From: Patescibacteria group bacterium
GTDB taxonomy: Bacteria > Patescibacteriota > Patescibacteriia > UBA9934
Assembly (NCBI GenBank): GCA_018062825.1
Contig: JAGORL010000001.1
Coordinates: 125,432 to 189,431, forward strand
DNA length: 64,000 nt
Direction of reading: 5' to 3'
The notes under the pieces: generated by a model
Told to the model about the DNA's origin: nothing
Databases searched by the model: none
Seen by the model: the letters and a program-made list of their open reading frames with translations, nothing else
In this document: in pieces, positions 1 through 64,000 of the stretch
Layout of the letters: every line of letters begins with the position of its first letter
How positions within the stretch are numbered: position 1 is the stretch's first letter
Translations under genes and position numbers: made by a program

Positions 1-1
1 A

Positions 2-985
2 GCCATGATTGAACTCGATGGCTCTGAGAACAAAAAGAATCTCGGAGCAAACGCTATTCTTGGTGTTTCCCTTGCTTTAGCTCATGCTGGAGCAAATAAA
101 GCCAAGATGCCGCTCTACTCGTATTTAAGAGATGCCTACGGTTTGTCATACAAGAAATTCTTACTACCAACACCGTTTTTAAATGTGTTTAATGGTGGTC
201 GGCACGCAGATACTAACCTCGACATGCAAGAGTTTATTATCGTGCCACACGGCCTAAAAACATTTTCCAAGAAGCTCCAGGCAGGAAGTGAGATTTTTCA
301 CGCACTCGGTGATGAGTTGCGGAAAGATGGTTTAGATACTGATGTAGGAAACGAAGGTGGCTATGCGCCAGACGTGGGTAAGACCGAGCAAGCGCTTGAA
401 TATCTCATGCGTGCCGTAAAGGCCGCAAAGTATAAACCGGAAAAAGAGATTAAGTTCGGTATCGATGTTGCGGCCAGTGAGTTTTTCGATGAACGAACTG
501 AGAAATACATTTTAAATACCGATCGTCGCAAGTTAACAGCCGATCAATTAATTGATCTGTACCGTGTCTGGATGAAGAAGTACCCAATGCTTTCCATTGA
601 AGACGGGCTCGCTGAAGATGAGTGGGAAAAGTGGCGTGAAATGACTGAGATCCTTGGTGAGGATTTGCTACTTGTTGGTGACGACCTTTTTGTTACCAAC
701 AAAGATCGTTTGCAAAAAGGTATCGATCTTGGCGTGGCAAATACTATTCTCATCAAGCCAAACCAGATAGGATCGCTGTCAGAGACCATTGAAACCATCG
801 TGCTAGCTCAAAAGAGTGGCTACGGCGTTGTGATCTCGCATCGTTCTGGGGAAACAACAGATACGACCATTGCCGATCTTGCCGTTGCGGTAAATGCTGA
901 GTACATCAAAACCGGTGCACCATCGCGTTCTGAGCGTTTGTGTAAGTACAATCGCTTGTTAGAAATTGAAGAAGAGCTCGGATAA
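2..985 (+). CDS. eno: enolase, C-terminal part (5' end lies upstream of window)
   Basis: ORF 5..985 ends with the enolase C-terminal signature (...SHRSGETTDTTIADLAVA...KTGAPSRSERL.KYNRLLEIEEEL); frame is open back to nt 2. Confidence 0.9.
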   Translation, partial: AMIELDGSENKKNLGANAILGVSLALAHAGANKAKMPLYSYLRDAYGLSYKKFLLPTPFLNVFNGGRHADTNLDMQEFIIVPHGLKTFSKKLQAGSEIFHALGDELRKDGLDTDVGNEGGYAPDVGKTEQALEYLMRAVKAAKYKPEKEIKFGIDVAASEFFDERTEKYILNTDRRKLTADQLIDLYRVWMKKYPMLSIEDGLAEDEWEKWREMTEILGEDLLLVGDDLFVTNKDRLQKGIDLGVANTILIKPNQIGSLSETIETIVLAQKSGYGVVISHRSGETTDTTIADLAVAVNAEYIKTGAPSRSERLCKYNRLLEIEEELG

Positions 986-995
986 CGAAATAGCT

Positions 996-1994
996 ATGGC
1001 AAATCTTGCGATTAACGGCTTTGGTCGTATTGGGCGTTGTGCGCTGCGCGTTGCTTGGAAAAATAAAGCAGTGCGTGTTGTTGGTATTAACGATCTCGGT
1101 TCGCCAGAGCAACTGGCTTACCTTTTAAAGTACGATTCAAATTACGGCACCTGGAATGCTGAGATTAAAGCTGAAGCTGGAGCGATCAGTATTGATGGCA
1201 TCAAGATTCCAGTTTTTGCTGAGAAAGAGCCGGCAAAATTGCCGTGGGCCAAGCTTGAGGTTGATGTTGTGCTTGAGTGTACGGGCGCGTTTCGTACCGA
1301 GGCCGCTGCGAGCGCGCATATTATGGCCGGCGCTAAACGGGTAGTGATCTCTGCTCCCGGTAAAGATGACAGTGTGCCAACATATGTGCGCGCCGTTAAT
1401 TGCGGGAAGGTAAAGGAAGAGAAGAAGGCCGTTATCAATAACGCTTCATGCACTACAAACTGCGTTGCTCCGGTAACAGCGGTTCTTGATGAAGTGTTTG
1501 GTATCGAGAAGGCGATCATGACTACAGTGCACGGCTATACCGCCTCCCAGGCGCTTGTTGATTCTGTGCGACCAGATTGGCGCGAGGGTCGAGCGGCTGC
1601 TGAAAATATGGTACCAACCACAACGGGTGCCGCTGTTGCCGTTACAAAAACCTTGCCGCAGTTGAAGGATCGTTTTCACGGCATCTCCATTCGCGTACCG
1701 CTTTCAACCGTCTCATTATCAGACATGGTTTTTCTCCTAAAAAAGAATGTCACTATTGATGAGGTCAATGCCGCGCTTGTGAAGGCATCAAAAACACCTC
1801 GCTTTAAAGGCGTGCTTGAAACGTCCGGGGAGCCACTCGTCTCTTCTGATTACATTGGTAACCCAGCATCAGCAACAGTGGATACGCAATTAACGCAGGT
1901 TGTTGACGGTAACCTCGTAAAGGTCGTTGCCTGGTACGACAACGAGTGGGGTTACGCCAATCGCCTGATCGAGATGGCGATCCTCGCGGCTTAG
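996..1994 (+). CDS. gap: glyceraldehyde-3-phosphate dehydrogenase
   Basis: ATG at 996 gives MANLAINGFGRIGR (NAD-binding GAPDH N-terminus); ASCTTNC active-site Cys motif; WYDNEWGY C-terminal motif; starts 11 nt after eno stop. Confidence 0.9.
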   Translation: MANLAINGFGRIGRCALRVAWKNKAVRVVGINDLGSPEQLAYLLKYDSNYGTWNAEIKAEAGAISIDGIKIPVFAEKEPAKLPWAKLEVDVVLECTGAFRTEAAASAHIMAGAKRVVISAPGKDDSVPTYVRAVNCGKVKEEKKAVINNASCTTNCVAPVTAVLDEVFGIEKAIMTTVHGYTASQALVDSVRPDWREGRAAAENMVPTTTGAAVAVTKTLPQLKDRFHGISIRVPLSTVSLSDMVFLLKKNVTIDEVNAALVKASKTPRFKGVLETSGEPLVSSDYIGNPASATVDTQLTQVVDGNLVKVVAWYDNEWGYANRLIEMAILAA

Positions 1995-2000
1995 GAAGCT

Positions 2001-2489
2001 ATGCGGGCACAGTCATCACTTAGTACGATTGCACGCACCGCACATGAGGGCGCCCTTGGCTTTTCACTTGTTGCAACGCGTGTCATGCTCGGACTTTCCT
2101 GCATAGCGCTTGGAAGCGGTATTGCATCAGCTTTTGCGAGCTCATGCTTTTGGCTACCAACACTTGTGAAGAGTTTAGATGCTTGTGGCGGGGTGGGGCT
2201 TGTATCAACCTCTGCATACCTGTGGTTAAGTGGCATGTTGCTTGTAGTGGGTCTCTTTGTACGACCGGTGAGTATCCTTTTGGGATTGAGTTTAATCGCT
2301 ATCCTTATCGCGCAAGTACTTAACCTCCCGCTTATTGCGGCGCCACAACTAGCGGATGCCTCATGGCTCATGGTGGTAGTGAGCGGGGTTATTGCTACCG
2401 GCGGCTCTGGAAACATTTACGGACTCAACGGCCTTTTGTACCGCAATATGCGGCGTCACACATTTTTGAGCCGTTTCTTTTTAGGCTAG
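2001..2489 (+). CDS. hypothetical polytopic membrane protein (possibly DoxX-like)
   Basis: 162 aa ORF with 4 hydrophobic helices; ends exactly where the next gene starts (2492). Confidence 0.4.
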   Translation: MRAQSSLSTIARTAHEGALGFSLVATRVMLGLSCIALGSGIASAFASSCFWLPTLVKSLDACGGVGLVSTSAYLWLSGMLLVVGLFVRPVSILLGLSLIAILIAQVLNLPLIAAPQLADASWLMVVVSGVIATGGSGNIYGLNGLLYRNMRRHTFLSRFFLG

Positions 2490-2491
2490 TT

Positions 2492-3718
2492 ATGAAAAAG
2501 TACCGCATGGTTGTTGTTGGCGGCGGTTTTGCTGGCCTGACATTGGCACGCACACTAGCGGCTGATGCAAAATGTGAAGTAACACTTATCGACGCAAGCG
2601 ATCATCAAGTCTATACACCATGGCTTTACGAGATCGTCGCAGGAGGATTAAAAAATGCCGAAAGTTACATTAAGAAACTCACACAGGGTGCACGCATTCC
2701 TTTAAAAAGCACGTGTCAGCAGTTTGGAATTAAATTTCGACAGGGGAGGGTGATAAGCGTAGACCGCGATCGAAAAGAGGTGCGCTTCCAGGATGGATTA
2801 ACGCTCGCATACGATACGCTTATTTTTGCTTGCGGGGTTCAAGCAGATGACTTTGGCATTGAAGGCGTGCAAGAGCATACGCTCATGTTAAAAAGCCTTG
2901 CGGATGCTACGAAAGCTCAGCACGCCGTAAGACTTTGCGCTCAAGAGGCGCTAGCTGGAAAGCCGCAAACGGTACTTGTGTGTGGCGCGGGGCCAAACGG
3001 CGTTGAATGTAGCGCAGAGATTGCGCATGCCGCTAAAGCTCTCGGTATAAGATCGCTCAGAGTGCTCCTTCTTGAAGGAGCAGATCGCCCACTAAAGAGT
3101 GCTGATCCAAAGCTAAGCGCCGATGCCCTGTGGCGCTTGAAGTCCTTGGGCGTGGAGGTGATATGCGGGGCAAGGTTAATGTCTTGCCGATCAAATCTTG
3201 CAATCGTAAAGAAAAACGATCAAGAATCGCATATTGCATTTGATACGTGTCTCTTTACTGCAGGTACTAAGCCGCATGATTTTGTTCGTAGTCTTGGCTT
3301 GGCGCTTTCCCCGCGCGGCAGAATTCTGACCGACGGCACATTTCAAGTGCAGGGAGAGGCGCATATATATGCACTTGGCGATTGCGCCGCGATGATGACT
3401 TCGGAAATAGATGCACTACCACAAACTGCGCAAGCCGCGCATGAGCAGGCATCGTTTTTTGGCCGTGAGCTCTTGCGCGCTGTGCGTGGCGGCACTATGC
3501 GCGTCTATCAACCGCCAAAACAGTGGTATGTAGCTGTTGCTGTCGGTGGAAAGTATGCCGTAGCTGATCTTAAAGTTTGGCGGACTTCAGGGTATTTAGG
3601 TTTCTTGCTTCGTCGTATCGCAGACGTGCGGTATTATTACGCTATCTTGCCGTGGCACGAGGCATCAATACGACTTATTCGTTCGCTGGCGCTTTACAAT
3701 AAAAATGATCACGCATAA
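2492..3718 (+). CDS. ndh: type II NADH dehydrogenase-like FAD/NAD(P)-binding oxidoreductase
   Basis: MKKYRMVVVGGGFAGLTLA Rossmann GxGxxG at the ATG (2492); second dinucleotide motif LVCGAGPNGVE; GDCA motif. Confidence 0.7.
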   Translation: MKKYRMVVVGGGFAGLTLARTLAADAKCEVTLIDASDHQVYTPWLYEIVAGGLKNAESYIKKLTQGARIPLKSTCQQFGIKFRQGRVISVDRDRKEVRFQDGLTLAYDTLIFACGVQADDFGIEGVQEHTLMLKSLADATKAQHAVRLCAQEALAGKPQTVLVCGAGPNGVECSAEIAHAAKALGIRSLRVLLLEGADRPLKSADPKLSADALWRLKSLGVEVICGARLMSCRSNLAIVKKNDQESHIAFDTCLFTAGTKPHDFVRSLGLALSPRGRILTDGTFQVQGEAHIYALGDCAAMMTSEIDALPQTAQAAHEQASFFGRELLRAVRGGTMRVYQPPKQWYVAVAVGGKYAVADLKVWRTSGYLGFLLRRIADVRYYYAILPWHEASIRLIRSLALYNKNDHA

Positions 3719-3722
3719 CGCT

Positions 3723-4859
3723 ATGAGTGAGCTTCCGGTGTGGAAAGAGAAGGTGCATGTAAGCGTCGGAACCCGCGTTATTTTACGTTTAGACCTCAAC
3801 TTACCGAAAGGAAGTACTGCGGCCATGAAGAAATCCTGGCGGTTGCAAAAAGCGCTAGAAGAGGTGCGTCGTTTGCAAAAAGCTAAGGCTCGTACGCTTA
3901 TCGTTGCGCATCTTGGTGATCCTGCTGGAAAAAAAGTTGCTGAACTTTCGTTAAAAAGTTTTGCGCCGTTACTAAAATCAGTCCTTAAAACACCAGTAAA
4001 ATTTGCCGAAGCCTATACCGGCAAGAAAAATACCGAAATCTTTGAGAGTCTTGAGGATGGCGGCGTGGCACTTGCTGAGAATCTTCGCTTCTTTTCCGGT
4101 GAAGAAAAAAACGATGATCGCTTTGCCTCGCAGTTGGCAAGTGGCGCTGAAGTCTACATAAACAACGCCTTTAGCGTATGTCACCGTAAGCATGCTTCGG
4201 TGTTTGCAATTACGAGGCACCTGCCAAGTTTTGCAGGTAGCTTGCTTATTGAAGAGATCGAGGCTCTAGTAAAGCCACTCAAGCACCCATTTGTTCTTGT
4301 CGTCGGTGGCGCTAAGATTGCAACCAAGTTACCACTCCTCGAGCGCTTGGGGCCGACGGCTGACAAGATTATTATCGGCGGCGGGCCGGCAACAAGCATG
4401 CTCACTGCAACCAAAGTGACGCTCCCAGCCTACCCAAAGGCCTTTATAACAGATGACGCATTGCGTTCGGCTGGGCGAATTTATCGTCGATTTTACAAAA
4501 AGATCGTGTTACCAATTGATCTTGTCGCCGATCCAGATAAGCAGATTATCTTTGATCATGGCCCTCTTTCCATAAAGGCTTTTACCGCTGCACTAAAGGG
4601 CGCAAAAACCGTTATTTGGAATGGGCCATTTGGAATCATTGAGAAAAAACAGGGAGAGGCAGCTACCCGAGCCTTTGCCCAGGCCCTAGCAAAGCAAAAG
4701 GGTCTTCAGGTGCTTGTAGGTGGGGGAGAGACGGTCGACGCCATTCTCGATGCTGGCGTTGAAAAAAAGATGACGCATCTTTCAACGGGCGGTGGGGCGA
4801 TGTTGGCGTTTTTAGCTGGTGATCCGCTTCCGGGCCTAGTGGCGCTTGATCAAGGGTAG
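3723..4859 (+). CDS. pgk: phosphoglycerate kinase
   Basis: PGK motifs (RLDLN.P, VAHLGDP, ENLRFF..E, GGGETV..., LSTGGGA.L); ATG at 3723. Confidence 0.9.
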   Translation: MSELPVWKEKVHVSVGTRVILRLDLNLPKGSTAAMKKSWRLQKALEEVRRLQKAKARTLIVAHLGDPAGKKVAELSLKSFAPLLKSVLKTPVKFAEAYTGKKNTEIFESLEDGGVALAENLRFFSGEEKNDDRFASQLASGAEVYINNAFSVCHRKHASVFAITRHLPSFAGSLLIEEIEALVKPLKHPFVLVVGGAKIATKLPLLERLGPTADKIIIGGGPATSMLTATKVTLPAYPKAFITDDALRSAGRIYRRFYKKIVLPIDLVADPDKQIIFDHGPLSIKAFTAALKGAKTVIWNGPFGIIEKKQGEAATRAFAQALAKQKGLQVLVGGGETVDAILDAGVEKKMTHLSTGGGAMLAFLAGDPLPGLVALDQG

Positions 4860-4902
4860 ACATTGCTTTTTTCATTTTTTCCTGGTAGTCTTTCTATCAT
4901 CT

Positions 4903-5529
4903 ATGCCTCTTTTTGGACGTTCGGGCACCGAAGCGCGGTCCGAAGCGCTTGAACGCGCTCTTGGGCCCGTTGGGGGAGCAATTGCAGTTTTTGTTCTAGA
5001 AATTGTACAAATTGCCGTACTAGCGCTCGCTATCATCATCCCGGTCCGCTATTTCTTGGTTCAGCCTTTCATTGTAAAGGGTGCATCAATGGAGCCGAAC
5101 TTTCACGAGAACGAGTACCTTATTATCGATGAACTCTCCTATCGATTCCGTGAGCCAATGCGCGGAGAGGTGGTGGTGTTCCATCCGCCAGGCAATGATG
5201 ACGTCTTTTATATCAAGCGTGTCATCGGTCTACCAGGAGAAACCGTCGAGATCAAAGACGGTGAAATCACTATTTCAAACAGCGAGTTTCCAAACGGGAT
5301 AGAGATCGACGAAGAATACATTGAAGACTTTACCTCTGGCTTGCAAGTCGTTACACTCGGCCCCGACGAATTCTATCTTCTTGGGGATAACCGAGACGCT
5401 AGTCTCGATAGCCGCTTTATCGGCGCTATTCCAAGGGATCATCTCACAGGTAGGGTATGGTTACGCGGCCTGCCGCTTGATAAGATCGGCTCCTTCTCAG
5501 TCCCTGATTACGAACTCCTCTCATTATGA
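4903..5529 (+). CDS. lepB: signal peptidase I
   Basis: S26 boxes: GASMEPN (Ser box), YIKRVIGLPGE (Lys box), GDNRDASLDSRFIG; N-terminal TM helix. Confidence 0.85.
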   Translation: MPLFGRSGTEARSEALERALGPVGGAIAVFVLEIVQIAVLALAIIIPVRYFLVQPFIVKGASMEPNFHENEYLIIDELSYRFREPMRGEVVVFHPPGNDDVFYIKRVIGLPGETVEIKDGEITISNSEFPNGIEIDEEYIEDFTSGLQVVTLGPDEFYLLGDNRDASLDSRFIGAIPRDHLTGRVWLRGLPLDKIGSFSVPDYELLSL

Positions 5530-6896
5530 GCATGAAAGCTCCAGCAAAGGTTGAAAAACCAAAGGTAGAAAAAGAAAAGCCGGCAAGTAAGAAGTCCAAG
5601 GTGCCAGAAACGCTCCGTGGCTTTCGTGATGTTCTGCCAGATGAGCAAAATGCCTGGGATGCCGCTGAGGCTTCCATGCGCTCTTTAAGTCGAGCCTACG
5701 GCTTTGGTCGTATTCGCTTGCCAGCCCTTGAGCAGACGGTACTTTTTGAGCGCGGTGTTGGTAAGGAGACCGATATCGTCGAAAAAGAAATGTTTACCTT
5801 TGTTGATCAAGGTGGAACACGCGTAACGCTTCGCCCTGAGGGTACCGCGCAAGTTGCTCGCGCATACATTGAGCACGGCATGCTCAATCAGCCACAGCCA
5901 GTAAAGCTCTGGTACGTTGAGCCAATGTTCCGCCACGAGCGCCCGCAAGCCGGTCGTTACCGCCAGTTTTGGCAGTTTGGTCTTGAGGCAATTGGGTCCG
6001 ATGATCCAATTCTTGACGCACAAATGATTCTTATCGCACACCGTTTCTGTAAGGATCTTGGTGTTGAAACAGTCATTAGCATCAATTCTTTAGGAACTGC
6101 AGCCTCACGTAAGGCGTATACAGCGGAGCTCGTAAAGTTCTTGAAAACGAACAAGAAAAAATTGTCAGATACTGATCAGAAGCGTCTCGCGCGCAACCCG
6201 CTACGCGTTCTTGACTCCAAGGAGCCAGGCATGGCTGAGCTACTTACTGAAGCTCCGCAGATCGTAGACTTCCTTGATGAGGATTCAAAGGCGCACTTCA
6301 TGCGTGTTCTGGAATATCTTGATGAAGCCGAGGTTCCATACCACTTAAATCCACATTTGGTGCGTGGTCTTGATTACTACACAAAAACAGTTTTTGAGGT
6401 GCTTCCGGTGCAAGGCGCAGATGAATCGGCCCAAACCGCTCTAGGTGGCGGAGGTCGCTATGATGGCCTTATTCAGCTCTTTGGTGGCCGCGAGAACACG
6501 AGCGCTGTAGGTTGTGCCATGGGCATCGAGCGCGTTATCAATGCAGCAAAGGCTGCGGGTAAGTCGCCTGAGAGCCGCCGACGTGCCGAGGTTTTCTTCT
6601 GTCAGCTAGGTGACGCCGCTCGCCGTAAAGGCATGAAGATTTACGAAGGCTTCCGTGAGGCCGGCGTAGACGTTGCCGAGGCTTTTGCCAAGGGTAACTT
6701 AAAGGGTCAGTTAGAAATTGCTGATAAGGTAAAGGCGCCAATTGCCGTTATCTTAGGGCAGAAAGAGGTTCTTGATGGTACGATTATCATCCGTGACATG
6801 GAATCCGGAGCTCAGGAAATCGTGGATGCCCAAAAGGTTGTGAGTATTGTGGCAAAACGCCTGCAGGACATGAAGGATAAAGCTAGGGGCATGTAG
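5526..6896 (+). CDS. hisS: histidyl-tRNA synthetase with Lys-rich N-terminal extension
   Basis: class II HisRS motifs (LRGFRDVLP, FRHERPQAGRYRQFWQ, GGGRYDGL); 4-nt overlap with lepB stop. Confidence 0.9.
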   Translation: MSMKAPAKVEKPKVEKEKPASKKSKVPETLRGFRDVLPDEQNAWDAAEASMRSLSRAYGFGRIRLPALEQTVLFERGVGKETDIVEKEMFTFVDQGGTRVTLRPEGTAQVARAYIEHGMLNQPQPVKLWYVEPMFRHERPQAGRYRQFWQFGLEAIGSDDPILDAQMILIAHRFCKDLGVETVISINSLGTAASRKAYTAELVKFLKTNKKKLSDTDQKRLARNPLRVLDSKEPGMAELLTEAPQIVDFLDEDSKAHFMRVLEYLDEAEVPYHLNPHLVRGLDYYTKTVFEVLPVQGADESAQTALGGGGRYDGLIQLFGGRENTSAVGCAMGIERVINAAKAAGKSPESRRRAEVFFCQLGDAARRKGMKIYEGFREAGVDVAEAFAKGNLKGQLEIADKVKAPIAVILGQKEVLDGTIIIRDMESGAQEIVDAQKVVSIVAKRLQDMKDKARGM

Positions 6897-6961
6897 CTTT
6901 ACAGGGTAAAAAGATTCTGATACACTGCCGCCAACCTAAAAAGGAAGGTGAAAAAAATACT

Positions 6962-7207
6962 GTGGCAACTCAAATTGAAGCAAAACGAAAGAAAGGGGAG
7001 AGCTTTGAGGCGTTATTCCGCCGTTTTTCCCGTCGTTTCCAGCAAAGCGGCAAGGCACTCGATGTGCGTGCTTCCCGTTTCTTTGCAAAGAAACCAAACC
7101 ACACCAAAGTCCAAGATAGCGCTATTCGCCGCTTGGAGATCGGTGAGAAGCGTGAATACATGCTAAAGACCGGTAAGATCCGTGAAGAAGATCTTCGCCG
7201 CCGCTAA
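6962..7207 (+). CDS. rpsU: 30S ribosomal protein S21 (GTG start)
   Basis: basic 81 aa protein ...FEALFRRFSRRFQQSGK... typical of S21; AGGAAGGTG Shine-Dalgarno 8 nt upstream. Confidence 0.8.
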   Translation: MATQIEAKRKKGESFEALFRRFSRRFQQSGKALDVRASRFFAKKPNHTKVQDSAIRRLEIGEKREYMLKTGKIREEDLRRR

Positions 7208-7210
7208 GAA

Positions 7211-7241
7211 AAAGTCCCGCTCCTGCGGGATTTTTTCTTTT
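7211..7241 (+). terminator. rho-independent terminator after rpsU
   Basis: GTCCCGCTCCTGCGGGAT hairpin followed by TTTTTTCTTTTCT. Confidence 0.7.
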
Positions 7242-7260
7242 CTGCTACAGTATTCTCACT

Positions 7261-7704
7261 ATGTCCCTCCACGCCAAACTCAAAGACGACATGAAAGTCG
7301 CCATGAAGGAAAAGAATGCTACGACACTCTCCGTTATTCGCATGGTGCTCGCCTCAATTACCAACAAGGCCATTGAGCTTGGTCACGAACTCGAAGATGC
7401 GGATATCATGGCTGTTATTAAAAGTGATGCAAAAAAGATTCAGGATTCATTTGAGTCATTTTCACAAAACGCTCGCGAGGACTTGGCTACCAAGGCTAAG
7501 GAAGAGTTAGATATTATTAAAAAGTATTTACCAGAACAGATAACAGACGGTGAATTAGAAAAGATCGTACGTGAAAAGTTAACTGAACTTTCAGTGAACG
7601 CTAAGGAGCAGGCCGGCAAAGCAATTGGCGTTATTATGAAAGAACTCCAAGGGAAGGCAGATGGCAGTCGGGTGAAAAAGATGATTGACGATATCCTAAA
7701 ATAA
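7261..7704 (+). CDS. yqeY: GatB/YqeY domain protein
   Basis: 147 aa, full-length match to YqeY family pattern (L..D.K.AMK.K......R.....I.N..IE...EL.D.....V...AKK...S...F..). Confidence 0.85.
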   Translation: MSLHAKLKDDMKVAMKEKNATTLSVIRMVLASITNKAIELGHELEDADIMAVIKSDAKKIQDSFESFSQNAREDLATKAKEELDIIKKYLPEQITDGELEKIVREKLTELSVNAKEQAGKAIGVIMKELQGKADGSRVKKMIDDILK

Positions 7705-7707
7705 ACT

Positions 7708-8829
7708 GTGCACCGCGCGATACTAGCTGATGTTGTTTCTTACAAGATGCCAAAAGAAGAGGCGCTTGTTCGCATGCGTGAACTTGATGAGCTCACGCGT
7801 ACGTACGGCGGCCTAACGGTTGTTGAATCCCTTCAGCGCCGAGCCCAGCCAGATCACCGGACGTTTATCGGTAAGGGAAAAGTTGACCTTCTTGTACAGC
7901 AAGCGCCAAAACTTGGCGCCACACTTTTGGTAGTCAATGAGATATTAAAGCCGCAACAAATCTTTAACCTAGAAGAGGCTTTTCGGCCCGTGAAGGTGCA
8001 GGTATGGGATCGTATTGATCTCATCTTGCATATCTTTGATCGTCATGCCACAAGCGCTGAAGCAAAGCTGCAGATCGAACTCGCTCGTTTGCGTCACATG
8101 GGTCCGCGTATTTACAACCTTGGAAGTCAGCTCGGTCGCCAACGCGGCGGCACGGGTACACGTGGTGGCTCGGGTGAGGGAAATACGGAGGCCATGAAGC
8201 GGCACATGAAAGAACAGGAGCGCCGTATTTTGCAGAAACTGCGTTCATACGAAAGCTTGCGTGGTGAGCAGCGCAAGAACCGCAAGCGTAATGATTTGCA
8301 AACCGTTGCGCTCGTTGGCTATACAAATGCCGGTAAAACCTCGCTTTTGAATGCGCTTACCAACAAGAAAGAGCTGGCGGAAGATAAGTTATTCGCAACT
8401 CTTGATACGCGTATTGGCGAGTTGTACCTGAAGTCACAAGCTCGCTCGGTACTGCTATCAGACACGATCGGTTTTATTCGCGACTTGCCACCTCAGCTCA
8501 TCGAAGCCTTTCGATCCACCCTCTCTGAGGCGGTGAATGCGGATCTGCTGCTGCACGTTATCGATGCTGCTGATCCGGAGCTTGAGGCCAAGATCGGTGT
8601 CGTTGAGGACGTACTTGGTCAATTACAAGTTTTAGAGCATCCGCGTTTGCGGATTTTGACCAAGGCCGATCTACTCACGCCTGCGCAAAAAAAGACGTTT
8701 AGTAAAGAGATTTTAGTCTCTTCAGTGACAGGTTCTGGATTTGATCGACTCGATAGTGCGATAAGTGATGCGTTGTCCCCAGTCCGAAACGGGGAAGTGC
8801 GCCAAGATTGGAGTAAAATAGAGGCGTAG
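7708..8829 (+). CDS. hflX: GTPase HflX
   Basis: HflX N-domain, glycine-rich GTGGGSGEGNTE loop, G1 VALVGYTNAGKTSLLNALT, G3 DTIGF; GTG start directly after yqeY stop. Confidence 0.85.
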   Translation: MHRAILADVVSYKMPKEEALVRMRELDELTRTYGGLTVVESLQRRAQPDHRTFIGKGKVDLLVQQAPKLGATLLVVNEILKPQQIFNLEEAFRPVKVQVWDRIDLILHIFDRHATSAEAKLQIELARLRHMGPRIYNLGSQLGRQRGGTGTRGGSGEGNTEAMKRHMKEQERRILQKLRSYESLRGEQRKNRKRNDLQTVALVGYTNAGKTSLLNALTNKKELAEDKLFATLDTRIGELYLKSQARSVLLSDTIGFIRDLPPQLIEAFRSTLSEAVNADLLLHVIDAADPELEAKIGVVEDVLGQLQVLEHPRLRILTKADLLTPAQKKTFSKEILVSSVTGSGFDRLDSAISDALSPVRNGEVRQDWSKIEA

Positions 8830-8856
8830 CACAACTCGTGCACGCCTCTTTTTTTG
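8821..8856 (+). terminator. hairpin + T7 overlapping hflX stop
   Basis: GAGGCGT-agcacaactcgtgc-ACGCCTC followed by TTTTTTT; sits only ~10 nt before the next gene start. Confidence 0.5.
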
Positions 8857-10640
8857 TACATCTTGTGAAAGCTCTCCATATTGGCGCCATCTTCATCTTT
8901 CTCGCACTCATAGCTGTTGCAGTTCCTGATCTTGTAGTGCATGCGCAATCGCAAGAAGCGCTCGAGGTCGCGCAGACTGCTGGTTTAGGAACCGGTCGTA
9001 GCCTGCCGCAAATTATCGGCACCATCATCAATGTCTTTCTAGGATTCCTAGGAGTCATCTTCCTTATTCTTGTTATTTACTCCGGTTTCCTCTGGATGAC
9101 CGCTGGCGGTGATGACGAGAAGGTGAATCGAGCCAAGCAAACCCTTATTCGTGGAGCAATCGGGCTTGCTATTGTATTAAGCGCCTTTGCTATCACGTCG
9201 TTTATCATGAATGCACTTCTTGGAGCTACGGGAATAAACTCCGGCAGTGGCCCTGGGGGTACGGTGGCTATTGAGCGTTTTTCTGGAGCGCTTGGCTCTG
9301 GTCCACTACGTGATCATTATCCACTACGCAACCAAACAGATGTTGCTCGCAATACGAATATCGTTGTTACGTTCAAAGATGCCATCAATCCAGCGGATGT
9401 AATTCTTGGCTACGACACAAATGGTACGCCAACTGATGCTTCGGATGACGTCGTTGCAACCGCAATCAACGCCGAGAATGTGCGCATATATCGCACTATT
9501 GATGGAGAAGAAGGGGCGATCGCAAATGTGTCAGTAGCTCTTACCGAGGACTTCAAGACCTTTGTCTTTAACCCGGCTGAGTATCTTGGTTCAGCTACGG
9601 AGGACGTTTCGTATTCGGTTTTCTTGTCGCCGGATATTCAAAATCTTGCTGGACAAGACGTGTTTGTTGGTGGAAATAATAGTGGATACCTATGGTCATT
9701 TGAAACAGGCACATTTATTGACGTTACAGCGCCAACGATTAAATCCGTAGTGCCTATGTCAGGCGCTACGTATGATCGAAACATCGCCATTCAAGTAACC
9801 TTTTCAGAAGCGGTAGATCCAACAGCAGCTTCAGGTATTCGTGAAGCGGCGAGTGGTTTCTCAAACATTCTTACCTCTGGAGGGTCGGGAATTTTATCTG
9901 GAACATACACACTTTCAAACGGATACAAGACAGTAACCTTCCTGACGGATGACGTTTGCGGCACTAATTCATGCGGTGAAACAATCTATTGCTTACCAGG
10001 TTCTCAGGCAATTAGCGTGGACGTTAAGGCGGCAACTCCGGGAGCAACGCCTCCACAAGTAGATACGTTCCCATACAACGGTATCGCGGACATGGCTGCC
10101 AACTCCCTGGATGGCAATGATGACGGCGTAGCAGGCGATGGTTACGTTTGGGGCTTTTCAACCACAAATGACATCAACCTCACCGGTCCAGCTATTGAAA
10201 GCATCAATCCAAATATTCTGGCTGAAGACGTGCCACTTGATCAGCCGATCACAGCGGTTTTCAATGATGTTTTGCTCGCAAATTCAATCTCATCAGATGA
10301 CATCTTCTTAACAAATATCGAGGTGAGCGGCGGCATGAGTCACGAGCAGTGGTATCGCTTTGACGTTGATTTCTTAGCAGCCGATGGCTCAGAATTATCA
10401 CCCGGCGTTGTTCCACAAAAAAGTGAGGTAACAATTGCGCACGGCACGTTCCTTGAATCGGTAAATGGCTTATCGTACCGCTACGGTGTTGAATTTACTG
10501 AAGGAGTGCGAAACGCATATCAGAATTGTTATGTACCGGCAAACGGGCCAACTGCAACGGGCGCTGCTTGTGGCGTAACTTCAGCTGCTCCGTACTGTTG
10601 TAATGGTTCGGCTTCAGCAGTTGCTTGTGATCTTTTCTAA
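8838..10640 (+). CDS. secreted surface protein with T4SS-pilin-like N-terminal two-helix domain and Ig-like repeats (probable start GTG 8865)
   Basis: signal peptide ...VVHA/Q; motif FLWMTAGGDDEKVNRAKQTLIRGAIGLAIVL; Ig-like repeats; Cys-rich C-terminus (CGVTSAAPYCCNGSASAVAC). Confidence 0.6.
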   Translation: MHASFFVHLVKALHIGAIFIFLALIAVAVPDLVVHAQSQEALEVAQTAGLGTGRSLPQIIGTIINVFLGFLGVIFLILVIYSGFLWMTAGGDDEKVNRAKQTLIRGAIGLAIVLSAFAITSFIMNALLGATGINSGSGPGGTVAIERFSGALGSGPLRDHYPLRNQTDVARNTNIVVTFKDAINPADVILGYDTNGTPTDASDDVVATAINAENVRIYRTIDGEEGAIANVSVALTEDFKTFVFNPAEYLGSATEDVSYSVFLSPDIQNLAGQDVFVGGNNSGYLWSFETGTFIDVTAPTIKSVVPMSGATYDRNIAIQVTFSEAVDPTAASGIREAASGFSNILTSGGSGILSGTYTLSNGYKTVTFLTDDVCGTNSCGETIYCLPGSQAISVDVKAATPGATPPQVDTFPYNGIADMAANSLDGNDDGVAGDGYVWGFSTTNDINLTGPAIESINPNILAEDVPLDQPITAVFNDVLLANSISSDDIFLTNIEVSGGMSHEQWYRFDVDFLAADGSELSPGVVPQKSEVTIAHGTFLESVNGLSYRYGVEFTEGVRNAYQNCYVPANGPTATGAACGVTSAAPYCCNGSASAVACDLF

Positions 10641-13600
10641 TCATCGTCTTGTGAAACGACTTCTCTCCTCACTTCTCATCGCTCTTTCCCTCGGCTTTGC
10701 GGGTAGTCTCGCCTGGCCGTCATTCGTGCCTGAAGTGCACGCTCAAGCCACAGCCGCTCTTGATGGGCTAGAGGAAACAAATGAGTCAATCGGGCTTGGT
10801 GATCAGCCACTCGAGATTATTATCGGAAACATCATCCGCGTTGCTCTCGGTTTCCTTGGTATTATTGCGGTTTGTATTATTCTCTACGGAGGATTCGTTT
10901 GGATGACTTCCGGTGGTAGTGAAGAGAAGGTGAGTAGAGCAAAGAAGATCTTAATTAATGGTGTTATTGGTTTAGGTTTAGTCATGACCTCGCTTGCAAT
11001 TGCAACGTTTGTCATGAATGCTATCTCCGGCGCTACCGGCAGTTCCGCAAATGGTGGTTCTACAGGTGGTGGAAACGGTGGCATTGGCCTTGGCGGTGGA
11101 TCATCAAGCACCTTTGAGGTCACGGCAATTTCCCCACAGGGTGAACTTGCTATTCGCAATGTCGTGGCACAGATCACTTTTTCAAAAAGCGTAGATGAGG
11201 AATCAGTTGCCGGTCGTATTGCGGTTACAAACGTGGTTACCGGCGAAGAGGTTCCAGGAACGCTCTCGGTTAGAAATAGTCGTGTGAGTTTTGTGCCAAG
11301 CACACCTTGCCCTGAGCCAAACGGTGATCGTTTCTGTTTTGATGCAAATACCCAGTATCGAGTTTCTGTCGAAAGCGGCGTAGAAAGCACAGGTGGCATT
11401 ACGCTAACCTGTACGGTTGCGAGCTGTTCAGGAGACTTTGTAACCGGTGAATTGGTAGATGTCGCGTCACCTGATGCGCTCGTCACCCTTCCTGATAACA
11501 ATGCTTCAGTATCAGTTGATGCGTTTATTGATACACAGGTACAGGCAACAGATGATGCTGGTTTGTCAGTTGTAGAGTTCCAGGTGGCAGATGTGCCATT
11601 TGATGCCATGCCAACGTCGGGTACCTCAGCGCTCGTTTCAAGCGTATGGGATACAACAAGCCTGGAGCTTGGTGCACGCTATCGTTTAACTGGCGTTGTT
11701 TTCGATCAAGCTGGAAACAGCGACGACGATACCGCGACAGTTACCGTGCGAGGCGAATGGTGTTTTAATGGCGTTCTTGATACCGATCAAGGTGAAACCG
11801 GTATCGATTGTGGTGGAGATTCGGGTAGTGCAAATTACTGTGGCTCTTGTGCCGGTTCATCATGTGAGGTGAATGCTGATTGTGGTTCCGGAGCAAGTTG
11901 TGTTACCGGTGTTTGTACGATCGTGCCAGAAATCACGAGCATTTCGCCAGATAACGCTGCGCCTGGATCGTTCGTTACTATTTCTGGAGATGGCTTTGGT
12001 CAGGCCGCTGGTTCAGTAACCTTTGGCTTTGGCTTAGCGGGTGAACTTACCGCGCCACTTGCTGCTTGTTCTGAAAACTGGTCACCTCGTCAAATTATCG
12101 TTGAGGTGCCGCAAGGTGGAGTAGATGGAGCAATTTTAGTTGCGGCGGCTTCTGGGCTCACTGACGCTACAAATGATGAGAATGGCATCAGTTTGAATGA
12201 TTTTGATGTTAACGATGTAAATCGTCCAGGCATCTGTGCTGTTACTCCAGATGCCGGTGTTGCAACCTCGGCGGTAGTGCTAACTGGCGCAGGCTTTGGC
12301 GCATCCCAAGGGGAAAGTGAAGTCTATTTTAATGAATCTATTGAGGCGGGAAGTTATGTTTCCTGGGCAGAGAGTGGCGCAAATATCACAGTGCCACCGC
12401 TTGCCGCGGGCGAATATCCAGTAACAGTTGTCGTAGATGGCGTGACATCAAATGCCGTAGCCTTTGATGTAGTAACCGAGGTTGATATTAATCCAGTGAT
12501 CACATCGGTAACGCCTGGTTCAGGTGGTATCGGTCAATACATCACCTTGCAAGGTGCCGATTTCGGCACAAGTATCGGCACGGTTTTTCTTGATAGCGTC
12601 GAGTCCGGTCGTCGAGCCATTGCTTCAATTGATTTTCCAGACGCCTGTGCTGATGATATTTGGTCCGAAACAGAAGTGACGGTCATTATTCCTGATGGCT
12701 ACAGCGATGGTGGCTTCGATTCGCTGGTGCCAGGAGCATATGAACTCACGCTCCAGTCTTCGCGTGGGGATCTTTCAAATACTGTCGCCTTCAATGTTAC
12801 GAGCGCGCAGCCAACGCCTGGCATCTGTGCTATCGATCCTTCACAGGGCGCTGCCGGAGACGTTGTAACGATCATTGGTGATAATTTTGGATCAACTGCT
12901 GGTACTGTAACGTTCTCCGCTGGCTTATCGGCTGTAAGTGGTGATTGGGAAGACGGTGAAATTTCAGTAACGGTTCCAGCGGGTACACAAACCGGTTCCG
13001 TGACCGTAGCTACAGAGGCGGGTGAGAGTAATGGCGTTACCTTTACGGTTGGCGCAAGCGCCACCGGCGCAGCTGCCCCAGTAACGGCAAGCTACGCCTG
13101 GATGTTCTCAACCGGTGAAATTCCGCAAACCCCGCAAGTAATCGTGACCTGTAGTGATACGCAGGTAAGCGGTGTACCAAACGCAACCTTTACGCAGGAG
13201 GTGTGTATTAATGCTGTTGTTTACGTCGAGTTTACTGCAGACATGAATCCAGCGACGCTTGATGACGCCCTAACCGTTGCTCGCTGTACAGCTGGCGGTG
13301 ATAACCCATGTGACACCACTGAAGTTATTAGCGGTTCGTACTCTGTTAATGATCACGCTGTACGATTCACCCCGGTCGACCTCTTGGCGCAAAGTTCAAC
13401 CTACGAAGTCCGAGTCAGTACTGCGGCGCAATCAGTAGACGCAGTTGCCCTTGATGAAGATGTATCTTGGGAATTCACCACCCGTTCTGATGCTACGCTT
13501 TGTAACATCGAGCGCGTTGTTGTAAGTCCGGTAACAAAAACCTTAACAGTAATTAATGACACCGCTCCATATCAGGCGTTACCAGTTACCGGTTGTGTAG

Positions 13601-16600
13601 TGACCGATCCGGAAAGCTATACCTGGTCCTGGGCAACGGATGAAAGCTACGCGCGTTTTAATAGTGCAGTAGATACATCATGTGTTGGCGGTACCTCATC
13701 ATGTGCCACAGTTGAAGCGCTTGCAGAAGGCGAGGCGCTGGTAACAGCTACCGAGGTATCTGAGTCCGTTGCTGGTATAAACGGTAGTGGTGAGTTGATC
13801 GTTAATTTTACCGATCCATACGTCACGCAAGCCTGGCCAAATTGTACGGAAGCTTGTACGAATGCAGAAATTGGAGCTCGTTTTAATACACCGATGAATC
13901 AGGTGTCCATTGAGGCTGCAGGCGCGGTGCGCCTTTATGCTTGTGCAAATGAACTGTGTACATCACTCACGCCAATTATTGGTGCAACAGCTAACTGTCT
14001 ATCTGATGACGCAGGAAACTGTATCGGTTTCGCCCTGGCTCCATTATCACTTTCACCAAGTGATTTCTACCGTGTCGTCATCTCTGAGAGCGTTGAGAGC
14101 ATGAGTGGCGTGCCGCTCATTCGTCCAAATTATGGAACAGACTACTCATGGACCTTCCGCGTACGAGAAGACGCAACGGTGTGTGCTATAGACCGCATCA
14201 CGGTTGAGCCTGCTGATGTTGTTGTAAATACCATTGGTGACACCCGTAATTACACTGGTACCGCCTACGGCGCTGCTGACAGTTGCTCAGTCTCTGGTCA
14301 ACGCTTGGCAGGATATGCCTACAATTGGGGCTGGACTGATCCAATTGAAGATGAAAATAACGATAATAACGCCGCAACTCGTGTAGCAAATTGGTATAAC
14401 AACGCTTCGGTTGATAGTGCTCCGGGAGATGTTGTACTTGGCTGTACCTCATCATGTGTGAGCGCTGGTAGTGCTCCGTATAGCGCAATTTGTGGTGATG
14501 GCTACCTTGATGTTGCAAATGGTGAGGAATGTGAGGATGGCAACGTTGCTTCGGGTGATGGTTGCTCATCGAGCTGTCTGCGTGAAGGTCGTGATACGTT
14601 CGGTGTTTGTGGTAACGAAGTTGTTGACCGAACTCCAGCTGGCGCTGGTGAGGATTGTGATGACGGTGCGCGTGTAAGTGGTGATGGTTGTTCGGCGGAT
14701 TGTTTGAGTGAAGGATCATCAGCCATCGGTGCTACGTGCGGCAATAACGACATCGCACGAAATGTAACAACCCTAGCAGGAGAGGAATGTGATGACGGTA
14801 ACGGTACAAACAACGATGGCTGTTCAGCGCAGTGTCTTAATGAGGGTTCGCCGACCTTAGCTTCGGTTGGTGGTGCAGTTTGTGGTGATGGCTCTGTTGA
14901 TAGCCCTGCGGAGAGCTGTGATGATGGAAATACCGTGAACGGCGATGGTTGCTCAGATTCCTGTCTTTTTGAAGGATCATCGTTAGCGTATAGCGTGGGT
15001 TCGGTATGTGGTGATGGTGTGATTGGTATTGGAGAAGAGTGCGAGGACGGCAATAGTAAGTCCGGTGACGGTTGTTCAAAGAAATGTACGCTCGAGGGAT
15101 CATCCTCTTCCTATGCTGCGCCTTCATTCTGCGGCGATGGCATTATCGGCGTTGGTGAAGTGAACGCTTGCGAGGTCGGCATGAATGGTGATGGTCGCAC
15201 GGATCCAGAGCAGATCGCTATCATTCCAGATGAAGCAGTATTTGAGGTAGATCCAGCAACAGATAAGGCGATTGCAACAATTGAAGTCTCTGAGGATTCA
15301 TCTGGATTGTCTGCAACAACTTCGTTAACGCTCACTTGTTCAGCTACATCAGACAACGACTGTCCAGATCCGTCTGTTTATGGCGTTGGCACGGGTAATT
15401 GCTGTATGGCGCGCCCAGAGGTAACGCTTTTCCCATCCGGTTCGAACATGTGCCGCAATACCGCCATCTACCTCGTTTCAAGCGAGGAGCTTGATTTGAA
15501 CACCTTCATGCAGTCAACAACCGGCGGAGCGGTTACCGTTACGACGCCACGCATGTACGCCAAGCTCGATCTTGTCGCAACAGGAGGTGTTTGTCCTACC
15601 TCACACACCACGCTCGCTCAGAACCACACCAAGAATATCTTTGTTCGCGCTTGGTGGTTTGTGCGCGACATCTTCTTTAAGAATGCTCAGGCAGATAGCG
15701 GTGACTGTGTGGTGCCAATTGTTGGTTACGAACAAACGCCAATGGGAGACGGTACCTTTAAGATCGCCATGAAATACGGCGCACTGCTTGAGCCAAATGT
15801 CGGTTACACAATTGTTGTTGAGGGGGATAATGTCGTTAGCGACGCGGTTGTTGATGGCGTACGTTCACGCTACGGAGTCGGTATCAATGGCACGCAGGAG
15901 ATCGTATTTAAAACAGGTCCAGACGCCTGCGCTCTTGATGCTGTTCAGGTTATTGATACCGAGGATGAAACGCCATATACCTTTACCTTCCTTGATGAAG
16001 AACATGAATACTCGGCAGCGGCGTATGCACTTCGTGGAGGAGTGACCGCTGAAATTCAATCGATTCCTGGCGTATACGCTTGGTCATGGAGTTCATGGCT
16101 TTCCGATGCTGAAGACCTCTTTAGCGCCACTCAAGGTTCTGGTGATGGTGACACGGCAACAATCATGACCGAGGGTCAAAATGGTGAGGCAACGATCGTG
16201 GCAATCGCAGAAGTAACTGATGACGAACTTGGTATTGGTGCAGGTGAGGTGAGCGGTACCGCACCAGCATACGCACTTTTGTGTGAAAACCCTTGGCCAA
16301 ATCCATCGGTCGCCTATCCGTTCACAGATACATCCGCTGGTATTCCAGTTGGCGCGGTTAACGCTGGGGGCTGGATGCGCTTTGCGCTTTCATATTGTCG
16401 TGATGCCGGTAACGCAGGCACAGCTGATGACCTTGGCGCACTCACGGCGGTAGTTGCACAAAATCCAGAAAGTGAGGGCGTGCTGAAGGAGTACCTCTTC
16501 CCAGTTGACGATGGCTCGGGCGATGCTATCGGTATTCGTGTAGTTAGTAACGTGAACTACCATGGCGCTCTTGCGTGGTATGAGGCTCAAGGTTTCGCCG

Positions 16601-19600
16601 GTAGCCCAAGCGAGATCGTCGTTGACGGCTTCCGTGCTGTTCGTGACGGTCGAACCGTCTATGTTATCGCACCAAATCTTCCAGGAGCGATCACCCCGTC
16701 AGCGCCAACAACCGGTTATGTGAATACATACGTATTGTCATACAACCAAGGCGCTAGCGATAGCACGGAAATGATCTTTGATCAGATTCTTGAAAACTTC
16801 ATGTTCGGTATCAATATCAGTGACGTTGGACTCTGTGTTGATAGCGGGGGAGACTTCGTGGTTGAGGATGACGGCACGGGTATGTCATGTTCAAGCGATC
16901 TTGAGTGTGGCGGCGTTGGCGGAGTCTGTGCTTCAGATAAGGCAAAGATTCGTCGTGATACGCAGCGTTTGACGGATATGAGTGACATTGCTGCACTTGT
17001 TAATGATTACGGCATTGAAAACGGTGCCTGTTCCGGTAGTCAGGCGCTGTGTTCTGCGGATAGTCAGTGTCCAGCAACAGAGACCTGCGATCCAATCGTT
17101 CCAACGTTGCCGTCGGGAACTTATATTGCCGGTCTTGCTACAAGTAGCTGGCCATCATGGGATTCCTTGCTCGGCGGCGCCCTTGGTGCAAATGCTCTTC
17201 CTGCCGATCCTTTGAACATGTATCAGTCATGTGGCGTTGGCACTGGCATGGCTGCCACATTTGATGCGCAAACCTGTGTTGATGAAGTACAGGGTAAGTA
17301 TGTGTGTCCGGTCGGTTCAAGCGTGTACCACTATCGCGCTGTCGGAAATCGCGACGCTGTACTTTACGCTGATCTTGAAGACGATTCCGTTGAATGGGCA
17401 GCTGATATTGATACAAGCGCTGCGGATACCGTAACAATTCAGATCGGAAACAGCTCATCAACCGCTGAAGGCTTTGGATCAACGCTTGTTTGTAACGATG
17501 CAGCAGTGGGTGACGCTTGGGGCTTCTCAGCTGTTTGTGGCGACGGCATCCTTGGCGCAACTGAGGTGTGTGAAGTTGGTGATGTCGGCGGATCTTCTAC
17601 GGCCTGCGATGCTGATGGTAACGGCACAATTGATGGCGTGCAGTCGCAGATCTGTAACAGCACGTGTAGCGGCTTTGTGAATAATCCAGCCGCCGCCTGT
17701 ATCGCACCAAGTTGCGGCGACGGCATTGTTGATGGCGGTGAAGAGTGTGATGACGGTTCATCAAATGGTCAGTACGGATTCTGTGGTTCTGACTGTTCTT
17801 ATGACACAGCATTCTATTGTGGCGATGGCTTACTTGCTGGTGGTGAGGTCTGTGACTGTGGCGCAGCGCCGCTCATGTCACCACTTGCTGATTCTCGAGC
17901 ATTCTCATCTGGTGCGGGTACGTGCTCGGGCTTAAACGGTGTTTATAACGCAAGCGCTACCGCAAGCTGCGCGTGGAATTGTGCTGGTCCTGCCGGTTTC
18001 TGTGGTGATAACACCGTACAAAGCGGTGAGCAGTGTGATGGTGAGGCGCAAACCTGGGCAGGTGAGTTGTGTACGTCAAATGCTGGCGATCGCAAGGGAT
18101 TGCCATGTACTGAAGACGCCTATTGTAAAGCCGGCGTTGGCGCTGCAGCCTCTGCGGTATGTGGTGGAACCGCTCCCGCACGTCAGGCGTGTCAGGTTGG
18201 TTACACACGTGTTCGTGAATGTGATAACGGTCCGGGTGGTAGCTGTACCTATGATGCCGGTTGGGTAGCTACAGCGTGTACAGAGATCGGATCTTGTGGT
18301 GATGGCGTTGTTGATCCAGATGAAATGTGTGATGACGGTAATACCGATAGTACTGATGGTTGTACCGCAACCTGTCAGGCAAATGTGTGTGGCGACGGCT
18401 TTGTTTACTCAGGAGAGGAAGAGTGTGATGAGGGCGCAGGAAACGGCGCAGCCTGTGATTCTGCCTACGGATCAACATGTACTTCCTGTACTACATCTTG
18501 TAGGTACACCGTTTCTTCTGGTGAGTTCTGTGGTGACGGTGTCAGAAACGGTAATGAATTCTGTGATGCGAGCGCTATTCCATACCGTTGGTTTGATACT
18601 ACGGTCAGCGGTTTGGGCTTTGTTACCGATATGACCCTAGGTGACACCTGTTACACCCTCGGCAGCACGAAAGTTGAAGGTGGAAAGACCTACACCTGCC
18701 GAAGCGTTGGTATCTGTAACGGCGGATCAAGCAATGGTCAGTACTGCACTGCATCTTCTATTCTGGGAACATTCGGTACCGATGTCGCTGACTGTGGCAG
18801 CGAGATCTTCTTGATAGATGGTGAGTCAAAAATAGGTAATGGTGAGTGTGTAAAACCAACCTGTTCCGGCACGTGTGGCAGCGCTTGCCCGTTCTCGTAC
18901 GCTAGCGCTTCATTACTCATGACGCCAAATCAACCAGGTGCGCCAGCTAGCTCCACCGTCTCGCTCTACTCGTTTAGCGACGACTCAACAGCGACCCTGC
19001 CAAACGCCGCTTCAATCACCATTCCTTCCTGTAACGCCGCCACCGGCCTCACGGCTACACTTGATACCTCGGGTATTGATCTGCCTGATACGTACGTTGT
19101 CTTCATTACTGACAGATCGGGATCGATGGCTACATCAGCTTTGTCTGGTGAGGGTATGAATGTTGCGAAGGATGTCGTCCAAGATGGTATCGAAACCTTA
19201 TTTGATGAGCTCGGCGAAGAGATGTTCATCTCACTTGTTGATTACAGCTCAACTGCCTCATCATTCCCAACTTCTGGTTTCTATGGACCTAATGATGAGA
19301 GTCTCTTACTTGCAGAAGTGGAGACATATGTGGCGAGTGGGTCAACGGAAACAGATGATGCGATCAATGCAGCGAAGACACGGCTAGATTCTGTCTTTGA
19401 TAATGGCAATATTCGTCGAGTAGCAATCTTGCTTTCAGACGGTGTGCCAAATTCTACTTCAGCAACAGATACGGCAGCTGAAGCCTTCAAAGATGCCGGC
19501 TACGAGCTCTACACGATCGCTCTCACAAACACCAGCAGTTTGATTGATAACATGAATGGCTGGTCATCAAATAATGAAAATTGGGACTCAGATGATGGTG

Positions 19601-19917
19601 ATGAGCCAAACGTCTACAATCCAGTTACGGGCATTGACTATGCCTATGATGGCGATACTTCGGGAGAGCTAGAAGATATCTACGATCAAATTATTGCTTC
19701 TATCGTTGGTATGGCGATTACGGTGGTAAGTGTGGACGGCGACGATACCGCACTTGATAGCGCTACAGTTACCGCTGGTTCAAATATCGCTTTGCCATGG
19801 CCTTCAAACTTTGAGTGCGATGGCATTGGGGAACAGACTGTGCCAATTCAGATCACCTTCGGTGGCCTTGGTCGGGTAGTGCTCAAGGATGTAAACGTCA
19901 ATTATTGCGCTCCGTAA
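10603..19917 (+). CDS. giant (about 3100 aa) secreted multidomain surface protein: T4SS-pilin-like N-term, IPT/TIG-like repeats, Cys-rich CGDG..EECDDGN..GDGCS repeats, C-terminal vWA/MIDAS domain (probable start GTG 10651)
   Basis: single uninterrupted ORF; N-terminus paralogous to the preceding gene (GTG-AAA start, signal peptide ending VHA/Q, FVWMTSGGSEEKVSRAKKIL); x4 I.SISP..G..G..VTI.G..FG; DRSGSM...ETDD...LLSDG vWA motifs near 19090-19720. Confidence 0.7.
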   Translation: MVRLQQLLVIFSNHRLVKRLLSSLLIALSLGFAGSLAWPSFVPEVHAQATAALDGLEETNESIGLGDQPLEIIIGNIIRVALGFLGIIAVCIILYGGFVWMTSGGSEEKVSRAKKILINGVIGLGLVMTSLAIATFVMNAISGATGSSANGGSTGGGNGGIGLGGGSSSTFEVTAISPQGELAIRNVVAQITFSKSVDEESVAGRIAVTNVVTGEEVPGTLSVRNSRVSFVPSTPCPEPNGDRFCFDANTQYRVSVESGVESTGGITLTCTVASCSGDFVTGELVDVASPDALVTLPDNNASVSVDAFIDTQVQATDDAGLSVVEFQVADVPFDAMPTSGTSALVSSVWDTTSLELGARYRLTGVVFDQAGNSDDDTATVTVRGEWCFNGVLDTDQGETGIDCGGDSGSANYCGSCAGSSCEVNADCGSGASCVTGVCTIVPEITSISPDNAAPGSFVTISGDGFGQAAGSVTFGFGLAGELTAPLAACSENWSPRQIIVEVPQGGVDGAILVAAASGLTDATNDENGISLNDFDVNDVNRPGICAVTPDAGVATSAVVLTGAGFGASQGESEVYFNESIEAGSYVSWAESGANITVPPLAAGEYPVTVVVDGVTSNAVAFDVVTEVDINPVITSVTPGSGGIGQYITLQGADFGTSIGTVFLDSVESGRRAIASIDFPDACADDIWSETEVTVIIPDGYSDGGFDSLVPGAYELTLQSSRGDLSNTVAFNVTSAQPTPGICAIDPSQGAAGDVVTIIGDNFGSTAGTVTFSAGLSAVSGDWEDGEISVTVPAGTQTGSVTVATEAGESNGVTFTVGASATGAAAPVTASYAWMFSTGEIPQTPQVIVTCSDTQVSGVPNATFTQEVCINAVVYVEFTADMNPATLDDALTVARCTAGGDNPCDTTEVISGSYSVNDHAVRFTPVDLLAQSSTYEVRVSTAAQSVDAVALDEDVSWEFTTRSDATLCNIERVVVSPVTKTLTVINDTAPYQALPVTGCVVTDPESYTWSWATDESYARFNSAVDTSCVGGTSSCATVEALAEGEALVTATEVSESVAGINGSGELIVNFTDPYVTQAWPNCTEACTNAEIGARFNTPMNQVSIEAAGAVRLYACANELCTSLTPIIGATANCLSDDAGNCIGFALAPLSLSPSDFYRVVISESVESMSGVPLIRPNYGTDYSWTFRVREDATVCAIDRITVEPADVVVNTIGDTRNYTGTAYGAADSCSVSGQRLAGYAYNWGWTDPIEDENNDNNAATRVANWYNNASVDSAPGDVVLGCTSSCVSAGSAPYSAICGDGYLDVANGEECEDGNVASGDGCSSSCLREGRDTFGVCGNEVVDRTPAGAGEDCDDGARVSGDGCSADCLSEGSSAIGATCGNNDIARNVTTLAGEECDDGNGTNNDGCSAQCLNEGSPTLASVGGAVCGDGSVDSPAESCDDGNTVNGDGCSDSCLFEGSSLAYSVGSVCGDGVIGIGEECEDGNSKSGDGCSKKCTLEGSSSSYAAPSFCGDGIIGVGEVNACEVGMNGDGRTDPEQIAIIPDEAVFEVDPATDKAIATIEVSEDSSGLSATTSLTLTCSATSDNDCPDPSVYGVGTGNCCMARPEVTLFPSGSNMCRNTAIYLVSSEELDLNTFMQSTTGGAVTVTTPRMYAKLDLVATGGVCPTSHTTLAQNHTKNIFVRAWWFVRDIFFKNAQADSGDCVVPIVGYEQTPMGDGTFKIAMKYGALLEPNVGYTIVVEGDNVVSDAVVDGVRSRYGVGINGTQEIVFKTGPDACALDAVQVIDTEDETPYTFTFLDEEHEYSAAAYALRGGVTAEIQSIPGVYAWSWSSWLSDAEDLFSATQGSGDGDTATIMTEGQNGEATIVAIAEVTDDELGIGAGEVSGTAPAYALLCENPWPNPSVAYPFTDTSAGIPVGAVNAGGWMRFALSYCRDAGNAGTADDLGALTAVVAQNPESEGVLKEYLFPVDDGSGDAIGIRVVSNVNYHGALAWYEAQGFAGSPSEIVVDGFRAVRDGRTVYVIAPNLPGAITPSAPTTGYVNTYVLSYNQGASDSTEMIFDQILENFMFGINISDVGLCVDSGGDFVVEDDGTGMSCSSDLECGGVGGVCASDKAKIRRDTQRLTDMSDIAALVNDYGIENGACSGSQALCSADSQCPATETCDPIVPTLPSGTYIAGLATSSWPSWDSLLGGALGANALPADPLNMYQSCGVGTGMAATFDAQTCVDEVQGKYVCPVGSSVYHYRAVGNRDAVLYADLEDDSVEWAADIDTSAADTVTIQIGNSSSTAEGFGSTLVCNDAAVGDAWGFSAVCGDGILGATEVCEVGDVGGSSTACDADGNGTIDGVQSQICNSTCSGFVNNPAAACIAPSCGDGIVDGGEECDDGSSNGQYGFCGSDCSYDTAFYCGDGLLAGGEVCDCGAAPLMSPLADSRAFSSGAGTCSGLNGVYNASATASCAWNCAGPAGFCGDNTVQSGEQCDGEAQTWAGELCTSNAGDRKGLPCTEDAYCKAGVGAAASAVCGGTAPARQACQVGYTRVRECDNGPGGSCTYDAGWVATACTEIGSCGDGVVDPDEMCDDGNTDSTDGCTATCQANVCGDGFVYSGEEECDEGAGNGAACDSAYGSTCTSCTTSCRYTVSSGEFCGDGVRNGNEFCDASAIPYRWFDTTVSGLGFVTDMTLGDTCYTLGSTKVEGGKTYTCRSVGICNGGSSNGQYCTASSILGTFGTDVADCGSEIFLIDGESKIGNGECVKPTCSGTCGSACPFSYASASLLMTPNQPGAPASSTVSLYSFSDDSTATLPNAASITIPSCNAATGLTATLDTSGIDLPDTYVVFITDRSGSMATSALSGEGMNVAKDVVQDGIETLFDELGEEMFISLVDYSSTASSFPTSGFYGPNDESLLLAEVETYVASGSTETDDAINAAKTRLDSVFDNGNIRRVAILLSDGVPNSTSATDTAAEAFKDAGYELYTIALTNTSSLIDNMNGWSSNNENWDSDDGDEPNVYNPVTGIDYAYDGDTSGELEDIYDQIIASIVGMAITVVSVDGDDTALDSATVTAGSNIALPWPSNFECDGIGEQTVPIQITFGGLGRVVLKDVNVNYCAP
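14491..15200 (+). repeat. tandem ~35-aa cysteine-rich repeats inside giant ORF (CGDG.{5,8}EECDDGN.{3,5}GDGCS..C..EG, about 7 copies); a second, looser block at ~17520-18560
   Basis: periodic repeat visible in the translation and as recurring tgtggtgatggc...gatgacggtaa...ggtgatggttgctc DNA. Confidence 0.8.
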
Positions 19918-19921
19918 TCTT

Positions 19922-20746
19922 ATGGTGGACTTCAACGATCAAGAATTCTTCGACCTCGAGCCGGCGTCACAAGCGTCGGCTCCATCCTGGCGCAAGCCAA
20001 AGATGCTCGCTGCTATTGGTGGAGCGATCGTTGGAGTCGTGCTGCTTGGAGGAATTGGTGTCTACGCCTGGAGCTTGCTTAGTTCAGGTGGCAATCAATT
20101 GCCACAAGGCACTGAGCGTACCGCTGAAGAGTTAGCGGCGCAGATGATGGAAAGCTGCGCAGACGATGACGCATCGTGTGTGAATCAGGCAAACGCTAAC
20201 GCCGCTAGAGAAGTGGGAGATATTACCGCCTGCGCAGAGGTTACCGGCGTTGCCTATGATGAATGTCTGTCAGTTATCGCTTTTGACCAAGGTGACGCTA
20301 CGTTATGTGAGCGAGTAAGTAATGATCGCCGCACGGCTTGTGCGGATAACGCTTGGATCAAGGCGGCGAGTTCTCAGAAAAAGTACGCCCTGTGTGCAAA
20401 TATCACCGATAATGATCGCCGTACCGCCTGTGAAGAAAATGTTGGCGTACAGGCAGCTTCGGCTAACAATTGCGCTGGGTTCGGTGCTCCAGAATCATAT
20501 TGTTCACAAAAGTTAGCGGTTGAGGCGGTGCTTATTGCGGGGGATCCCGCTGGCTGTCTCTCGCTCTCAGTTGAGGGGCGCATTGAATGCCAGGAGCTCT
20601 TCCCGGTACGAGACGATGATAGCGATGGGCTCACAAAAGAACAGGAGTTTGAGCTCGGAACATCCGATCAAATGGCAGATACGGATGGAGACGGGTACAA
20701 TGATGGGGAGGAAGTAGCAGGCGGGTATAATCCGCTTGCCCCATAA
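19922..20746 (+). CDS. single-pass membrane protein with Cys-repeat ectodomain and C-terminal DxDxDG calcium-binding (TSP3-like) repeats
   Basis: N-terminal cytoplasmic segment, TM helix (LAAIGGAIVGVVLLGGIGVYAW), repeated C..DNDRRTAC modules, C-terminal DDDSDGLTKEQEFELGTSDQMADTDGDGYNDGEEVAGGYNPL. Confidence 0.5.
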   Translation: MVDFNDQEFFDLEPASQASAPSWRKPKMLAAIGGAIVGVVLLGGIGVYAWSLLSSGGNQLPQGTERTAEELAAQMMESCADDDASCVNQANANAAREVGDITACAEVTGVAYDECLSVIAFDQGDATLCERVSNDRRTACADNAWIKAASSQKKYALCANITDNDRRTACEENVGVQAASANNCAGFGAPESYCSQKLAVEAVLIAGDPAGCLSLSVEGRIECQELFPVRDDDSDGLTKEQEFELGTSDQMADTDGDGYNDGEEVAGGYNPLAP

Positions 20747-20756
20747 GCGAATATCT

Positions 20757-21482
20757 ATGTTTGACGACAAGCAACCCGAAGACATCTTTGAAGGATCAGA
20801 CAAAGCTCCAGCGCCAATGAATCTTCCCGTTGAAGATCAACGCATTGCGCCAGCGCCTCGCCTGACGCCACCTACCACTCCATCAGCTAGTGCGAGCGCG
20901 ATGGGCTCTGCCCCAATGCAAGAAGAAGGGCACCCCATTGTCTCCGCAAAGGTTGTCTTGGTTGCTATCATCATTCTTGGTGTTATTGGCGCTACGATTG
21001 CGATCTCGTATAGCTTCATGTCGCAGCCTCAAGTATCGATGCCGCTCGCTGATCAGTCAGTAGAGGAGGATGAGAATGAAAATGACACTGATACTGAGGT
21101 AGTGCTAGATGATGAAGAAGGCAAAGGAGATGATGAGAACGAGCTAGATGGGCTTCCACAGACCGATCCAGCGGTTATTGTTATTGATAGTGACGGCGAT
21201 GGTCTCTCAAATGATGAAGAGATGGAGCTTGGAACGTCAATCAATAATCCTGATTCAGATAATGACGGCCTAGGAGATCGTGAGGAGATCCAGGTTTACA
21301 AAACAAATCCACTCAACCCAGATACTGACGGAGATACCTATTCAGACGGCGTTGAGGTGCAAGGCGGCTACAATCCAAACGGTGAAGGCAAATTGTTGCA
21401 AGTGCCAACGCCTCAAGAAGACTCATCTACAAGTATGGAATCCGATGTCATGGTGACTTCGGATGAAGAAGAAACGCTCTAG
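20757..21482 (+). CDS. paralogous single-pass membrane protein with acidic tail and DxDxDG repeats
   Basis: starts MFDDKQPED; TM helix VVLVAIIILGVIGATIAISY; DSDGDGLSNDEEMELGTSINNPDSDNDGLGDREEIQVYKTNPLNPDTDGDTYSDGVEVQGGYNPNG. Confidence 0.5.
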   Translation: MFDDKQPEDIFEGSDKAPAPMNLPVEDQRIAPAPRLTPPTTPSASASAMGSAPMQEEGHPIVSAKVVLVAIIILGVIGATIAISYSFMSQPQVSMPLADQSVEEDENENDTDTEVVLDDEEGKGDDENELDGLPQTDPAVIVIDSDGDGLSNDEEMELGTSINNPDSDNDGLGDREEIQVYKTNPLNPDTDGDTYSDGVEVQGGYNPNGEGKLLQVPTPQEDSSTSMESDVMVTSDEEETL

Positions 21483-21485
21483 TGT

Positions 21486-22436
21486 ATGTTCGACGATGCA
21501 AATAAAACACCAGGAACTTCAGCGGCTCCTGTGCCGGCTACTGGTCAACTGCCAAGGCAAGGCGCTCACGCTGAGGTCGTCATCCATGTGATGCCGAAAG
21601 ATTTTGCATCCAAAGAAGCTGTCATGAAGGACGCACCAAAGCCGGCTCCGGTTGTGACGCCTCCGCCAAAGCCTGCTCCGGCACCTATCCCGGCTCCAGC
21701 GCCAAGTTTCAAGCCAAAGCCGCGCCGTTCAGCGCTGCCGATAATTATCATTTTATTACTACTCGCAGTTATCGGTGGGGGAGTTGCTTATTACGCGCTC
21801 GTGATCATGCCAGCGCAGAATGTTGTTATTACTCCTCAGCCGGAACCAGAGCCAGAACCGGAACCAGAGCCAGAGCCGGAACCTGAGCCGGTTGAGCCGG
21901 GTCCGGGTGTTGATACCGATAGCGATGGCCTGACAAACGTTGAGGAATTGCTTTATGGCACGGATTTCCGTGATCCAGATACTGATGATGATACGTTCCT
22001 TGATGGTAATGAAGTCTTCCATCGTTACGATCCAAACGGCTTATCACCAAGCACGCTCCTTGATACTGGCGCAGTTCGTGTATACAGCTCGCTTGAGCCT
22101 GTCATGAACCTACATTACCCAACCTCCTGGACCCCGGCGGTCGGAGACGGGGAAGTGACATTCCGCTCACCAAGCACCGCCTCGGTATCGGTCGCCTGGC
22201 TCACAGCGGCTGAGTTTGCACAGTTCATTGAAGTATCAGATATCGATCTTGATGAATACACAGCAGGCACCACAAAGTCAGGCTTTGCTACCTCGGTGAG
22301 CGCAAACTCGCGTATTGTTTTCCTTGAAGCGGGCGACGTCACCTATGTGTTTACGTACAGTCTGAGTGAGGCGCAAAGCATCGAGTTCCTTCAGACGTTC
22401 CAAATGATGGTCAATAGCTTTGCCCTGACCCCATGA
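21486..22436 (+). CDS. paralogous single-pass membrane protein with PE-repeat linker and DxDxDG repeats
   Basis: starts MFDDANKTPG; Pro-rich cytoplasmic part, TM helix IIIILLLLAVIGGGVAYYALVI, (PE)9 linker, DTDSDGLTNVEELLYGTDFRDPDTDDDTFLDGNEVFHRYDPNG. Confidence 0.5.
   Translation: MFDDANKTPGTSAAPVPATGQLPRQGAHAEVVIHVMPKDFASKEAVMKDAPKPAPVVTPPPKPAPAPIPAPAPSFKPKPRRSALPIIIILLLLAVIGGGVAYYALVIMPAQNVVITPQPEPEPEPEPEPEPEPEPVEPGPGVDTDSDGLTNVEELLYGTDFRDPDTDDDTFLDGNEVFHRYDPNGLSPSTLLDTGAVRVYSSLEPVMNLHYPTSWTPAVGDGEVTFRSPSTASVSVAWLTAAEFAQFIEVSDIDLDEYTAGTTKSGFATSVSANSRIVFLEAGDVTYVFTYSLSEAQSIEFLQTFQMMVNSFALTP
21841..21891 (+). repeat. (CCNGAR)n microsatellite encoding PEPEPEPEPEPEPEPEP
   Basis: ccggaaccagagccagaaccggaaccagagccagagccggaacctgagccg. 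Confidence 0.9.
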
Positions 22437-22864
22437 TCACGTTTGATGTTGACCAATCACTAGTTCCGCGTGAGCACCGCTTGAAAAAGACGGTGCTCGC
22501 TCGCATTGGTGAAGAGTTAAGCAAAAGAGTGCCGTCACACCCTTCAGGCATCATGACGCTCGCCTTTGTGACCGATGAAGAAATTCGCCGACTTAACCGC
22601 ATGTATCGTGAAAAAGATAAGGTAACAGATGTGCTCTCTTTTGGAGCGGGGGAGAACGGCCAGCAGGGACTTCTCGGAGATGTTATTATTGCTTTTGGAC
22701 AAGCAAAGCGCCAGGCGCAAGCCGCTGATGGCGATCTCGCCCTTGAAATCGTGGATCTCGTCGTACACGGCGGACTCCATGTTCTTGGGTATGACCACGA
22801 AAAACCCGAGGACGCTCAAGAGATGTTTCCTTTACAAGATGCGATAGTTGCCGCTGTTTTATGA
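22433..22864 (+). CDS. ybeY: endoribonuclease YbeY (rRNA maturation factor)
   Basis: HGGLHVLGYDHE zinc-binding motif H...H.....H; 143 aa. Confidence 0.85.
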   Translation: MITFDVDQSLVPREHRLKKTVLARIGEELSKRVPSHPSGIMTLAFVTDEEIRRLNRMYREKDKVTDVLSFGAGENGQQGLLGDVIIAFGQAKRQAQAADGDLALEIVDLVVHGGLHVLGYDHEKPEDAQEMFPLQDAIVAAVL

Positions 22865-23262
22865 AGTCCATTAAGCAATTTCTTCGCAGTACTCGTCATG
22901 CGCTCCACGGAATCGCTACGCTTGCTAAAGCTGAGCGAAATTTTCGATTGCAGCTATTTATTGGCACAATCGTGCTTGTAGTGCAGGCTGTGCTGCCACT
23001 AGAGATTTGGGAGCGAATTATTGTTATACTTTTAATCGCAGGGGTACTAGTGCTCGAGCTTGGTAATAGCGTCATTGAACGTTTCGCGGATGCTGTGCAC
23101 CCGCGCATTCACCCCATTGTTCGTGAGGTAAAAGATATGATGGCAGGGGCGGTTTTAATAGCCGCAGTGACCGCTGCTGTCGTTGGTTTTCTGATTTTTT
23201 GGCCCCATGTGTACAACTTGGCTTGTGCTATACTTGCCCTCTGTACCGCGGTAGATGTATGA
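22861..23262 (+). CDS. dgkA: diacylglycerol kinase family membrane protein
   Basis: 3 TM helices and ELGNSVIERFADAV (DAGK_prokar E..NSAIE motif); classic ybeY-dgkA linkage. Confidence 0.7.
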   Translation: MKSIKQFLRSTRHALHGIATLAKAERNFRLQLFIGTIVLVVQAVLPLEIWERIIVILLIAGVLVLELGNSVIERFADAVHPRIHPIVREVKDMMAGAVLIAAVTAAVVGFLIFWPHVYNLACAILALCTAVDV

Positions 23263-23318
23263 CGATAATAGAAGTTGATGTTTATTCGTCTGAAATGCAG
23301 GCCTAACGCCGCGTTGCT

Positions 23319-24578
23319 ATGGCTGACGAGATCATTACTGGTTTAGATATAGGTTCTTCCATGATTCGGGTAGCGGTCTGCAAGATCGTCCCAGTGGAAG
23401 ATGGAAAGATACAGCTCCATGTCATTGGTGCTGTTTCTTCGCCGTCCCACGGTATGCATAAAGGCGCAGTATCTTCCATGGAAGATGCTGTTTCTGGTAT
23501 TTCAAAAGCCATAGAGCGCGCCGAGCGCATGACAGGCGTTGCTATGAATACCGCTTGGGTAGCGCTTGGCGGGCAGAGTATTGCTGTTCAGGAGAGTCGT
23601 GGCGCTATTGCAGTTGCGCGCCCAGAAGGGGAAATTACTGAGGATGATGTTGAGCGTGCTGTTGAGGCAGCGAAAACCGTTGCCATTCCCTCAAACTATG
23701 AAATCTTGCATACCCTGCCAAAAAGTTTTGCTGTAGATGGTCAGCGTGGCGTAAAGGATCCGGTTGGTATGAGCGGTGTGCGTCTTGAGGTAGATGCCGT
23801 CATTATTGAAGCACTATCATCGCACGTCAAAAATCTTACAAAGAGCGTCTATCGCACGGGCCTTGATATTGATGACGTTGTATACGGGTCATTGGCAACA
23901 GCTGAGGCTGTGCTCACCCAACGCCAGCGAGAATTAGGTTCCTGTGTAGTAAATATGGGTGCCGCCACCACGTCCGTTGCAGTTTTTGAAGAAGGTGATC
24001 TTCTCCATACCGCAGTTTTGCCATTTGGTGGCGATCACATCACGAATGATTTAGCCATCGGTCTTCGCACCTCAATTGAGATCGCTGAGCAAGTAAAATT
24101 AGCATACGGCCACGCAGTACCTGACGCGATCGATCGCAAACAGCAGTTTGCTCTCGCTGATTTCGGTGCCGCTACCGACGAAATCGTGAAACGCCGCTTT
24201 GTGGCAGAGGTTATTGAAGCGCGTCTTGAAGAGATCTTTGAGGCGGTGGACGCGGAACTGCGTAAAGTGGATCGTTCGGGCATGCTGCCGGTTGGTGTGG
24301 TGTTTACCGGTGGCGCCATGAAGCTTGAGGGCGCTCTAGAGGTCGCTAAGCGGGTTTTACGCCTGCCGTGCGCCATGGGAGTCCCATTGGGCATTACAAG
24401 CGTCATTGATGAAGCGCATGATCCAGCTTTTGCAACGGCAATTGGTCTCGCGATTCACGGGAAAGATATTCGGGAAATGTCCGGCAAGCGTCGAGGACTC
24501 GGATTTTCGCTAAAATTCCGCAGTACCACGAAAGTCGCCGATACCCTGAAGAAATGGATGCAGTCGCTTATCCCCTAA
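23319..24578 (+). CDS. ftsA: cell division protein FtsA
   Basis: actin-fold motifs (ITGLDIGSSMIRVAV, GAATTSVAVFEEG, FGGDHITNDLA, FTGGAMKLEGA); upstream of ftsZ. Confidence 0.9.
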   Translation: MADEIITGLDIGSSMIRVAVCKIVPVEDGKIQLHVIGAVSSPSHGMHKGAVSSMEDAVSGISKAIERAERMTGVAMNTAWVALGGQSIAVQESRGAIAVARPEGEITEDDVERAVEAAKTVAIPSNYEILHTLPKSFAVDGQRGVKDPVGMSGVRLEVDAVIIEALSSHVKNLTKSVYRTGLDIDDVVYGSLATAEAVLTQRQRELGSCVVNMGAATTSVAVFEEGDLLHTAVLPFGGDHITNDLAIGLRTSIEIAEQVKLAYGHAVPDAIDRKQQFALADFGAATDEIVKRRFVAEVIEARLEEIFEAVDAELRKVDRSGMLPVGVVFTGGAMKLEGALEVAKRVLRLPCAMGVPLGITSVIDEAHDPAFATAIGLAIHGKDIREMSGKRRGLGFSLKFRSTTKVADTLKKWMQSLIP

Positions 24579-24681
24579 AAGCGTGTTTTTTGCATTGACG
24601 AAGCGCTTTGCGAAGGTTAGGGTTGGCCTACGGAAAGGTGTGTTGAAATAAATGGTGTAACCTTTGCGACTTTTTCTTGCT

Positions 24682-25995
24682 ATGGCAGAAATCAAGCCCG
24701 ATATTGAAACAAGTGCCAAGATCAAAGTTATTGGTGTTGGCGGCGGCGGCGGCGCTGCTGTTAACCGCATGATGAAAGAAAAAGTGCGTGGTGTTGATTT
24801 TATTGCCGTAAATACCGATGCGCAAGCGCTTTATCATAACGCTGCACCGGTCAAAATTGCGATTGGTAAAGCGGTTACCCGTGGCCTTGGTGCTGGTATG
24901 AATCCTGAGATCGGCAAACGTGCCGCTGAGGAAAACGGTAATGATTTAAGAAACGCTCTTGCCGGCGCTGACATGGTCTTTTTGACCGCTGGCTTAGGCG
25001 GCGGAACCGGCTCCGGCGCAATTCCAGAACTTGCTAAGATCGCCAAAGATATTGGCGCCCTTACGGTTGCGGTAGTAACGAAGCCGTTCGCCTTTGAAGG
25101 CGCTCAGCGTCGCCGCATTGCAGAAGATGCGCACACAGATCTTGGTCAGCATGTTGATGCCATCATCACCATTTCAAACGATCGTGTTTTACAAATTGTT
25201 GATAAGAAAGCCTCAGTTGGTGACTCATTCCGTCTGATTGACGACGTCCTTCGCCAGGGTGTTCTTGGTATCGCTGAGGTTATTACAACCCACGGTGATA
25301 TTAACGTCGACTTCGCTGACGTGAAAGCTATCATGCAAAATGCCGGCAGTGCCATCATGGGTATTGGCCGTGCTTCTGGTGAAAATCGTGCTGTTGAAGC
25401 AGCTAAGATGGCAATCTCAAACGGACTACTAGAAATGTCGATGGATGGCGCTAAGGGCGTTCTCTTCACCGTTTCTGGCAACGATGTCGGCATGTATGAA
25501 CTTACGGAGGCCGCCAAGATTATCACCGGTAGTGCGGATGATGATGCTAAAGTGATTTTCGGTCTTATCAAAGATGAAAGCATTGGGGATGAGATCCGCA
25601 TCACTGTTGTTGCGACCGGTTTTGACTCGCGCAATCCTGCTCGTTCCATGGCGCGTCCAGATTCTGTTACAATTACACCAAAACAACCTTGGAAGTCTGA
25701 GGGTTCAGAGTTTAGCGCACCGCGCCGCCCAACTCACACGCCTCCACCATCTGCGTCCGCAGCTCCATCTGGTGAATCACCATTTGCTAAGCGCTCATTT
25801 AGTGCGCTTGATCAAGATGAGCCGATCGTTTCACCGTCCCGAGAAAGAGATCGAGAACGCGAGGAGCGTGAAGTGTCGAGCACGCCTGTTGCTCCGCCAC
25901 CAAAGCCGGTTGTGCAGAACCAGAATGACAAAGATAAAGATGACGACGGTGGCGATTTTGGCATCCCAGCCTTTATCCGTCGTCGCATGATGTAG
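24682..25995 (+). CDS. ftsZ: cell division GTPase FtsZ with long disordered C-terminal tail
   Basis: IKVIGVGGGGGAAVNRM, tubulin signature GGGTGSGAIP, T7 loop NVDFADV. Confidence 0.95.
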   Translation: MAEIKPDIETSAKIKVIGVGGGGGAAVNRMMKEKVRGVDFIAVNTDAQALYHNAAPVKIAIGKAVTRGLGAGMNPEIGKRAAEENGNDLRNALAGADMVFLTAGLGGGTGSGAIPELAKIAKDIGALTVAVVTKPFAFEGAQRRRIAEDAHTDLGQHVDAIITISNDRVLQIVDKKASVGDSFRLIDDVLRQGVLGIAEVITTHGDINVDFADVKAIMQNAGSAIMGIGRASGENRAVEAAKMAISNGLLEMSMDGAKGVLFTVSGNDVGMYELTEAAKIITGSADDDAKVIFGLIKDESIGDEIRITVVATGFDSRNPARSMARPDSVTITPKQPWKSEGSEFSAPRRPTHTPPPSASAAPSGESPFAKRSFSALDQDEPIVSPSRERDREREEREVSSTPVAPPPKPVVQNQNDKDKDDDGGDFGIPAFIRRRMM

Positions 25996-25999
25996 CGCT

Positions 26000-26479
26000 A
26001 TGCGCTGCCCAGTGTGTAATTTTAAGTCCACGCGCGTTATCGATTCGCGCTTGGCTACCGACGGTATGGCCGTGCGCCGCCGCCGTGAATGTGAACGCAC
26101 CCGGTGCGGTTTTCGTTTTTCAACGGTTGAGGAGATTGAGCTCATGGATGTCACTGTCGTAAAGCGCAATGGCCGCAAGGAGCCATACAAGCGTGAAAAG
26201 ATTGAAAACGGACTTCGTAAGGCGTTAGAGAAACGCCCGCATACCGATGCGCAATTTGTAGCGCTCGTGCACACCATGGAGCGAGATATTCAAAAAGTAA
26301 AAGGTGGAGAAATTACAAGCGCCGATATCGGTGAAATCGTCATGCGCCGCCTGAGGGATTTTGATACGGTTGCCTACATTCGCTTTGCATCCGTGTACCG
26401 TCAATTTGAAGATGTAGCCACGTTTGAGCAAGAGTTGCGCAAGCTAGAGGCTCCAAAGGGCAAGGCTAAGGTCGAGTAA
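26000..26479 (+). CDS. nrdR: transcriptional repressor NrdR
   Basis: MRCPVCN....RVIDSR...........RRREC..C..RF zinc ribbon + ATP-cone. Confidence 0.9.
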   Translation: MRCPVCNFKSTRVIDSRLATDGMAVRRRRECERTRCGFRFSTVEEIELMDVTVVKRNGRKEPYKREKIENGLRKALEKRPHTDAQFVALVHTMERDIQKVKGGEITSADIGEIVMRRLRDFDTVAYIRFASVYRQFEDVATFEQELRKLEAPKGKAKVE

Positions 26480-26497
26480 CTGGTATACTGTTGCGGT

Positions 26498-27910
26498 ATG
26501 GAGGATGCGCGCACACGAATCGTTTGTACGGTAGGGCCAGCTTCGGCCTCGCTTAGCGTTTTAACCCGCATGATGAAGGCGGGAATGGATGTCGCTCGCC
26601 TCAACTTTTCGCACGGCTCCCATGATGACCATGCCAAGCTTTTGAAAACTGTCCGTGCTGCGGCTCGCAAAGCTGATCGTACGGTCGCTATTTTGCAAGA
26701 CTTACAGGGCCCAAAAATCCGTATCGGTAATTTACCCGAGGACGGCGTCATGCTACATGACGGTGAAGTAGTGCAGTTTTCCGCAGACGTTAAAGAATAC
26801 GTGAAAGGCGGTCCGTTGCCAGTTTCCTACGCTAGGCTCGCGCTTGATGTAAAGCCTGGGCACCGTATTTTACTTGATGACGGCTATTTAGAAGTTGAAG
26901 CCCTAAGGGTGAAGGGAAAGATTGTATCTGCCGTGGTGAAGGTTGGGGGAGTGCTGAAGTCTCGCAAGGGCATGAACTTACCGGATTCAATCGTTACCGC
27001 GCCTCCGGTAACGCCAAAAGATAAAGAAGATCTTATTTTTGGCGTAGCTCATGGCGTTGATTGGGTCTGTTTGTCTTTTGTTACAAAGGCGGAAACACTC
27101 AAAGAGATCCGTAAGCTCGTGAATGCTGAGGCGCGCCGCTACCATGTTCGCCCGCCACTTATCATGGCCAAGGTTGAGCGCAAAGTGGCAGTAGAGCACA
27201 TGGACGAGATCATTGAGGCAGCTGACGGCATCATGCTTGGTCGTGGCGATCTTGGTGTTGAAATTGCCCCTGAACTTGTACCGGTTGTGCAAAAAGATAT
27301 TGCCGAACATTGTCGTCGTTTAGGTAAGCCGCTTATCGTTGCTACCCACATGCTTGAGAGCATGAAGGCCAACCCGCGCGCCACGCGCGCTGAGGTGTCT
27401 GATGTTGCTAACGCAGTTTTTGATCAAGTCGATGCCGTCATGTTGTCTGCAGAATCGGCTACCGGTCGTTATCCTTCGGTGACCGTACAGATGATGGCAA
27501 ATGTCATTCGAGAGGCCGAGGCCTCACGTTTTGACGAGCTCCACGCTCACGCTGGAGAGGTCGTTAGCGGTGTTGAGTCGTTTGCGTACACCGTTGCCCT
27601 CATGGCGCACCAGGGAATCATTTGTGCTGCCGTAGTAGCATCATCCGCAATCGGGGTGGGCTCCCGCATTAATATGTTCCGCCCCAAGGTGCCTATTATT
27701 GCCGCTGTTCCAGATGCCTCGGCTGCGCGCCAGGTTCGTTTGCGCGCCGGTTGCTATCCGGTAATCATTGACGATCATGCCGCATCTTTTGTTTCGCGTT
27801 TACATACTGAGGTTCGCGCCCGCATTCCAGGATCACGTGGTAAATCGGTTGCCTACATAACGCAAGGCGCTGACAGCTCCCTTTCGCTCTCCCTTGTTCC
27901 GATTCGCTAG
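26498..27910 (+). CDS. pyk: pyruvate kinase
   Basis: RTRIVCTVGPAS, NFSHGSH, DLQGPKIRIG, MLGRGDLGVEIAPE, MLESM motifs. Confidence 0.9.
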   Translation: MEDARTRIVCTVGPASASLSVLTRMMKAGMDVARLNFSHGSHDDHAKLLKTVRAAARKADRTVAILQDLQGPKIRIGNLPEDGVMLHDGEVVQFSADVKEYVKGGPLPVSYARLALDVKPGHRILLDDGYLEVEALRVKGKIVSAVVKVGGVLKSRKGMNLPDSIVTAPPVTPKDKEDLIFGVAHGVDWVCLSFVTKAETLKEIRKLVNAEARRYHVRPPLIMAKVERKVAVEHMDEIIEAADGIMLGRGDLGVEIAPELVPVVQKDIAEHCRRLGKPLIVATHMLESMKANPRATRAEVSDVANAVFDQVDAVMLSAESATGRYPSVTVQMMANVIREAEASRFDELHAHAGEVVSGVESFAYTVALMAHQGIICAAVVASSAIGVGSRINMFRPKVPIIAAVPDASAARQVRLRAGCYPVIIDDHAASFVSRLHTEVRARIPGSRGKSVAYITQGADSSLSLSLVPIR

Positions 27911-27913
27911 CCT

Positions 27914-28405
27914 ATGCGCCCGGTATCGCTCATGGTTTTTTCGCTCTTCGCCCTTATCTCCCTTGGTATTGGCTGTGCTGCTGCTCGTGATGCTCAGGAA
28001 GTTGAGGTAAGTAATCGCGATGGTGAGGTTTCGCAAGTAGCAAGCATTGATAACGCACCTGAAGCCCCACTTGTTTCGGATATAACATTTACCGCTGCTA
28101 TTGAAGAGATGGAGGTCACATCACCGGTGGATGTGCAGGTAGAAAGCCGAAAGCTCGCAGTAACTGACTTTGCCTTTACGCCAAATGTAATAACCGTTCC
28201 GGCGGATAAACTAATTGAGATCACGATCGATGTTCTTGAAGGTGAGCATACCTTTGTTGCGGAAGAGCTCGGTATCAATGAAGAGCTAACTTTAGGTGAA
28301 ATACTAAGCTTCACAAGCCCAAGCACACCCGGTCGCTACACATTTTATTGTGGCATCGGTCCAAACCGTGGATTAGGCATGGAGGGCGTTATAGTCGTTG
28401 AGTAA
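27914..28405 (+). CDS. cupredoxin-fold (plastocyanin/azurin-like) lipoprotein, copper ligand set apparently incomplete
   Basis: lipobox LISLGIGC; C-terminal F.F.P..ITVPA...I.I......HTF......G.YTFYCGIG...GM.G.IVVE pattern; no His between the Cys and Met. Confidence 0.45.
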   Translation: MRPVSLMVFSLFALISLGIGCAAARDAQEVEVSNRDGEVSQVASIDNAPEAPLVSDITFTAAIEEMEVTSPVDVQVESRKLAVTDFAFTPNVITVPADKLIEITIDVLEGEHTFVAEELGINEELTLGEILSFTSPSTPGRYTFYCGIGPNRGLGMEGVIVVE

Positions 28406-28423
28406 CGCTGTAAAAAAGACAAA

Positions 28424-28444
28424 GCCCGACGCATTGCGTCGGGC
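28424..28444 (-). terminator. hairpin GCCCGACGC-aat-GCGTCGGGC with A-run on + strand (T-run on -); terminates the minus-strand small gene
   Basis: perfect 9-bp stem, TAAAAAAGA immediately 5' on + strand. Confidence 0.6.
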
Positions 28445-28452
28445 CGAGGGGC

Positions 28453-28653
28453 CTAGCGGCGGCCACGAGGAGGGTGGCTCTCGATGATCTCACCGAGTGC
28501 GTCGAAGTAGCAGTCATCATGAACCGGCTTGTCGTCGATCAGGTGACCGCTCTCACCGCTACCGGTAATCGGCAGGTTGCACTGCTCGCACTGCTGAGGC
28601 TCTGCGGGCGCAAGAACTCCGGCGGGCGTTGAAAGGAACGTACGGACATTCAT
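28453..28653 (-). CDS. small (66 aa) Cys/His-containing hypothetical protein in a GC-rich patch
   Basis: ATG at 28653 preceded by GGAGG + 5 nt; CEQC...HDDC; own terminator; local GC clearly above flanks. Confidence 0.35.
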   Translation of the reverse strand: MNVRTFLSTPAGVLAPAEPQQCEQCNLPITGSGESGHLIDDKPVHDDCYFDALGEIIESHPPRGRR

Positions 28654-28712
28654 TGATGCCTCCAGGGTGAAGGTAGGGTAGCAGTAGCAGTAGCGCCTAG
28701 CAAGGTAAAACA

Positions 28713-28736
28713 AAACAACGCCGTGAGGCGTTGTTT
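28713..28736 (-). terminator. terminator hairpin, member 1 of a repeated hairpin family (AAACAACGCC-gtga-GGCGTTGTTT)
   Basis: 10-bp perfect stem directly 3' of the lectin-like gene stop, followed on minus strand by TTTTGTTTTACC. Confidence 0.7.
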
Positions 28737-28742
28737 GAGTTA

Positions 28743-30734
28743 CTAGCGAGCGAACTTCTTAAACAGCGTAACATCGATATCCATAACAAGGTCAGCCCAA
28801 TCGGCGCCAAAACGTTCCTGTGCCGCTTCCTCGCTGGTAATGTACTCAAGCATCGGTCCGGCGGATCCGGTAATGACATGGAATACCTCAGGTTTGCTTT
28901 GTATCTTTACGAGCGATCCAGGCTTTGGAAGCGCAGGCGAGCCCATGGGGATAGTGGCTAGGGTAGCGTCGGTTACCGTATGAACTGCATCAAAATCAGC
29001 AAACCACGTGAAGTAAATGGCGGATGTCATGAACGGTCGGCGAGTGCCGTTCTCAAGAAGGTAGACGGCGTCAAAGTGCTCGCCCTTGATAAGAAGCATG
29101 CCTGTCACGTTCGTAATCGGTTCAATTTCACCATTCCATGGCGATGGCCCGGTGAGCTCCGTTGTTTGCTCGGCTTCCTCATCAACCACCTCTTCATCGA
29201 TAATAGTCTCTTCTGGGCAGTTAGGTGCAGTGATTGAGGCAGTTGCTGAGAGCGTTACTCGAGTGCCCGAGCTGTTGCGAAGAAGAGCGTAGGCAGTTAC
29301 CGACCCGTTCTGCTCTTGAAACGTCCACGGCACAGTTACTGAACCGTCCGTGAGAGAACTCCAGGTACCGCTTGAAAATAATGCATCATGAGCAAGCGTG
29401 TATTCGGTCGCTCCAGGGGCGCTAATGGTCACCATGCCACTTGGGGCAGCGCCTGTACACGAGGTAGCTAAATCAGTAATTCCCATCGTCGCGCCTGTGA
29501 TTGGCGTGATGATCGTTGAGGAAGACGATCGTTCAGTTGTAAAAGTCCAAGCTGTATTACTCGTAATACCAGCAAAGCTACCTCCGGTAGTTGCATCAAA
29601 GGCAGTAGCATCAATGCGTACATATACTTCAGTGCCGCCAGGAAGTGAGACTGTTGGATTGATGGTGATAGTATCGGTGCCGTCTCCTGTTACCTGGCCG
29701 CTCGTCACGTTGATGGTGGTAAGTACGGCGTCATTACTTACGCGATAGATCGTGATATTTCCCGTTTCAACATTAACTGCTTGATCAAAAGTGATAACAA
29801 GATTTTCATTGCGATCAATATCTACGGCGCTGTCGGTTGGAGAAATAGTATCGATAACAGGCGCTTCGTATGTGGTGATGGTGAATTCGTTACCTGCCGT
29901 TTCCGGAAGATCGCCGTCAGCTCCGAACTCAACAACATAGCCTTGAAGCATGGTGCCGGAGCAGGGAAGATCATTCCAAAGGCCAGTTCCGCCAGAGAGG
30001 AATTGCCCACAATCTTCACCAGCGCCGTGTTCATTTGGTTCTCCAGAGCTCCAGTTTTCATACTCGCCAGGAACGACGGTGCCGTTACCAACCCCAACCC
30101 AGAAAAGATCGCCACTTTCAGGGCCGGTAACCCAGCGCCAGTCGCCTTCAACACTGGCATCACTTGCACCCATCCAGCCCGCGCCAGCTAGGCGATCAGC
30201 GACGAAATCATTTTCTTCTTCAGAAGTGATGGTCGTAAGGTATCCCGTTGAACCGTAACGCGAAAGAAGTTCAGCTGCTGCTTCTGCCGCAACCCAATCG
30301 ATATCACCAGGAACCGAAATGTATTCGTAAAGGTGACCATTGTCTGAAAAGAAGACTTCACCAGACTCAACAAGTGAGACTTCAAGCGCATCAGCTCCGG
30401 TTGAATTGCGGGTATAGGTCAGCGTAGCAAGCGCGTCGTTTACATCCTCATAATCTCCTGAGAAGTAAATTTCAGCTCCGGTGGATGGTCCGTCAAATGT
30501 TAGGCCGGTAGTGGTACTCATAGCGAGAGTTCCGTGCGTAACAAGAAGCTTAACAGGAATTACGCCTGTACTACCGGTAATTTCAAGATCAGGGAAAGTA
30601 AAAGCCACGCCTTCGGTAGCCTCTAAGTTATCGGTACCGGTAATTTCCCACGGACTATCAGCGTGAACGGCAGGGGCATGAAAGAGTGATCCGAAAAGAA
30701 CTAAAGCAATCGCTAAGGCGAATATTTTTTTCAT
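28743..30734 (-). CDS. secreted protein with Ig-like domains and a C-type lectin-like domain
   Basis: signal peptide MKKIFALAIALVLFGSLFHAPAVHA; CTLD pattern WMGASD..VEGDWRWVTG......W...NG......ENWSSGEPN.HGAGEDCGQFL.....LWNDLPC......YVVEF. Confidence 0.6.
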   Translation of the reverse strand: MKKIFALAIALVLFGSLFHAPAVHADSPWEITGTDNLEATEGVAFTFPDLEITGSTGVIPVKLLVTHGTLAMSTTTGLTFDGPSTGAEIYFSGDYEDVNDALATLTYTRNSTGADALEVSLVESGEVFFSDNGHLYEYISVPGDIDWVAAEAAAELLSRYGSTGYLTTITSEEENDFVADRLAGAGWMGASDASVEGDWRWVTGPESGDLFWVGVGNGTVVPGEYENWSSGEPNEHGAGEDCGQFLSGGTGLWNDLPCSGTMLQGYVVEFGADGDLPETAGNEFTITTYEAPVIDTISPTDSAVDIDRNENLVITFDQAVNVETGNITIYRVSNDAVLTTINVTSGQVTGDGTDTITINPTVSLPGGTEVYVRIDATAFDATTGGSFAGITSNTAWTFTTERSSSSTIITPITGATMGITDLATSCTGAAPSGMVTISAPGATEYTLAHDALFSSGTWSSLTDGSVTVPWTFQEQNGSVTAYALLRNSSGTRVTLSATASITAPNCPEETIIDEEVVDEEAEQTTELTGPSPWNGEIEPITNVTGMLLIKGEHFDAVYLLENGTRRPFMTSAIYFTWFADFDAVHTVTDATLATIPMGSPALPKPGSLVKIQSKPEVFHVITGSAGPMLEYITSEEAAQERFGADWADLVMDIDVTLFKKFAR

Positions 30735-30800
30735 ACAATTGCAAAAAGTATAGCATGCAGCGTGAGCGATAAAGTAGTGAAATTTGAACAATATCTAGAT

Positions 30801-30833
30801 AACAAAACAACCCCGCGAAGGGTTGCTTTGTTG
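30801..30833. repeat. hairpin AACAAAACAACCCC-gcgaa-GGGGTTGCTTTGTT, variant of the repeated hairpin family
   Basis: 13/14 bp stem; shares the AACAAAACAAC arm with hairpins at 28713, 31711 and 32069. Confidence 0.5.
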
Positions 30834-30927
30834 CTTACTCCAGGGCAACTTTGCTCATAAAATAGTCCTCCGTGGTTCGAATACAATTTTCGATCCCAGT
30901 TTATGCTCGCTAGGTTTTAAAAAAAAT

Positions 30928-30956
30928 GAGACCCCAGACGCTTGGCGCGGGGTCTC
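30928..30956 (-). terminator. rho-independent terminator of HD-like gene
   Basis: GAGACCCC-n13-GGGGTCTC preceded on + strand by A8 (T8 after hairpin on minus strand). Confidence 0.7.
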
Positions 30957-31002
30957 GGTGAGTGCAGCCTTGAAGCGGCGCTCGAGCATCTGGTAGGTCT
31001 GG

Positions 31003-31617
31003 CTAGGCTCGACAGCGTCTGGCACCAGGCCAGGGATCGCTGTCCGACAGGGGGTGATCGAACCACAGTCGCGCACTGGCGACGTCGCACATGTGCGCGA
31101 CTGCCGCGAGCGGACCCATCCGGCGCTCACGCGGCGAATAGTCATTGATCTCACCCTCGGCGTACCGCAGGCCATTCTCCTGTTCGGGCGTGAGCACGAT
31201 TCCGTACTCGCTCAGCTTCTTCATGCGGAAGGCTTGGTGGTCCTCCTTCCTTTCCATGCCAACACGATGCTGGAGCTGACCATCGTTCCCCAGCTCGTAC
31301 TTCCAGGGCTTCTCGACGTCGTGGAGGTACACGACGAGCAGAAGGTCAGAGAGCGAGAAGGGGAGCGGACGCAGCGCGCTCAGAGTCTCGTACTGCACCA
31401 CAGCCAGGTTCATGATCTCCTGAACGTGGTCGTGGTAGCCACCTTGCCAGGCTTGGTGGTTATTGGTCGAGCCCTGCACCGTCTGGAACAGGGCGAGGTT
31501 GTCCTTGAGAATGCTCTGACAGGCTGAGCGGTTGGGCTCATCCATCATGCCGAGCATGCTGTCGATTGAATGGTATTCCGGCACGGTACCTCCAGTAATC
31601 ATGACATCACAATCCAT
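31003..31617 (-). CDS. hypothetical protein, possible HD-domain phosphohydrolase (GC-rich gene)
   Basis: 204 aa; GGYHDHVQEIMNL ... VVYLHDVEKP resembles H..HD...D metal-binding pattern; about 60% GC versus about 50% flanks. Confidence 0.35.
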   Translation of the reverse strand: MDCDVMITGGTVPEYHSIDSMLGMMDEPNRSACQSILKDNLALFQTVQGSTNNHQAWQGGYHDHVQEIMNLAVVQYETLSALRPLPFSLSDLLLVVYLHDVEKPWKYELGNDGQLQHRVGMERKEDHQAFRMKKLSEYGIVLTPEQENGLRYAEGEINDYSPRERRMGPLAAVAHMCDVASARLWFDHPLSDSDPWPGARRCRA

Positions 31618-31710
31618 CTTGGAAGTGATTATTAATTATAATGAGATTTTTCAAAAAAGTCAATATATCAGGGCGGCTAATTTTCATATATTGCTTGACA
31701 TATTGCAAAA

Positions 31711-31738
31711 CAAAACAACGCCCTGAAGCGTTGTTTTG
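31711..31738 (-). terminator. terminator hairpin, family member (CAAAACAACGC-cctgaa-GCGTTGTTTTG)
   Basis: 11-bp stem directly 3' of GIY-YIG gene stop on minus strand; 17-mer CAAAACAAAACAACGCC identical to the 28707 copy. Confidence 0.7.
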
Positions 31739-31785
31739 TATCGATAAGGTCCTGTGGATTGCTCTCCCACTAGGATAGTACTGGT

Positions 31786-32052
31786 CTATGTAAGACTCTC
31801 TTTGATACGTCGTAGTAACGGCACTGAGATCGAGCCACTCTTTTTTACCGAAGATTCACGAAGCCGAGCCGTCAGCTCATTTGTATAGGCCTCATAATAA
31901 ACTAGACGAAATGGTCGATAAGGCCGAGTTGAGTCAACTTCGCCCGTATTATGTTGGTGTAAACGTCTTTCCAGATCGTTCGTGGAGCCCTTGTAGAAAT
32001 AGTTACCCTCCTTCATGCTTTGTAAAACATAGAAGAACCACCATTTTTTCAT
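31786..32052 (-). CDS. GIY-YIG nuclease superfamily protein (88 aa, stand-alone)
   Basis: FFYVLQS.KEGNYFYKGSTNDLERRLHQHN matches the GIY-(10)-YIG + R + E/N core. Confidence 0.7.
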   Translation of the reverse strand: MKKWWFFYVLQSMKEGNYFYKGSTNDLERRLHQHNTGEVDSTRPYRPFRLVYYEAYTNELTARLRESSVKKSGSISVPLLRRIKESLT

Positions 32053-32068
32053 ATAGTTCTATGATAGC

Positions 32069-32094
32069 AAAATAACGCCTAAGGCGTTATTTTG
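32069..32094 (-). terminator. terminator hairpin, family member (CAAAATAACGCC-ta-GGCGTTATTTTG) downstream of tRNA-Asp
   Basis: 12-bp stem, U-rich 3' flank on minus strand. Confidence 0.6.
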
Positions 32095-32163
32095 CTTCAT
32101 CTCGGTGCGACTTTGTGACCCGTATGCTACTTGCATGGCGGGCCACGTCGGTCGCGACCGACG

Positions 32164-32240
32164 TGGCGGGACGGACGGGACTCGAACCCGCAACTTCTGC
32201 CGTGACAGGGCAGTGCTCTAACCAATTGAACTACCGTCCC
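32164..32240 (-). tRNA. tRNA-Asp (anticodon GUC), CCA encoded
   Basis: reverse complement GGGACGGTAGTTCAATTGGTTAGAGCACTGCCCTGTCACGGCAGAAGTTGCGGGTTCGAGTCCCGTCCGTCCCGCCA folds as cloverleaf: 7-bp acceptor, D-arm GTTC/GAGC, anticodon stem CTGCC/GGCAG loop CTGTCAC, T-loop TTCGAGT. Confidence 0.85.
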
Positions 32241-32357
32241 AGATAGTTATTTCGGAGCGGCGTTATAGTATCAAGTCGTAAAAACCTTGGCAAGACAAGA
32301 TATCGGCAAGAAAAACCCTCAGAAAAAGGCCGAAATTATGCTACCATGCGGCCATCT

Positions 32358-32801
32358 ATGCACGTCATTCTTTTGCGAGGTATCTCAGGATCAGGAAAAT
32401 CTACCTGGATCAAGAATAATCAGCCACAGGCCACGGTGGTTTCCGCTGATCATCTATTTATACAGCCAGACGGTTCTTATAAGTTCGATCAAACTCGCCT
32501 GGGGGAGGCGCATCAGAAGTGCTTTAAAGCATTCATTGAGGCTCTGCAAAAAGGCAGTGAGCTAATTATTGTTGATAACACCAACGTTACCGCTTGGGAG
32601 ATGAGCCCTTATATTATCGGCGCGCGAGCCTTTGGTGCCACGGTAGAGATAATGACCTTTGATTGTGATCCGGAAGTGGCGATTGCTCGCAAGGATTGGG
32701 TGCCGGCTGATAAAGTTCGTCAGATCGCTAAAATACTGGCGGTAGAAGAAAAGAATCTTCCACGCTTCATGCAGGAGATTCATAAGAAGATATCGTGTTA
32801 A
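32358..32801 (+). CDS. P-loop NTPase, polynucleotide-kinase-like (AAA_33-type) small kinase
   Basis: Walker A LLRGISGSGKST at N-terminus, Walker B-like IIVDNTN; 147 aa. Confidence 0.55.
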   Translation: MHVILLRGISGSGKSTWIKNNQPQATVVSADHLFIQPDGSYKFDQTRLGEAHQKCFKAFIEALQKGSELIIVDNTNVTAWEMSPYIIGARAFGATVEIMTFDCDPEVAIARKDWVPADKVRQIAKILAVEEKNLPRFMQEIHKKISC

Positions 32802-32810
32802 ATAAAAAAC

Positions 32811-32846
32811 CGCCCGTCCGTCCGTGAAGACTTTGGGGCGGTGACG
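32811..32846 (-). terminator. GC-rich hairpin + T7 ending the minus-strand GC-rich operon; contains 11-mer CCCGTCCGTCC also present in tRNA-Asp 3' end
   Basis: ACCGCCC-n20-GGGCGGT with AAAAAA 5' on + strand. Confidence 0.5.
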
Positions 32847-32907
32847 GTTGGGCAAGGGACACCTCCTAAGGCCGGGCCTTGGATTGAGTTTTGTCGATGT
32901 ATCGTGA

Positions 32908-33279
32908 TCAGTTCGCGCGTGCCTCGAGAACCTGGATGAGCTCCGGGCGGGAGCTGAGGCTCGTGAGGTACAGGCGTTCGTCGGTCTGCACCACGTATCC
33001 CCAGAGCAGGGACTCGTGAACGACCGGATTCGCATGCTGGATGCTCTCCCAGCCTTCGAGGGTTTCGATGCGGCTGAGGCCTCGGAGTGGCTCGATCAGT
33101 CCACCGTAGTAGACCTGATCCAGGCACACGCTGGAGAAGAACCCCAGCATGATGCCGATGAGAAGGAAGAACGTCGCAACGTCCTTATCCTCGGTGCGGG
33201 TGCGGGTAGCGATGCGGGAGATGAGGCTGGACATGGTGTCCTCCTGCGGGGTGGGAACGGGGAAGGAGCGTAGGTACAA
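32908..33279 (-). CDS. small hypothetical membrane protein (GC-rich segment)
   Basis: one TM helix FFLLIGIMLGFFSSV; last gene of the GC-rich minus-strand string. Confidence 0.35.
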   Translation of the reverse strand: MYLRSFPVPTPQEDTMSSLISRIATRTRTEDKDVATFFLLIGIMLGFFSSVCLDQVYYGGLIEPLRGLSRIETLEGWESIQHANPVVHESLLWGYVVQTDERLYLTSLSSRPELIQVLEARAN

Positions 33280-33361
33280 GAGTAATCATAGCAAATTTGA
33301 GCCATTTTGTCAATCAAAAACCCCACGTCATCTTGCGATGCGTGGGGGACGTTTTAGCCTG

Positions 33362-33724
33362 CTAGAGGCTGAAGATACGCTCGAACTCATCGATGCCCAC
33401 CGGCTTCGAGACCGCGTGAGCGTTCAACCGCTGCAGCTCTCGATAGTCAGCATGGTGGACGTCGCCCGAGTTCGCGATGAACAAGGGCGAAGGGTTGAGG
33501 CTCTGCGTAATCCGGTAGATATCAAGGGCGGTTGCGCCCGGGAAGTTGATGTCGCACACGACCACATCGAAGTGCTCGCTGCGCAAGAGGCGCATGGCTT
33601 CCACGCCCTCCGTCGTGTGCACGACGTTCAGGCGCTTGCCTAGTCGCGCGAAGATTCGAGGGAAGAGTTGTACGTAGACGGTGCCGAGTGCGGCATCATC
33701 TTCCACGATCAGCATCTTCTGCAT
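33362..33724 (-). CDS. stand-alone response-regulator receiver (CheY-like) protein, copy 1
   Basis: MLIVEDD...FDVVVCDINFPG...SKP receiver motifs; no output domain. Confidence 0.6.
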   Translation of the reverse strand: MQKMLIVEDDAALGTVYVQLFPRIFARLGKRLNVVHTTEGVEAMRLLRSEHFDVVVCDINFPGATALDIYRITQSLNPSPLFIANSGDVHHADYRELQRLNAHAVSKPVGIDEFERIFSL

Positions 33725-33825
33725 GCCTGAAAGCCTATCCACGAAACCTCCGGTGAGAAAGGAAAAGGGACCAGAGGTCATTGCTGACTTGGTCCCCACG
33801 TTTGCCGTCAGGTCGAGCCTGGCAG

Positions 33826-35151
33826 CTACTTGTTGTCGGTGTCCGCTTCGGTGCGGACCGGTTCGAAGTTGCCGCCTTCGTCGACGGTGATCGTCGGCTC
33901 GACGTCTTCGATGAACTCGGCGAACTGCGGCGGTTTCGGGCTGCACGTGGGCTGCCCGTCACCGTTCGTCTGACCCAGGCCCCAGCACCGAGCGATCGCG
34001 CCCGACGTGGAGGGGAGGGTCGTGTAGGAGCCACCACTGACGACGATCACCTCCTTGAGGTTGATCGTCACGCCGTCGCCATCGCCAGCGACGAGCACGT
34101 GCCCACCGTTGTCACCCGCCGGACCCTTGCGCAGGTCCGGGGCGCAGACCTCCCACCTCTCGTAGTGAGAGAGGTTGGGCCAGTCGAGCTGCACGCTTTC
34201 GAGGGCGCGCTTCTCGTACTCGATGATCGTGCACTTCTGAGCCACGCCCTCGACCTCGACGGTCGCGAGCACGGTGTCGCCGGAGACGGCCACGTAGTAC
34301 TCGTGGCTCACGCTGCTCTCTCCGGGATCCGGCACGGTGGCCGGCACCACCGCGACCGGCTCGGAGCCGATCGTGGCGTTGTCACCACCGGTCGTGAGTG
34401 CGTACAGCCCGATCCCGCCGCCCGTGAAGGCGACGAACCCGAGCACACACACGAGGACCACGGCCATGACGGCCACAGCCCCGATCAGCGGTCGGTGGTT
34501 GCTCGACGCCCGGGCGACGGGGATGTCATCCTCGTCATCCGGCTCGTACTGCACCTCGGCCACCATGGGCGGCTTGGTGTCCCCGAACCACGCTCGATCG
34601 TCGACGTCGGTCGGCCCCGGCGTATTCACGGGGGGCGGCGGCGCTGCCGTCGGCTGAGGCGGCTTCAGGGAGAGCGGCGGGGGCGGGGCATCGGAAGGGG
34701 CGTCGTCCGCCTCCTCCTCCGCTCGCCTGGCCATCTCTTCCTTGGTGAACACGCCGGTTCCATCGCTCGGGTCCGGCGGGGGGAAGACCGGCTGCCTGCT
34801 GATCGTTCCCCCACGCGCACTCGGTCGCGGCGCAGGGCGCGGGTTCGGTCCCGCCCTGAGGGACTCGGGACCGACGCTCGTCGCCGGGAAGGCGACCCGC
34901 GTGCTGGATCCGCGCTCGGTGCTCGGCCCGGGGAGATCCCCGAGCGACTCGTCGAGCATGTCACCACCGACCGGTTCGAGATCTTGTCCCGACAGGTCGA
35001 TGATGGGCTCGTGAGCCCTGCTGCTCGGAACCGTCGCGACCGGAGCGGGGCGAACGGCGGGCGTGGGACGCCCCTCGTCGCTGCTCCTGTCGGCCTCGTC
35101 ACTCATGTCGTCGTCCATCGGACGACCGTCCTGTTCGTCTCCGCCCATCAT
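33826..35151 (-). CDS. single-pass membrane protein, long Pro/Asp-rich cytoplasmic N-region + 4-Cys extracytoplasmic domain (cassette copy 1)
   Basis: RBS GGAGG-5nt-ATGATG at 35151; TM helix LIGAVAVMAVVLVCVLGFVAF; C-domain ...CTIIEYEK...LDWPN.S..ERWEVC..DL......G..L.......I.L.EVI...G.YT.L.ST.GA.ARCWG.GQ.NGDGQP.C.PKP shared with the copy at 35768. Confidence 0.5.
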   Translation of the reverse strand: MMGGDEQDGRPMDDDMSDEADRSSDEGRPTPAVRPAPVATVPSSRAHEPIIDLSGQDLEPVGGDMLDESLGDLPGPSTERGSSTRVAFPATSVGPESLRAGPNPRPAPRPSARGGTISRQPVFPPPDPSDGTGVFTKEEMARRAEEEADDAPSDAPPPPLSLKPPQPTAAPPPPVNTPGPTDVDDRAWFGDTKPPMVAEVQYEPDDEDDIPVARASSNHRPLIGAVAVMAVVLVCVLGFVAFTGGGIGLYALTTGGDNATIGSEPVAVVPATVPDPGESSVSHEYYVAVSGDTVLATVEVEGVAQKCTIIEYEKRALESVQLDWPNLSHYERWEVCAPDLRKGPAGDNGGHVLVAGDGDGVTINLKEVIVVSGGSYTTLPSTSGAIARCWGLGQTNGDGQPTCSPKPPQFAEFIEDVEPTITVDEGGNFEPVRTEADTDNK

Positions 35152-35314
35152 GAGGGCCTCCAGTGCTGGTGGAAGGTGCATGTCACGAACAAAGATGCCC
35201 AAGGAGGGCAAGATCGTCGTCGACCGCGAACTATAGCCAAAAATAAGAAAAACGTCAAGCAAAGGCAGAAAAGAAACACCCGCCACATTCCGGTAAGGGA
35301 TGGGCGGGTACGTG

Positions 35315-35683
35315 CTAGGTAAGTCCGAAGGCCGCGGCAAGTGCCTGGGGGCCATACGGTTTATAGAGGACCGTGACCCCGCGCTCCTTGAGCGTGGTCA
35401 CGTCGGCATGATTGGGATTGCCCGTATTGGCTACGAAGAGCGCTTGGGGCGAGGCTTGTCCCACAAGGTCATGCACCTCGACCGAATTCCCGTGAGGAAA
35501 CTCGATGTCAGACAAGACGTAGTCGAACTTCTTGGTCATGATCGCCTTCCTGGCCTCGTGGCCGTCGGCAGCGATCGTGATGACGGTCGTGTGACCGGCA
35601 TTTGCGAACAGTCGAGCGCAGGTGCGCTGAGCCGCCCGCTGCAAGAGATCGTTATCCTCCACGATCAGGACAAAGTATTCCAC
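35315..35683 (-). CDS. stand-alone response-regulator receiver (CheY-like) protein, copy 2 (GTG start)
   Basis: VLIVEDND...FDYVLSDIEFP...YKP; RBS GGAGA upstream. Confidence 0.65.
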   Translation of the reverse strand: MEYFVLIVEDNDLLQRAAQRTCARLFANAGHTTVITIAADGHEARKAIMTKKFDYVLSDIEFPHGNSVEVHDLVGQASPQALFVANTGNPNHADVTTLKERGVTVLYKPYGPQALAAAFGLT

Positions 35684-35767
35684 ACCACTCTCCTATAAAA
35701 GATGAGAGGGGACCGACGCACAGCATGGCTGATTGTCGATCCCCTCGAGGGTTGCTGCGAAGTACTG

Positions 35768-36412
35768 CTACTTCGCGGCGGCGTTCTGGGCGACCACGTT
35801 GGCGGGCGCGGCGGGCTTCGGCGTGCAGGCGGGCTGCCCGTCACCGTTGACCTGGCCAGCACCCCAGCAGCGCGCGAGCGCTCCGGGGGTGGAGACGAGG
35901 GCGGTATAGTCGCCGGTGGTCGTGATGACCTCCGACAACTTGATCCGCTTCCCGCCGACCGTGAGCACCATCGCGCCGTGGGCATCGGCGGCCTCCTTCT
36001 TCAGGTCGGTGCCGCAGATCTCCCACCGCTCCTTGGAGCTCTTGTTCGGCCAGGTCAGGTCGACGCCCTCGATCAGGTCCTTCTCGAAGGTCACGATGGC
36101 ACACAGGTGATCCTGGCGCTTGATCGTGACCGGGGCGAGGCGGACGTCGTCGTTGACGGCGACCGTGATCGGACCGGGGGTGATGGTCACCGCGAGCGGC
36201 GTCTCGCCGGGGTCGCTGGTCTCCTCGGCCACCACCACGGTCGGCTGGTTGCCGACGGCGGGGGTGCGCGACATGTAGCCGACGCCGATCATGAGGATGA
36301 CCATGAGCACGCCGAGAAAACCGGCGATCATGAGGGGGTTGTAGCCCCCTTGGTCGTTCTTGACCTCGCTCGTGTGGGTGGTGGTCTCGGTCGTGATGGA
36401 CGGCTCGGACAT
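35768..36412 (-). CDS. single-pass membrane protein with the same 4-Cys extracytoplasmic domain (cassette copy 2)
   Basis: RBS GGAGG-4nt-ATG at 36412; MSEPSITTE...; TM LMIAGFLGVLMVILMIGVGY; C-domain ...CAIVTFEK...LTWPNKSSKERWEICGTDL...ARCWGAGQVNGDGQPACTPKP. Confidence 0.5.
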   Translation of the reverse strand: MSEPSITTETTTHTSEVKNDQGGYNPLMIAGFLGVLMVILMIGVGYMSRTPAVGNQPTVVVAEETSDPGETPLAVTITPGPITVAVNDDVRLAPVTIKRQDHLCAIVTFEKDLIEGVDLTWPNKSSKERWEICGTDLKKEAADAHGAMVLTVGGKRIKLSEVITTTGDYTALVSTPGALARCWGAGQVNGDGQPACTPKPAAPANVVAQNAAAK

Positions 36413-36537
36413 GGTGCCTCCAGAGGCGTGGGAAGGTGCGTGTCGCGATAAGTGAAGCCGTTGTGGCCTACCGATCGCTGACCAACTATAATAGCAGAAA
36501 AACCCTGTTTCGTCAAGGTTGCTGATTGCAAGAACAA

Positions 36538-36568
36538 ACAAAAACACCGCTAATTTTAGCGGTGTTTT
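36538..36568 (-). terminator. rho-independent terminator downstream of rplT (possibly bidirectional)
   Basis: AAAAACACCGCTAA-ttt-TAGCGGTGTTTTT perfect 13-bp stem flanked by A/T runs. Confidence 0.8.
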
Positions 36569-36576
36569 TGATCTGC

Positions 36577-36921
36577 TTACTTAGCAGACTCAACGATCTT
36601 TTTGAAGATTGCTGGCTGATGTTCTGCAATCTGGGCCAAAACCTTACGATCCAAGCTGATCTTTGCCTTCTTAAGGTTGGCAATGAAAGCGGAGTAGGTG
36701 GTGCCAAGTTCACGCACAGCGGCGTTGATCTTAAGGGTCCAGAGGTTGCGGAAGGTGCGCTTCTTAGCACGGCGGTCGCGGAAAGCGTAAACACCGGCTT
36801 TAAGCATAGCTGGGCGAGCAAGGCGGATCTTGCTCTTTCGGCCCCAGCGGTAGCCTTTCACGCGCTTCAAGAGGTTCTTGCGGCGCTTTGTATGTTGTGT
36901 ACCGCGTTTGACGCGTGGCAT
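36577..36921 (-). CDS. rplT: 50S ribosomal protein L20
   Basis: MPRVKRGTQHTKRRKNLLKRVKGYRWGRK... canonical L20. Confidence 0.9.
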   Translation of the reverse strand: MPRVKRGTQHTKRRKNLLKRVKGYRWGRKSKIRLARPAMLKAGVYAFRDRRAKKRTFRNLWTLKINAAVRELGTTYSAFIANLKKAKISLDRKVLAQIAEHQPAIFKKIVESAK

Positions 36922-36924
36922 AGC

Positions 36925-37122
36925 TTAGGAGGAATACGGCAAAAGTGCCTTAACAGTCTTCACGAAACGATCAGAAACAGTGATATCAGTACGCTTGTTG
37001 CGGGTGGTATTTCCACTCTCACGAGAGTTGAAATGATCCTGACCGGCCTTGCGCTTGGTCACCTTACCAGACTTCGTGATTTTAACACGCTTGGCAAGGG
37101 CCTTATAGGTTTTCATGGCCAT
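36925..37122 (-). CDS. rpmI: 50S ribosomal protein L35
   Basis: MAMKTYKALAKRVKITKSGKVTKRKAGQDH... L35 pattern; in infC-rpmI-rplT order. Confidence 0.8.
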   Translation of the reverse strand: MAMKTYKALAKRVKITKSGKVTKRKAGQDHFNSRESGNTTRNKRTDITVSDRFVKTVKALLPYSS

Positions 37123-37194
37123 AATTTGCGAATAAAAAGACGGCGGTATTGTACGGGAACCCACCTGTTACGTCAAGCGGGAAACGGGGATTCT

Positions 37195-37752
37195 TTAGGA
37201 TGCCCGGGCAATGATCATGTTAAAGCGACCATTCTGACCCTTAAACGGCGACTCAATCTTGAGTGGATAATGCGTCTGCAAACGGGTGATATAGGTATCG
37301 GTAACCTGCTTCGCAAGGTCAACGTGAGCACGCTCACGACCACGCAAGATCATTTCAATACGGATTTTATCCCCCTGTTCAAGGAATTTCTTACCTTGAT
37401 CAACGCGGATATTAAGGTCGCCCTCGCCAATACGTACAGAAAGACGAATACCCTTAACCTCAACCTCCTTGCTCTGAGCGCGCTGTTTGCGTGCTTCCTT
37501 CTCCTTTTGGTACTTGAACTGACTAAAATCACCCAAGCGGCAAACTGGTGGGTTAGCCTTTGGTGAAACCTCAATAAGATCAAGGCTGCGCTCCTGAGCT
37601 ATCGCTAGCGCCTTCTCAATGGTGAGAACACCAATGATGGCATCATTTTCATCGATCACGCGCACTTCAGGTGCATCGATCTTATCGTTGAAGCGATATT
37701 CTTGTGGACTGAATTTCGGTTTCTGAAACCGACGGTGACGGTGTATGCGCAT
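37195..37752 (-). CDS. infC: translation initiation factor IF-3
   Basis: APEVRVIDENDAIIGVLTIEKALAIAQERSLDLIEVSPKANPPVCRLGDF...IRLSVRIGEGDLNIRV...; no SD upstream, as is typical for infC. Confidence 0.85.
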   Translation of the reverse strand: MRIHRHRRFQKPKFSPQEYRFNDKIDAPEVRVIDENDAIIGVLTIEKALAIAQERSLDLIEVSPKANPPVCRLGDFSQFKYQKEKEARKQRAQSKEVEVKGIRLSVRIGEGDLNIRVDQGKKFLEQGDKIRIEMILRGRERAHVDLAKQVTDTYITRLQTHYPLKIESPFKGQNGRFNMIIARAS

Positions 37753-37849
37753 GGCAGTGGGGTTAGTAAGTAAACAGGAGATTAAAGAGTAAAGATTAAA
37801 GAGGAAAGTCTGCTTCTTTAATCTTAACCCTTTAATCTTTAATCTCACT

Positions 37850-38261
37850 TGGTGGACTTGAGGAGAGTTGAACTCCTGTCCGGTCAGCCGCCCGATAGTG
37901 ATTATTCCAAGCTCATGCACGCTTGAGAGTACGACCAGAGCGCTAAAGGCGTGCCGTAAATGCGCTCGTGAAGATCCTTTCGCCAGAGGTCACGTTGCCG
38001 GAAAAGATAACAGCAACGTCAATCCTAGATAGATATAACACCTGTGATTCTTACTCTAGGCAGCAAGAGACAGATGGTTGCAGGCTTTATTAAGCGGCAA
38101 CAAACGCGAATGAAGGTGTAGCAAATGCCGAAGCAAGTGCGGCCTTAGCGCGTGAGAATACGTTGGCAGGTATTCGAATTGCATCATTGGGTTGCGGGGT
38201 AATGGTGCACCCCCGGCTTGATCATCTATCGTTTGTACTGCCGTCGATTCCCGGCAAGCCC
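37850..38261 (-). ncRNA. ssrA: tmRNA (ssrA), about 412 nt
   Basis: 5' GGGCUUGCCGGGAAUCGACGG (tmRNA 5' consensus GG.UUCGACGG); 3' AGGAG-UUCAACU-CUCCU-CAAGUCC-ACCA; acceptor GGGCUUG/CAAGUCC with G3:U70; internal ORF ending GCG UUU GUU GCC GCU UAA UAA; 12 nt downstream of smpB stop. Confidence 0.7.
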
Positions 38262-38273
38262 ACAAACGGTTGG

Positions 38274-38717
38274 TTATTCGTGCATGTTGGCGCGAATTTC
38301 GCGCTCAACGTCACGCTTTTTGAGGGCGTCGCGCTTTTCATGGGCCTTTTTGCCCCGAGCTAGCGCAAACTCCACCTTTACCAAACCGCGACGATTATAC
38401 AAGGAAAGGGGCACGATGGTCAATCGCTCCGCATCTTGTTTTCCGCGAAGATAACCCAACTCCTTTTTTGAAACGAGCACCTTTCTACCAGTACGAGTGT
38501 CTGCGCCGTCCTTTGGCTGGCCGGCGGGGAGGTAGTGACCAATGTGCATGTTCTTCAAAAAGAGTTCACCATTCTCAATACGCAAAAACGCTCCCTTTAA
38601 GGAGGTATTGCCAGCACGAATAGATTTCACCTCAGCACCAGAGAGCATTAAGCCACCCTCAAAGGTTTGAAGGATTTCGTACTCATGACGTGCCGATCGA
38701 TTGATGGCGTACGACAT
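38274..38717 (-). CDS. smpB: SsrA-binding protein SmpB
   Basis: MSYAINRSARHEYEILQTFEGGLMLSGAEVKSIRAGNTSLKGAFLRIENGELFL... SmpB family. Confidence 0.85.
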   Translation of the reverse strand: MSYAINRSARHEYEILQTFEGGLMLSGAEVKSIRAGNTSLKGAFLRIENGELFLKNMHIGHYLPAGQPKDGADTRTGRKVLVSKKELGYLRGKQDAERLTIVPLSLYNRRGLVKVEFALARGKKAHEKRDALKKRDVEREIRANMHE

Positions 38718-38745
38718 ATGGATGAATGGTACAATATCTGTAGAT

Positions 38746-39789
38746 ATGGCGGAACGCAAAGAGCCGCAAACCCGAATGATCTCGATCTCAACCGGAACAA
38801 TCTTCCGCACGATCGTTATTTTACTCGTCTTGGGGTTCCTTTATTTCATTAGAGATATTGTCGCGCTCGTACTAGCCGGGCTCTTTTTGGCGATCTTGAT
38901 TGATCCGTTTGCTGACTTTTTAGAGCGTTACCGTATGCCACGTTCTTTGGCGGCGGTTGTGGTCTACGCTGTTGGTCTCACGCTCGTCTTTGGCGCCTTG
39001 GTTCTTGTGCTACCGCCGGTACTTGCTGAATTAAAAAACTTCTTCGCCGTTTTTGCGCCAGTACTCACGGCAGTTGGCGGTGAAGGCGTTGCACAGCAAT
39101 CAGTGAATGCTACGGATGACTGGATGCTACGTTTTGATGCTGCCTGGAGTTCAGTGCAGGCCTCAGGCGTTTCGGCAGCTGTGCCACAAGTGGTGTCATC
39201 GGCGTCAGCGGCATTTTCAGGAATCACGGCCGCTATCGTGGTACTGATTTTGGCGTTTTATCTTGTTGCTGAAAAAAATGTCTTATTGCGTGTTATTGCG
39301 GGCGCTACGCCTGAGGAGTATCAGCCGTTTGTGATGCAGGTAGCAGGGAAGGTGAGGGATCGTCTTGGGTATTGGTTGCGTGGTCAGTTGCTCCTCATGG
39401 TCGTCATCTTTGTCCTCACTTATATTGCACTTCTTATTATTGGGGTGCCATATGCGCTTATCTTGGCGCTTATCGCAGGTCTTCTTGAGATCGTGCCACT
39501 TGTGGGGCCGCTTATGTCAGGCGTGCCGGCGGTGATCTTAGCGCTCACCATTTCGCCAGTGCACGCTTTAGTCACTGCGGGCGCCTATATCCTTATTCAA
39601 GTCGTTGAGGGTAATGTGCTCGTACCAAAGGTGATGCAGAAAGCTACGGGTATTAATCCGATCATTAGTTTGATCGCTGTCTTGATCGGTTGGCGTATTG
39701 GCGGTATGGTTGGTGCCATTTTATCAATCCCGCTTGCTAATGCCGCCGCCGTCTTTATTGGAGAAATTACTAAAGCACAACGAACATAA
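38746..39789 (+). CDS. AI-2E family transporter (PerM/UPF0118-type membrane protein)
   Basis: 8 TM helices and the family's conserved ...GQLLLMVVIFVLTY...LLEIVPLVGP... region; start chosen to avoid overlap with divergent smpB. Confidence 0.65.
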   Translation: MAERKEPQTRMISISTGTIFRTIVILLVLGFLYFIRDIVALVLAGLFLAILIDPFADFLERYRMPRSLAAVVVYAVGLTLVFGALVLVLPPVLAELKNFFAVFAPVLTAVGGEGVAQQSVNATDDWMLRFDAAWSSVQASGVSAAVPQVVSSASAAFSGITAAIVVLILAFYLVAEKNVLLRVIAGATPEEYQPFVMQVAGKVRDRLGYWLRGQLLLMVVIFVLTYIALLIIGVPYALILALIAGLLEIVPLVGPLMSGVPAVILALTISPVHALVTAGAYILIQVVEGNVLVPKVMQKATGINPIISLIAVLIGWRIGGMVGAILSIPLANAAAVFIGEITKAQRT

Positions 39790-39799
39790 TCTATCTTTT

Positions 39800-40159
39800 A
39801 TGCAACGACATTGGCTTCCAGCGATTGTTATCGGGCTAACCGTGCTTCTAGCGGTCGTGTTTGCAGTGGTCATCAAGATGAATCCAAAGGAGGCGCCACC
39901 GGTGCCGCTACCTGTTGAAGCGCCAGTAACACAGGCTTCATATCAAGAAGCGGTAACCGCAATTCTCACGCAGTATCAGGACGATCAAAATGAGAAGGCT
40001 GCCTATGACGCGCTTGTTGTTGTGCGTGTGCCAAATGAAGATCAGCAGTTGCACCTTGATCTTGTGATCGCCTTTGGCAAATTGCTCGGCGGCGATGAAG
40101 AAGATGGTGAAGCTCGCCTTGCCGCGCTACGCGCTCAACACACCTGGCTTCCTCTGTGA
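39800..40159 (+). CDS. hypothetical membrane-anchored protein
   Basis: ATG at 39800, N-terminal TM helix, 119 aa. Confidence 0.3.
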   Translation: MQRHWLPAIVIGLTVLLAVVFAVVIKMNPKEAPPVPLPVEAPVTQASYQEAVTAILTQYQDDQNEKAAYDALVVVRVPNEDQQLHLDLVIAFGKLLGGDEEDGEARLAALRAQHTWLPL

Positions 40160-40920
40160 TCTTATTGCACCGCGCAACACCCATGTTCATCGGGCTCCTG
40201 ACGTTTGCGGGGTATGTTTTGATTACGCTTGCTCCGTTTACGCTAGCGCCACTAGCACTCGCTCTATTCATTATCATTCCATTTCTATTCGCCAACCTGC
40301 TCGGGTTTGAAATGCGGCGGCCGGCGTTTTGGGTATTCCTCGGAACCCCGCTTCTTTTTCTTGTCACAAGTCTCGGCTTCTTTTTATTGGCCGAGGCTGA
40401 CGCGAGTAAGTGGGCGCTAACTATTGTTGTCACAATCGGTCTGGCGCTCTACGCAGAAAATCTTTTTGCTTTTTACCACTTGCCAAGCACGTATCAGGCG
40501 TACTCACTCGAGTACCTGTCGCTCATGCTCTATATTGGCAGTTCGTTCTTCTTAGCAAGTGGCCTGTACCTTGCGCAGCTCTTCTTGGAAGTTCCGCTAC
40601 CTGTTTCTGCAGTGATCATTTTCTTTGTTGTTTTCTTCTCATCACTTGCCGAGTATTGGGTAAGTAAGATCGGTTTTGAAACAGCGCTCCCGTTCGTTGT
40701 AACGGGCGCTGTGCTTCTTACGCAGTTCTACGTAGCGCTCTCGCTTTTGCCAACCGGGTACACCACAAACGCCGCCGCCTTTGCGATCGGTTTATATGTG
40801 TATTACGGCTTGTCGCGTGCTATGGTGCTTGAGAAGTTAACAGGAACAGTTCTACGTCGGTACGCAGGATTTGGCGCAATCCTACTTGTCGGCGTGCTCA
40901 TTACCGCCTTGTGGTCATAA
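40156..40920 (+). CDS. hypothetical polytopic membrane protein
   Basis: 254 aa, about 8 hydrophobic helices; translationally coupled to flanking genes. Confidence 0.4.
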   Translation: MILLHRATPMFIGLLTFAGYVLITLAPFTLAPLALALFIIIPFLFANLLGFEMRRPAFWVFLGTPLLFLVTSLGFFLLAEADASKWALTIVVTIGLALYAENLFAFYHLPSTYQAYSLEYLSLMLYIGSSFFLASGLYLAQLFLEVPLPVSAVIIFFVVFFSSLAEYWVSKIGFETALPFVVTGAVLLTQFYVALSLLPTGYTTNAAAFAIGLYVYYGLSRAMVLEKLTGTVLRRYAGFGAILLVGVLITALWS

Positions 40921-40923
40921 TCT

Positions 40924-42039
40924 ATGCCTGAACAAAAATCTTCCATTTTCCCATTCGGATTCCTTCTACTGGCTGTAACGCTAAGCGCGGCTACGGCAGT
41001 TATTGCCGCTGTTAGTGTTTCAAATAGCCTTGATCGTTATGCAGCGACGCTCCTTGATGATCGCCGCTTTGCAGCACTTGCGCCACAAAAAGCGAGCCCA
41101 ATTCCAGGAACATATGAGGAAGCGTTGCAGCGTGTTCGAGAAAAAACCTATCCTGCTTACGCTCTGATTTTTGAAAAAGGGGCAACCACGGTTTACCCAG
41201 ATCTCTTTGTGGCAGACGCTGAAGCGTTAGCTCGCGGCATGGTGATCACCTCAGATGGCTGGATCATGACGGCATCCACGGCTGCGTTTGAGGCTGATGA
41301 GATCTCCATTGCTATTGAAGGGAAGTGGTACGTGGTGGCGCAGGTTGTGCAAGATATCGATTCGCCATACGTGCTCATGAAGGTTGCTGAGGCTTCGGGG
41401 TTAGCAACGATCGGGTTTGGTGATTCAGCTCAGATGCGCGCTGGAGAGATGGCGTTTGCTCTTACAGCTGACCGCGCAATCGAGCCTTTATCAATTGTAA
41501 ATATCGCGCCGGCAAACGGCGCAGCTCCGGAAGAGGCTGAGCGTGTGACAGACGTTTTTACGTCATCATTAAGTCTTGAGGCTGGCACTCCAGTTGTAAA
41601 TGGTTCAGGTGACGTAATCGGTTTTGCGATCGGAGAAGATGCTATTGCGCCACTACATCAAGCAACCCTCTTTGCTCGTGACGTTGTTCGCGGTCGCGAC
41701 GTAGTAGCGGCGGGGCTTGGTGTATACGTGAGTGAAGTTTCTCGTATTATAAATATCGATCCAGTTCTCGCGCAGGGACAGGTAGCGGGCGCGCTCATTG
41801 GTGCGCCTGTGCGTGGGGGAGTGGCGGTTGTTCCTGGTAGTCCCGCGGCAAACGCTGGTCTTTTAGCGAAAGATATCATTGTAGCGGTAGATGGCACGCC
41901 GCTTACGGCAGATACCTCACTTGCTGAGATGTTGCAGTTATATGATCCAGGCGAAAGCGCTCGCCTGTCATTAATGCGCTCAAACGAGCGTATCGAGGTA
42001 ACAGTTACCTTTATTGATAGCGCACAGATTGAGTACTAA
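40924..42039 (+). CDS. membrane-anchored HtrA-like protein with C-terminal PDZ domain; protease catalytic motifs degenerate
   Basis: N-terminal TM, trypsin-like core without GNSGGP, C-terminal PDZ (GAPVRGGVAVVPGSPAANAGLLAKDIIVAVDGTPL). Confidence 0.45.
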   Translation: MPEQKSSIFPFGFLLLAVTLSAATAVIAAVSVSNSLDRYAATLLDDRRFAALAPQKASPIPGTYEEALQRVREKTYPAYALIFEKGATTVYPDLFVADAEALARGMVITSDGWIMTASTAAFEADEISIAIEGKWYVVAQVVQDIDSPYVLMKVAEASGLATIGFGDSAQMRAGEMAFALTADRAIEPLSIVNIAPANGAAPEEAERVTDVFTSSLSLEAGTPVVNGSGDVIGFAIGEDAIAPLHQATLFARDVVRGRDVVAAGLGVYVSEVSRIINIDPVLAQGQVAGALIGAPVRGGVAVVPGSPAANAGLLAKDIIVAVDGTPLTADTSLAEMLQLYDPGESARLSLMRSNERIEVTVTFIDSAQIEY

Positions 42040-42060
42040 AAGATATACCCAATAAGTGGA

Positions 42061-42086
42061 AAAACCGGCTTGACGTGCCGGTTTTT
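42061..42086 (+). terminator. rho-independent terminator
   Basis: AAAACCGGC-ttgacgtg-CCGGTTTTT. Confidence 0.8.
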
Positions 42087-42241
42087 GCTTTGTTAAGGTC
42101 GGCCTGACCTCGATTTCGGGGACTTCGTGGAACGGTCGTGACGTCTCCTCCTCGTCGCGATTCGCGCCCGCGAAGTCTCCAAAGCCGAGGTCATTTTTAT
42201 TGAAAAATTGCTAGTTTTAGCCAAGGAATGACAGGGAAATC

Positions 42242-42270
42242 TTGACATTTCCCGTATTTTTTGCTACTAT
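42242..42270 (+). promoter_or_regulatory. near-consensus sigma70-type promoter (TTGACA-17-TACTAT) driving the GC-rich gene pair
   Basis: cTTGACAtttcccgtattttttgcTACTATagactg. Confidence 0.55.
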
Positions 42271-42458
42271 AGACTGTTCGAGAAAGCAGCCAAATGAACG
42301 GTATTCCCTCGGCTCAATTGCGTTCCACTCCTCCAGGGACGCAGTTGAGCCACGGGAGTGCCGTTCGGGCGCTACCACAGAACGGGCCTCGCCCGAACAC
42401 CACGCGTCCTTTCCACTCACTGTCAGTTTGCCGCTTTCACTAGCGGCTGGAGGATCCG

Positions 42459-43391
42459 ATGATCAAGCTCATCTCCCTGTTCGCCCTCGCCGCTTTCGCC
42501 CCGGTCGCCATGGCCGACGCCCCGCCCGAGTGCGTGACGCCGTGCCCCCCGGGCCCGACGGTCACGAGCGGCAGCAACTCCGCGGAGGCCGTCCAGGCCG
42601 ACGTGCAGCAGCTCCGCAGCGACCTCCGGCGCCTCAAGGCGCGGGTGGTCACGCTCGAAGGCCAGCAGGCCACCGACGAGGCCACCCGCCTCGCCGAGAT
42701 CGAGCGCCGCCTGTCGGTGCTCGAAGGCAAGATGGACGCCCTCGACCCCGCCGCCGTCAAGGTGGAGCTCACCTCGCTCCGCAGCGACCTCACCGCCCTC
42801 ACCGGGCGCGTGGCGGCGCTCGAGGAGGACATGCGTCTCATCAAGGATCGCGTCACCGCCCTCGAGGTGGCACGGGTCGCGGAGGTCATCATGCCCCGCC
42901 TCGTCACCTTCGCGACCAGCGTCGGTGCCAGCGGTTTCGCGGCCAACGGCCACGACGTCGTCTCCGACGACATGGTGTTCCACGCCTCTCCGTCCGCGGG
43001 TGGCGCGTTCGACCTCTCGGTCGGCGTGCTCGTGCGGCCCGAGGAGATCCCGATGTACTTCGGTGCCAGCGTCGCCCCGCGCCTCTCGTTCGACGAAGGG
43101 TACGGCGGCTCGCTCATCGGACGCGTCGGCGGAACGCTGGGGCCGGCCAAGGGGATGGAGCTCGGCTTGCTCGGTGGCGTGGACTTCTTCCACGACCCGA
43201 ACCTGCAGGCTCCGGACTGGATGCCCAACCCCATCCGGCAGAGCTGGCGTGGGCTGGTCGGCGCCGAGTACAACTACATCTTCTTCCGGAGTGATTCCGG
43301 ACAGGAGATCGGACTCGGTGTCGAAGCCAGCGTCCTGCCCGGTCGCGAGATCGAGGGACGGTTCCTGGGTGCGGTCAAGGCTCGGTTCTAA
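42459..43391 (+). CDS. secreted protein: signal peptide + coiled coil + beta-rich C-terminal domain ending in Phe (GC-rich)
   Basis: RBS GGAGGA; MIKLISLFALAAFAPVAMA signal; heptad-rich 60-150; alternating hydrophobic strands; C-terminal ...GAVKARF. Confidence 0.5.
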   Translation: MIKLISLFALAAFAPVAMADAPPECVTPCPPGPTVTSGSNSAEAVQADVQQLRSDLRRLKARVVTLEGQQATDEATRLAEIERRLSVLEGKMDALDPAAVKVELTSLRSDLTALTGRVAALEEDMRLIKDRVTALEVARVAEVIMPRLVTFATSVGASGFAANGHDVVSDDMVFHASPSAGGAFDLSVGVLVRPEEIPMYFGASVAPRLSFDEGYGGSLIGRVGGTLGPAKGMELGLLGGVDFFHDPNLQAPDWMPNPIRQSWRGLVGAEYNYIFFRSDSGQEIGLGVEASVLPGREIEGRFLGAVKARF

Positions 43392-43619
43392 CCTCTCTGG
43401 TCAGTGACTTCGGTCGCTGATCGGACAGGTCGTGGCGCTGTGTGACATACGAAAGTATGTTGCATGGCGCCTATTCGTTTACCAAAAAATTGACGAAAAT
43501 AGAAAAATAGGCTACGGTACGGCGTCACTTTTCAAAGCTACCAAGAGTTGCACTTGCGGCATTTCTTGGGAGACTTGAAGAGGAATTGGCCTCTCAAGCT
43601 CACACATTCTGGAGGGAAC

Positions 43620-44714
43620 ATGTTCGGGTCGTGGTTTGCGGTTCTCGTCGGGCTCTTGGAGGCTCCGGCCTTCGCAGCAGACGGTTCGCTCGTCAGTGCT
43701 CCACCGTCGGTGGATCGCATGAGGAGCGACTTGGAGACCCACGCGGGTCTCATCGAGGCGCTCAACAAGCGCGTCGAGACGCTCGCGCTGCAGGTTCCGA
43801 ACCTGCAGCAGGGGCCGCGCACGGTTCCGTCCGCGACGCGCATCGCCGAGCTCACCGAGTTCAGGAGTCGCCTGAAGTACCTCGAGGAGAACGGCGCGAG
43901 CGACGAAGAGCTCGCCGCGCTCGCAACGCGCGTCGACGCCTTCACGGCCAACATCGGTGCACTGGAGGGACGCATCGGTGTGGTGGAGCGCGGCCTCAGC
44001 ACGAACGCCACGATCGACGCCGAGCAGAGCATCGCGATCGCGAAGCTCCAGGTAGAGGTCGAAAACCTTCATCGGGCCGACGTCTACCTCACGGCGGAAA
44101 TCGTGGATGTCGACGTCAGGCAACGCTCATCGGGAGCTGGCGACATGGACCGGCTGCCGGTCAGCATGGAGCTCCTGTTCATCTCTGGCCAGGAGATGGG
44201 TGGCGGCAAGTACTACGAGTACCTCAGCGAGGACGTGGTCTGGCAGCGTTACCCGAACACGGCAACGCTCCTTGGTGGAGGTTTCGGCCTTCACTTCACC
44301 CCCAAGAAGCAGAAGCGGGAGCAGCTCTTCGGCTTCGGCATCGAGGCTCGAGGCATGTATGCCCCCGCGGGCGGCGCCTCGTTCGAGGCCCTGCTCTTGC
44401 CGACCGCCTTCGTCGATCCGCGCCGCCGCGCGAGTGTCGGCATGCTGCTCGGCTACCAGCTCCGAGCGATCGATCGCGCACAGAATGCCCCGAGCTTCGC
44501 GCGTGAGCGTCAGATCGAAGCGTACACCGACCACGGTCTCGTCGTCGGCGCCGCGATCGGGATCACGGTGATCGGATACGGGACCTCCTCGGGGCAAACC
44601 CCGGGCGAGCTCGTGCTCCGGCCCGAGATCAAGGTCGGCATCGCGAAGACTGCCAGCTACGGGTCCGTCGGCATGGCGGTCTTGTGGAGGATCGGGATTC
44701 CGAAGGACGAGTAG
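43620..44714 (+). CDS. paralogous secreted coiled-coil + beta-rich protein (GC-rich)
   Basis: RBS GGAGGG-3nt-ATG; signal MFGSWFAVLVGLLEAPAFAA; shared motif MRSDLETH versus LRSDLRRL with preceding gene; beta-strand-like C-terminus. Confidence 0.5.
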   Translation: MFGSWFAVLVGLLEAPAFAADGSLVSAPPSVDRMRSDLETHAGLIEALNKRVETLALQVPNLQQGPRTVPSATRIAELTEFRSRLKYLEENGASDEELAALATRVDAFTANIGALEGRIGVVERGLSTNATIDAEQSIAIAKLQVEVENLHRADVYLTAEIVDVDVRQRSSGAGDMDRLPVSMELLFISGQEMGGGKYYEYLSEDVVWQRYPNTATLLGGGFGLHFTPKKQKREQLFGFGIEARGMYAPAGGASFEALLLPTAFVDPRRRASVGMLLGYQLRAIDRAQNAPSFARERQIEAYTDHGLVVGAAIGITVIGYGTSSGQTPGELVLRPEIKVGIAKTASYGSVGMAVLWRIGIPKDE

Positions 44715-44738
44715 GAATCACTGATCACAAGGCGTACC

Positions 44739-44779
44739 GCCCCATCGTTGCATACGTGCAATGGTGGGGCCGTTTTTTT
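44739..44779 (+). terminator. rho-independent terminator (14-bp stem + T7)
   Basis: GCCCCATCGTTGCA-tacg-TGCAATGGTGGGGC-CGTTTTTTT. Confidence 0.8.
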
Positions 44780-46058
44780 ACTCATGATCAAAATGCCACC
44801 CGCTTGTACGTGCATGAAACGTAGTGCCAAGGGTGGAGGCACGCCGACAAACGCCAAATCCATAGCGCTCCGCTAGGCTATCAAGAGCCTGAGTGGCGCG
44901 CTCTTTCTTTTTATAAGCCGGAAGAAATGAACTGTTACTTTTTAAGCTCCATAGACCGCTAACCGAGATGCCAATAAGGCGAACCCCTTCATACAAAGGT
45001 AATTTTTCTTTAAGAATATCCCAAGCGTTTTCAAGAAGTTCGGCGCCATCAAAAAAGGGTTCTTTAAGATGTTTGCTTCCACCGTACCCGTGCATATCAG
45101 CGCCCCGGGCATAGACCTGCAGATGCGTCGCTGCTTGCTGAGATTTGCGCATACGCCAACAGACGCGATCACAAAGAGCAAGTAGGTTCTGCCGGATCTC
45201 AGAAGGCTCATGAAGATTGTGAGGGAAGGTATAGGAATGTCCGTAGGAGATTTGCTGATCTTGTGAAGTGTCGGTTACCACGTCATCACCAAGGCCACGC
45301 GCCGCTTGAAAAAGAAAGTGACCATAGCTTTTAAACTCCGCCAGTAAAACAGTCAGAGGAATGTTGCGAAGTGTAGCAACGGAGGTGGCGCCAAGGTGCT
45401 CAAGATGGCGTTCGGTTCTAAAACCAATGCCAGCAAAGGCAGCAAGCGGTTGCCCAAGAACAAAATCAGATACCTCATGTGGAGTAACAAGGGTGAGTCC
45501 ATCTGGTTTCATAGATTCTGAGGCAAGCTTGGCAACAAGTTTGTTGGGGGCAATGCCAATAGAAACGGTGCAGGCAACGCCGCAGGCTTTTCTGACATCG
45601 TTCTTAATGCGCTGAGCAAGAATGGTGGCGCCAAAATAATCGCCGCCAGAAGCAAGCGTAATGTCAGCAAAGGCTTCGTCGGTGCTGAATTGCTCAACGG
45701 CATCCGCGTGTTGGCGCAGAACCGTTAAAAAGCGTTTAGTAATTTCACTATACTTTAAAGGGTCTCCTGGAATGATGATCAGTTCCGGGCAAATCTTCTT
45801 TGCCTCAAAAGTATTCATGGCAGTTTTCACGCCACGACGCTTTGCTTCTTTGGAGGCCGTTGTAACTACAGATCGTCGGTGCTGAAGGCTATGAAGGGAT
45901 TGGCGATTGTTTGGAAGATCGCTTACTCCGCCAGCATCAAGAGGATCGCGGCCTTTGCCGGCAACGGCAATGGGCTGGCCTCGTAGCCGAGGGTTAGCCT
46001 GTTGTTCAACAGAAGCAAAGTAAGAATTGAAATCCATGTGCAGAATGATTCTGCCCAT
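44778..46058 (-). CDS. dinB: Y-family DNA polymerase (DinB/Pol IV-like)
   Basis: ILHMDFNSYFASVEQ...QPIAV; SIDEAF-type catalytic motif (FSTDEAFADI); little-finger region. Confidence 0.85.
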   Translation of the reverse strand: MGRIILHMDFNSYFASVEQQANPRLRGQPIAVAGKGRDPLDAGGVSDLPNNRQSLHSLQHRRSVVTTASKEAKRRGVKTAMNTFEAKKICPELIIIPGDPLKYSEITKRFLTVLRQHADAVEQFSTDEAFADITLASGGDYFGATILAQRIKNDVRKACGVACTVSIGIAPNKLVAKLASESMKPDGLTLVTPHEVSDFVLGQPLAAFAGIGFRTERHLEHLGATSVATLRNIPLTVLLAEFKSYGHFLFQAARGLGDDVVTDTSQDQQISYGHSYTFPHNLHEPSEIRQNLLALCDRVCWRMRKSQQAATHLQVYARGADMHGYGGSKHLKEPFFDGAELLENAWDILKEKLPLYEGVRLIGISVSGLWSLKSNSSFLPAYKKKERATQALDSLAERYGFGVCRRASTLGTTFHARTSGWHFDHE

Positions 46059-46067
46059 AGGTGATTG

Positions 46068-46451
46068 TTAGGCGCTGGCAAACTCAACGAGTCGCCATTC
46101 CAGAGTCTCCGTATCAAGTCGTAGTTTCATAAAGTCGTTATGATGCGAAACAGAGAAGTAAAAAACCCGCTTGTAACCCTCACGTGCACCATGCACGAGA
46201 TTAACCGAAGTGATGTCATACACCCTTGATCCCCAGCGCACATGGCGCGGACGAATCTTGGCCCCCGCAAAATCAACAGCAACGTCAACAGGATCGTTCA
46301 GATAGTCGTGCATAGGGGCGGTTGAGGCGTGAGAAGAGCGGTGCGTGCGCCTTATATGTTTGGCGCGCTTTGCAAGGAACGCGCGTAAGGCGCGGGAGCA
46401 CGAGGCGGATGGCGCGACGAATTTTGCGGAGCGTGAGCGGGTTTTTTCCAT
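46068..46451 (-). CDS. small hypothetical protein between lexA and dinB (possible YolD/UmuD-like accessory factor; positional inference only)
   Basis: ORF 127 aa with Arg/Ser-rich N-terminus; alternative ATG at about 46313 gives 81 aa. Confidence 0.3.
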   Translation of the reverse strand: MEKTRSRSAKFVAPSASCSRALRAFLAKRAKHIRRTHRSSHASTAPMHDYLNDPVDVAVDFAGAKIRPRHVRWGSRVYDITSVNLVHGAREGYKRVFYFSVSHHNDFMKLRLDTETLEWRLVEFASA

Positions 46452-46548
46452 ACAATGTTTTCGTTTTAGTCAATTCAATGGTTGCAATTGGTTTCAGGAA
46501 AACAACCGTGCTTGATGCAAGGGAAGACATAGAATTGTGGTAAGGGGA

Positions 46549-47172
46549 TTAAATTCTTGAGAACTTGCGAAGCACGGCGCGGACAATACCTTGAATGTTG
46601 ATGTCACCTTTGATGATGATTGGCTGCATGGTGCTATTGGCTGGCTGTAAACGGATATGATCTTTTTCCCGGTAGAAGCGTTTTAAGGTAGCGTAAGCGT
46701 TATTGAGAAGCGCGACGACGATATCCCCATTTTTCGGACTAGGATTTCTCTCTACAATGACGTAGTCACCGTCAAAGATGCCGTCTTCAATCATGGATCT
46801 ACCTTTGACCTTGAGAACATACGAATTAAGAGGATCAACCACGAAGTCTGATGGCACTGCAAAGGCTTCGGCATCCTCAATGGCTTCGATTGGTTCTCCG
46901 GCGGTGATAAGTCCGGCAAGTGGCAGCATGACGCTCATGGGTGTTAAGGGCTCAGCCTCGACAAGTTCAATGGATCTTGCGACGCCATGTTCTCCGGTAT
47001 TGATGATTCCTTTCTCACACAGCGCTTTGATATGCTGGTGAACCGTGGCTGGAGAGGAGAGGCCCAGCCTTTCAGCGATCTCTCGATACGAGGGCGTGTA
47101 GCCATTCTCTCTCACGAGTTCTTCTATGCAGGCGAGAACTTCACGTTGCTTTTTGGTGAGTGGTGGAAGCAT
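46549..47172 (-). CDS. lexA: LexA repressor
   Basis: wHTH N-domain, cleavage-site region, S24 peptidase Ser (GRSM) and Lys (KRF) motifs. Confidence 0.9.
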   Translation of the reverse strand: MLPPLTKKQREVLACIEELVRENGYTPSYREIAERLGLSSPATVHQHIKALCEKGIINTGEHGVARSIELVEAEPLTPMSVMLPLAGLITAGEPIEAIEDAEAFAVPSDFVVDPLNSYVLKVKGRSMIEDGIFDGDYVIVERNPSPKNGDIVVALLNNAYATLKRFYREKDHIRLQPANSTMQPIIIKGDINIQGIVRAVLRKFSRI

Positions 47173-47192
47173 AGGGGAGGTTATGCCGTTAC

Positions 47193-47221
47193 TATATACG
47201 AACAAAAACCGAACGCAAGAA
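47193..47221 (-). promoter_or_regulatory. putative lexA-operon promoter (-35 TTCTTG, 17 nt, -10 TATATA) containing a GTTC-N7-GTTC candidate SOS box (47200..47214)
   Basis: minus-strand reading TTCTTGcGTTCggtttttGTTCgTATATA, about 20 nt upstream of lexA ATG. Confidence 0.4.
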
Positions 47222-47302
47222 TATCCTGGGGATAAGCTGGTCTGCTAGTTCCTACTGCCTACTTCCTACTCTCTAATCAATCCGCTACACTCCGCACAAG
47301 CT

Positions 47303-48331
47303 ATGTGGAAAGTTGTTGAAGCCCCGCTCTCCGGGCACCCGGATAAAGTCTGTGATTTGATCGTCGAATCCGTTGTCGACGAGTATTTGAGGCGTGATCC
47401 GATGTCGAAAATGGACATTCAAGCCCTGGGTGCAAACGGTATGGTGGTTGTTGGTGGGGCGGTGGAATCGAAAGCCGATTTTGACGTGACTGAAATTGCG
47501 CGTCGAGCCTATGCCTCAGTTGGTTATTCGGACGAGGTTGAGTTTTTTGTAAATGTTGAAAAGCCGCGTGAGGAGCCGAGTCGAGATGTGAAATCAAGAG
47601 GTGCGCAGGGTACTGCGATTGTGTACGGCTACGCCACGCGCGAAACCCGAGAGATGCTGCCGCGTTCTGTTGTCTATGCACAGGCACTGGCGCGTCGCAT
47701 TGATGAACTACGTCAAGGTGATGAGCGATTCTCATGGTTGCGCCCAGACGGAAAAGTGCAGTTGGCCATGGAAGGTGATCGTATTGTGCATGCCGCAATA
47801 ATTGCAGCGCACACACAAGAAGTAGATGCCGCTCAAGTACAAGCGCTTCTTTTTGATCATGCGGTCACGCCAGTCCTTGGACCGTGTGAGGGTGTAAAGG
47901 TATTTGTGAATCCGGTTGGCGGCTTTACGACCGGTGGTTTTTGTATGAATGCTGGGGTTAGTGGTCGTAAGGTGCTTGCCGATATGTACGGTGGACTATT
48001 GCCGCATGGCGGCATGGCACTTGCGGGCAAGGATCCAGTAAAGCCAACGAGAGCCGGTACGTACATGGCTCGTTTTGCCGCACGCGCTGCGGTGCAAGAG
48101 GGGTTAGCAAATAATGTTTTGATCAATGCGGTGTACACCGTTGGCTTGGCAGAGCCGGTGTATTTAGTTGCTCGCGGTGGTGATGGCACAGATGTAACCG
48201 CCTGGGTTCAGGAGCATTTTGATTTTCGACCCGAAGCAATCGTGGAGCGTTTGAACTTACGTCGACCAATGTACGCCAGGGCTTCTGAGTACGGAATGTT
48301 CGGCAAAGAGGGCGTGCCTTGGGAGGAGTAA
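47303..48331 (+). CDS. metK: S-adenosylmethionine synthetase (short form, 342 aa)
   Basis: LSGHPDKVCD N-terminus, GGGAFSGKD-like GGMALAGKDPVKPTRAGTYMAR motif; shorter than typical bacterial MetK. Confidence 0.8.
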   Translation: MWKVVEAPLSGHPDKVCDLIVESVVDEYLRRDPMSKMDIQALGANGMVVVGGAVESKADFDVTEIARRAYASVGYSDEVEFFVNVEKPREEPSRDVKSRGAQGTAIVYGYATRETREMLPRSVVYAQALARRIDELRQGDERFSWLRPDGKVQLAMEGDRIVHAAIIAAHTQEVDAAQVQALLFDHAVTPVLGPCEGVKVFVNPVGGFTTGGFCMNAGVSGRKVLADMYGGLLPHGGMALAGKDPVKPTRAGTYMARFAARAAVQEGLANNVLINAVYTVGLAEPVYLVARGGDGTDVTAWVQEHFDFRPEAIVERLNLRRPMYARASEYGMFGKEGVPWEE

Positions 48332-48398
48332 GGTGCTTGACGAAGCATGCGTCGAGTGATACTCTTATTTTCGCTTTACTCAGATTTTTTTCTGGTTT

Positions 48399-48582
48399 GG
48401 AGTGACTGACAGCGTTCGGTATTGCGGCTTTGGGGGAGCTGCAGTCCTAGCGCGGGACCATGACACCGAGCGAACACACGGCATTGGGCATGTGTGTTGG
48501 TAGCGATTGCGTAAAGACTGCGGGTTTGGGCGGACCTTGCAGTTACACGGTTTACGAGTCAGTACATTCTGTCAGTCACTCC
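48399..48582. other. candidate structured RNA element: 14-bp perfect long-range inverted repeat (GGAGTGACTGACAG / CTGTCAGTCACTCC) enclosing about 155 nt with internal hairpins
   Basis: lies in a 370-nt gene-free interval between metK and a small ORF. Confidence 0.25.
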
Positions 48583-48703
48583 TCGCACTTCGTTGTTCGT
48601 TTCTCGTGCTCCACGTACGCCTCTGCGTCACGTGGAGTTTTCTTTATGCTATACTTATTTCATCAGGAAATTAATTGATTCATGTAACAAGATCTTTGGA
48701 GGT

Positions 48704-48958
48704 ATGCCTGCCAAGCCAGCCGTAAAAAAAGCGACAACAATTCGTAAGACAGCATCTGCACGTCCACCAATGCATTCTCATGGCGGTGGCGCTTGCACGT
48801 CATGTAATGCTTTGCCAACAGGCAGCATGGAACTACTTGGCCTGATGCTCGTTCTCGTTTTCTCACTGACCGCGGTACTACTTACCTCGGTATACGCATT
48901 GAATTTAGAAGCTGCTAAGGTTGCACAGCTAGAAACAGCTCTTGCTCACGCCGAGTAA
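48704..48958 (+). CDS. small hypothetical membrane protein
   Basis: GGAGG-3nt-ATG; basic N-terminus, one TM helix LLGLMLVLVFSLTAVLLTSVYAL. Confidence 0.3.
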   Translation: MPAKPAVKKATTIRKTASARPPMHSHGGGACTSCNALPTGSMELLGLMLVLVFSLTAVLLTSVYALNLEAAKVAQLETALAHAE

Positions 48959-49057
48959 GTAAAGAAATCGCCCTAAGTTTATCAAGGGGCGATTTTGTAT
49001 TCTAGGCAAAATTAAGAAATAGAGTAGAATAGTTGGGAAGAATCTTTGCTTGAACAT

Positions 49058-49720
49058 ATGTCTGTCTTGCGTTTCTCCTTTATTGCTGCTATGAGTTTGC
49101 TGCTTCTCGGAGCTGGCTGCTCAGTTTCATCAGATGGCTCATCAATGGGTCTTGATACTGGGTTAGGTGGTCTAGTCTCGGGGCAGGGTGATACAAATAA
49201 CTCCAATGAAAATAGTATGGACGAACAAAAAACATGGTCATTTCCAGGTACACTCAGCGAAGAAAAGATTGAAGGGAAAAAGGTTCGCATCGCAACCGAG
49301 CAGGGAGATATCGTGATCGAGCTTTTTAATAAGACGGCGCCACTGACGGTTTCTAACTTTGTTTACCTTGCTGAGGGTGGTTTTTACGACGGCATTGCGT
49401 TCCATCGCCGCGAGGAAGGATTTGTTTTGCAAGGTGGAGATCCACAAACAAAGACTTTGCCAATCACTGATCGTATGATCGGTACCGGTGGCCCAGGTTA
49501 CCGTTTCGCAGATGAGCTTGATGACGAGTACGATTACGATCGTGGCATTGTTGCTATGGCAAACTCCGGAGCAAATACAAACGGTAGTCAGTTCTTCATC
49601 ATGCTCTCTGATTATCCTCTACCAAAAAGCTACAGTATCTTTGGTCGTGTAGTTGAAGGTATGGAGATCGTTGATGCACTTCAGCGCGGAGCAGTGATGC
49701 AGAAGGTAACTGTTGAATAA
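49058..49720 (+). CDS. ppiB: peptidyl-prolyl cis-trans isomerase, cyclophilin type, lipoprotein
   Basis: lipobox LLLGAGCS; cyclophilin motifs FHRREEGFVLQGGDP, MANSGANTNGSQFFI. Confidence 0.85.
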   Translation: MSVLRFSFIAAMSLLLLGAGCSVSSDGSSMGLDTGLGGLVSGQGDTNNSNENSMDEQKTWSFPGTLSEEKIEGKKVRIATEQGDIVIELFNKTAPLTVSNFVYLAEGGFYDGIAFHRREEGFVLQGGDPQTKTLPITDRMIGTGGPGYRFADELDDEYDYDRGIVAMANSGANTNGSQFFIMLSDYPLPKSYSIFGRVVEGMEIVDALQRGAVMQKVTVE

Positions 49721-49798
49721 GGGGACTACAAAAAGAGCCGAGGCTCTTTTTGTGTTCTATGGAAAGCTCGCGTATTGTGCTTTTGTTACACTATCCCT

Positions 49799-51193
49799 AT
49801 GCCAACTCTCGCCCCCATCACTAAGCAAGCATTCTATCAGTACCTGAAGTGCCCATCTTGGATTGCGCATGCCGCTAAGGTCAATCATCGTGAGGATGAT
49901 TTACGTTTTCGTTTACAGCAAGATGGGCTTCTACAGGAGGTGGAAAGAGAGATCCTTAAAAAGCGTGGTCAGATTGTTGAGGTAGAAAATAGCGACCCTG
50001 AAGAGATGGTCGGTAAGACGCTAGAGCTGATGCGAGAGGGTGTGAAAACAATTTACGCCGGTGCACTTGTGCATGGTCGTTATATTGCTCGGCCCGATAT
50101 GCTAGAGCGCGTTGAAGGCAAGTCAAAGTTTGGCGAGTACTACTATGTAACCTGTGACATTAAGCGCAGTCGTCACCTCAAAGAGGAATACATGTTTCAA
50201 GGGGCTTTTTATGCGGATGTTTTAGAGAAAATCCAAGGAGTTCGCCCGGTGCGTAGCTATATCATGAACCCAAAAGGTGAGATTCAGGCCTATGACATCG
50301 CGGATGTTGAGGTGAAATATCGACTAACGCTTGATAGCATTGAGCGTATTCTTGATGGCGAGGAGGAGCCGCATTTTCTCACCTCTGATTGCAAGCAGTC
50401 TCCATGGTTTGCAAAATGCGTGGCTCACGCTGAAGGCTGCGACGATCTGTCGCGTCTCAATCGTTTATGGCGATCAGAAGCCGATGCGCTACGTGAGAGC
50501 GGTATCCGCACTGTAGAAGAATTGGCTAAGGCGGGCGAGGCAGAGATTAACGCGCGCATCAGCGGCATTACTGCTGAACGTTTGCATTACGTACATCTGC
50601 AGGCTCGAGCCCTTGTTGAAAAACGAGCATTCAGACTATCCGAGCCACAACTGTCTGATGACCGAGTGGCGCTTGTTATTGATATCGAAAGCGATCCTCT
50701 ACGAGACCTGCATTATCTCTTTGGTGTCTTAGAAGTAAATGGCGATCAAGCAGTTTTTCGTAAGTTCCTTGCTCGCACTCCACAAGAAGAGAAAGCTGCT
50801 TGGGAAGAATTTTGTGCCTACATACGCGGGTTCATCGGTACGCCAATGTATCACTACGGCTGGTATGAACAGGATGTTTTTCGTGTGATGGCAGAGCGAC
50901 ATGGCGCGCCAGAGGTAGTGCGTTCCATGCTCGTTGAGCAGGGGATTGATCTTTTAACGATAATTCGCGATAGTGTGATCTTGCCGCTATCGTTCTACTC
51001 ATTAAAAGATATCGCCAAGTACGCAGGTTTTTCATGGAGACATGATGACGCCTCGGGATTGAATTCGGTCTTGTGGTATGAAGAGTTTCTCAAAACCGGT
51101 GATGAAGCTGTCTTACAAGACATCGTTCATTACAATGAGGATGACGTGCTCGCTACATGGCATGTACGAAAGTGGCTAACAAGCATAAGATAA
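49799..51193 (+). CDS. RecB-family nuclease (TM0106-like): Cas4-like PD-(D/E)xK N-domain with Cys cluster + RNase H-like C-domain
   Basis: YYYVTCDIKRSRH (D..K core), C....C....C cluster SDCKQSPWFAKCVAHAEGC, C-terminal DIESDPL...YLFG exonuclease-like segment. Confidence 0.5.
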   Translation: MPTLAPITKQAFYQYLKCPSWIAHAAKVNHREDDLRFRLQQDGLLQEVEREILKKRGQIVEVENSDPEEMVGKTLELMREGVKTIYAGALVHGRYIARPDMLERVEGKSKFGEYYYVTCDIKRSRHLKEEYMFQGAFYADVLEKIQGVRPVRSYIMNPKGEIQAYDIADVEVKYRLTLDSIERILDGEEEPHFLTSDCKQSPWFAKCVAHAEGCDDLSRLNRLWRSEADALRESGIRTVEELAKAGEAEINARISGITAERLHYVHLQARALVEKRAFRLSEPQLSDDRVALVIDIESDPLRDLHYLFGVLEVNGDQAVFRKFLARTPQEEKAAWEEFCAYIRGFIGTPMYHYGWYEQDVFRVMAERHGAPEVVRSMLVEQGIDLLTIIRDSVILPLSFYSLKDIAKYAGFSWRHDDASGLNSVLWYEEFLKTGDEAVLQDIVHYNEDDVLATWHVRKWLTSIR

Positions 51194-51197
51194 GTGT

Positions 51198-52076
51198 ATG
51201 CCTTCCACGCAAAAGTCAGTAAGTAAATCACGTATTCCAGCCTGGCCGCTGGCTCTTTTTGGTGTTGTTGTAGCATTTGCCATCGGATTGCGCGTCTACG
51301 AGGTTTTTAATCCGACTGATCCTCGCGTACAGGTGCCGTCTGCTACCTACATGGAGGTCATGCAGCAGCTTGAAGAAGAGCGTCTCGCGCAGGAAGCTGC
51401 GAACGCCGCAGCTGCCGCGCAAGCTGACAACGCTCCCGTTGAGGTTCCTGATGAACCGGTCGTTGATGAGCCGATTGAGGCAGAGCCTGTCATACCAAAG
51501 GAGCTACCAACCGAGTTTAATCTTGCAGTTCCGTTTACATCGCAAGCGCCAAACGGTGTTTGGGATGTGATCCATGAAGATACCTGTGAAGAGGCGTCAT
51601 GGCTTATGGTGCGCGAATATTACGCAGGTAATACTGTGGCAACCCTTGATCCAGCCAAGGCTGATCCGGAGTTGATCGCCATGGTAGATAGCCAAACAGC
51701 ACAGGGCCTCGAGATGAGTGTCACCGCTAGTGAACTTGTCACCTGGATGGAGGGATATGACGACGTAGATGCGCGTATTATTGAAAATCCAACCATCGAG
51801 CAGATGAAGCGTTTACTAGTTGAGGAAGGAAAGCCGATTATTGTACCGATGGCTGGTCGTGAATTAGGAAATCCTTACTTTTCGGGGGAGGGTCCCGTGT
51901 ACCACATGCTTGTTATCCGCGGCTACACGGCTAACGGTTTTATTACCAATGAGCCAGGAACACGCATGGGCGAGAACTACTTCTACAGCTACGACGTCGT
52001 TATGAATGCGATGGGCGACTGGGAGGGCAAGGATCCTGCAAATGGCGCAAAACGCATTATCGTGGTAGAGCCATAG
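51198..52076 (+). CDS. membrane-anchored peptidase C39-like (papain-fold) domain protein
   Basis: N-terminal TM; FTSQAPNGVWDVIHEDTCEEASWLMVREYY (Q...C catalytic region of C39-like domains) and later conserved His (YHMLVIRGY). Confidence 0.45.
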   Translation: MPSTQKSVSKSRIPAWPLALFGVVVAFAIGLRVYEVFNPTDPRVQVPSATYMEVMQQLEEERLAQEAANAAAAAQADNAPVEVPDEPVVDEPIEAEPVIPKELPTEFNLAVPFTSQAPNGVWDVIHEDTCEEASWLMVREYYAGNTVATLDPAKADPELIAMVDSQTAQGLEMSVTASELVTWMEGYDDVDARIIENPTIEQMKRLLVEEGKPIIVPMAGRELGNPYFSGEGPVYHMLVIRGYTANGFITNEPGTRMGENYFYSYDVVMNAMGDWEGKDPANGAKRIIVVEP

Positions 52077-52079
52077 GGT

Positions 52080-53363
52080 ATGGAACTGCCACAAAGCATT
52101 CGCGTTTCAGAATATCTGGGCCTTGTTAATTTTGCTTTGCGCGAGGTTATTCATGAGGGCATATACATTGAAGGAGAGGTTGCGCAATATAAAGTATCTC
52201 AAGGAAAGTGGGTGTATTTTGATTTGAAAGATGAAGAGTCGGGGGAATTGTTGCCGTGTTTTAGCACCATGTTTACGCCCGGAATGAATGTTATTGCAGA
52301 CGGCATGCGTATTCGTGTTCGCGGTTACGCCAAAATCTACGAAAAGAACGGACGATTTTCCCTCACGGTGCAAGAAGCAATTCCTTCCGGAGAGGGTGCA
52401 TTACGTAAGGCGTTTGAACAGCTACGCGATCGGCTAGAAAGAGAAGGGCTATTCAGCGCGGATCGCAAGCGCGCCATTCCACGTTTTCCTGAAAGAATTG
52501 GACTTATCACTTCAAAAGATGCTGCTGCTTACGGAGATTTTCTGCGCGTACTCAACAATCGCTGGGGAGGTGTAAAAATCATACACGCGCATGCTCAAGT
52601 GCAAGGAGCGCAAGCAGTGCAAACTATCTGCGCCGCTCTTGAAGCGTTTCAGCGCATGCCAAGCGCGCAAGCGCCAGAGGTGCTTGTTGTGACGCGTGGT
52701 GGCGGCAGTATGGAAGAGTTGCAGGCTTTTAATGACGAGCGGGTAGTACGTGCTATCTATGCGTCGCGCATCCCGGTTGTGGTCGGTGTCGGGCACGAGC
52801 GCGATGAAACGCTCGCTGACTACGTTGCTGACGTTCGCGCTTCAACGCCGTCAAATGCTGCCGAACGTGTTGTGCCAAAGCGTGAAGAGGTTGCTCGAGA
52901 CCTATCGCAAACTATAGCGTTCATGGAGAGCTACCTAAGTCACGGCGTAGAGATCGCTTTGCAAAAGGTTACGCAGCACACAAGGCAGTCCGAGCTTTCG
53001 GTGGAGCGTATGCTCGCACGTGCGCAAACAGCACTTGAACGATTCATGTACGGAGCGGATAAGTATCGATCACGCGTGGCCTTAATGCGTGAATCACTAG
53101 CTCGTTACATGATCGAGCTGGAACACGCCTTGCATACACATTTACAAAAAACGCGCAGTATAATCGGTGAGTATGAAGCGTATCTGCGAGGATTAGATCC
53201 AAAGCGTGTACTGGCACGCGGTTACGCAATTGTACGCAGTAAAGAGAGGGTGGTTAGAAATGCGAAAGAGATGCGCGAGGGAGATGTGGTAACGATTGAA
53301 GTCGCTCACGGTGAAATTGGTGCTCAAATTATAAAAAAGTATCAGCAATCAACGCTGTTATAA
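52080..53363 (+). CDS. xseA: exodeoxyribonuclease VII large subunit
   Basis: OB-fold N-terminus (GEVAQYKVSQGKWVYFDLKDE), RGGGS.EEL.AFN catalytic region. Confidence 0.9.
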   Translation: MELPQSIRVSEYLGLVNFALREVIHEGIYIEGEVAQYKVSQGKWVYFDLKDEESGELLPCFSTMFTPGMNVIADGMRIRVRGYAKIYEKNGRFSLTVQEAIPSGEGALRKAFEQLRDRLEREGLFSADRKRAIPRFPERIGLITSKDAAAYGDFLRVLNNRWGGVKIIHAHAQVQGAQAVQTICAALEAFQRMPSAQAPEVLVVTRGGGSMEELQAFNDERVVRAIYASRIPVVVGVGHERDETLADYVADVRASTPSNAAERVVPKREEVARDLSQTIAFMESYLSHGVEIALQKVTQHTRQSELSVERMLARAQTALERFMYGADKYRSRVALMRESLARYMIELEHALHTHLQKTRSIIGEYEAYLRGLDPKRVLARGYAIVRSKERVVRNAKEMREGDVVTIEVAHGEIGAQIIKKYQQSTLL

Positions 53364-53368
53364 TCACT

Positions 53369-53587
53369 ATGGCAAAAAAACAGACCTTTCAGGAGGCTAT
53401 GACTGAACTTGAAGAGATCTCCTCCTGGTTTTCCCAGGAAGAAACTGATCTTGATGAAGGTATTAAAAAGTTTGCTCGTGGCCTAGAGCTTGCTGCCATG
53501 TGTCGATCAAAGTTAAGTGAAGTAGAAAACACCGTCACAAAACTCAAAGAACAATTCGCAACCGAATCTGATGAGTCAGGAGAATAA
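53369..53587 (+). CDS. xseB: exodeoxyribonuclease VII small subunit
   Basis: FQEAMTELEEISSWFSQEETDLDEGIKKFARGLELAAMCRSKL typical XseB. Confidence 0.85.
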   Translation: MAKKQTFQEAMTELEEISSWFSQEETDLDEGIKKFARGLELAAMCRSKLSEVENTVTKLKEQFATESDESGE

Positions 53588-53649
53588 GAGGCGCATGCTC
53601 ACATTCCTGGCCACTACTTCCTACTAACTACTTCCTACCCCTTCACCCT

Positions 53650-54006
53650 ATGAAACTCCTTCTTCGTTGGCTTATCAATGCGTTGGCACTTCTTGCTGCC
53701 ACACAGTTTATTTCAGGATTTGAAGTGAGCACATTCTACGCGGCACTCATCGCGGCTCTTGTTCTTGGGCTTCTCAATGCCGTAGTACGTCCAATCCTCG
53801 TTATTCTCACGCTGCCAATTAACATTATCACGCTCGGGCTCTTTATTTTTGTGATTAACGGCGTGCTCGTGTGGTTTATGTCCACCTTTATCAAGGGCGT
53901 CACGGTTGACGGCTTCTTGCCTGCGCTTCTTGTGGCGATCTTCTTGTGGGCTGTGAGCGTAGTAACAAATTGGTTCCTCAAAACCGACGATGCTACCAAG
54001 CGATAA
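53650..54006 (+). CDS. YvlD-like small membrane protein (phage holin family 4_2-like)
   Basis: 118 aa, 4 TM; ...LLNAVVRPILVILTLPINIITLGLF... family pattern. Confidence 0.5.
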   Translation: MKLLLRWLINALALLAATQFISGFEVSTFYAALIAALVLGLLNAVVRPILVILTLPINIITLGLFIFVINGVLVWFMSTFIKGVTVDGFLPALLVAIFLWAVSVVTNWFLKTDDATKR

Positions 54007-55087
54007 CGGTTTGTAAAAAACGCAGCGCTAAACTAAGGATCGGATTAGCAAAATGGGTAACGATCGGACTCGTAGTTTGAGTTTCTTGAAAAAGAATGGA
54101 TCCAGTTGTGTGACTCAAAAGTTCTCGATCACTAACGCGTCGTAGCTCCTGAAGGCTGCGACGTTTTGGTAACCACGTCTGCCAGGCCTCGGCAGTAAAC
54201 CAATAGCGATAGGCCTTTAGGCGTTCAGGAAGCCAGCCTCCACGCCACGCAAAAACAAAAAGTGCTAACTCGGTGCACAAAAGAAGCGGTGCTAGGAGGA
54301 GAAGAGTTGGAAGCTTGTAGGTGATCAAAAGAAATGCAAAACGATTTCGTTCCATGAAGTAATACTTGTTCATGGAGCGTGAAAATTCGTAGTGATGATA
54401 GGCAACTGCGCTTGGCACAAGGACGCTGCGATACCCAAGCATGCGAAGGCGCACTGAGTACTCAAGGTCCTCATGGTACATAAAAAAAGCATGCTCAAGC
54501 CCGCCATGCTTCTTAACAAGCTCAAGACGCATAAGAACTGCTGCGCCACTAGCAAAGCCGATGTCAGTAATAGTTGACGGCGCTTGCGTGACAGGGGAGA
54601 GATAGTAATTGCAGTAACCAAAGCCAAGAAAATGAACAGCATTACCGGCGCTATTTATTTTTGTTCGTTCCGGATCAAGAACGATAAGCGGTTGCGCTAC
54701 ACCAATTGATGGATCGGTTTCAAGGGCCTCCACGAGTCGGGTAATGGATTGAGGGTGAAGAGAGGCGTCGTTATTAAGAAGAAGCGCATACGTACAGTTG
54801 CGCTCTATAGCGTCATCAAGACCGGCCTGATTACCACGGGCAAACCCAAGATTTTCCGCCTGCTCAAGGATGGTGACCTGGGGGAGAGTTAGGCCACTTT
54901 GCGGCAAGAGGTGTTCACGGATAGTTGGAGCGTACGACCCTTGCGTAGCATGTGGATTAACAACTACGATAAATTCTAAAAGCTCTTTCGGATAGTGAAG
55001 AGCGGCAATGCTGTCAGCGGCTGCGGTAAGAAAAGAAAGGTCGTGGTAGTACGCAAGATAAACGATGGCAACTTTAGGCTTTGTCAT
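53993..55087 (-). CDS. glycosyltransferase family 2
   Basis: VAIVYLAYYHD...NNDASL...DxD-like, C-terminal TM helices. Confidence 0.65.
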   Translation of the reverse strand: MTKPKVAIVYLAYYHDLSFLTAAADSIAALHYPKELLEFIVVVNPHATQGSYAPTIREHLLPQSGLTLPQVTILEQAENLGFARGNQAGLDDAIERNCTYALLLNNDASLHPQSITRLVEALETDPSIGVAQPLIVLDPERTKINSAGNAVHFLGFGYCNYYLSPVTQAPSTITDIGFASGAAVLMRLELVKKHGGLEHAFFMYHEDLEYSVRLRMLGYRSVLVPSAVAYHHYEFSRSMNKYYFMERNRFAFLLITYKLPTLLLLAPLLLCTELALFVFAWRGGWLPERLKAYRYWFTAEAWQTWLPKRRSLQELRRVSDRELLSHTTGSILFQETQTTSPIVTHFANPILSLALRFLQTVIAW

Positions 55088-55916
55088 ACGATCGGTGATT
55101 GCCAAGCCACTTCCACAAATACTGAAGCCAGCTGCGAATATGTAAGCGGGCAAGCTTATTTTTTAATAGACCACGTAGCGCTCCCGAGACTTTTGAAGAT
55201 CCGCGTTCATGCTTGTGGTGAATGACGATGTCATGCACGTAATGTACCTCGCGGCCAGAATGCCAGACGCTATGACAAAGGTCGCAATCTTCAATGTAAA
55301 GAAAATAGCGTTCATCAAAAAAACCAAGCTGAGCTACCGCTTCATGACGAATGAAAAGCGCAGCGCCGAGGATCCAGTCAACTGGGCGAGTATAGGTGCG
55401 ATCAAAGTCTTTCATGAGAAGCGCGTCAGCAGCGCGCTTAAGTGCCGGAATACGCGCATGAGCCTTAAGATGACGAATCGGCTTAATGAGCATGGACTGT
55501 AGGTTGAATCGAAACGATGACTGCTGTGTTGAGCCATCTGGATTGAGAAGTCTTGGACCAATAACACCAGCTTCCGGGTGCTCCTCCATGTAGCGTACGA
55601 GATTATTAATAACGTTTGCGCCATCTGGAATAAGTGTGTCGGGATTGATCGCGAGGTAATAGTTAGCAGGATAGGCGCGAAAAGCCGCATTATTACCAGC
55701 GCCAAAACCAACGTTCCCACCCGCGTCAAGATAACGCACGCTTGGAAAGAGTTCAGCGACCGCTTCCCGAACCCCATCACGGTTTTCTGAATTATCAACA
55801 ACTACCACGGTAACCTCGTGCGAAGCTAGAGGGATATCCTTAAAAAGCGTCGTAAGCGACGCAAGGATATCCTGACGCATATTGTAGTTAACATAAACTA
55901 CGGTTACTGCGGCCAT
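55074..55916 (-). CDS. glycosyltransferase family 2
   Basis: VTVVYVNYN...VVDNSENRDG...LAINPDT (DxD-like)...YIEDCDLC. Confidence 0.7.
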   Translation of the reverse strand: MAAVTVVYVNYNMRQDILASLTTLFKDIPLASHEVTVVVVDNSENRDGVREAVAELFPSVRYLDAGGNVGFGAGNNAAFRAYPANYYLAINPDTLIPDGANVINNLVRYMEEHPEAGVIGPRLLNPDGSTQQSSFRFNLQSMLIKPIRHLKAHARIPALKRAADALLMKDFDRTYTRPVDWILGAALFIRHEAVAQLGFFDERYFLYIEDCDLCHSVWHSGREVHYVHDIVIHHKHERGSSKVSGALRGLLKNKLARLHIRSWLQYLWKWLGNHRSYDKA

Positions 55917-55961
55917 ACGGGCTAACCTTAGCGCATTTTATCCTGTTCGCCAAGCACAGGC

Positions 55962-57146
55962 CTAGCGCACCAGGTTCAAGCGGAAAACCTGATTGTTTTC
56001 AGGTGTTTCCGTGAGGTAATGAAGCGCGCGGCCGTTATCCTCAACGCCCACGGTAACAATGCCCAAATCCTCAGTAAGGGTAGTGAAGAGTCGAGAGGTA
56101 TAGCTATTGCGATCAACCGCCTGAATACTGGTGCTCGTTGTTAAAAAGAATGCATCACCGGTTGGATGCCAATCAATATCAAGTACCGGCATGCTTTGCC
56201 GAGTAATAAATGTTTTTTCCTGAGATTCGGCTAAATACAAAGAAACTTCACTGCCATCTGTCCAAAGAAGTGCATGTTCTTCAGGAAGCCAGTCGTAAGC
56301 CGCCAGACGCGTTGAAAGATCAACAACGGCATCCTGCTCGAGGCTAACGATAAATGGAACGTCTCGAGAGTTCGTGATAATCGCGAACCGGTCGTCTCGT
56401 TCAAGAACGGTATAGGTATCGAGTGGCAGAAGGCCGATAAGAGTTTTGGTATCAGAGCGTCGGACTTCAATGTTGGACCCGTTATCCTCCAGTGTGATTT
56501 CCGGAATGCCGCCAAGAAGCAGGGTAGTGATAATTTCTGGCGAGATAGTAATGCCAGCAACGTCAATAACCTCTTCCTGAGTGGAATCGTTAATAATGAA
56601 GCTATTTTCTTGCGCAGTAGCCAGAATGCGTAAAGATGCCTGCTCAAAAGACGTAGTAGTGAGCGATCGATCTTCAAGAGTGAGTACGTCAAACACACGA
56701 ATGATCGCCTGATTTCCACGAGTAAGTCCGTACGCTACATAGCGACCAGAACGATCAAACGTTGGCGCTAGTATGCCGCTTGATTCCATAACAACAGTAG
56801 GTTCGGCATCAGCAAAAAGTAATGCAGACATGTAGCTTGTCTTGCCGGCGCTAACATCGGTCTGTTGGGTAAACGAGTGGTACCCGCGCTTGCTCATGGT
56901 GACGGTAACGGGGCCCGGTAAGAGTCGTTGCATGACAAGAGGCGTACGACTTTTCTGAGTAATGCCGTTAATAACAACGTCAGCCCCCCTAGGCGAGGTA
57001 GCAAGCGCTAGCGCTCCGGTCTGCTGAACGCGATTATTATTCAGGTTGATGCGGTAGCCGGCGGTATACAAAACAGCCAGTGGCGCAGAAACCACAAAAA
57101 TTGCTGAGAAAAAGTAGAAAACAAATGATCGATACGCGGTATGCAT
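55962..57146 (-). CDS. membrane-anchored PEGA-domain protein with beta-propeller-like C-region
   Basis: TM helix, PEGA-like segment SPRGADVVINGITQKSRTPLVMQRLLPGPVTVTMSKRGY. Confidence 0.45.
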   Translation of the reverse strand: MHTAYRSFVFYFFSAIFVVSAPLAVLYTAGYRINLNNNRVQQTGALALATSPRGADVVINGITQKSRTPLVMQRLLPGPVTVTMSKRGYHSFTQQTDVSAGKTSYMSALLFADAEPTVVMESSGILAPTFDRSGRYVAYGLTRGNQAIIRVFDVLTLEDRSLTTTSFEQASLRILATAQENSFIINDSTQEEVIDVAGITISPEIITTLLLGGIPEITLEDNGSNIEVRRSDTKTLIGLLPLDTYTVLERDDRFAIITNSRDVPFIVSLEQDAVVDLSTRLAAYDWLPEEHALLWTDGSEVSLYLAESQEKTFITRQSMPVLDIDWHPTGDAFFLTTSTSIQAVDRNSYTSRLFTTLTEDLGIVTVGVEDNGRALHYLTETPENNQVFRLNLVR

Positions 57147-57210
57147 AGCTATAGCATAGCAAACTATCACGCTTTGTCTTTGAATGCCATCGTGCTACAC
57201 TGTCATCTGT

Positions 57211-58455
57211 ATGTCATTTGAGAAAAAAGAGTCGTTATCGCCGTTATCTGGTGTATTGCGAGCCTTGTGTTTAACCGGCTTTGCTACCGCGCTTTTTTTA
57301 GCCGGTTACACGCTTGGTAAGGCTCCAGCAGCCTACAGTGAAAACGGCGTTCCCGGTGAAGGAGGCGTAGCCGGTATCGGTGATACCCCGGCTTGGCTAT
57401 CCCAGGATGTTGACTTCCGTATGTTTTGGGAGGTGTGGAAATTGGTTGAGAACTCGTATGTTGACCAGCCGGTATCTGAAAAGTCACTCTACTATGGGTC
57501 GCTTATCGGCATGCTTGGTGGCTTGGGAGATCAGTACTCGCAGTTTTTTGACCCTGAAATGGCTGAAGCTTTCAATCAACAGATTGAAGGTACGTTTTAC
57601 GGCATTGGTGCTGAGCTTGGCTTGAATGAGGCCGGCGCTATCGTAGTCATTGCGCCATTTAATGACGCCCCAGCTGGACGAGCAGGTATTTTGGCAGGTG
57701 ATGCTATTGCTAAGATTGATGGCGTCGAGACCGTTGGTATGACAGTTAATGAAGCCGTGCAGCGCATTCGTGGAGAACTCGGAACTCCGGTAACGCTTAC
57801 AATCGTCAGGTCTGGAGGTACTGCTTTTGACGTAGCTATTACTCGTGACGAAATTAAAATTGATAGCGTCAAGCACGAGATTCGTGAAGATGGTGTTGGT
57901 GTGATTGAGATCGCTATGTTCAATGACGATACCGTGTACCTATTTGAGCAGGCTGCGCAAGAAATGGTGCAAGAAGGAGTAACCGATCTTGTTATTGATC
58001 TTCGCAACAACCCGGGTGGGTACTTTGATGGAGCTATTGATCTTGCGGCGTACTGGATTGAGGATCAAACCGCTGTTATGGAAGAGATTCGTGGCGTACG
58101 TACCGAATTCAAGGCAGATGGTATACCTCGTTTGAAGGATATGAATACCGTCGTCCTTGTAAATGGCGGTTCAGCCTCTGCCGCCGAGATTTTAGCCGGC
58201 GCCTTGCAGGATTATGGCTTTGCTACCTTGATCGGTGAGAAGACATTTGGAAAAGGTTCGGTTCAGGAGTACCATGAATTACCAGATGGGAGTGCAGTGA
58301 AAATTACCGTAGCGCGCTGGTTAACGCCGCTCGGTCGTTCGATTGAAAAGAACGGTATTACCCCTGATGTTGTAGTTGAATTCACCCTAGAAGATTTCAA
58401 TGCCGGGCAAGATCCCCAACTCGAAGAGGCGCTCGATATCCTCGCGTCGCAATAA
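57211..58455 (+). CDS. ctpA: carboxyl-terminal processing protease (S41)
   Basis: PDZ domain, IDLRNNPGG, LVNGGSASAAEILAGAL, GEKTFGKGSVQ catalytic motifs. Confidence 0.85.
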   Translation: MSFEKKESLSPLSGVLRALCLTGFATALFLAGYTLGKAPAAYSENGVPGEGGVAGIGDTPAWLSQDVDFRMFWEVWKLVENSYVDQPVSEKSLYYGSLIGMLGGLGDQYSQFFDPEMAEAFNQQIEGTFYGIGAELGLNEAGAIVVIAPFNDAPAGRAGILAGDAIAKIDGVETVGMTVNEAVQRIRGELGTPVTLTIVRSGGTAFDVAITRDEIKIDSVKHEIREDGVGVIEIAMFNDDTVYLFEQAAQEMVQEGVTDLVIDLRNNPGGYFDGAIDLAAYWIEDQTAVMEEIRGVRTEFKADGIPRLKDMNTVVLVNGGSASAAEILAGALQDYGFATLIGEKTFGKGSVQEYHELPDGSAVKITVARWLTPLGRSIEKNGITPDVVVEFTLEDFNAGQDPQLEEALDILASQ

Positions 58456-58960
58456 TGGCGGCCGCGAGCGTCACCGTATTGAGGTGTCCGCAGGCGGACT
58501 CGTGTTTCGTCGTACCCGTGAAGGACTATTTTTCGCCATGGTCATCGATTCATACGGGAAGTGGGCCTTTCCTAAGGGTCATGTCCGCGCCGGTGAAAGA
58601 TACAAAGATGCCGCCACACGTGAGATTCTGGAAGAGATGGGAATTTCCGGACTGCGATTCGTAGCTCGCCTAGAAACGATCGATATCTGGTTTAGGGACA
58701 GGTTTGTCCACAAGGGGCAGCTGATCCATAAATACATCCACTACTTTTTGTTTGAGGCGCCAAAAGACGCCGCATTACGCAAACCCGAGCCTCGAGATGC
58801 TGGTGAAAACATTCAAGGCGTAGCCTGGATTCCTGCTCAGGAGCTTCTGAAAACTTCCAGCTATCGAGATATGGTCGTTATAATAAAGAAGGCACTACGT
58901 ATATGCAGGTCGTCCTCCTCGAAGATGTCAAAGCCCTTGGTCGCCAAGGTGAGCTCGTAG
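58400..58960 (+). CDS. NUDIX hydrolase (true start probably downstream of 58400, overlapping ctpA end)
   Basis: Nudix box GHVRAGERYKDAATREILEEMGI. Confidence 0.7.
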   Translation: MPGKIPNSKRRSISSRRNNGGRERHRIEVSAGGLVFRRTREGLFFAMVIDSYGKWAFPKGHVRAGERYKDAATREILEEMGISGLRFVARLETIDIWFRDRFVHKGQLIHKYIHYFLFEAPKDAALRKPEPRDAGENIQGVAWIPAQELLKTSSYRDMVVIIKKALRICRSSSSKMSKPLVAKVSS

Positions 58961-59331
58961 AAGTACCCGATGGGTACGCTACGCATTTTCTGTTTCCGCA
59001 GCACATGGCTGTAGAATCAACAGGCAAACCGGCTGACGCTGACGAAAAAGAAGTAAGTACCACACAAAAGAAAGAAGAAGAGCGTGAGCGAGCACTTGCC
59101 ACAGAGATCGATGGCCTAGAAGTTACTATTCCGGTTCGTGTTGAGGAGGGTGAGGTGCTAGAACCAGTGACTTCTACACAGCTGCGGGCTGCACTCAAAG
59201 ACCAAGGTGTGGTAATAGAGAAGAAGCTTTTGCAGTTCAAGCCACTAACGGATCTTGGACGGCATGAGGTCTTTCTTGAATTCCCGTCAGGTTTTGAAGC
59301 AACATTGACGGTCAATGTAGAGGCTGCGTAA
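58903..59331 (+). CDS. rplI: 50S ribosomal protein L9
   Basis: MQVVLLEDVKALGRQGELVEVPDGYATHFLFPQ canonical L9 N-domain. Confidence 0.85.
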   Translation: MQVVLLEDVKALGRQGELVEVPDGYATHFLFPQHMAVESTGKPADADEKEVSTTQKKEEERERALATEIDGLEVTIPVRVEEGEVLEPVTSTQLRAALKDQGVVIEKKLLQFKPLTDLGRHEVFLEFPSGFEATLTVNVEAA

Positions 59332-59335
59332 AACT

Positions 59336-60958
59336 ATGGCTGAACGCCGATATCTGTTCGTGGTTGGGGGAGTGATGAGTGGTGTGGGAAAGGGTACCTG
59401 TGCGGCGTCTTTAGGCGCCGTCCTTCAGGGCCTGGGATATTCGGTGACTGCCGTAAAAATCGACCCGTATATCAACGTCGATGCCGGAACAATGAATCCA
59501 GTGGAACACGGAGAAGTGTTCGTAACTGCCGATGGTGATGAAACAGACCAAGACATCGGCAATTATGAACGCTTTTTGAATAGGGATATCTTGTCAGTCA
59601 ACTACATGACGACCGGTCGGGTGTATCTCTCCGTTATTGAGAAAGAGCGTAATTTAGCATACGGCGGTCGCACAGTGCAGGTAGTGCCTGATGTTCCAGA
59701 AGAAGTGATTAGTCGAATTGAAAAAGCAGCTGAAGAAGCTGACGCTGAATTTACGCTTGTTGAGATCGGCGGAACCGTTGGTGAGTACGAGAACATCCTT
59801 TTCCTAGAAGCCGCGCGTTTGCTTCAGCATAAATACCCAGATCGTGTTCGTAATATTCTCGTAAGTTACTTACCGGTGCCTAGTGCGGTTGGTGAAATGA
59901 AAACCAAGCCAACGCAGCAGGCGGTGCGCCTGATGATGACTGCCGGACTCATGCCCCACTTTGTCATTGGCCGTGCAGATACCGCCATTGATGAGCCGCG
60001 TAAGCGTAAGCTTGCCATGTTTAGTAACGTGCAGGCAGAGAGCGTCATCGCTTCACCAAATGTATCCTCGGTTTATGAAGTGCCGCTAATTTTTGACGAT
60101 CAACAGTTTGGTCAAAAAGTTTTACAGTCATTTGGTCTAGTAGCAAAAGGGGAGGGAATTGCTCCGTGGCGAAATTTTGTTGAGCAGATTAAAGGGGTTA
60201 AGACCGAAGTGAAGATTGGCGTTTTAGGAAAGTATTTCTCAACCGGCAATTTTACGTTATCCGATGCCTATATTTCAGTTATCGAGGCGTTGAAGCACGC
60301 TGCTTGGTCGGTGGGCAAGAAGCCGGCGCTTGTTTGGTTGAATAGTGAAGAGTACGAGTCGCATCCCGAAAAGCTTGAAGAGCTTCGCGGTTTGCATGGC
60401 GTCGTTGTTCCGGGTGGCTTTGGCTCGCGTGGTATTGAAGGCAAAATCGCTGCTATTCGCTTCTGTCGTGAAAACAAGATTCCATACCTTGGCCTATGTT
60501 ACGGCATGCAGTGTGCTGTTATTGAGTACGCGCGTAACGTTGCCGGCCTAGCGGGCGCTCATACAACAGAGATCGATCAAAAATCTCCACACCCCGTAAT
60601 TGATTTCATGTCAGGTCAGGAAGAAAACATAGAGAACAAAAAGTATGGCGGCACCATGCGTTTAGGTTCATACGCCTGCGCGCTCACGCCGGGTTCTATA
60701 GCGGCTAGCGCTTACGCTAAGGATCTCATTCACGAGCGCCACCGTCACCGCTACGAGTTCAATAATGCCTATAGGGAGCAATTGGCAAAGGCTGGTCTTG
60801 TCTTCTCGGGCGTGAACCCGGATCGCGACCTTGTTGAGATCGTTGAGCTCAAAGATCATCCATTTTTCGTGGGTGTTCAGTTTCATCCAGAATTTCTTTC
60901 TCGACCACTCCATCCACATCCACTCTTTGTCGCCTTTATTCGTGCCATGAAGATCTAG
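59336..60958 (+). CDS. pyrG: CTP synthase
   Basis: YLFVVGGVMSGVGKG...DPYINVDAGTM; glutamine amidotransferase GLCYGMQ ... H.E catalytic residues. Confidence 0.95.
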   Translation: MAERRYLFVVGGVMSGVGKGTCAASLGAVLQGLGYSVTAVKIDPYINVDAGTMNPVEHGEVFVTADGDETDQDIGNYERFLNRDILSVNYMTTGRVYLSVIEKERNLAYGGRTVQVVPDVPEEVISRIEKAAEEADAEFTLVEIGGTVGEYENILFLEAARLLQHKYPDRVRNILVSYLPVPSAVGEMKTKPTQQAVRLMMTAGLMPHFVIGRADTAIDEPRKRKLAMFSNVQAESVIASPNVSSVYEVPLIFDDQQFGQKVLQSFGLVAKGEGIAPWRNFVEQIKGVKTEVKIGVLGKYFSTGNFTLSDAYISVIEALKHAAWSVGKKPALVWLNSEEYESHPEKLEELRGLHGVVVPGGFGSRGIEGKIAAIRFCRENKIPYLGLCYGMQCAVIEYARNVAGLAGAHTTEIDQKSPHPVIDFMSGQEENIENKKYGGTMRLGSYACALTPGSIAASAYAKDLIHERHRHRYEFNNAYREQLAKAGLVFSGVNPDRDLVEIVELKDHPFFVGVQFHPEFLSRPLHPHPLFVAFIRAMKI

Positions 60959-60965
60959 GGTATAT

Positions 60966-60995
60966 AAAAACGAGACTCTTGTGAGTCTCGTTTTT
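60966..60995. terminator. bidirectional rho-independent terminator between pyrG (+) and rpmA (-)
   Basis: AAAAACGAGACTC-ttgt-GAGTCTCGTTTTT. Confidence 0.85.
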
Positions 60996-61012
60996 ATTGT
61001 GCCGTGTTTGTG

Positions 61013-61285
61013 TTAAACAACGGAAACGTAGGTGCGCAGCTTGAGCGCGCCAATGAAGTTTGGTGAGCGCTTCTTCATGAACTTCACAACGCCTACCTTG
61101 GTAGCGTAAATAGTGAAATCCTTACCAGCGAGAACACCAGTACCTGGATGAACCTTAGATCCACGCTGACGAATGATGATTTCGCCAGTCTGAACCTTTT
61201 GGCCATCAGAGCGCTTAACGCCCAGGCGCTTGGCCTGCGAGTCGCGCCCGTTTCGTGTAGATCCTTGGGCTAATTTTGTTGCCAT
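61013..61285 (-). CDS. rpmA: 50S ribosomal protein L27
   Basis: [25 protein letters not shown]...[13 protein letters not shown] canonical L27. Confidence 0.85.
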
Positions 61286-61331
61286 ACAGAGAATTCTAGA
61301 GCCGCCAAAAGAGGGCGACCGAACGGCGGGT

Positions 61332-61360
61332 AGAGTACCGTTTTCCCGAAAATTCGTCAA
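61332..61360 (-). promoter_or_regulatory. putative rpmA promoter (TTGACG-17-TACTCT)
   Basis: minus strand cTTGACGaattttcgggaaaacggTACTCT about 45 nt upstream of rpmA ATG. Confidence 0.4.
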
Positions 61361-61369
61361 GGATTAGCC

Positions 61370-61399
61370 TTGTAGCAAGTGGGGAAAACGGGGTATACT
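61370..61399 (+). promoter_or_regulatory. putative promoter (TTGTAG-18-TATACT) ending 5 nt before the nifU-like ATG (possible leaderless mRNA)
   Basis: TTGTAGcaagtggggaaaacggggTATACTacccATG. Confidence 0.3.
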
Positions 61400-61403
61400 A
61401 CCC

Positions 61404-61640
61404 ATGTCTATGCGCGAAAAGGTAGAAGCGGTACTTGAAGATGTGCGCAAAGCCTTGCGTTTACACGCTGGCGGCATTGAGCTCGTTTCCCTGGATGAGG
61501 CGGCTGGTCGGGTTGAGGTGCGCCTAACGGGCACCTGCGACGGCTGTGCGCTAGCTAAGGTAACTCTAAAGCAAGGGGTAGAGACAGCCCTAGCTCGAGC
61601 TATTCCAGAGATTCGAGAGGTGGTGGCTCAAAACGTTTAG
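61404..61640 (+). CDS. NifU-like (Nfu C-terminal domain) Fe-S cluster protein
   Basis: GGIELVSLDEAAGRVEVRLTGTCDGCA...TLKQGVE (C..C motif). Confidence 0.8.
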   Translation: MSMREKVEAVLEDVRKALRLHAGGIELVSLDEAAGRVEVRLTGTCDGCALAKVTLKQGVETALARAIPEIREVVAQNV

Positions 61641-61641
61641 C

Positions 61642-62022
61642 ATGATCAAGACAACATCTTTCGCAAAAGAGCTTGTCGCAACACCTGTTCGCAGGGTGTC
61701 ACTTGGTGTTTCTTTGGTTTTGCTTGTTATTTCCGGGGCGGTGCCGGCATGGCGTATCTTGCCAATAGTGCAAGGCAGGGAAGCGGTGCCGCTTCACTAT
61801 AACGTGCACATCGGTGTTGATTGGATTGGGCCGTGGTGGTTTATCTTTACCCCTGTGGTGACCGGTGCGCTTTTCATGATTATTAACATCATTGCCATAC
61901 GCCTTGTTTGGCGCAAGGAGCCGCAGCTTGCTAGTTTGATCGCTGTGCAGACCATGGTTGTGCAGTTACTCCTCCTCATCGCTTCAATATTCGTTGTCCT
62001 TTTGAATGTCTCATATGGTTGA
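61642..62022 (+). CDS. hypothetical membrane protein
   Basis: 126 aa, 3-4 hydrophobic helices, tightly packed between nifU-like and mraY. Confidence 0.3.
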   Translation: MIKTTSFAKELVATPVRRVSLGVSLVLLVISGAVPAWRILPIVQGREAVPLHYNVHIGVDWIGPWWFIFTPVVTGALFMIINIIAIRLVWRKEPQLASLIAVQTMVVQLLLLIASIFVVLLNVSYG

Positions 62023-63070
62023 TCCTTTGTCCCTCATTAAAATACTCACGCTGACCACGCTTGCTTTCGTGGTGGCGGTTATTTGGACGCCGGTACTTAC
62101 CCACATTTTGTATAAGTATCGCCTAGGAAAAAGCATCAGAAGCGCGGTCACCGCGCCTATGTTTGCTGAACTCCATAAAAAGAAAGCTGGAGTACCAACA
62201 ATGGGGGGTGTTCTTATTTGGATTACGGTACTTGTTCTTGGCGTGGTCTTTGCGGCAATCGCAGCTCTTTTTCCGGAGTCGCCAATTGCATCATTAAATT
62301 TCCTCACGCGTTCACAGACCTGGTTGCCACTTGGCGCGCTCGTTGCTGCTGGTGTTGTTGGACTTGCAGATGACTTCATGAACGTTTTTAAGATTGGCCC
62401 GCAGGGTGGAGGTGTGCACTTCCGTATTCGCCTGCTCCTGTACGCGATTATTGCTGCAATTGGGGCGTGGTGGTTCTTTGTAAAGTTGGAGTGGAATACG
62501 CTCGCCATTCCTTTATATGGAGATGTTAGTATCGGTTGGCTATACATCCCATTTTTCATCCTTGTTATTGTGGGTACGTCGTTTTCAGTTAATCAAACCG
62601 ACGGTCTTGATGGCTTGGCCGGCGGCACCCTTGCTAGTGCCTTTGCCGCCTTTGCCATCATCGCGCTCATGCAGGGTAGGTATGATCTCGCCGCTTTCTG
62701 TGGCGTGATCGTTGGCGCTCTCTTAGCATTTCTCTGGTTCAATATTTACCCAGCACGTTTCATCATGGGAGATACGGGCGCGATGAGTATGGGGGTTACT
62801 CTTGGCATTGTGGCAATGCTCACAAATTCAGCCCTCTTGCTGCCGATTATCGGTTTTGTTTTTGTTATTGAAACGGTCACCACATTTATCCAGATCTTCT
62901 CAAAGAAGGTTTTTGGAAAGAAGGTCTTTCTCATTGCGCCCATTCATCACCACTTTGAGGCAAAGGGCTGGCCTGAGCCTAAGGTGGTCATGCGTTTCTG
63001 GGTTATTTCCTGGATTGGTGCTGGACTTGGATTAATCGTAGCGCTCCTTGATTTAGCGCTTCGCGGATAG
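62006..63070 (+). CDS. mraY: phospho-N-acetylmuramoyl-pentapeptide transferase
   Basis: GLADDFMNV, NQTDGLDGLAGG, MGDTGAMSMG, PIHHHFE motifs. Confidence 0.9.
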   Translation: MSHMVDPLSLIKILTLTTLAFVVAVIWTPVLTHILYKYRLGKSIRSAVTAPMFAELHKKKAGVPTMGGVLIWITVLVLGVVFAAIAALFPESPIASLNFLTRSQTWLPLGALVAAGVVGLADDFMNVFKIGPQGGGVHFRIRLLLYAIIAAIGAWWFFVKLEWNTLAIPLYGDVSIGWLYIPFFILVIVGTSFSVNQTDGLDGLAGGTLASAFAAFAIIALMQGRYDLAAFCGVIVGALLAFLWFNIYPARFIMGDTGAMSMGVTLGIVAMLTNSALLLPIIGFVFVIETVTTFIQIFSKKVFGKKVFLIAPIHHHFEAKGWPEPKVVMRFWVISWIGAGLGLIVALLDLALRG

Positions 63071-63072
63071 CT

Positions 63073-64000
63073 ATGCGAGATGGAGGACGCAATTGGCCAG
63101 ATCTACCATTTGCTGCGCTCGCTGGCGCGCTCGTGCTTTTTGGTCTGATCATGCTTACTTCAGCTTCATGGCCACTAGGCTTTGATCGCTTCCACGACGG
63201 CGCGTATTTCGTAAAACATCAAATCCTTTTCGGTCTTTTACCGGGACTTGTTGGCTTCACTGCCGCGTACATGATCCCGTATCAGCAGTATCGCAAGTGG
63301 GCTTTGCCACTGTTTGCCTTTTCGGTCTTGCTCTTGCTCCTTGTGTTTGTGCCGGGCGTTGGTGCTGAATTCGGTACTTCTCGTAGTTGGATTTCTATCG
63401 CTGGCATCTCTGCTCAGCCGTCAGAGATCGTAAAGCTGACCTTTCTGATTTATTTGGCGGCCTGGTCGGAAAGTCGAGCAGGAAATGCCATGCGCGATAG
63501 GGAAGCGAGCCTTATTCCTTTCGTGCTCTCGCTTGGTGCTATTGTGGCACTGCTTCTTGCGCAGCCAGATACCGGGTCAATGCTCATTATCGCCTGTATG
63601 GCGATGGCGGTATATTTTGTGGCCGGGGCACCGGTTGGTCGTTTTATTGGATTCTCGGCCATCGCGGCTCTTGGCGGATTGTTGCTCTACAAAATTTCTC
63701 CCTACCGTGCCGCGCGTTTTACAACGTTCCTGCACCCAGAATTAGACCCACAAGGTATTGGCTATCATATTAACCAGGCACTTCTTGCTATTGGTTCAGG
63801 TGGAGTATTTGGCCGAGGATATGGGCACAGCTTGCAGAAGTTCCAGTACTTACCAGAAGTTGCAGGAGATTCAATCTTTGCGGTTATCGCCGAAGAGCTT
63901 GGTTTTTTCCTGACAGCCGGATTTATAGCTCTCTATGTCGCGTTTCTTTTTGCGGGCATCAGGATTGCTGAGCGCGCCCCGGATCTATTTGGAAGATTCT
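63073..64000 (+). CDS. ftsW: SEDS-family peptidoglycan polymerase FtsW/RodA (3' end beyond window; not in supplied ORF track because no stop is reached)
   Basis: manual translation from ATG 63073: MRDGGRNWPDLPFAALAGALVLFGLIMLTSAS...PSEIVKL...GIGYHINQALLAIGSGGVFGRGYGHSLQKFQYLPEVAGDSIFAVIAEELGF. Confidence 0.85.
   Translation, partial: MRDGGRNWPDLPFAALAGALVLFGLIMLTSASWPLGFDRFHDGAYFVKHQILFGLLPGLVGFTAAYMIPYQQYRKWALPLFAFSVLLLLLVFVPGVGAEFGTSRSWISIAGISAQPSEIVKLTFLIYLAAWSESRAGNAMRDREASLIPFVLSLGAIVALLLAQPDTGSMLIIACMAMAVYFVAGAPVGRFIGFSAIAALGGLLLYKISPYRAARFTTFLHPELDPQGIGYHINQALLAIGSGGVFGRGYGHSLQKFQYLPEVAGDSIFAVIAEELGFFLTAGFIALYVAFLFAGIRIAERAPDLFGRF

Follow-up and report, generated by a model that had tools for sequence, protein, structure and literature searches.

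The 64-kb window analysed here, a stretch of 64,000 nucleotides from a Patescibacteria genome, carries on its minus strand a complete gene for a 663-residue protein (Table 1). A preliminary description, made from the DNA alone, had proposed a secreted bacterial protein of this length, and both the reading frame and the Sec signal features in the sequence bear this out. NCBI lists the identical product, P0001, under the name 'Ig-like domain-containing protein [Patescibacteria group bacterium]'. The mechanical open reading frame reaches 30791 by way of a TTG located 19 codons upstream of the ATG (MKKIF...). By contrast, the ATG is the start in orthologues and in P0001. No Shine-Dalgarno sequence was evident upstream of this ATG, and the -10 element proposed in Table 1 went uncalled in the promoter scan because it has no good -35. 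The neighbours of the gene are a cupredoxin gene, small ORFs and a gene for a GIY-YIG protein; neither of the neighbouring genes ties the lectin protein to a symbiosis apparatus, and no paralogue was found in the 64-kb window. Copies of a hairpin lie on both sides of the gene (28707-28736 and 30799-30828), with a third at 31707-31736. The preliminary description had recognised that hairpin copies flank the gene and had read them as the boundary of an accessory region. The flanking position stands, but the hairpins resemble plain intrinsic terminators. The downstream copy is probably the intrinsic terminator of the lectin gene. The upstream copy, which is terminator-like and has an A-tract and a T-tract on opposite sides, insulates the gene from an upstream gene of 204 codons. 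Nor does base composition or gene order suggest an accessory region: the GC content of the gene is 0.503 compared to 0.512 for the window, its GC and GC3 are native, and in another genome the same FtsZ-NrdR-pyruvate kinase block is found ~3 kb from an orthologue with 58% identity. On the basis of terminator anatomy, native GC and synteny, we rejected the view that this gene sits in a repeat-bounded mobile or accessory island. Segments of truly odd, high GC begin ~3 kb off the lectin gene, at roughly 33.8 kb.

Table 1 Features of the lectin gene, its product and its flanks, in window coordinates
Feature	Position	Strand	Basis or remark
Complete CDS, 663 aa + stop	28743..30734	minus	Stop codon 28743-28745; identical to NCBI protein P0001
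Sec signal peptide, residues 1-25 (MKK / hydrophobic core / AVHA, then DS)	30660..30734	minus	Sequence, hydropathy, model
N-terminal beta-rich domain, residues 28-121	30372..30653	minus	Model, conservation
C-type lectin-like domain (CTLD), residues 122-272	29919..30371	minus	Pfam, PDB phmmer, Foldseek, conservation
Remaining Ca2+ site-1 ligands (predicted), D192 + E196	30147-30161	minus	HMMER alignment to MBP-A
Principal Ca2+/sugar-binding loop (predicted), residues 232-255	29970..30041	minus	HMMER vs MBP-A; conservation
Big_5 bacterial Ig-like domain (stalk), residues 290-400	29535..29867	minus	Pfam E 8.7e-11; beta-sandwich in model
Second Ig-like beta-sandwich, residues ~410-508	29211..29507	minus	Model
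Acidic low-confidence linker, residues 509-526 (EETIIDEEVVDEEAEQ...)	29157..29210	minus	pLDDT <50 for 509-523; unconserved
C-terminal alpha/beta domain, residues 527-663	28746..29156	minus	No Pfam model (E<=10)
Hairpin just 3' of stop	28707..28740	minus	Gene strand: AAACAACGCC-TCAC-GGCGTTGTTT, then TGTTTT
Related hairpin, CAACCC-CGCGAA-GGGTTG	30799..30835		65 nt upstream of start codon
Extended -10 element TGCTATACT, tentative	30747..30755	minus	Read from sequence; ends 12 nt before ATG

The protein is ordered as a signal peptide, a head composed of the N-terminal domain and the CTLD, an Ig-like stalk, the acidic linker and an unannotated C-terminal domain. Its N-terminus, MKKIFALAIALVLFGSLFHAPAVHA followed by DS, is a classic Sec signal. 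Residues 4-18 (mean KD 2.73) are the sole strongly hydrophobic segment of the protein, residues 2-17 form a helix in the model, and orthologues that start at the aligned Met have an equivalent signal-peptide-like N-terminus. A lipobox Cys, a second transmembrane segment and an LPXTG motif are all absent from the 663 residues, and NCBIfam returned no match to the protein. The N-terminal domain had no Pfam match at E<=10 and no PDB sequence match, and its profile found only chance-level matches (e.g. HPr and LHCI) among PDB sequences. In conservation it ranks second among the domains, and Myxococcota proteins likewise carry it fused immediately upstream of the CTLD. The Ig-like beta domains of the preliminary description correspond to the Big_5 match and to further beta-sandwiches in the model. 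The second of the Ig-like domains, for which Pfam gave no match at E<=10, contains two invariant cysteines (C426 and C506) in an otherwise poorly conserved sequence (29% mean identity).

The claim of a canonical C-type lectin domain was upheld by comparisons of sequence and of predicted fold. Residues 163-259 match Pfam Lectin_C (PF00059) with 37.5 bits, above the gathering cutoff of 22.6 (E 4.4e-9), and PF00059 is precomputed on nearly all relatives among the matches listed. A phmmer search of the PDB retrieved 89 CTLD chains at E<=0.1; langerin was the best (1.4e-10) and MBP-A was also matched at E ~1e-10. The landmarks GWMGASD, WRWV, YENW, GEPNEHGAGEDCG, LWNDLPC and YVVEF are all present. 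Here the preliminary description had the residues right and the spacings wrong: WMGASD and WRWV are separated by 6 residues rather than 12, and FW and ENW by 13 rather than 6. It had also placed the domain near the C-terminus, whereas the CTLD occupies the N-terminal 40% of the protein. In a full-length AlphaFold2 model built without templates (pLDDT 91.1), residues 126-270 follow a beta-alpha-beta-alpha-beta... order, and the modelled CTLD superposes on the solved CTLDs of CEL-I, aggrecan and MBP-A with TMt values of 0.72-0.80 in Foldseek (4wqq, 1tdq_B, 2msb_B and 1bv4). Thus, as modelled, the domain has the CTLD fold, and the protein carries a true animal-type C-type lectin domain.

The best matches are to metazoan-type CRDs rather than to the intimin/invasin fold, which the preliminary description had named as the competing assignment. 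Like intimin and invasin, the protein looks like a bacterial adhesin with Ig-like (Big) repeats and a head of the CTLD superfamily. Intimin and invasin have an N-terminal beta-barrel anchor and C-terminal heads that lack the Ca2+/sugar loop and bind Tir or integrins. By contrast, the head studied here is N-terminal, matches Lectin_C and metazoan CRDs and has a full Ca2+ site. Pfam detected neither a barrel nor an intimin-family match, and the N-terminus of the model shows the signal helix only.

Compared with the CRDs of the collectin MBP-A, langerin and CD23 (all PF00059), the domain has a similar modelled fold and shares both Ca2+ ligand sets and the C2-C3 disulfide, while overall identity to metazoan CTLDs is about 24-32%. 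It differs in other respects. Metazoan canonical CTLDs typically have both the C1-C4 and the C2-C3 disulfide, although the Pfam model does not require them. Here only the C2-C3 pair (C242 and C258) is present, and the helix-1 and last-strand positions are not cysteine (YVVEF). Of 73 sequences, 71 lack the canonical C1-C4 disulfide, and 71 have exactly two cysteines in the domain. We treat the missing C1-C4 as a variant disulfide pattern that does not exclude the domain from the CTLD superfamily. A further difference is a family-specific insertion of ~16 residues (206-224) between beta2 and the YENW strand. The insertion adjoins the binding site and could alter sugar specificity. Finally, the protein lacks a collagen or coiled-coil neck; instead, a fused beta domain precedes the CTLD, and bacterial Ig-like domains and a putative envelope-anchor module follow it.

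The sugar and Ca2+ motif flagged in the preliminary description (EPN with WND) is complete. HMMER aligned YENWSSGEPNEHGAGEDCG..LWNDLPC with the sugar loop of rat MBP-A that ends in WND, and the two proteins have almost the same sequence in the EPN-x-H...ED-C...WND loop. HMMER also aligned GWMGASDASVEGDW with an MBP-A segment; the segment with D192 and E196 is collinear but individually weak. In the loop itself, E232-P233-N234-E235-H236 is followed by E240-D241-C242 and W253-N254-D255. With MBP-A numbered by the chain offset of 72 from the HMMER alignment, D192, E196, E232, N234 and E235 correspond to MBP-A D161, E165, E185, N187 and D188, and E240, D241, N254 and D255 correspond to E193, D194, N205 and D206. 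In the published MBP-A structure these positions are the Ca2+ ligands. Accordingly, the ligand set of site 2 is complete (E232-P233-N234, E240 and W253-N254-D255; conserved in 71-72 of 72 family members), as is that of site 1 (D192, E196, E235 and D241, matching D161, E165, D188 and D194). Only position 235 departs from this level of conservation: it is D in 57 of the 72 members, N in 12 and E in 2. The His that follows EPN-x in MBP-A is also present and nearly invariant. The model has a pLDDT of 76-81 across the Ca2+ loops, a drop that is expected without ions.

From these ligand sets we infer Ca2+ binding, sugar binding and the class of sugar. A complete MBP-type double Ca2+ site together with EPN should bind sugars with equatorial 3- and 4-hydroxyls, and the predicted ligands, held through Ca2+ coordination, would be of the mannose, GlcNAc, glucose or fucose type. 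We considered whether the CTLD instead binds a protein, a mineral or ice, with EPN and WND kept only for Ca2+-dependent folding. The majority of CTLD superfamily members do not bind sugar, Foldseek also matched the model to a Ca2+-independent type II antifreeze CTLD (TMt 0.77), and the coupled N-terminal domain could supply the real binding surface. However, CTLDs with non-sugar ligands typically lose the EPN/QPD-E-WND set, and here the whole set is nearly invariant, so we regard a non-carbohydrate ligand as very unlikely.

Conservation across the protein points to the same site. No other domain is as conserved among 16 orthologues as the CTLD (70% mean identity, 43% invariant columns), and the stalk varies most, a pattern one would expect of a fixed ligand site carried on a spacer. 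This bears on the idea that the protein is a diversity-generating-retroelement (DGR) variable protein. In the literature surveyed, in part by title and abstract, every paper that links a 'C-type lectin' to CPR or Patescibacteria does so in the context of DGR CLec proteins, and for canonical CTLDs in these bacteria the papers so surveyed were DGR-related only. DGR CLec proteins (Mtd, TvpA and relatives) share the broad fold superfamily with this domain, are predicted to bind ligands at the surface and are abundant in Patescibacteria. Such a protein would have a variable repeat at the 3' end of its lectin-fold coding region, with a near-identical template repeat and a reverse transcriptase close by. 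By contrast, the domain described here matches Lectin_C proper and is the most conserved region rather than a hypervariable one. No template/variable repeat pair in the 64-kb window involves the gene, none of the direct-repeat families within the window involves 29900-30400, and the ligand site is invariant. On this conservation and on the repeats of the 64-kb window we rejected the DGR assignment, which is close to impossible.

The protein belongs to a large bacterial family that is uncharacterised. The family comprises at least 563 clusters at 90% identity, and relatives occur in 108 GTDB species that span many Patescibacteria lineages, Myxococcota and a Solidesulfovibrio. These numbers run against the earlier statement that CTLDs are rare in bacteria. 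Similarity falls in a graded series, from 64-73% in other Patescibacteria to 52-55% in the unassigned protein P0018, 44-45% in Archangium, 40% in the autotransporter P0077, 35% in Solidesulfovibrio and 32% in human langerin, indicating that the nearest outgroups found are bacterial. In the sugar loop the protein is locally very similar to vertebrate MBP-A, which might suggest recent transfer from, or contamination by, a eukaryote. We consider this extremely improbable in light of the graded series, the native GC and GC3, the syntenic orthologue in another genome and the bacterial signal peptide, Big_5 domain and terminator. Sister proteins keep the front end of N-terminal domain, CTLD and Big_5 and differ in their C-terminal module, which can be PG_binding_1 (residues 798-854 of 866 in one example), LysM (810-855 of 857) or an autotransporter beta-barrel. 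The Archangium protein (2871 aa) has two head modules and a C-terminal stretch that looks OmpA-like by eye only; it shares the N-terminal domain and a GH(F/L)YEY junction with the Patescibacteria family.

The C-terminal domain is very common and lacks a family model. It occurs in 3488 representative clusters, where it is almost always C-terminal, and in 69 proteins scanned it follows unrelated extracellular passengers, including Big_5, FG-GAP, subtilase, DUF285 and PA14. We propose that it may serve as an envelope or cell-wall anchor, by analogy: it occupies the position that PG_binding_1, LysM or the autotransporter barrel holds in sisters and is C-terminal on diverse exported passengers. Among solved structures it best matched the EccB1 repeat, PlyCB, LysIME-EF1 and the Lys170 CBD; the last two are Enterococcus phage lysin entries. 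A link between the EccB1 repeats and PlyCB, which binds cell walls, is drawn in the paper on the EccB1 structure (PMC4769845). Our comparison with PlyCB, the EccB1 repeat and the cell-wall-binding domains of Enterococcus phage endolysins concerns the C-terminal domain only, and it hints weakly at wall binding. Among viral structures, Foldseek matched only uncharacterised actinophage proteins. We also looked for a tandem repeat within the domain and found it unsupported, as the sequence self-alignment score was below the shuffle mean.

Taken together, we think that the protein is probably a Sec-exported, non-covalently envelope-attached, Ca2+-dependent lectin adhesin of the Patescibacteria bacterium. 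Once its signal peptide is removed, it would form a rod in three parts: a distal head in which the uncharacterised beta domain is fused to a canonical C-type carbohydrate-recognition domain, a stalk of two Ig-like domains followed by the acidic flexible linker, and a proximal C-terminal alpha/beta domain that would hold the protein on the cell's own wall. We infer that the C-terminal domain binds the wall, how the protein is oriented on the cell and what it targets. Such a protein would likely fasten the small cell to the glycans of another surface, of which a host microbe's envelope is the most plausible, and host-glycan recognition by this candidate lectin is plausible and fits the architecture.

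The same architecture could be read with reversed polarity or as self-directed, such that the CTLD binds the cell's own wall polysaccharide or S-layer glycan in a structural or envelope-organising role. EPN CTLDs have an established specificity for GlcNAc-type sugars, and the cell's own peptidoglycan contains such sugars; strong conservation of the CTLD across distant Patescibacteria fits a self ligand better than diverse host glycans; and wall binding by the C-terminal domain is itself tentative. However, sisters carry bona fide C-terminal anchors with the CTLD at the far N-terminal end, and what an autotransporter displays is its N-terminal passenger. An additional anchor at the opposite end would be superfluous. 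We find this reading unlikely. Nutritional glycan capture, in which a surface lectin concentrates environmental or host polysaccharides for an auxotrophic, genome-reduced cell, would draw on the same lectin evidence. Patescibacteria are scavengers, and many environmental lineages for which no host is known carry the family. However, the gene has no glycoside hydrolase, transporter or binding-protein gene next to it, and a long stalk with a single head is more like an adhesin than an uptake protein, which makes this role quite unlikely.

For the way in which ultra-small episymbiotic bacteria recognise and hold their hosts, the lectin family provides a concrete, expressible candidate for an adhesin whose predicted signature is Ca2+-dependent, EDTA-reversible binding of mannose/GlcNAc-type sugars. 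Soluble mannose and glucose reduce host binding by cultivated Saccharibacteria to about half, which implicates glycan binding, and according to the authors the lectins responsible are still to be identified (PMC11623550). A broader version of the adhesin model would make the head a general Patescibacteria host-glycan receptor, the 'specific lectin' through which episymbionts attach to the cell-wall polysaccharides of their hosts in a Ca2+-dependent, mannose/glucose-inhibitable way, and the C-terminal domain a new phylum-wide anchoring module; this we hold to be rather unlikely. If the protein is one of many generic surface lectins, the gain is one of annotation, from 'Ig-like domain-containing protein' to 'C-type lectin domain surface protein'.

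The family also shows that the 'animal' C-type CRD, with its full equipment, is widespread among bacteria, where adhesin-like scaffolds carry it. The Myxococcota giant L073, the autotransporter P0077 and L080 of Solidesulfovibrio alcoholivorans (971 aa) each carry a canonical EPN/WND CTLD in a distal or N-terminal position on a large exported protein, and it appears that none of the three has been characterised experimentally. Their anchors and stalks differ from those of the Patescibacteria lectin. The cysteine pattern of the CTLD varies as well: the Solidesulfovibrio relative has the four-Cys form, with a cysteine in helix 1 and YICEW in the last strand, compared to two cysteines in the Patescibacteria family.

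The 663-aa product of the lectin gene contains a C-type lectin domain (CTLD) at residues ~122-272, as indicated by three independent lines of evidence. First, Pfam Lectin_C matched the protein with 37.5 bits (E 4.4e-9; gathering cutoff 22.6), next to a Pfam Big_5 Ig-like domain. Second, a phmmer search of all PDB sequences returned 89 chains at E<=0.1, and the matches listed were animal CTLDs: langerin (the best, at 1.4e-10), CD23, aggrecan and mannose-binding proteins. Third, in a template-free AlphaFold2 model built from an alignment of 73 family sequences (mean pLDDT 91.1), the domain superposed on CEL-I, the aggrecan CTLD, type II antifreeze protein and MBP-A/C with target-normalised TM of 0.72-0.80. 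The Lectin_C score, the animal matches and the superposition argue against both the lack of a significant CTLD match and a resemblance to the intimin/invasin fold only, and they bear out the preliminary description of a canonical CTLD in a secreted bacterial protein. The landmarks named there were all found in the sequence. However, several of their spacings were incorrect, and the domain, which had been placed near the C-terminus, lies within the N-terminal 40% of the protein.

The mechanical open reading frame starts 19 codons earlier, with a TTG at 30791. A database protein identical in sequence, P0001, taken from a 406-kb contig and named by NCBI 'Ig-like domain-containing protein [Patescibacteria group bacterium]', is 663 aa long, most full-length orthologues start at the equivalent methionine, and the same 663-aa gene was called in an independent assembly, indicating that the ATG is the true start. 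The N-terminus, MKK-IFALAIALVLFGSLF-HAPAVHA followed by DS, shows the n/h/c organisation of a Sec signal, including an AXA-type cleavage site. This segment is the sole strongly hydrophobic stretch in the protein by hydropathy analysis and is helical in the model. Within 30735-30800 (minus strand), the only promoter-like element 5' of the gene is an extended -10 (TGCTATACT) that ends 12 nt before the ATG, and no Shine-Dalgarno sequence was found in this interval, suggesting a very short or absent leader.

Coordinates of the lectin gene, its protein domains and other features (nucleotide positions in the window; residues of the 663-aa protein)
Feature	Position	Strand	Remarks
Lectin gene CDS	28743..30734	-	663 aa from ATG (MKKIF...)
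Signal helix	N-terminus	-	AlphaFold2 model
N-domain, beta-rich	residues 28-121	-	AlphaFold2 model
CTLD	residues 122-272	-	AlphaFold2 model
Big_5	residues 290-400	-	AlphaFold2 model; Pfam
Second beta-sandwich, two invariant Cys	residues ~410-508	-	AlphaFold2 model
Acidic linker, disordered	residues 509-526	-	AlphaFold2 model
C-terminal alpha/beta domain	residues 527-663; 28746-29156	-	AlphaFold2 model
Cupredoxin-like protein	27914-28405	+	163 aa, signal peptide; downstream neighbour
Small Cys-containing ORF	28453-28713	-	66-86 aa, no family match; downstream neighbour
Hairpin just 3' of lectin gene stop	28707-28736		terminator by scan
Related hairpin	30799-30835		between upstream 204-aa gene and lectin gene; A-tract, GC stem, T-tract; repeat copy 30799-30828
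Third hairpin copy	31707-31736
Similar palindrome	32066-32096
tRNA-Asp	32164-32240
tmRNA	37850-38261
High-GC segments	~33800-36000; ~42200-44700		GC 0.63-0.66 vs 0.50 background
600-aa exported protein	8838-10640	+	T4SS_pilin (PF18895) at start
3104-aa exported protein	10603-19917	+	T4SS_pilin (PF18895) at start

Compared with 16 full-length orthologues, the lectin protein showed the highest mean identity in the CTLD (70%, with 43% of columns invariant) and the N-domain (64%), intermediate values in the C-terminal domain (54%) and Big_5 (53%), and the lowest in the middle Ig-like domain (29%) and the linker (21%). To judge from these alignments, the gradient is the pattern of a putative ligand-binding head, conserved, on a variable spacer; the N-domain and CTLD would be displayed at the tip of the Ig-like stalk.

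Two collinear segments of the protein, YENWSSGEPNEHGAGEDCGQFLSGGTGLWNDLPC and GWMGASDASVEGDWRWVTGP, align to rat mannose-binding protein A (MBP-A) by HMMER. With the chain offset of 72 derived from this alignment, D192, E196, E232, N234, E235, E240, D241, N254 and D255 correspond to MBP-A D161, E165, E185, N187, D188, E193, D194, N205 and D206, respectively. In the classic MBP-A structure, these nine counterparts coordinate Ca2+ at sites 1 and 2, and mannose-type sugars are bound through their equatorial 3- and 4-OH by the EPN/WND set as well. Similar to MBP-A, the lectin protein has a His after EPN-x. The putative ligand positions are kept in 71-72 of 72 aligned relatives except at position 235, where 57 have D, 12 have N and 2 have E. 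Set beside this conservation, a CTLD whose ligand is something other than a sugar appears improbable. The protein departs from the metazoan canon in having only the C2-C3 disulfide (C242-C258) and no C1-C4 pair, which is absent from 71 of 73 family sequences, and in carrying ~16 extra residues (206-224) ahead of the YENW strand, among which F211, W212 and G214 are conserved.

We favor the reading that the protein is probably an envelope-anchored, Ca2+-dependent lectin adhesin of mannose/GlcNAc-type specificity. Soluble mannose and glucose roughly halve the binding of Saccharibacteria to their hosts, the lectins responsible being unidentified (PMC11623550), and in a Tn-seq study of an epibiotic Patescibacteria strain several surface proteins carrying glycan-binding domains proved essential, none of them called a CTLD (PMC10633639). 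Capture of glycans for nutrition is an unlikely role for such a head, and a lectin directed at the wall of the cell itself is only slightly less so.

The lectin protein is less exotic than the preliminary description had it: it belongs to a large bacterial family that is visible in databases and already tagged Lectin_C by Pfam, though unstudied. Among 8000 candidates scored, 563 clusters belonged to the family at E<=1e-3, and 108 GTDB species genomes encode a relative, most titled as Patescibacteria lineages (Paceibacterota, Saccharibacteria/Saccharimonadia, Roizman-, Magasanik-, Zambryskii- and Kaiserbacteria, Minisyncoccia). Many TPA MAGs with the Patescibacteria-type gene bear implausible titles ('uncultured Gammaproteobacteria bacterium', 'Burkholderiales', 'Kapaibacterium'; L003, L005, L009, L013, L017, L018, L021 and other loci), so taxonomic summaries of the family could be misled. 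By BLASTP, CTLD identity was 64-73% within the Patescibacteria family, 52-55% to the relative P0018, 44-45% to Archangium, 40% to P0077 (a 1147-aa autotransporter with the CTLD at the tip of its passenger), 35% to Solidesulfovibrio and 32% to human langerin. This graded series indicates that the nearest outgroups found are bacterial. No evidence in these comparisons points to a recent eukaryotic origin, and transfer of the domain from a eukaryote is highly improbable. The literature found pairing CPR/Patescibacteria with 'C-type lectin', by text or title/abstract, all concerned CLec-fold variable proteins of diversity-generating retroelements (DGRs). The 64-kb window holds no template/variable repeat involving the lectin gene, and this lack, together with the invariant site, excluded the gene as a DGR target; we give a DGR variable protein next to no probability. 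Archangium, P0077 and Solidesulfovibrio are cases outside the phylum. The Archangium protein (2871 aa; L073 3336-11951, plus strand) has two copies of the N-domain and CTLD module; it also has many Cys-repeat modules and a C-terminal stretch that is OmpA-like by eye only. Solidesulfovibrio alcoholivorans carries a four-Cys version in a 971-aa protein (L080 4353-7268, plus strand), and this protein from cultured DSM 5433 could be an experimentally tractable relative.

The first ~60% of the lectin protein (N-domain, CTLD and Big_5) recurs in more than 100 sister proteins, whose extreme C-terminus is instead PG_binding_1, an autotransporter barrel or LysM, the last often preceded by fn3-like domains. 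The C-terminal domain (~137 aa) did not match any Pfam family, even with an E cutoff of 10. It matched 3488 clusters of a 50%-identity representative library, 1096 of them at E<=1e-10, and forms the last ~140 residues of nearly all matched proteins, which range from 147 to 3855 aa. In 69 proteins the upstream modules were unrelated and extracellular: Big_5 in 38, and Kre9_KNH, FG-GAP, DUF285, subtilase, PA14, Laminin_G_3 and others. On sequence grounds it is a candidate new domain family on very diverse exported proteins, and we infer, mainly from its position and modularity, that it is an envelope anchor. The broader proposal that the conserved head is a general Patescibacteria host-glycan receptor and the C-terminal domain a phylum-wide wall anchor is doubtful, if somewhat less so than either a nutritional or a self-directed role. 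A few proteins have 6-14 tandem copies of the domain. Its seeming two-unit symmetry was not significant at the sequence level, and a search against viral structures added nothing.

The lectin gene had been described as part of an accessory region bounded by hairpin copies; terminator anatomy, native composition and synteny speak against this. On the gene strand, the hairpin 3' of the stop reads AAACAACGCC-TCAC-GGCGTTGTTT-TGTTTT, and the hairpins are best read as bidirectional intrinsic terminators with a common sequence style rather than as the edges of an element. The GC (0.503) and GC3 (0.449) of the gene agree with those of neighbouring housekeeping genes, and the orthologue P0003 (58% identity, another genome) has the same FtsZ-NrdR-pyruvate kinase block ~3 kb away, indicating that the gene is a vertically kept part of the lineage genome. 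Its neighbourhood is locally fluid. In the window the pyruvate kinase gene ends ~0.8 kb before the lectin gene's stop, the cupredoxin gene and small ORF lying between; the small ORFs between P0003 and the block differ, and neither the cupredoxin gene nor the small ORF of the window is among the Pfam-annotated genes beside the orthologue in locus L002. Hairpins sharing AAAACAAAACAACGCC-loop-GGCGTTGTTT are confined to one 3.4-kb stretch of the window and bracket the lectin gene together with the 204-aa gene upstream of it. Over 30 nt, two of the copies have 93% identity, and the common sequence exceeds the needs of a generic terminator.

By composition, the odd 'accessory' part of the window is instead the two high-GC segments, which lie near tRNA-Asp and tmRNA and hold long ORFs overlapping on both strands, none with a Pfam match. 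Foreign or integrated DNA is one possible explanation for them, an assembly chimera another. Finally, the 600-aa and 3104-aa exported proteins, encoded next to each other, resemble giant surface proteins with a pilin head. In the larger one the pilin domain is followed by TIG and Big_5, by Cys-rich DUF4215 repeats, which show in the DNA as repeat families D1/D2 at 14.5-18.4 kb, and by a VWA domain at the C-terminus.

What the first reader, a model, noticed from the sequence alone, without database searches (positions are those of the whole stretch)
33362..36412. Tandemly duplicated two-gene cassette: stand-alone receiver domain + single-pass membrane protein with conserved 4-Cys extracytoplasmic domain, no kinase in sight
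Within the most GC-rich segment the minus strand encodes, in transcription order, membrane protein B (36412-35768), receiver 2 (35683-35315), membrane protein A (35151-33826), receiver 1 (33724-33362) and a small membrane protein. The two receivers are clear CheY-like domains with no output domain. The two membrane proteins share a C-terminal ectodomain with four conserved cysteines (C-(T/A)I(I/V).(Y/F)EK ... L.WPN.S..ERWE(V/I)C..DL ... ARCWG.GQ.NGDGQP.C.PKP). Protein A has in addition a roughly 250-aa Pro/Asp/Glu-rich cytoplasmic region. Even the untranslated leaders are homologous: CTGGAGG-ccctc-ATGATG versus CTGGAGG-cacc-ATG, preceded by near-identical ...gtgggaaggtgc(g/a)tgtc(g/a)cg. This shows a recent duplication of the whole unit. 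No histidine kinase, Hpt or sigma factor is present in the window. A receiver paired repeatedly with a Cys-stabilised extracytoplasmic sensor-like protein does not match a classic two-component layout. It may represent an undescribed signalling or surface module, or cargo of a foreign element.
Basis: partly seen in the sequence, partly recalled or inferred. Interest (0 to 1): 0.75.

Follow-up and report, generated by a model that had tools for sequence, protein, structure and literature searches.

The report
Orphan receiver plus membrane-protein gene pairs
A tiny group of uncultured ultra-small bacteria (Patescibacteria) carries a GC-rich, fast-evolving island. It holds two old duplicate operons, each pairing a single-pass surface protein of unknown fold with a small phosphorylatable switch protein; the pairing is real and undescribed, but so rare that its function can only be guessed.

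Summary
Two CheY-like receivers pass Pfam's cut-off and keep every phospho-acceptor residue. Two bitopic membrane proteins share a C-terminal domain of about 130 aa (45% identity) with four invariant cysteines. No kinase or Hpt domain was found in any of the 38 ORFs scanned across the window.

Corrections:
- The duplication is old, not recent (45% and 30% protein identity, synonymous sites near saturation).
- The island is three separately promoted units, not one transcript.
- A conserved hairpin with a U-tract separates each membrane gene from its receiver.

The window is a Patescibacteria chromosome, and both island junctions recur in independent assemblies. GC3 is 0.73-0.94 in the island against about 0.45 in native genes. 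I found no integrase, no att-like flanking repeats, no donor and no phage or plasmid relative.

An exhaustive search of 1.84 billion protein representatives found four members of the ectodomain family. The receiver subfamily is equally narrow. A fair AlphaFold model (pLDDT 75) matches no PDB fold; only the last 45 aa resemble one RCC1 repeat. The pairing recurs in the few related lineages seen, though one has lost receiver 1.

Best guess, at low confidence: a membrane hub protein plus a docking single-domain response regulator, phosphorylated from elsewhere.

The parts
36539..36570 (-). rplT (L20) intrinsic terminator; upstream boundary of the island
   Evidence: 14-bp stem followed by a T-run; conserved in L001 and L002
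36488..36516 (-). Promoter of unit 1 (TTGACG-17-TATTAT)
   Evidence: 10 of 12 consensus matches; 4 promoter-like sites found against 0.8 expected; conserved in L001 and L002
36442..36482 (-). 5' leader hairpin of unit 1 (GUC...GAC base)
   Evidence: Leader fold -27.1 kcal/mol, z -2.2. An equivalent hairpin forms in four of the five leaders folded (both memA leaders, both memB leaders); the small-gene leader shows no significant structure (z +0.39). The GUC/GAC base is invariant in all five aligned leaders
35768..36412 (-). memB: 214-aa bitopic protein. 26-aa N-terminal tail, TM at about residues 27-47, linker, ectodomain with C104, C133, C182 and C196
   Evidence: Annotated in NCBI as hypothetical protein KBC55_00890. 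GC3 0.94
35695..35746 (-). Hairpin between cistrons (12-bp stem) plus U-rich tract, between memB and RR2; a probable partial terminator or attenuator
   Evidence: -34.8 kcal/mol, z -3.9, 0 of 200 shuffles as stable. The spacer is 92% identical to L001, whereas the adjacent RR2 coding DNA is about 50% identical
35315..35683 (-). RR2: 122-aa single-domain receiver (E9-D10, D59, T87, K108-P109)
   Evidence: Pfam PF00072, 39.7 bits against a 30.2 cut-off; key residues. NCBI calls it 'response regulator transcription factor', but it has no DNA-binding domain
35266..35308 (-). Terminator-like hairpin plus T-run after RR2
   Evidence: Read from the sequence: cccgcc...ggcggg followed by tgtttcttttc. 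A conserved G+C hairpin occupies the same place in L001
35230..35258 (-). Promoter of unit 2 (TTGACG-17-TATAGT)
   Evidence: 10 of 12 matches. Homologous to the unit 1 promoter and leader
35182..35224 (-). 5' leader hairpin of unit 2
   Evidence: Leader fold -29.8 kcal/mol, z -1.9
33826..35151 (-). memA: 441-aa bitopic protein. 221-aa acidic, Pro-rich cytoplasmic region with conserved short motifs, TM at about residues 222-252, ectodomain with C307, C336, C389 and C403
   Evidence: NCBI calls a 478-aa version that starts inside the promoter (KBC55_00880). GC3 0.85
33754..33797 (-). Hairpin between cistrons plus U-rich tract, between memA and RR1
   Evidence: z -2.2 here, -5.1 in L001 and -5.4 in L007. 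In L001 the same hairpin ends the unit because RR1 is absent
33362..33742 (-). RR1: single-domain receiver, 126 aa from GTG 33742 (120 aa if from ATG 33724)
   Evidence: Pfam PF00072, 36.6 bits. GGAGG sits four nt before the GTG. The 126-aa form is the one called in L010
33316..33347 (-). Intrinsic terminator after RR1
   Evidence: -27.5 kcal/mol, z -3.7, followed by UUUUU
33285..33313 (-). Promoter of unit 3 (TTGACA-17-TATGAT)
   Evidence: 11 of 12 matches with an extended TG
32908..33234 (-). Small 108-aa bitopic protein (KBC55_00870). Always the last gene of the island
   Evidence: Present in L001, L007/L011 and L010. GC3 0.83

Best explanation
This is a clade-specific 3.6-kb island with foreign base composition, fixed between rplT and an AAA_33 kinase gene in a narrow group of Patescibacteria. 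It holds two anciently duplicated operons and a third small gene.

Each operon encodes two proteins:
- First, an N-in/C-out single-pass membrane protein. It displays a beta-rich ectodomain of about 130 aa, probably with two disulfides, whose fold is unrecognised.
- Second, after a conserved hairpin and U-tract that should let only some transcripts through, a phosphorylatable single-domain response regulator.

Proposed working model: the membrane protein acts as a surface-exposed binding or landmark ('hub') protein. Its cognate receiver docks on the cytoplasmic tail of that protein in a phosphorylation-dependent way. The tail is short in memB and is a 220-aa acidic, proline-rich region with conserved short motifs in memA. 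The phosphoryl group would come from a kinase encoded elsewhere in the genome or from acetyl phosphate. The pair would therefore behave like a membrane hub with a CheY-like adaptor, not like a sensor kinase with its regulator.

Shown: gene structures, paralogy, conserved catalytic and Cys residues, promoter and hairpin architecture, recurrence of the adjacency, atypical composition, fast protein evolution.

Inferred: topology, disulfides, attenuation at the hairpin, physical docking, the source of phosphate, and any ligand.
For: - Adjacency and order (membrane gene, then receiver) hold in both paralogous units and in the related lineages found, even though the proteins have diverged to 30-60% identity.
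- The receivers keep all phospho-transfer residues plus a family-specific A-N-(T/S)-G-x-x-x-H motif at the usual output face, despite only 30-39% overall identity. They are therefore under selection as working receivers.
- The four Cys, WP, ERW/F and ARCWG.GQ.N.DG motifs are invariant across six ectodomains.
- There is one hydrophobic segment per protein. K/R is biased to the N-side in five of six proteins and equal in the sixth.
- The memA cytoplasmic region keeps discrete motifs (MGGD..PMDDD.SDE, PDPSDGT..F.KE..AEEE.DD, DR.W..KP..AEV.Y) inside otherwise low-complexity sequence.
- The spacer hairpin between memB and RR2 is the best conserved DNA in the island: 92% identical to L001, against about 50% for RR2.
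- No kinase or output domain is present in either protein or among the 38 ORFs scanned in the window.
Against: - No direct evidence links the two proteins physically.
- The memB tail is only 26 aa and poorly conserved.
- One lineage (L001) lost RR1 but kept memA intact, so memA can apparently function without its receiver.
- dN/dS of 0.35-0.7 is also compatible with relaxed constraint.
- Only about four lineages exist, so co-evolution cannot be tested.
- The rest of the 406-kb contig could not be searched for kinases.
Confidence: 0.3

Rival explanations
1. Three-component system. memA and memB are accessory extracytoplasmic co-sensors that modulate a histidine kinase encoded elsewhere on the chromosome, and that kinase phosphorylates RR1 and RR2.
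For: The receivers look fully phosphorylatable, so a phosphodonor is needed. The window has no kinase, but it covers only 64 kb of a 406-kb contig. Accessory membrane proteins that modulate kinases are an established class (my own knowledge, e.g. LiaF, YycH/I).
Against: Known accessory proteins are usually encoded with their kinase. Here neither unit, in any related contig found, carries a kinase. The receivers have no output domain, so the downstream step would still be unexplained.
Confidence: 0.2
2. Fast-evolving surface proteins (host attachment or antigens). The ectodomains are the functional point, under diversifying selection. The receivers are simply co-transcribed regulators that act elsewhere, with no direct partnership.
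For: The island proteins have dN 0.23-0.60, against 0.01-0.06 for flanking genes at comparable dS. Divergence along the island is mosaic. The genome context is rich in surface proteins: a 3104-aa T4SS-pilin/VWA protein and a C-type lectin protein. RR1 is dispensable in L001.
Against: The receivers diverge even faster than the ectodomains (38% against 81% identity to L001), which is not expected of a generic regulator. The gene order was kept through an ancient duplication.
Confidence: 0.2
3. A conflict system (defence, exclusion or toxin-like) carried on foreign DNA.
For: Foreign-type composition, rapid evolution, patchy presence with loss of a gene, and no housekeeping link to the neighbouring genes.
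Against: No match in PADLOC or PHROGs beyond generic receiver hits. No effector domain is recognisable. No relatives in phage, plasmid or IMG/VR collections. The chromosomal site is fixed in all relatives.
Confidence: 0.08
4. Decaying horizontally acquired cargo with no current function.
For: High dN/dS (up to 0.7), GC3 far from the host's, and loss of RR1 in one lineage.
Against: All reading frames are intact in about four lineages that have diverged to 34-81% protein identity, with invariant catalytic residues and cysteines. Near-consensus promoters, SD sites and terminators are conserved.
Confidence: 0.07
5. Assembly chimera or contamination from a high-GC organism.
For: An abrupt GC jump from about 0.50 to 0.70.
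Against: Independent assemblies from other runs join the island to rplT/rpmI/infC/smpB on one side (L004) and to the AAA_33 gene on the other (L001, L010). The regions between genes have host-like composition and promoters.
Confidence: 0.01

Closest known systems
Single-domain (stand-alone) response regulators such as CheY, CpdR, DivK and PilG/PilH
   Same: About 120 aa consisting of a receiver domain only, with all phospho-acceptor residues kept. They must act through protein-protein contacts. The best named NCBIfam matches are CpdR and RssB-type models.
   Different: All NCBIfam scores are far below cut-off (about 30 bits against 180 or more). The subfamily is separated from every other receiver by a drop from 167 to 60 bits. 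No CheA, kinase or protease partner is nearby. The family carries its own A-N-T/S-G...H motif.
Bitopic polar hub proteins that position CheY-like regulators (FimV/HubP with PilG)
   Same: By analogy only. These are single-pass membrane proteins with an extracytoplasmic domain and a long, very acidic, low-complexity cytoplasmic region that organises regulators, including a CheY-like protein. FimV as a hub protein required with PilG is described in bioRxiv 10.1101/116954. The acidic cytoplasmic region of FimV is from my own knowledge.
   Different: No sequence similarity. The orientation is opposite: here the N-terminus is cytoplasmic. There is no LysM or TPR domain. memB has almost no cytoplasmic part. 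No interaction has been shown here.
Accessory membrane proteins of two-component systems ('three-component' systems)
   Same: A non-kinase membrane protein with an extracytoplasmic domain, encoded next to a response regulator.
   Different: Those systems include the kinase in or beside the operon, and the regulator has an output domain. Neither holds here.
RCC1-like repeat (PF13540/PF00415) beta-propeller proteins
   Same: The last 45 aa or so of the ectodomain (..YTAL.STPGALARCWG.GQ.NGDGQP) align to one RCC1 repeat: hhalign probability 93%, E 3.4e-7. Three of the four non-family hits in the 1.84-billion-protein search are RCC1 proteins; the fourth is a low-complexity repeat protein.
   Different: Only one repeat-like segment is present. 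The N-terminal half does not match (probability 1.8%). Pfam RCC1 models do not hit. The AlphaFold model matches no propeller or any other PDB fold.

Membership tests
Response regulator receiver domain (PF00072) | Profile score above Pfam's gathering threshold | tested here: met
   39.7 and 36.6 bits against a 30.2 cut-off
Response regulator receiver domain (PF00072) | Acidic pair, phospho-acceptor Asp, Thr/Ser and Lys of the active site | tested here: met
   E/D9-D10, D59, T/S87 and K108-P109 are conserved in all four subfamily sequences aligned, and align with CheY D12/D13/D57/T87/K109.
Response regulator transcription factor, NarL/FixJ type (the label given by NCBI and JGI) | C-terminal DNA-binding HTH (GerE/LuxR) domain | tested here: not met
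   The proteins are 120-126 aa and the receiver domain spans residues 5-118. No second Pfam domain is found.
Classical two-component system | Cognate histidine kinase (HisKA plus HATPase_c) in or next to the operon | tested here: not met
   None among the 38 ORFs scanned in the window (37 of 127 aa or more plus the 88-aa GIY-YIG ORF) or in related contigs
Classical two-component system | A kinase anywhere in the genome able to phosphorylate these receivers | not testable with these tools
   Only 64 kb of the 406-kb contig is available.
RCC1-like beta-propeller | Several tandem RCC1 repeats forming a propeller | tested here: not met
Horizontally acquired genomic island / mobile element | Base composition and codon usage unlike the host's | tested here: met
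   GC3 0.73-0.94 against 0.42-0.50 for native genes; GC up to 0.70 against about 0.50
Horizontally acquired genomic island / mobile element | Integrase or transposase, flanking direct repeats, or an identifiable donor or mobile relative | tested here: not met
   No att-like flanking repeats. No integrase among the neighbours. No relatives in GTDB representatives, IMG/VR, phage or plasmid collections. A tRNA gene lies 0.7 kb away, but a native gene sits between it and the island.
Known anti-phage defence systems (PADLOC) | A significant match to a defence-system protein model | tested here: not met
   Only one borderline receiver hit, E 0.0099

The most novel reading that the evidence does not exclude
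A kinase-less transmembrane signalling module peculiar to a Patescibacteria clade. A disulfide-stabilised ectodomain of a new fold senses a ligand on the host surface or in the environment. It passes this on, through its single TM helix and cytoplasmic tail, by recruiting or releasing a dedicated single-domain receiver. The two paralogous pairs would give two input specificities. The GC-rich orphan islands of this genome (this one, the 42.2-44.7 kb pair and the HD gene) would then be cargo from an unsampled high-GC source that was domesticated for the epibiotic lifestyle.
Probability: 0.12. Interest if true: 0.65.

Novelty: new variant of a known kind. Interest (0 to 1): 0.36.

Why it matters
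If the pairing is functional, it would be a way of coupling an extracellular domain to a CheY-like switch without a dedicated sensor kinase. It would occur in organisms (CPR/Patescibacteria) whose signalling and host-contact biology is almost unknown, and whose streamlined genomes rarely keep paralogs (PMC12455944).

The finding also flags a curious genome feature. Several islands with GC3 of 0.75-0.94 encode orphan proteins for which no donor can be found. That bears on how ultra-small bacteria acquire and keep foreign genes.

The family's extreme rarity (about four lineages, all uncultured) limits both generality and testability.

Tried and rejected
- Family assignment of the ectodomain. Pfam, NCBIfam, PADLOC, PHROGs and a PDB sequence profile all gave nothing.
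- Widening the family. The word-indexed search, the exhaustive 1.84-billion-protein HMM search and scans of GTDB genomes, IMG/VR and JGI metagenomes together found only six distinct ectodomain sequences, in about four lineages.
- 'The whole domain is a degenerate two-blade RCC1 propeller'. Rejected, because the N-terminal half does not match.
- SD-sequestering hairpin (CCUUCC/GGAGG) in the leaders. Predicted only for memA, only 5 bp long, and not conserved in L001, so not claimed.
- Formal covariation of the 5' leader hairpin. Five sequences with indels gave only 3 compensatory pairs and a weak consensus, so it is reported as a per-sequence structure only.
- Empty-site comparison. The nearest GTDB relative carrying the flanking AAA_33 gene (56% identity, L014) has no synteny, so the island boundaries could not be confirmed that way.
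- att sites. None found.
- Literature. Four full-text searches found no description of such a pair.
Full report
**What is there**

The window is a chromosome segment of an uncultured Patescibacteria (CPR) bacterium. memB is GenBank MBP9827692.1 / KBC55_00890, on a 406-kb contig. The surrounding genes are typical CPR housekeeping and surface genes: enolase, GAPDH, PGK, FtsA/FtsZ, NrdR, pyruvate kinase, rplT-rpmI-infC, SmpB, tmRNA, LexA/DinB, and a 3104-aa surface protein with a T4SS-pilin-like N-terminus.

Overall GC is about 0.50, but it reaches 0.60-0.70 between 33 and 36.5 kb.
- memB, 36412-35768
- RR2, 35683-35315
- memA, 35151-33826
- RR1, 33724-33362
- a 108-aa small membrane protein, 33234-32908

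The minus-strand frames are the real ones. They carry the GC3 peak (0.73-0.94), the Pfam receiver hits and the protein-level paralogy. The long plus-strand ORFs are the usual by-product of high GC.

**Check of the observation**

- Both receivers exceed Pfam's Response_reg threshold (39.7 and 36.6 bits against 30.2) and have no second domain.
- memA and memB align over their C-terminal 159 residues at 45% identity (E=6e-39).
- Across the six family sequences, four Cys and the motifs WP, ERW/F and ARCWG.GQ.N.DG..P.C are invariant.
- Each protein has one hydrophobic segment. K/R is enriched on its N-terminal side in five of six proteins and equal in the sixth. memA has 221 residues before the TM, with 42 D+E and 41 P.
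- No HisKA, HATPase_c or Hpt domain occurs in the 38 ORFs scanned across the window, and no sigma-factor hit appears at E<=1e-5.

**Corrections to the anatomy**

The island is not one transcript. Reading the sequence and the consensus scan show three near-consensus sigma-70 promoters:
- TTGACG-17-TATTAT at 36516-36488
- TTGACG-17-TATAGT at 35258-35230
- TTGACA-17-TATGAT at 33313-33285

That is four promoter-like sites in the region against 0.8 expected by chance. Each promoter follows a terminator-like hairpin of the preceding gene.

Each membrane-protein mRNA begins with a stable hairpin whose base (GUC...GAC) is invariant in five leaders, while the upper stem differs.

A strong hairpin followed by a U-rich tract lies between each membrane gene and its receiver (z -3.9 and -2.2 here; -3.9, -5.1 and -5.4 in relatives). 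No promoter precedes either receiver. The receivers are therefore presumably made from read-through transcripts, at lower levels than the membrane proteins. This is an inference.

The memB-RR2 spacer is the best conserved DNA of the island: 92% identical to L001, where RR2 itself is about 50% identical.

RR1 most likely starts at GTG 33742. A GGAGG sits four nt upstream, and the gene is called that way in L010.

**Age of the duplication**

The promoter-plus-leader regions of the two units are clearly homologous (score 26 against -7.2 +/- 4.1 in shuffles, 61% identity).

The duplication is not recent, however. The ectodomains are 45% identical and the receivers 29-30%, with pS of 0.46-0.69. The leaders are no better conserved than the coding DNA.

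**Relatives and conservation of the pairing**

The word-indexed search of 5.8 billion clusters found three memB-type proteins. An exhaustive HMM search of 1.84 billion representatives found four family members; with the query sequences themselves, that makes six distinct ectodomain sequences in about four lineages.

Scans of GTDB species representatives and IMG/VR found none, and the JGI metagenome scan found only one contig already known. Neither phage nor plasmid records encode a relative.

A profile of the receivers finds five subfamily members at 167 bits or more, then drops to 60 bits for generic receivers.

The contigs show the following:
- The same strain in other runs (L004-L006, L008).
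- A close relative (L010): memA 3' end, RR1, small gene, AAA_33.
- A second lineage (L001): rplT, memB, RR2, memA, small gene, AAA_33.
- A third lineage (L007/L011): memA, RR1, small gene.
- A fourth lineage (L002/L003): memB only, on a short contig.

The order 'membrane gene then receiver' and the chromosomal site are thus conserved wherever they can be seen. In L001, however, RR1 is cleanly missing, from the memA hairpin to the promoter of the small gene.

These independent assemblies also exclude a chimera, because both junctions to native genes are reproduced.

**Composition and evolutionary rate**

GC3 is 0.94 (memB), 0.85 (memA), 0.73-0.79 (receivers) and 0.83 (small gene). Native neighbours have 0.42-0.50. 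The regions between genes are AT-rich with host-type signals.

Compared with L001, the flanking genes have dN 0.01 (rplT) and 0.06 (AAA_33, dS 0.85). The island proteins have dN 0.23-0.60 and dN/dS 0.35-0.72. RR2 has saturated synonymous sites and only 38% protein identity.

The receivers of different lineages and positions are all about equally distant, at 30-39%. The island is therefore compositionally foreign and evolving 4-10 times faster than its surroundings at the protein level. Even so, every frame, catalytic residue and cysteine is preserved, which argues against simple decay.

I found no integrase, no att-like repeat and no donor. The nearest GTDB genome with the flanking AAA_33 gene has no synteny and no island. 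Genomic islands and gene transfer are known in Patescibacteria, and paralogs are rare there (PMC12455944).

**What the ectodomain is**

Nothing matches in Pfam, NCBIfam, PADLOC, PHROGs or PDB sequences.

Three of the four non-family hits in the exhaustive search are bona fide RCC1-repeat proteins; the fourth is a low-complexity repeat protein. A profile-profile comparison aligns the last 43 columns of the ectodomain with one RCC1 repeat at 93% probability. I built that repeat profile from those same hits, so the test is not fully independent. The N-terminal half does not match. I treat this as a local, possibly ancestral, resemblance and not as membership.

**How it most likely works**

The evidence supports a functional link between each membrane protein and its receiver:
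- The order was kept through an old duplication and in all lineages.
- The regulatory architecture is shared.
- The spacer element is conserved.

The evidence also supports receivers that are still phosphorylated. Neither protein has a kinase, Hpt or output domain.

The simplest model is that the receiver acts by binding its membrane partner's cytoplasmic tail. For memA that tail holds conserved short motifs in a disordered acidic region. The ectodomain would be a surface binding or sensing module, and phosphate would come from an unlinked kinase or from acetyl phosphate. This resembles hub proteins such as FimV that organise CheY-like PilG (and my own knowledge), but it is only an analogy.

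I give this model 0.3. The rivals are:
- co-sensors of an unlinked kinase, 0.2
- surface proteins with merely co-transcribed regulators, 0.2
- a conflict system, 0.08
- decaying cargo, 0.07
- an artefact, 0.01

**Verdict**

The finding is real, correctly located and undescribed. GenBank labels the genes 'hypothetical protein' and 'response regulator', and wrongly calls RR2 a 'transcription factor'.

It is a new variant within a known kind, orphan single-domain response regulators, joined to a membrane protein of an orphan family. Its restriction to a handful of uncultured lineages, the loss of one receiver in a relative, and the absence of any mechanistic handle keep the interest moderate.

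Noticed in passing
window 42240-44720 (+): A second GC-rich island (GC 0.61-0.63, GC3 0.84-0.91). It holds two tandem, distantly paralogous genes (42459-43391 and 43617-44714; 26% identity). Each encodes a signal peptide, a coiled coil and a beta-rich C-terminal part; the first ends in Phe, as outer-membrane barrels often do. The only family hits are weak coiled-coil matches. It sits beside dinB and lexA.
   Followed up: partly
window 30801-31739 (-): The ORF at 31003-31617 (204 aa, H..HD-type motifs, no Pfam hit) also has foreign-type GC3 (0.76). It is bracketed by two 31-nt palindromic repeats, 30801-30831 and 31709-31739, that are 84% identical.
   Followed up: no
window 31786-32240 (-): A GIY-YIG endonuclease gene (88 aa) lies directly beside a tRNA gene (32167-32240). 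This may be a mobile homing-endonuclease insertion. In the close relative L010, the spacing after AAA_33 suggests a different arrangement.
   Followed up: no
window 36738-36759 vs 36419-36440 and 35159-35180: The conserved leader element just upstream of the SD of memB and memA (CGCACCTTCC..C.CTGGA) also occurs, at 82% identity, inside the rplT coding sequence. This is probably chance for a 22-mer, but L20 is an RNA-binding autoregulator in other bacteria.
   Followed up: no
window 8838-19917 (+): Two adjacent genes encode proteins with a T4SS-pilin-like N-terminus followed by Big_5, TIG, DUF4215 and VWA domains. One is 3104 aa long. They are followed by TSP3-repeat proteins and form a large surface-structure locus.
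   Followed up: no
window 37850-38261 (-): A tmRNA gene (93.6 bits) lies between infC and smpB. Several long mechanical ORFs overlap it and should not be annotated as genes.
   Followed up: no
window 35315-35683 and GenBank MBP9827691.1: Public annotation calls RR2 a 'response regulator transcription factor' (NCBI) or a 'DNA-binding NarL/FixJ family response regulator' (JGI), although it has no DNA-binding domain. NCBI's memA model (478 aa) starts inside the promoter.
   Followed up: yes

What the first reader, a model, noticed from the sequence alone, without database searches (positions are those of the whole stretch)
42060..44780. Second GC-rich insert encoding two paralogous signal-peptide + coiled-coil + beta-rich proteins
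Between the HtrA-like gene and dinB, a 2.7 kb block is visibly GC-rich. Three to four overlapping long ORFs in other frames have Arg-rich translations, which are composition artefacts. The two real genes (42459-43391 and 43620-44714) have GGAGG RBSs and Gram-negative-style signal peptides. Each has about 100 residues of heptad coiled coil, with shared MRSDLETH / LRSDLRRL segments. Each ends in a C-terminal domain of alternating hydrophobic residues, and the first ends in ...KARF. A terminal Phe is the hallmark of outer-membrane beta-barrel or OmpH/Skp-like proteins, which would be out of place in a monoderm-like CPR cell. The block is bracketed by strong terminators at 42061 and 44739. It has its own consensus promoter. 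This looks like acquisition of a foreign envelope-protein pair, or a contaminating contig joined in.
Basis: partly seen in the sequence, partly recalled or inferred. Interest (0 to 1): 0.6.

Follow-up and report, generated by a model that had tools for sequence, protein, structure and literature searches.

The report
GC-rich orphan envelope-protein genes, stably maintained
Two very GC-rich genes for secreted coiled-coil proteins sit in a 50%-GC Patescibacteria genome; they are not contamination or a fresh foreign insert but long-standing residents whose GC-richness has persisted through heavy silent-site turnover, which ordinary gene-transfer theory does not predict.

Summary
Gene 1 (42459-43391, GC3 0.91) and gene 2 (43620-44714, GC3 0.85) lie between an HtrA-like protease gene and dinB, whose GC3 is 0.42-0.43. 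The excess GC is confined to the two coding sequences. The spacers are about 50% GC and carry sigma-70-type promoters, GGAGG ribosome-binding sites and three terminators.

A chimeric assembly is refuted. Independent assemblies of a relative (HtrA 83% identical) carry the same HtrA-gene1-gene2-dinB block.

A recent foreign insert is also not supported. Fourfold-degenerate sites in neighbouring genes differ at 54% between the two genomes, yet GC at those sites stays at 0.89/0.92 (gene 1) and 0.81/0.78 (gene 2). Changes are mostly G<->C, with no net drift towards A/T.

An exhaustive profile search of the gene 1 C-terminal domain (1.84 billion cluster representatives of about 15 billion proteins) and word-indexed searches of both full-length proteins found no donor or family.

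The two proteins share architecture: signal peptide, about 100 helical residues, and a beta-rich C-terminus. Detectable similarity is limited to the coiled coil. Outer-membrane barrel status is untested.

More distant relatives also hold GC3-rich exported-protein genes at the same positions. The same previously undescribed structured RNA, with a CUCCUCC loop, precedes them.

The parts
42060..42086 (+). Intrinsic terminator of the HtrA-like gene. Its loop holds the -35 box of the next element.
   Evidence: One search finds a 10-bp stem followed by a T-run. The sequence is identical in L008.
42070..42099 (+). Promoter-like site TTGACG-18-TAAGGT in front of the structured RNA.
   Evidence: Read from the sequence. 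It is invariant in L008. L015 has TTGACA-17-TAAGGT at the same place. Function is inferred, not shown.
42105..42198 (+). Conserved structured RNA and candidate small RNA. It is a long hairpin with an invariant apical loop UCUCCUCCU and ends in a T-run.
   Evidence: MFE is -53 kcal/mol with z = -5.1. It is about 96% identical to L008 while silent sites are near saturation. The consensus has 34 pairs, 12 with compensatory changes over 4 lineages. The covariance model finds one copy per locus, always before the first GC3-rich exported-protein gene. No Rfam family matches.
42242..42270 (+). Gene 1 promoter: TTGACA, 17 nt, TACTAT, with a TG extension.
   Evidence: scores 10 of 12 matches. It is conserved in L001, L008 and L002.
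42277..42458 (+). Structured 5' leader of gene 1. P1 is a 25-bp hairpin at 42300-42362 with loop ACUCCUCCA (42327-42335). P2 spans 42363-42398. P3 (42427-42451) abuts the Shine-Dalgarno GGAGGA at 42449-42454.
   Evidence: MFE is -88 kcal/mol with z = -6.3. Three hairpins are conserved in three lineages, with one compensatory pair and four wobble changes. The leader is better conserved than the coding sequence. The loop is complementary to the Shine-Dalgarno sequence by inspection.
42459..43391 (+). Gene 1, 310 aa. It has a signal peptide (residues 1-19), a conserved CxxxC motif, helices at about 42-143, and a beta-rich Gly/aromatic domain at 146-310 ending in RF. GC3 is 0.91.
43434..43471 (+). 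Intrinsic terminator of gene 1.
   Evidence: One search finds a 17-bp stem. The hairpin is kept with a different sequence in L002.
43490..43518 (+). Gene 2 promoter-like site, TTGACG-17-TACGGT (TAAGGT in relatives).
   Evidence: It forms a conserved block in the three-lineage alignment. Function is inferred.
43620..44714 (+). Gene 2, 364 aa. It has a signal-peptide-like N-terminus without a basic residue, helices at about 31-148, and a beta-rich C-terminal domain ending WRIGIPKDE. GC3 is 0.85.
   Evidence: An orthologue with 54% identity is in L008, and its N-terminus is also seen in L002.
44739..44770 (.). Terminator shared by gene 2 and the convergent dinB.
   Evidence: One search finds a 14-bp stem. 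The hairpin is kept with a different sequence in L008.

Best explanation
This is a genuine, long-resident locus of a Patescibacteria lineage.

Locus layout (shown from sequence and conservation): there are two separate transcription units. Each has its own sigma-70-type promoter, a GGAGG ribosome-binding site and an intrinsic terminator.

Proteins (inferred from sequence and low-to-moderate confidence models): each is a fast-evolving, Sec-exported protein. It consists of a cleavable signal peptide, a stalk of about 100 helical, coiled-coil-like residues, and a C-terminal Gly/aromatic beta-rich domain. I infer that these are cell-envelope or surface proteins that oligomerise through the stalk and are anchored or displayed through the beta domain.

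Regulation (structure shown, mechanism inferred): gene 1 is preceded by two conserved RNA hairpins. One is a separate small-RNA-like element and the other is in the 5' leader. Their invariant CUCCUCC loops are complementary to the Shine-Dalgarno sequence. I infer that they control translation and/or stabilise the mRNA.

Composition (shown): the extreme GC3 is not a fading trace of a recent transfer and not an assembly chimera. It is a stationary property of these genes. Silent sites have turned over as much as or more than in neighbouring genes, but they change almost only between G and C in gene 1, and they sit at a GC4 equilibrium of about 0.8 in gene 2.

Cause of the composition (inferred, the weakest step): an ancient origin with foreign-like codon usage, followed by a gene-specific bias that favours fixation of G/C. 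The two candidates are recombination-associated biased gene conversion at a mosaic, diversifying surface-protein locus, or selection for GC-rich, long-lived mRNA.
For: Contiguity and age:
- The same block sits between HtrA and DinB in L008. Junctions are also covered by L001, L002 and L014.

Coding frames:
- Substitutions follow pos3 > pos1 > pos2, and the antisense ORFs are not conserved in length.

Maintenance of GC:
- Seven backbone genes (1044 fourfold sites) differ at 54%, with GC4 of 0.36-0.58.
- Gene 1 has GC4 0.89/0.92, with 40 G<->C, 12 S<->W and 1 A<->T changes. Gene 2 has GC4 0.81/0.78.
- G<->C divergence among sites that are G or C in both genomes is 24.5% in the backbone, 32.8% in gene 1 and 50.7% in gene 2. 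Gene 2's S<->W fraction of 0.307 is close to the saturation value for GC4 0.8.
- Polarising gene 1 changes over three lineages gives S>S 53, S>W 4 and W>S 8.
- A decay model built on the backbone process predicts GC4 of 0.67-0.71 by now, even from a starting value of 0.90-1.0.

Not translational selection:
- Native translation genes prefer GGT, GTT, CCA, CGT and CTT. The island genes use GGC, GTC, CCG, CGC and CTC, with both G- and C-ending codons.

Recombination:
- The coiled coil groups L001 with L002, but the C-terminal domain groups the window with L001 (Fisher p = 4e-4).

Clade-wide pattern:
- L009 and L015 (HtrA 34-37% identical) carry genes with GC3 of 0.73-0.98, most of them with signal-peptide, lipoprotein-type or membrane-spanning N-termini, at the same two positions.
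- The same RNA element lies upstream in those loci.

Expression signals and RNAs.

Protein architecture.
Against: - No expression, localisation or abundance data exist.
- The C-terminal domains have no family match and their models are below pLDDT 50, so 'envelope protein' rests on the signal peptide and general architecture.
- The maintenance argument rests mainly on one genome pair (window and L008), plus a third lineage for gene 1. It assumes vertical descent at this locus.
- Gene 2's GC4 of 0.78-0.81 is only 2-3 standard errors above the decay prediction.
- Positional counterparts in L009 and L015 show no detectable sequence homology. Deep conservation of the gene itself, as opposed to the slot and its RNA, is therefore not shown.
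- Biased gene conversion of this strength, confined to coding sequences, has no bacterial precedent that I know of.
- Selection for mRNA stability is conjecture.
Confidence: 0.55

Rival explanations
1. This is a classical horizontally acquired island. An envelope-protein pair, possibly a small outer-membrane barrel with a coiled-coil stalk, came from a high-GC diderm or actinobacterial donor or host. It is now slowly decaying towards the host composition.
For: - Codon-position GC of 0.71/0.48/0.91 and the codon choices match those of roughly 70%-GC genomes, and are shared with the other island in the window.
- The products are exported proteins. Gene 1 and its homologues end in Phe.
- Eight beta strands are predicted, and the non-significant fold hits are mostly outer-membrane barrels.
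- Genomic islands are common in Patescibacteria (PMC12455944).
Against: - No homologue was found in any donor. This holds for the exhaustive profile search with the gene 1 C-terminal domain and for word-indexed, phage, plasmid, viral and species-genome searches.
- There is no integrase, tRNA or direct repeat at the borders.
- The spacers have native-type composition and are conserved.
- The genes are present in every relative that covers the site.
- There is no net S>W drift even though silent sites are near saturation.
Confidence: 0.15
2. These are very abundant envelope proteins, for example S-layer-type proteins. Their genes would be selected for long-lived mRNA through a strong promoter, a stable 5' hairpin leader, a GC-rich body lacking AU-rich nuclease sites, and a strong terminator. 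Selection on the transcript would then keep the third codon positions G/C.
For: - The promoter is near consensus, the leader is about 180 nt with a 25-bp hairpin, the Shine-Dalgarno sequence is perfect, and each gene has its own terminator.
- G<->C changes are freely tolerated while A/T is excluded. This fits selection on overall composition rather than on particular codons.
- In the loci examined, most GC3-rich genes encode exported or membrane proteins.
- From my own knowledge, S-layer genes typically carry stabilising 5' leaders.
Against: - No expression data exist.
- The codons used are not those preferred in native translation genes.
- The proteins are small (31-37 kDa mature) and have no SLH or other wall-anchoring domain.
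- Other exported proteins in the window, such as the lectin/Big_5 protein and HtrA, have ordinary GC3.
Confidence: 0.2
3. This is an assembly or binning chimera, in which a piece of a GC-rich organism's contig was stitched into the Patescibacteria contig.
For: The only support is the abrupt compositional change.
Against: - Four independent assemblies from other samples reproduce the junctions. One 13-kb contig of a different lineage holds the whole syntenic block.
- The GC change follows the coding-sequence borders, with native spacers between them.
Confidence: 0.01
4. The coding sequences are repeatedly replaced by imported GC-rich alleles, from a host or from a GC-rich accessory gene pool. 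The composition would then reflect the source rather than any process inside the Patescibacteria genome.
For: - Gene 1 is a mosaic.
- Silent G<->C divergence is equal to or above that of the backbone.
- Different, non-homologous GC-rich genes occupy the same slots in distant relatives.
Against: - No source sequence was found by the exhaustive search with the gene 1 C-terminal profile or by the word-indexed searches of both proteins, although those databases include assemblies from the same samples.
- Replacement would require homology in spacers of native composition.
Confidence: 0.1

Closest known systems
OmpM/SlpA-type envelope tethers of Deinococcus-Thermus and Negativicutes (SLH domain, coiled coil, C-terminal beta-barrel). 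The comparison draws on my own knowledge and PMC10743373.
   Same: Both have a signal peptide, a long coiled-coil stalk and then a C-terminal beta-rich domain. Gene 1 ends in an aromatic residue.
   Different: There is no SLH or any other wall-binding domain. The beta domain is only about 165-200 residues with about 8 predicted strands. There is no sequence or profile similarity. The organism belongs to a group described as monoderm (PMC8871954).
Compositionally atypical genomic islands acquired by horizontal transfer
   Same: The codon usage differs sharply from the backbone. The genes are orphan exported-protein genes at a variable locus next to conserved genes.
   Different: There are no mobility genes, att repeats or tRNA at this island. 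The excess GC is confined to the coding sequences. The locus is conserved in relatives. The composition has not drifted towards the host despite near-saturated silent divergence.
GC3 enrichment of recombining genes attributed to GC-biased gene conversion in bacteria (Lassalle et al. 2015, cited from my own knowledge)
   Same: A/T alleles are excluded while G<->C changes accumulate freely. There is evidence of intragenic mosaicism. Protein evolution is accelerated.
   Different: The magnitude here is 0.8-0.9 against 0.45, and it is restricted to a few genes. This is far beyond reported bacterial effects. The recombination rate was not measured.
C-rich-loop regulatory small RNAs that pair with Shine-Dalgarno sequences, such as RsaE/RoxS in Firmicutes (from my own knowledge)
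   Same: Both have a hairpin with an exposed C/U-rich loop complementary to GGAGG, a transcription unit of their own, and a terminator-like 3' end.
   Different: There is no Rfam match. The element is one long 34-bp hairpin. A second copy of the loop motif lies in cis in the target's own leader. Expression and targets are untested.

Membership tests
Outer-membrane beta-barrel protein (BAM substrate) | N-terminal Sec signal peptide | tested here: met
   By inspection, both proteins have a 19-residue hydrophobic N-terminus ending AMA|D (gene 1) or AFA|A (gene 2), and this is conserved in the homologues. No predictor was available.
Outer-membrane beta-barrel protein (BAM substrate) | C-terminal beta-signal ending in an aromatic residue | tested here: inconclusive
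   Gene 1 and both of its homologues end in xRF, with alternating hydrophobic residues before it. Gene 2 and its orthologue end in IPKDE or IPKNE.
Outer-membrane beta-barrel protein (BAM substrate) | Closed barrel with an even number of amphipathic strands | tested here: inconclusive
   AlphaFold2 places about 8 strands in gene 1 residues 167-292, but pLDDT is below 50. Foldseek hits are mostly barrels, but none has E below 0.3.
Outer-membrane beta-barrel protein (BAM substrate) | Match to a known OMP family profile | tested here: not met
   Pfam finds no family for the C-terminal domains even at E up to 10. The PDB profile search finds nothing relevant.
Outer-membrane beta-barrel protein (BAM substrate) | The organism has an outer membrane and BamA | not testable with these tools
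   Only 64 kb of the 406-kb contig is held. CPR bacteria have been described as monoderm (PMC8871954).
Skp/OmpH chaperone | OmpH profile match and a beta body formed by N- and C-terminal strands around helical arms, in a protein of about 160 aa | tested here: not met
   There is no OmpH hit. The beta domain is entirely C-terminal and the proteins are 310 and 364 aa.
Trimeric autotransporter adhesin | YadA-type C-terminal anchor of about 70 residues after a coiled-coil stalk | tested here: not met
   No YadA anchor or stalk families are found. The beta domain is 165-200 residues.
Recently acquired genomic island | Atypical composition | tested here: met
   GC3 is 0.85-0.91 against 0.42-0.56 in the neighbours.
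Recently acquired genomic island | Patchy presence among close relatives, or an empty site | tested here: not met
   The genes are present at the same site in L008/L001 and in L002. No empty site was found.
Recently acquired genomic island | Homologues in a donor lineage | tested here: not met
   Searches find only the three Patescibacteria-linked sequences.
Recently acquired genomic island | Mobility genes, a tRNA target or flanking direct repeats | tested here: not met
   There are no flanking repeats, no tRNA at this island, and the flanking genes are HtrA and DinB.
Recently acquired genomic island | Composition drifting towards that of the recipient | tested here: not met
   Searches show GC4 to be stationary, with S>W 4 against W>S 8.
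S-layer protein gene | Wall-anchoring domain (SLH, CWB2 or similar) and very high abundance | tested here: not met
   No anchoring domain is found, and abundance cannot be tested. The strong promoter and the structured leader are present.
Any Rfam RNA family (for the two RNA elements) | Covariance-model match | tested here: not met
   Searches give only sub-threshold chance hits.

The most novel reading that the evidence does not exclude
A clade of Patescibacteria with about 50% GC keeps a distinct class of exported or envelope-protein genes at GC3 of 0.8-0.97 over evolutionary time. A gene-specific bias towards fixing G/C would do this, through recombination-linked biased gene conversion or selection on the mRNA. 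The result would be a stable two-class genome composition that imitates horizontal transfer but is not explained by it. The lead gene of the locus would be controlled by a previously undescribed pair of CUCCUCC-loop RNAs.
Probability: 0.4. Interest if true: 0.8.

Novelty: new variant of a known kind. Interest (0 to 1): 0.66.

Why it matters
Atypical GC content is the standard signal used to call recent horizontal transfer or MAG contamination, and such regions are often trimmed from genomes. Here the signal is extreme, yet the genes are old residents whose silent sites have been largely rewritten (fully so in gene 2) while staying G/C.

If this holds genome-wide, three things follow:
1. Composition-based island and contamination callers would misjudge this clade.
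2. It would be an unusually clean bacterial case for studying what holds GC content up, biased gene conversion or selection.
3. It would flag a set of fast-evolving surface proteins and their RNA regulators as candidates for the interface between these ultra-small bacteria and their hosts or phages.

There is also a practical point. One gene caller chose the wrong strand in these GC-rich genes, so such proteins are under-represented in protein databases.

Tried and rejected
Searches for relatives of the proteins:
- Homology searches with both proteins found only self and two Patescibacteria-linked homologues of gene 1.
- An exhaustive HMMER profile search with the gene 1 C-terminal domain found only self.
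- The species-representative genome scan with the gene 1 profile found nothing.
- Phage, plasmid and IMG/VR searches found nothing.
- Pfam gave only weak coiled-coil hits (DUF7310 at E 1e-4, below its cut-off) and nothing for the beta domains.
- The PDB profile search gave nothing relevant.
- There are no paralogues elsewhere in the window or the fetched loci.

Structure:
- AlphaFold2 was confident only for the helices.
- Foldseek on the weak model gave no hit below E 0.3.

RNA motif searches:
- A 21-nt leader motif recovered only the known JGI contig from the metagenome collection. In the species genomes it gave three hits in GC-rich actinobacterial genomes that appear to be chance. I read only L007, which lacks the hairpin.
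- Rfam returned nothing.

Ideas rejected:
- Paralogy of the C-terminal domains of genes 1 and 2.
- Homology of the window genes to the positional counterparts in L009 and L015.
- Homology of the island-1 gene to its L009 counterpart.
- Translational selection as the cause of the high GC3.
- A recent transfer of the block between the two lineages, because silent G<->C divergence is at least that of the backbone.
- Real antisense or alternative-frame genes.

Not informative:
- Strain-level SNP spectra. There are only 3 differences between L001 and L008, and none between L002 and L003 or between L014 and the window.
- The literature searches found no description of this pattern.

Full report
OBSERVATION

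The window has a backbone GC of about 0.50. Two stretches stand out, at 33-37 kb and 42.4-44.7 kb. At finer scale, the second stretch is not one uniform block. GC rises to 0.62-0.77 only inside two ORFs, while 42000-42400 and 43400-43600 stay at 0.48-0.51.

Gene 1 (42459-43391, 310 aa) has GC by codon position of 0.71/0.48/0.91. Gene 2 (43620-44714, 364 aa) has 0.67/0.46/0.85. The flanking HtrA-like gene has GC3 of 0.42 and dinB has 0.43. The flanks are confirmed as a Trypsin_2+PDZ protease and an IMS-family polymerase.

- GGAGG motifs before each ATG.
- A promoter, TTGACA-17-TACTAT, at 42242-42270.
- Terminators at 42060-42086 and 44739-44770.

The window comes from an NCBI 'Patescibacteria group bacterium' contig of 406 kb. 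NCBI annotates the same two proteins as hypothetical proteins KBC55_00940 and KBC55_00945.

NOT A CHIMERA

Gene 1 has two homologues, at 71% and 64% identity, on short contigs from other samples.
- L001 carries the 3' end of the HtrA gene, the same spacer and gene 1.
- L002 carries gene 1, the spacer and the start of a gene 2 homologue.
- L014 is an independent assembly identical to the window across the end of gene 1, gene 2 and dinB.
- L008 is a 13-kb contig of a relative whose HtrA is 83% identical. It holds SmpB, an AI-2E transporter, a membrane protein, HtrA, gene 1, gene 2, DinB, LexA and MetK in the same order.

Both junctions are therefore real. The gene caller used for L008 called the antisense ORFs instead. 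That explains why the protein database contained no gene 2 homologue.

The annotated frames are the real ones, for three reasons:
- Substitutions between the window and L008 follow pos3 > pos1 > pos2.
- The start codons, Shine-Dalgarno sequences and signal peptides are conserved.
- The antisense and alternative-frame ORFs differ in length and continuity between the two genomes.

THE PROTEINS

Both begin with a 19-residue hydrophobic segment that ends in a signal-peptidase-type site. Gene 2's lacks a basic residue, as do its homologues. AlphaFold2 predicts about 100 helical residues with pLDDT around 70-85, followed by beta hairpins with pLDDT below 50. Pfam gives only sub-threshold coiled-coil matches, and nothing at all for the C-terminal domains.

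Gene 1 has a conserved CxxxC motif just after the signal peptide, and all three homologues end in RF. Gene 2 ends in IPKDE.

The two proteins resemble each other only in the coiled coil. Their C-terminal domains are unrelated at the profile level. 'Paralogous' is therefore not established. They share an architecture.

An exhaustive profile search with the gene 1 C-terminal domain returned only its own cluster. That search covered 1.84 billion cluster representatives of about 15 billion proteins. Word-indexed searches of both full-length proteins, and searches of phages, plasmids, viral contigs and species-representative genomes, found nothing further.

The outer-membrane barrel idea remains open:
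- For it: a signal peptide, about 8 predicted strands and a terminal Phe in gene 1.
- Against it or missing: no family match, no reliable model and a different C-terminus in gene 2.
- CPR bacteria have been described as monoderm (PMC8871954).
- Fold hits of the weak model are mostly barrels, but none is significant.

THE COMPOSITION IS MAINTAINED, NOT DECAYING

This is the main result.

Between the window and L008, seven backbone genes have 83-100% amino-acid identity. They differ at 54% of 1044 fourfold-degenerate sites. Most of those differences are S<->W, and GC4 is 0.36-0.58. Silent sites are therefore close to randomised.

| Site class (window vs L008) | Fourfold sites | GC4 (window / L008) | G<->C among sites G or C in both | S<->W fraction |
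|---|---|---|---|---|
| Backbone (7 genes) | 1044 | 0.36-0.58 (range over genes) | 24.5% | 0.395 |
| Gene 1 | 142 | 0.89 / 0.92 | 32.8% | 0.085 |
| Gene 2 | 114 | 0.81 / 0.78 | 50.7% | 0.307 |

(Values are.)

Three further points follow from these counts:
- In gene 1, 53 of 142 fourfold sites differ: 40 are G<->C, 12 are S<->W and 1 is A<->T.
- Gene 2's S<->W fraction of 0.307 is close to the saturation value for a stationary GC4 of 0.8.
- The G<->C divergence shows that the two alleles are at least as old as the genome split, so a recent exchange between the lineages is excluded.

Polarising gene 1 changes over three lineages gives S>S 53, S>W 4 and W>S 8, so there is no net loss of GC. A two-state model fitted to the backbone predicts that a gene with GC4 of 0.90-1.0 at the split would now be at 0.67-0.71. 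Gene 1 is far above this prediction and gene 2 is moderately above it.

The high GC3 is not an exaggerated form of native codon preference:
- Native translation genes (L20, L35, IF3, SmpB) favour GGT, GTT, CCA, CGT and CTT.
- The island genes use GGC, GTC, CCG, CGC and CTC, and both G- and C-ending codons.
- Their usage is the same as in the first GC-rich island of the window.

The proteins evolve fast. Identity to L008 is 73.5% for gene 1 and 54% for gene 2. Gene 1 is a mosaic: its coiled coil groups L001 with L002, while its C-terminal domain groups the window with L001 (p = 4e-4).

A CLADE-WIDE PATTERN

More distant relatives with the same core synteny show the same picture. L009-L013 have HtrA at 37% identity, and L015/L016 at 34%. 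They carry genes with GC3 of 0.73-0.98 downstream of the HtrA cluster and next to rplT-infC, which is the position of the window's first island. Most of these genes have signal-peptide, lipoprotein-type or membrane-spanning N-termini.

The first such gene after HtrA has a signal peptide, a helical segment and a Gly/aromatic beta-rich domain. In L015 that domain ends ...YRF before a Pro/Ala tail. No sequence homology to gene 1 or gene 2 can be detected. What is demonstrably conserved is the slot, the architecture and the upstream RNA, not the gene itself.

REGULATORY RNAs

The HtrA-gene 1 spacer is about 90-96% identical between the window and L008, which is better conserved than the silent sites around it. 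It holds two elements.

1. A candidate small RNA at about 42105-42198.
   - It is a hairpin element of about 95 nt.
   - It follows a promoter-like TTGACG-18-TAAGGT and ends in a T-run.
   - Its apical loop UCUCCUCCU is invariant.
   - MFE z is -5.1.
   - Over four lineages, 12 of 34 pairs show compensatory changes.
   - A covariance model finds exactly one copy per locus, always just upstream of the first GC3-rich gene.
2. The gene 1 leader at 42277-42458.
   - It has three conserved hairpins, with z = -6.3.
   - P1 carries the loop ACUCCUCCA.
   - L009 and L015 have an equivalent C-rich-loop hairpin.

Both loops are complementary to the GGAGG(A) Shine-Dalgarno sequence. I infer translational control or mRNA stabilisation. 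Neither is shown. No Rfam family matches.

INTERPRETATION

Shown:
- The locus is real and is inherited within the lineage.
- There are two independent transcription units.
- The proteins have no known family.
- The GC3 is stationary.
- The upstream RNAs are conserved and structured.

Inferred:
- The products are exported envelope or surface proteins.
- A G/C-favouring fixation bias keeps the composition.

I cannot separate biased gene conversion at a recombining, diversifying locus from selection for GC-rich stable mRNA. Both predict free G<->C change and exclusion of A/T. An ancient foreign origin is possible but has no donor.

The closest known things are OmpM/SlpA-type coiled-coil-plus-barrel tethers for architecture, compositional genomic islands for appearance, and C-rich-loop small RNAs for the RNA. 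In each case at least one defining feature fails.

Literature searches found reports of islands in Patescibacteria, together with the usual expectation that old transfers lose their GC signature (PMC12455944). They also found an atypically coded, hypervariable surface-protein gene in a Gracilibacterium (PMC6851277). They found nothing describing this pattern.

Noticed in passing
window 33000-36600 (- strand ORFs 33826-35355 and 35768-36547): This is the first GC-rich island. It holds two membrane-anchored proteins whose C-terminal Cys-containing domains are 40% identical (BLASTP E 2e-38). GC3 is 0.83-0.87 and the codon usage matches that of genes 1 and 2. No Pfam family matches. The island lies directly downstream of rplT-rpmI-infC, between a tRNA (32167-32240) and the tmRNA (37850-38261). 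L009 and L015 also have GC3-rich genes at this position, but no homology is detectable.
   Followed up: partly
window 42105-42198 (+): This is a conserved structured RNA with an invariant CUCCUCC apical loop, its own promoter-like site and a T-run. It has one copy per locus in four lineages and 12 covarying pairs, and no Rfam match. It is a candidate new small-RNA family.
   Followed up: yes
L008 5642-6673 and 6763-7956 (- strand calls): The automatic gene caller for this public assembly called the antisense ORFs of both GC-rich genes. As a result, the true proteins are missing from the protein database, which makes such genes look more orphan than they are.
   Followed up: yes
L015 1-21032 (GCA_947084965.1): In this relative, GC3-rich genes (0.84-0.98) make up most of the 21-kb locus, whose overall GC is 0.61. 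Even rplT reaches GC3 of 0.79. One GC3 0.96 gene is inserted between SmpB and the AI-2E transporter. Several are lipoproteins with DTDTDT or MopE-like acidic repeats.
   Followed up: partly
window 42459-43391 compared with L001 and L002: Gene 1 has a mosaic history. The window's coiled-coil segment is the outlier (46 of 96 residues differ from L001), while its C-terminal domain is closest to L001 (26 of 166 differ). This suggests intragenic recombination or a burst of change in the stalk.
   Followed up: partly
window 42516-42560 (gene 1 residues 20-34): The motif DAPPEC-x3-C-PxGP lies immediately after the predicted signal-peptide cleavage site. Both cysteines are invariant in all three homologues. 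It may be a disulfide staple or a metal site at the tip of the stalk.
   Followed up: no
window 44778-47205 (- strand): dinB, two small ORFs and lexA form a conserved SOS-type cluster immediately next to the GC-rich genes. LexA is 100% identical in protein between the window and L008 even though 57% of its fourfold sites differ.
   Followed up: no
window 10603-19917 (+) and 28743-30791 (-): These are a 3104-aa ORF and a 682-aa exported protein with C-type lectin and Big_5 domains. Both have ordinary GC, so not all large or exported proteins of this genome belong to the GC3-rich class.
   Followed up: no
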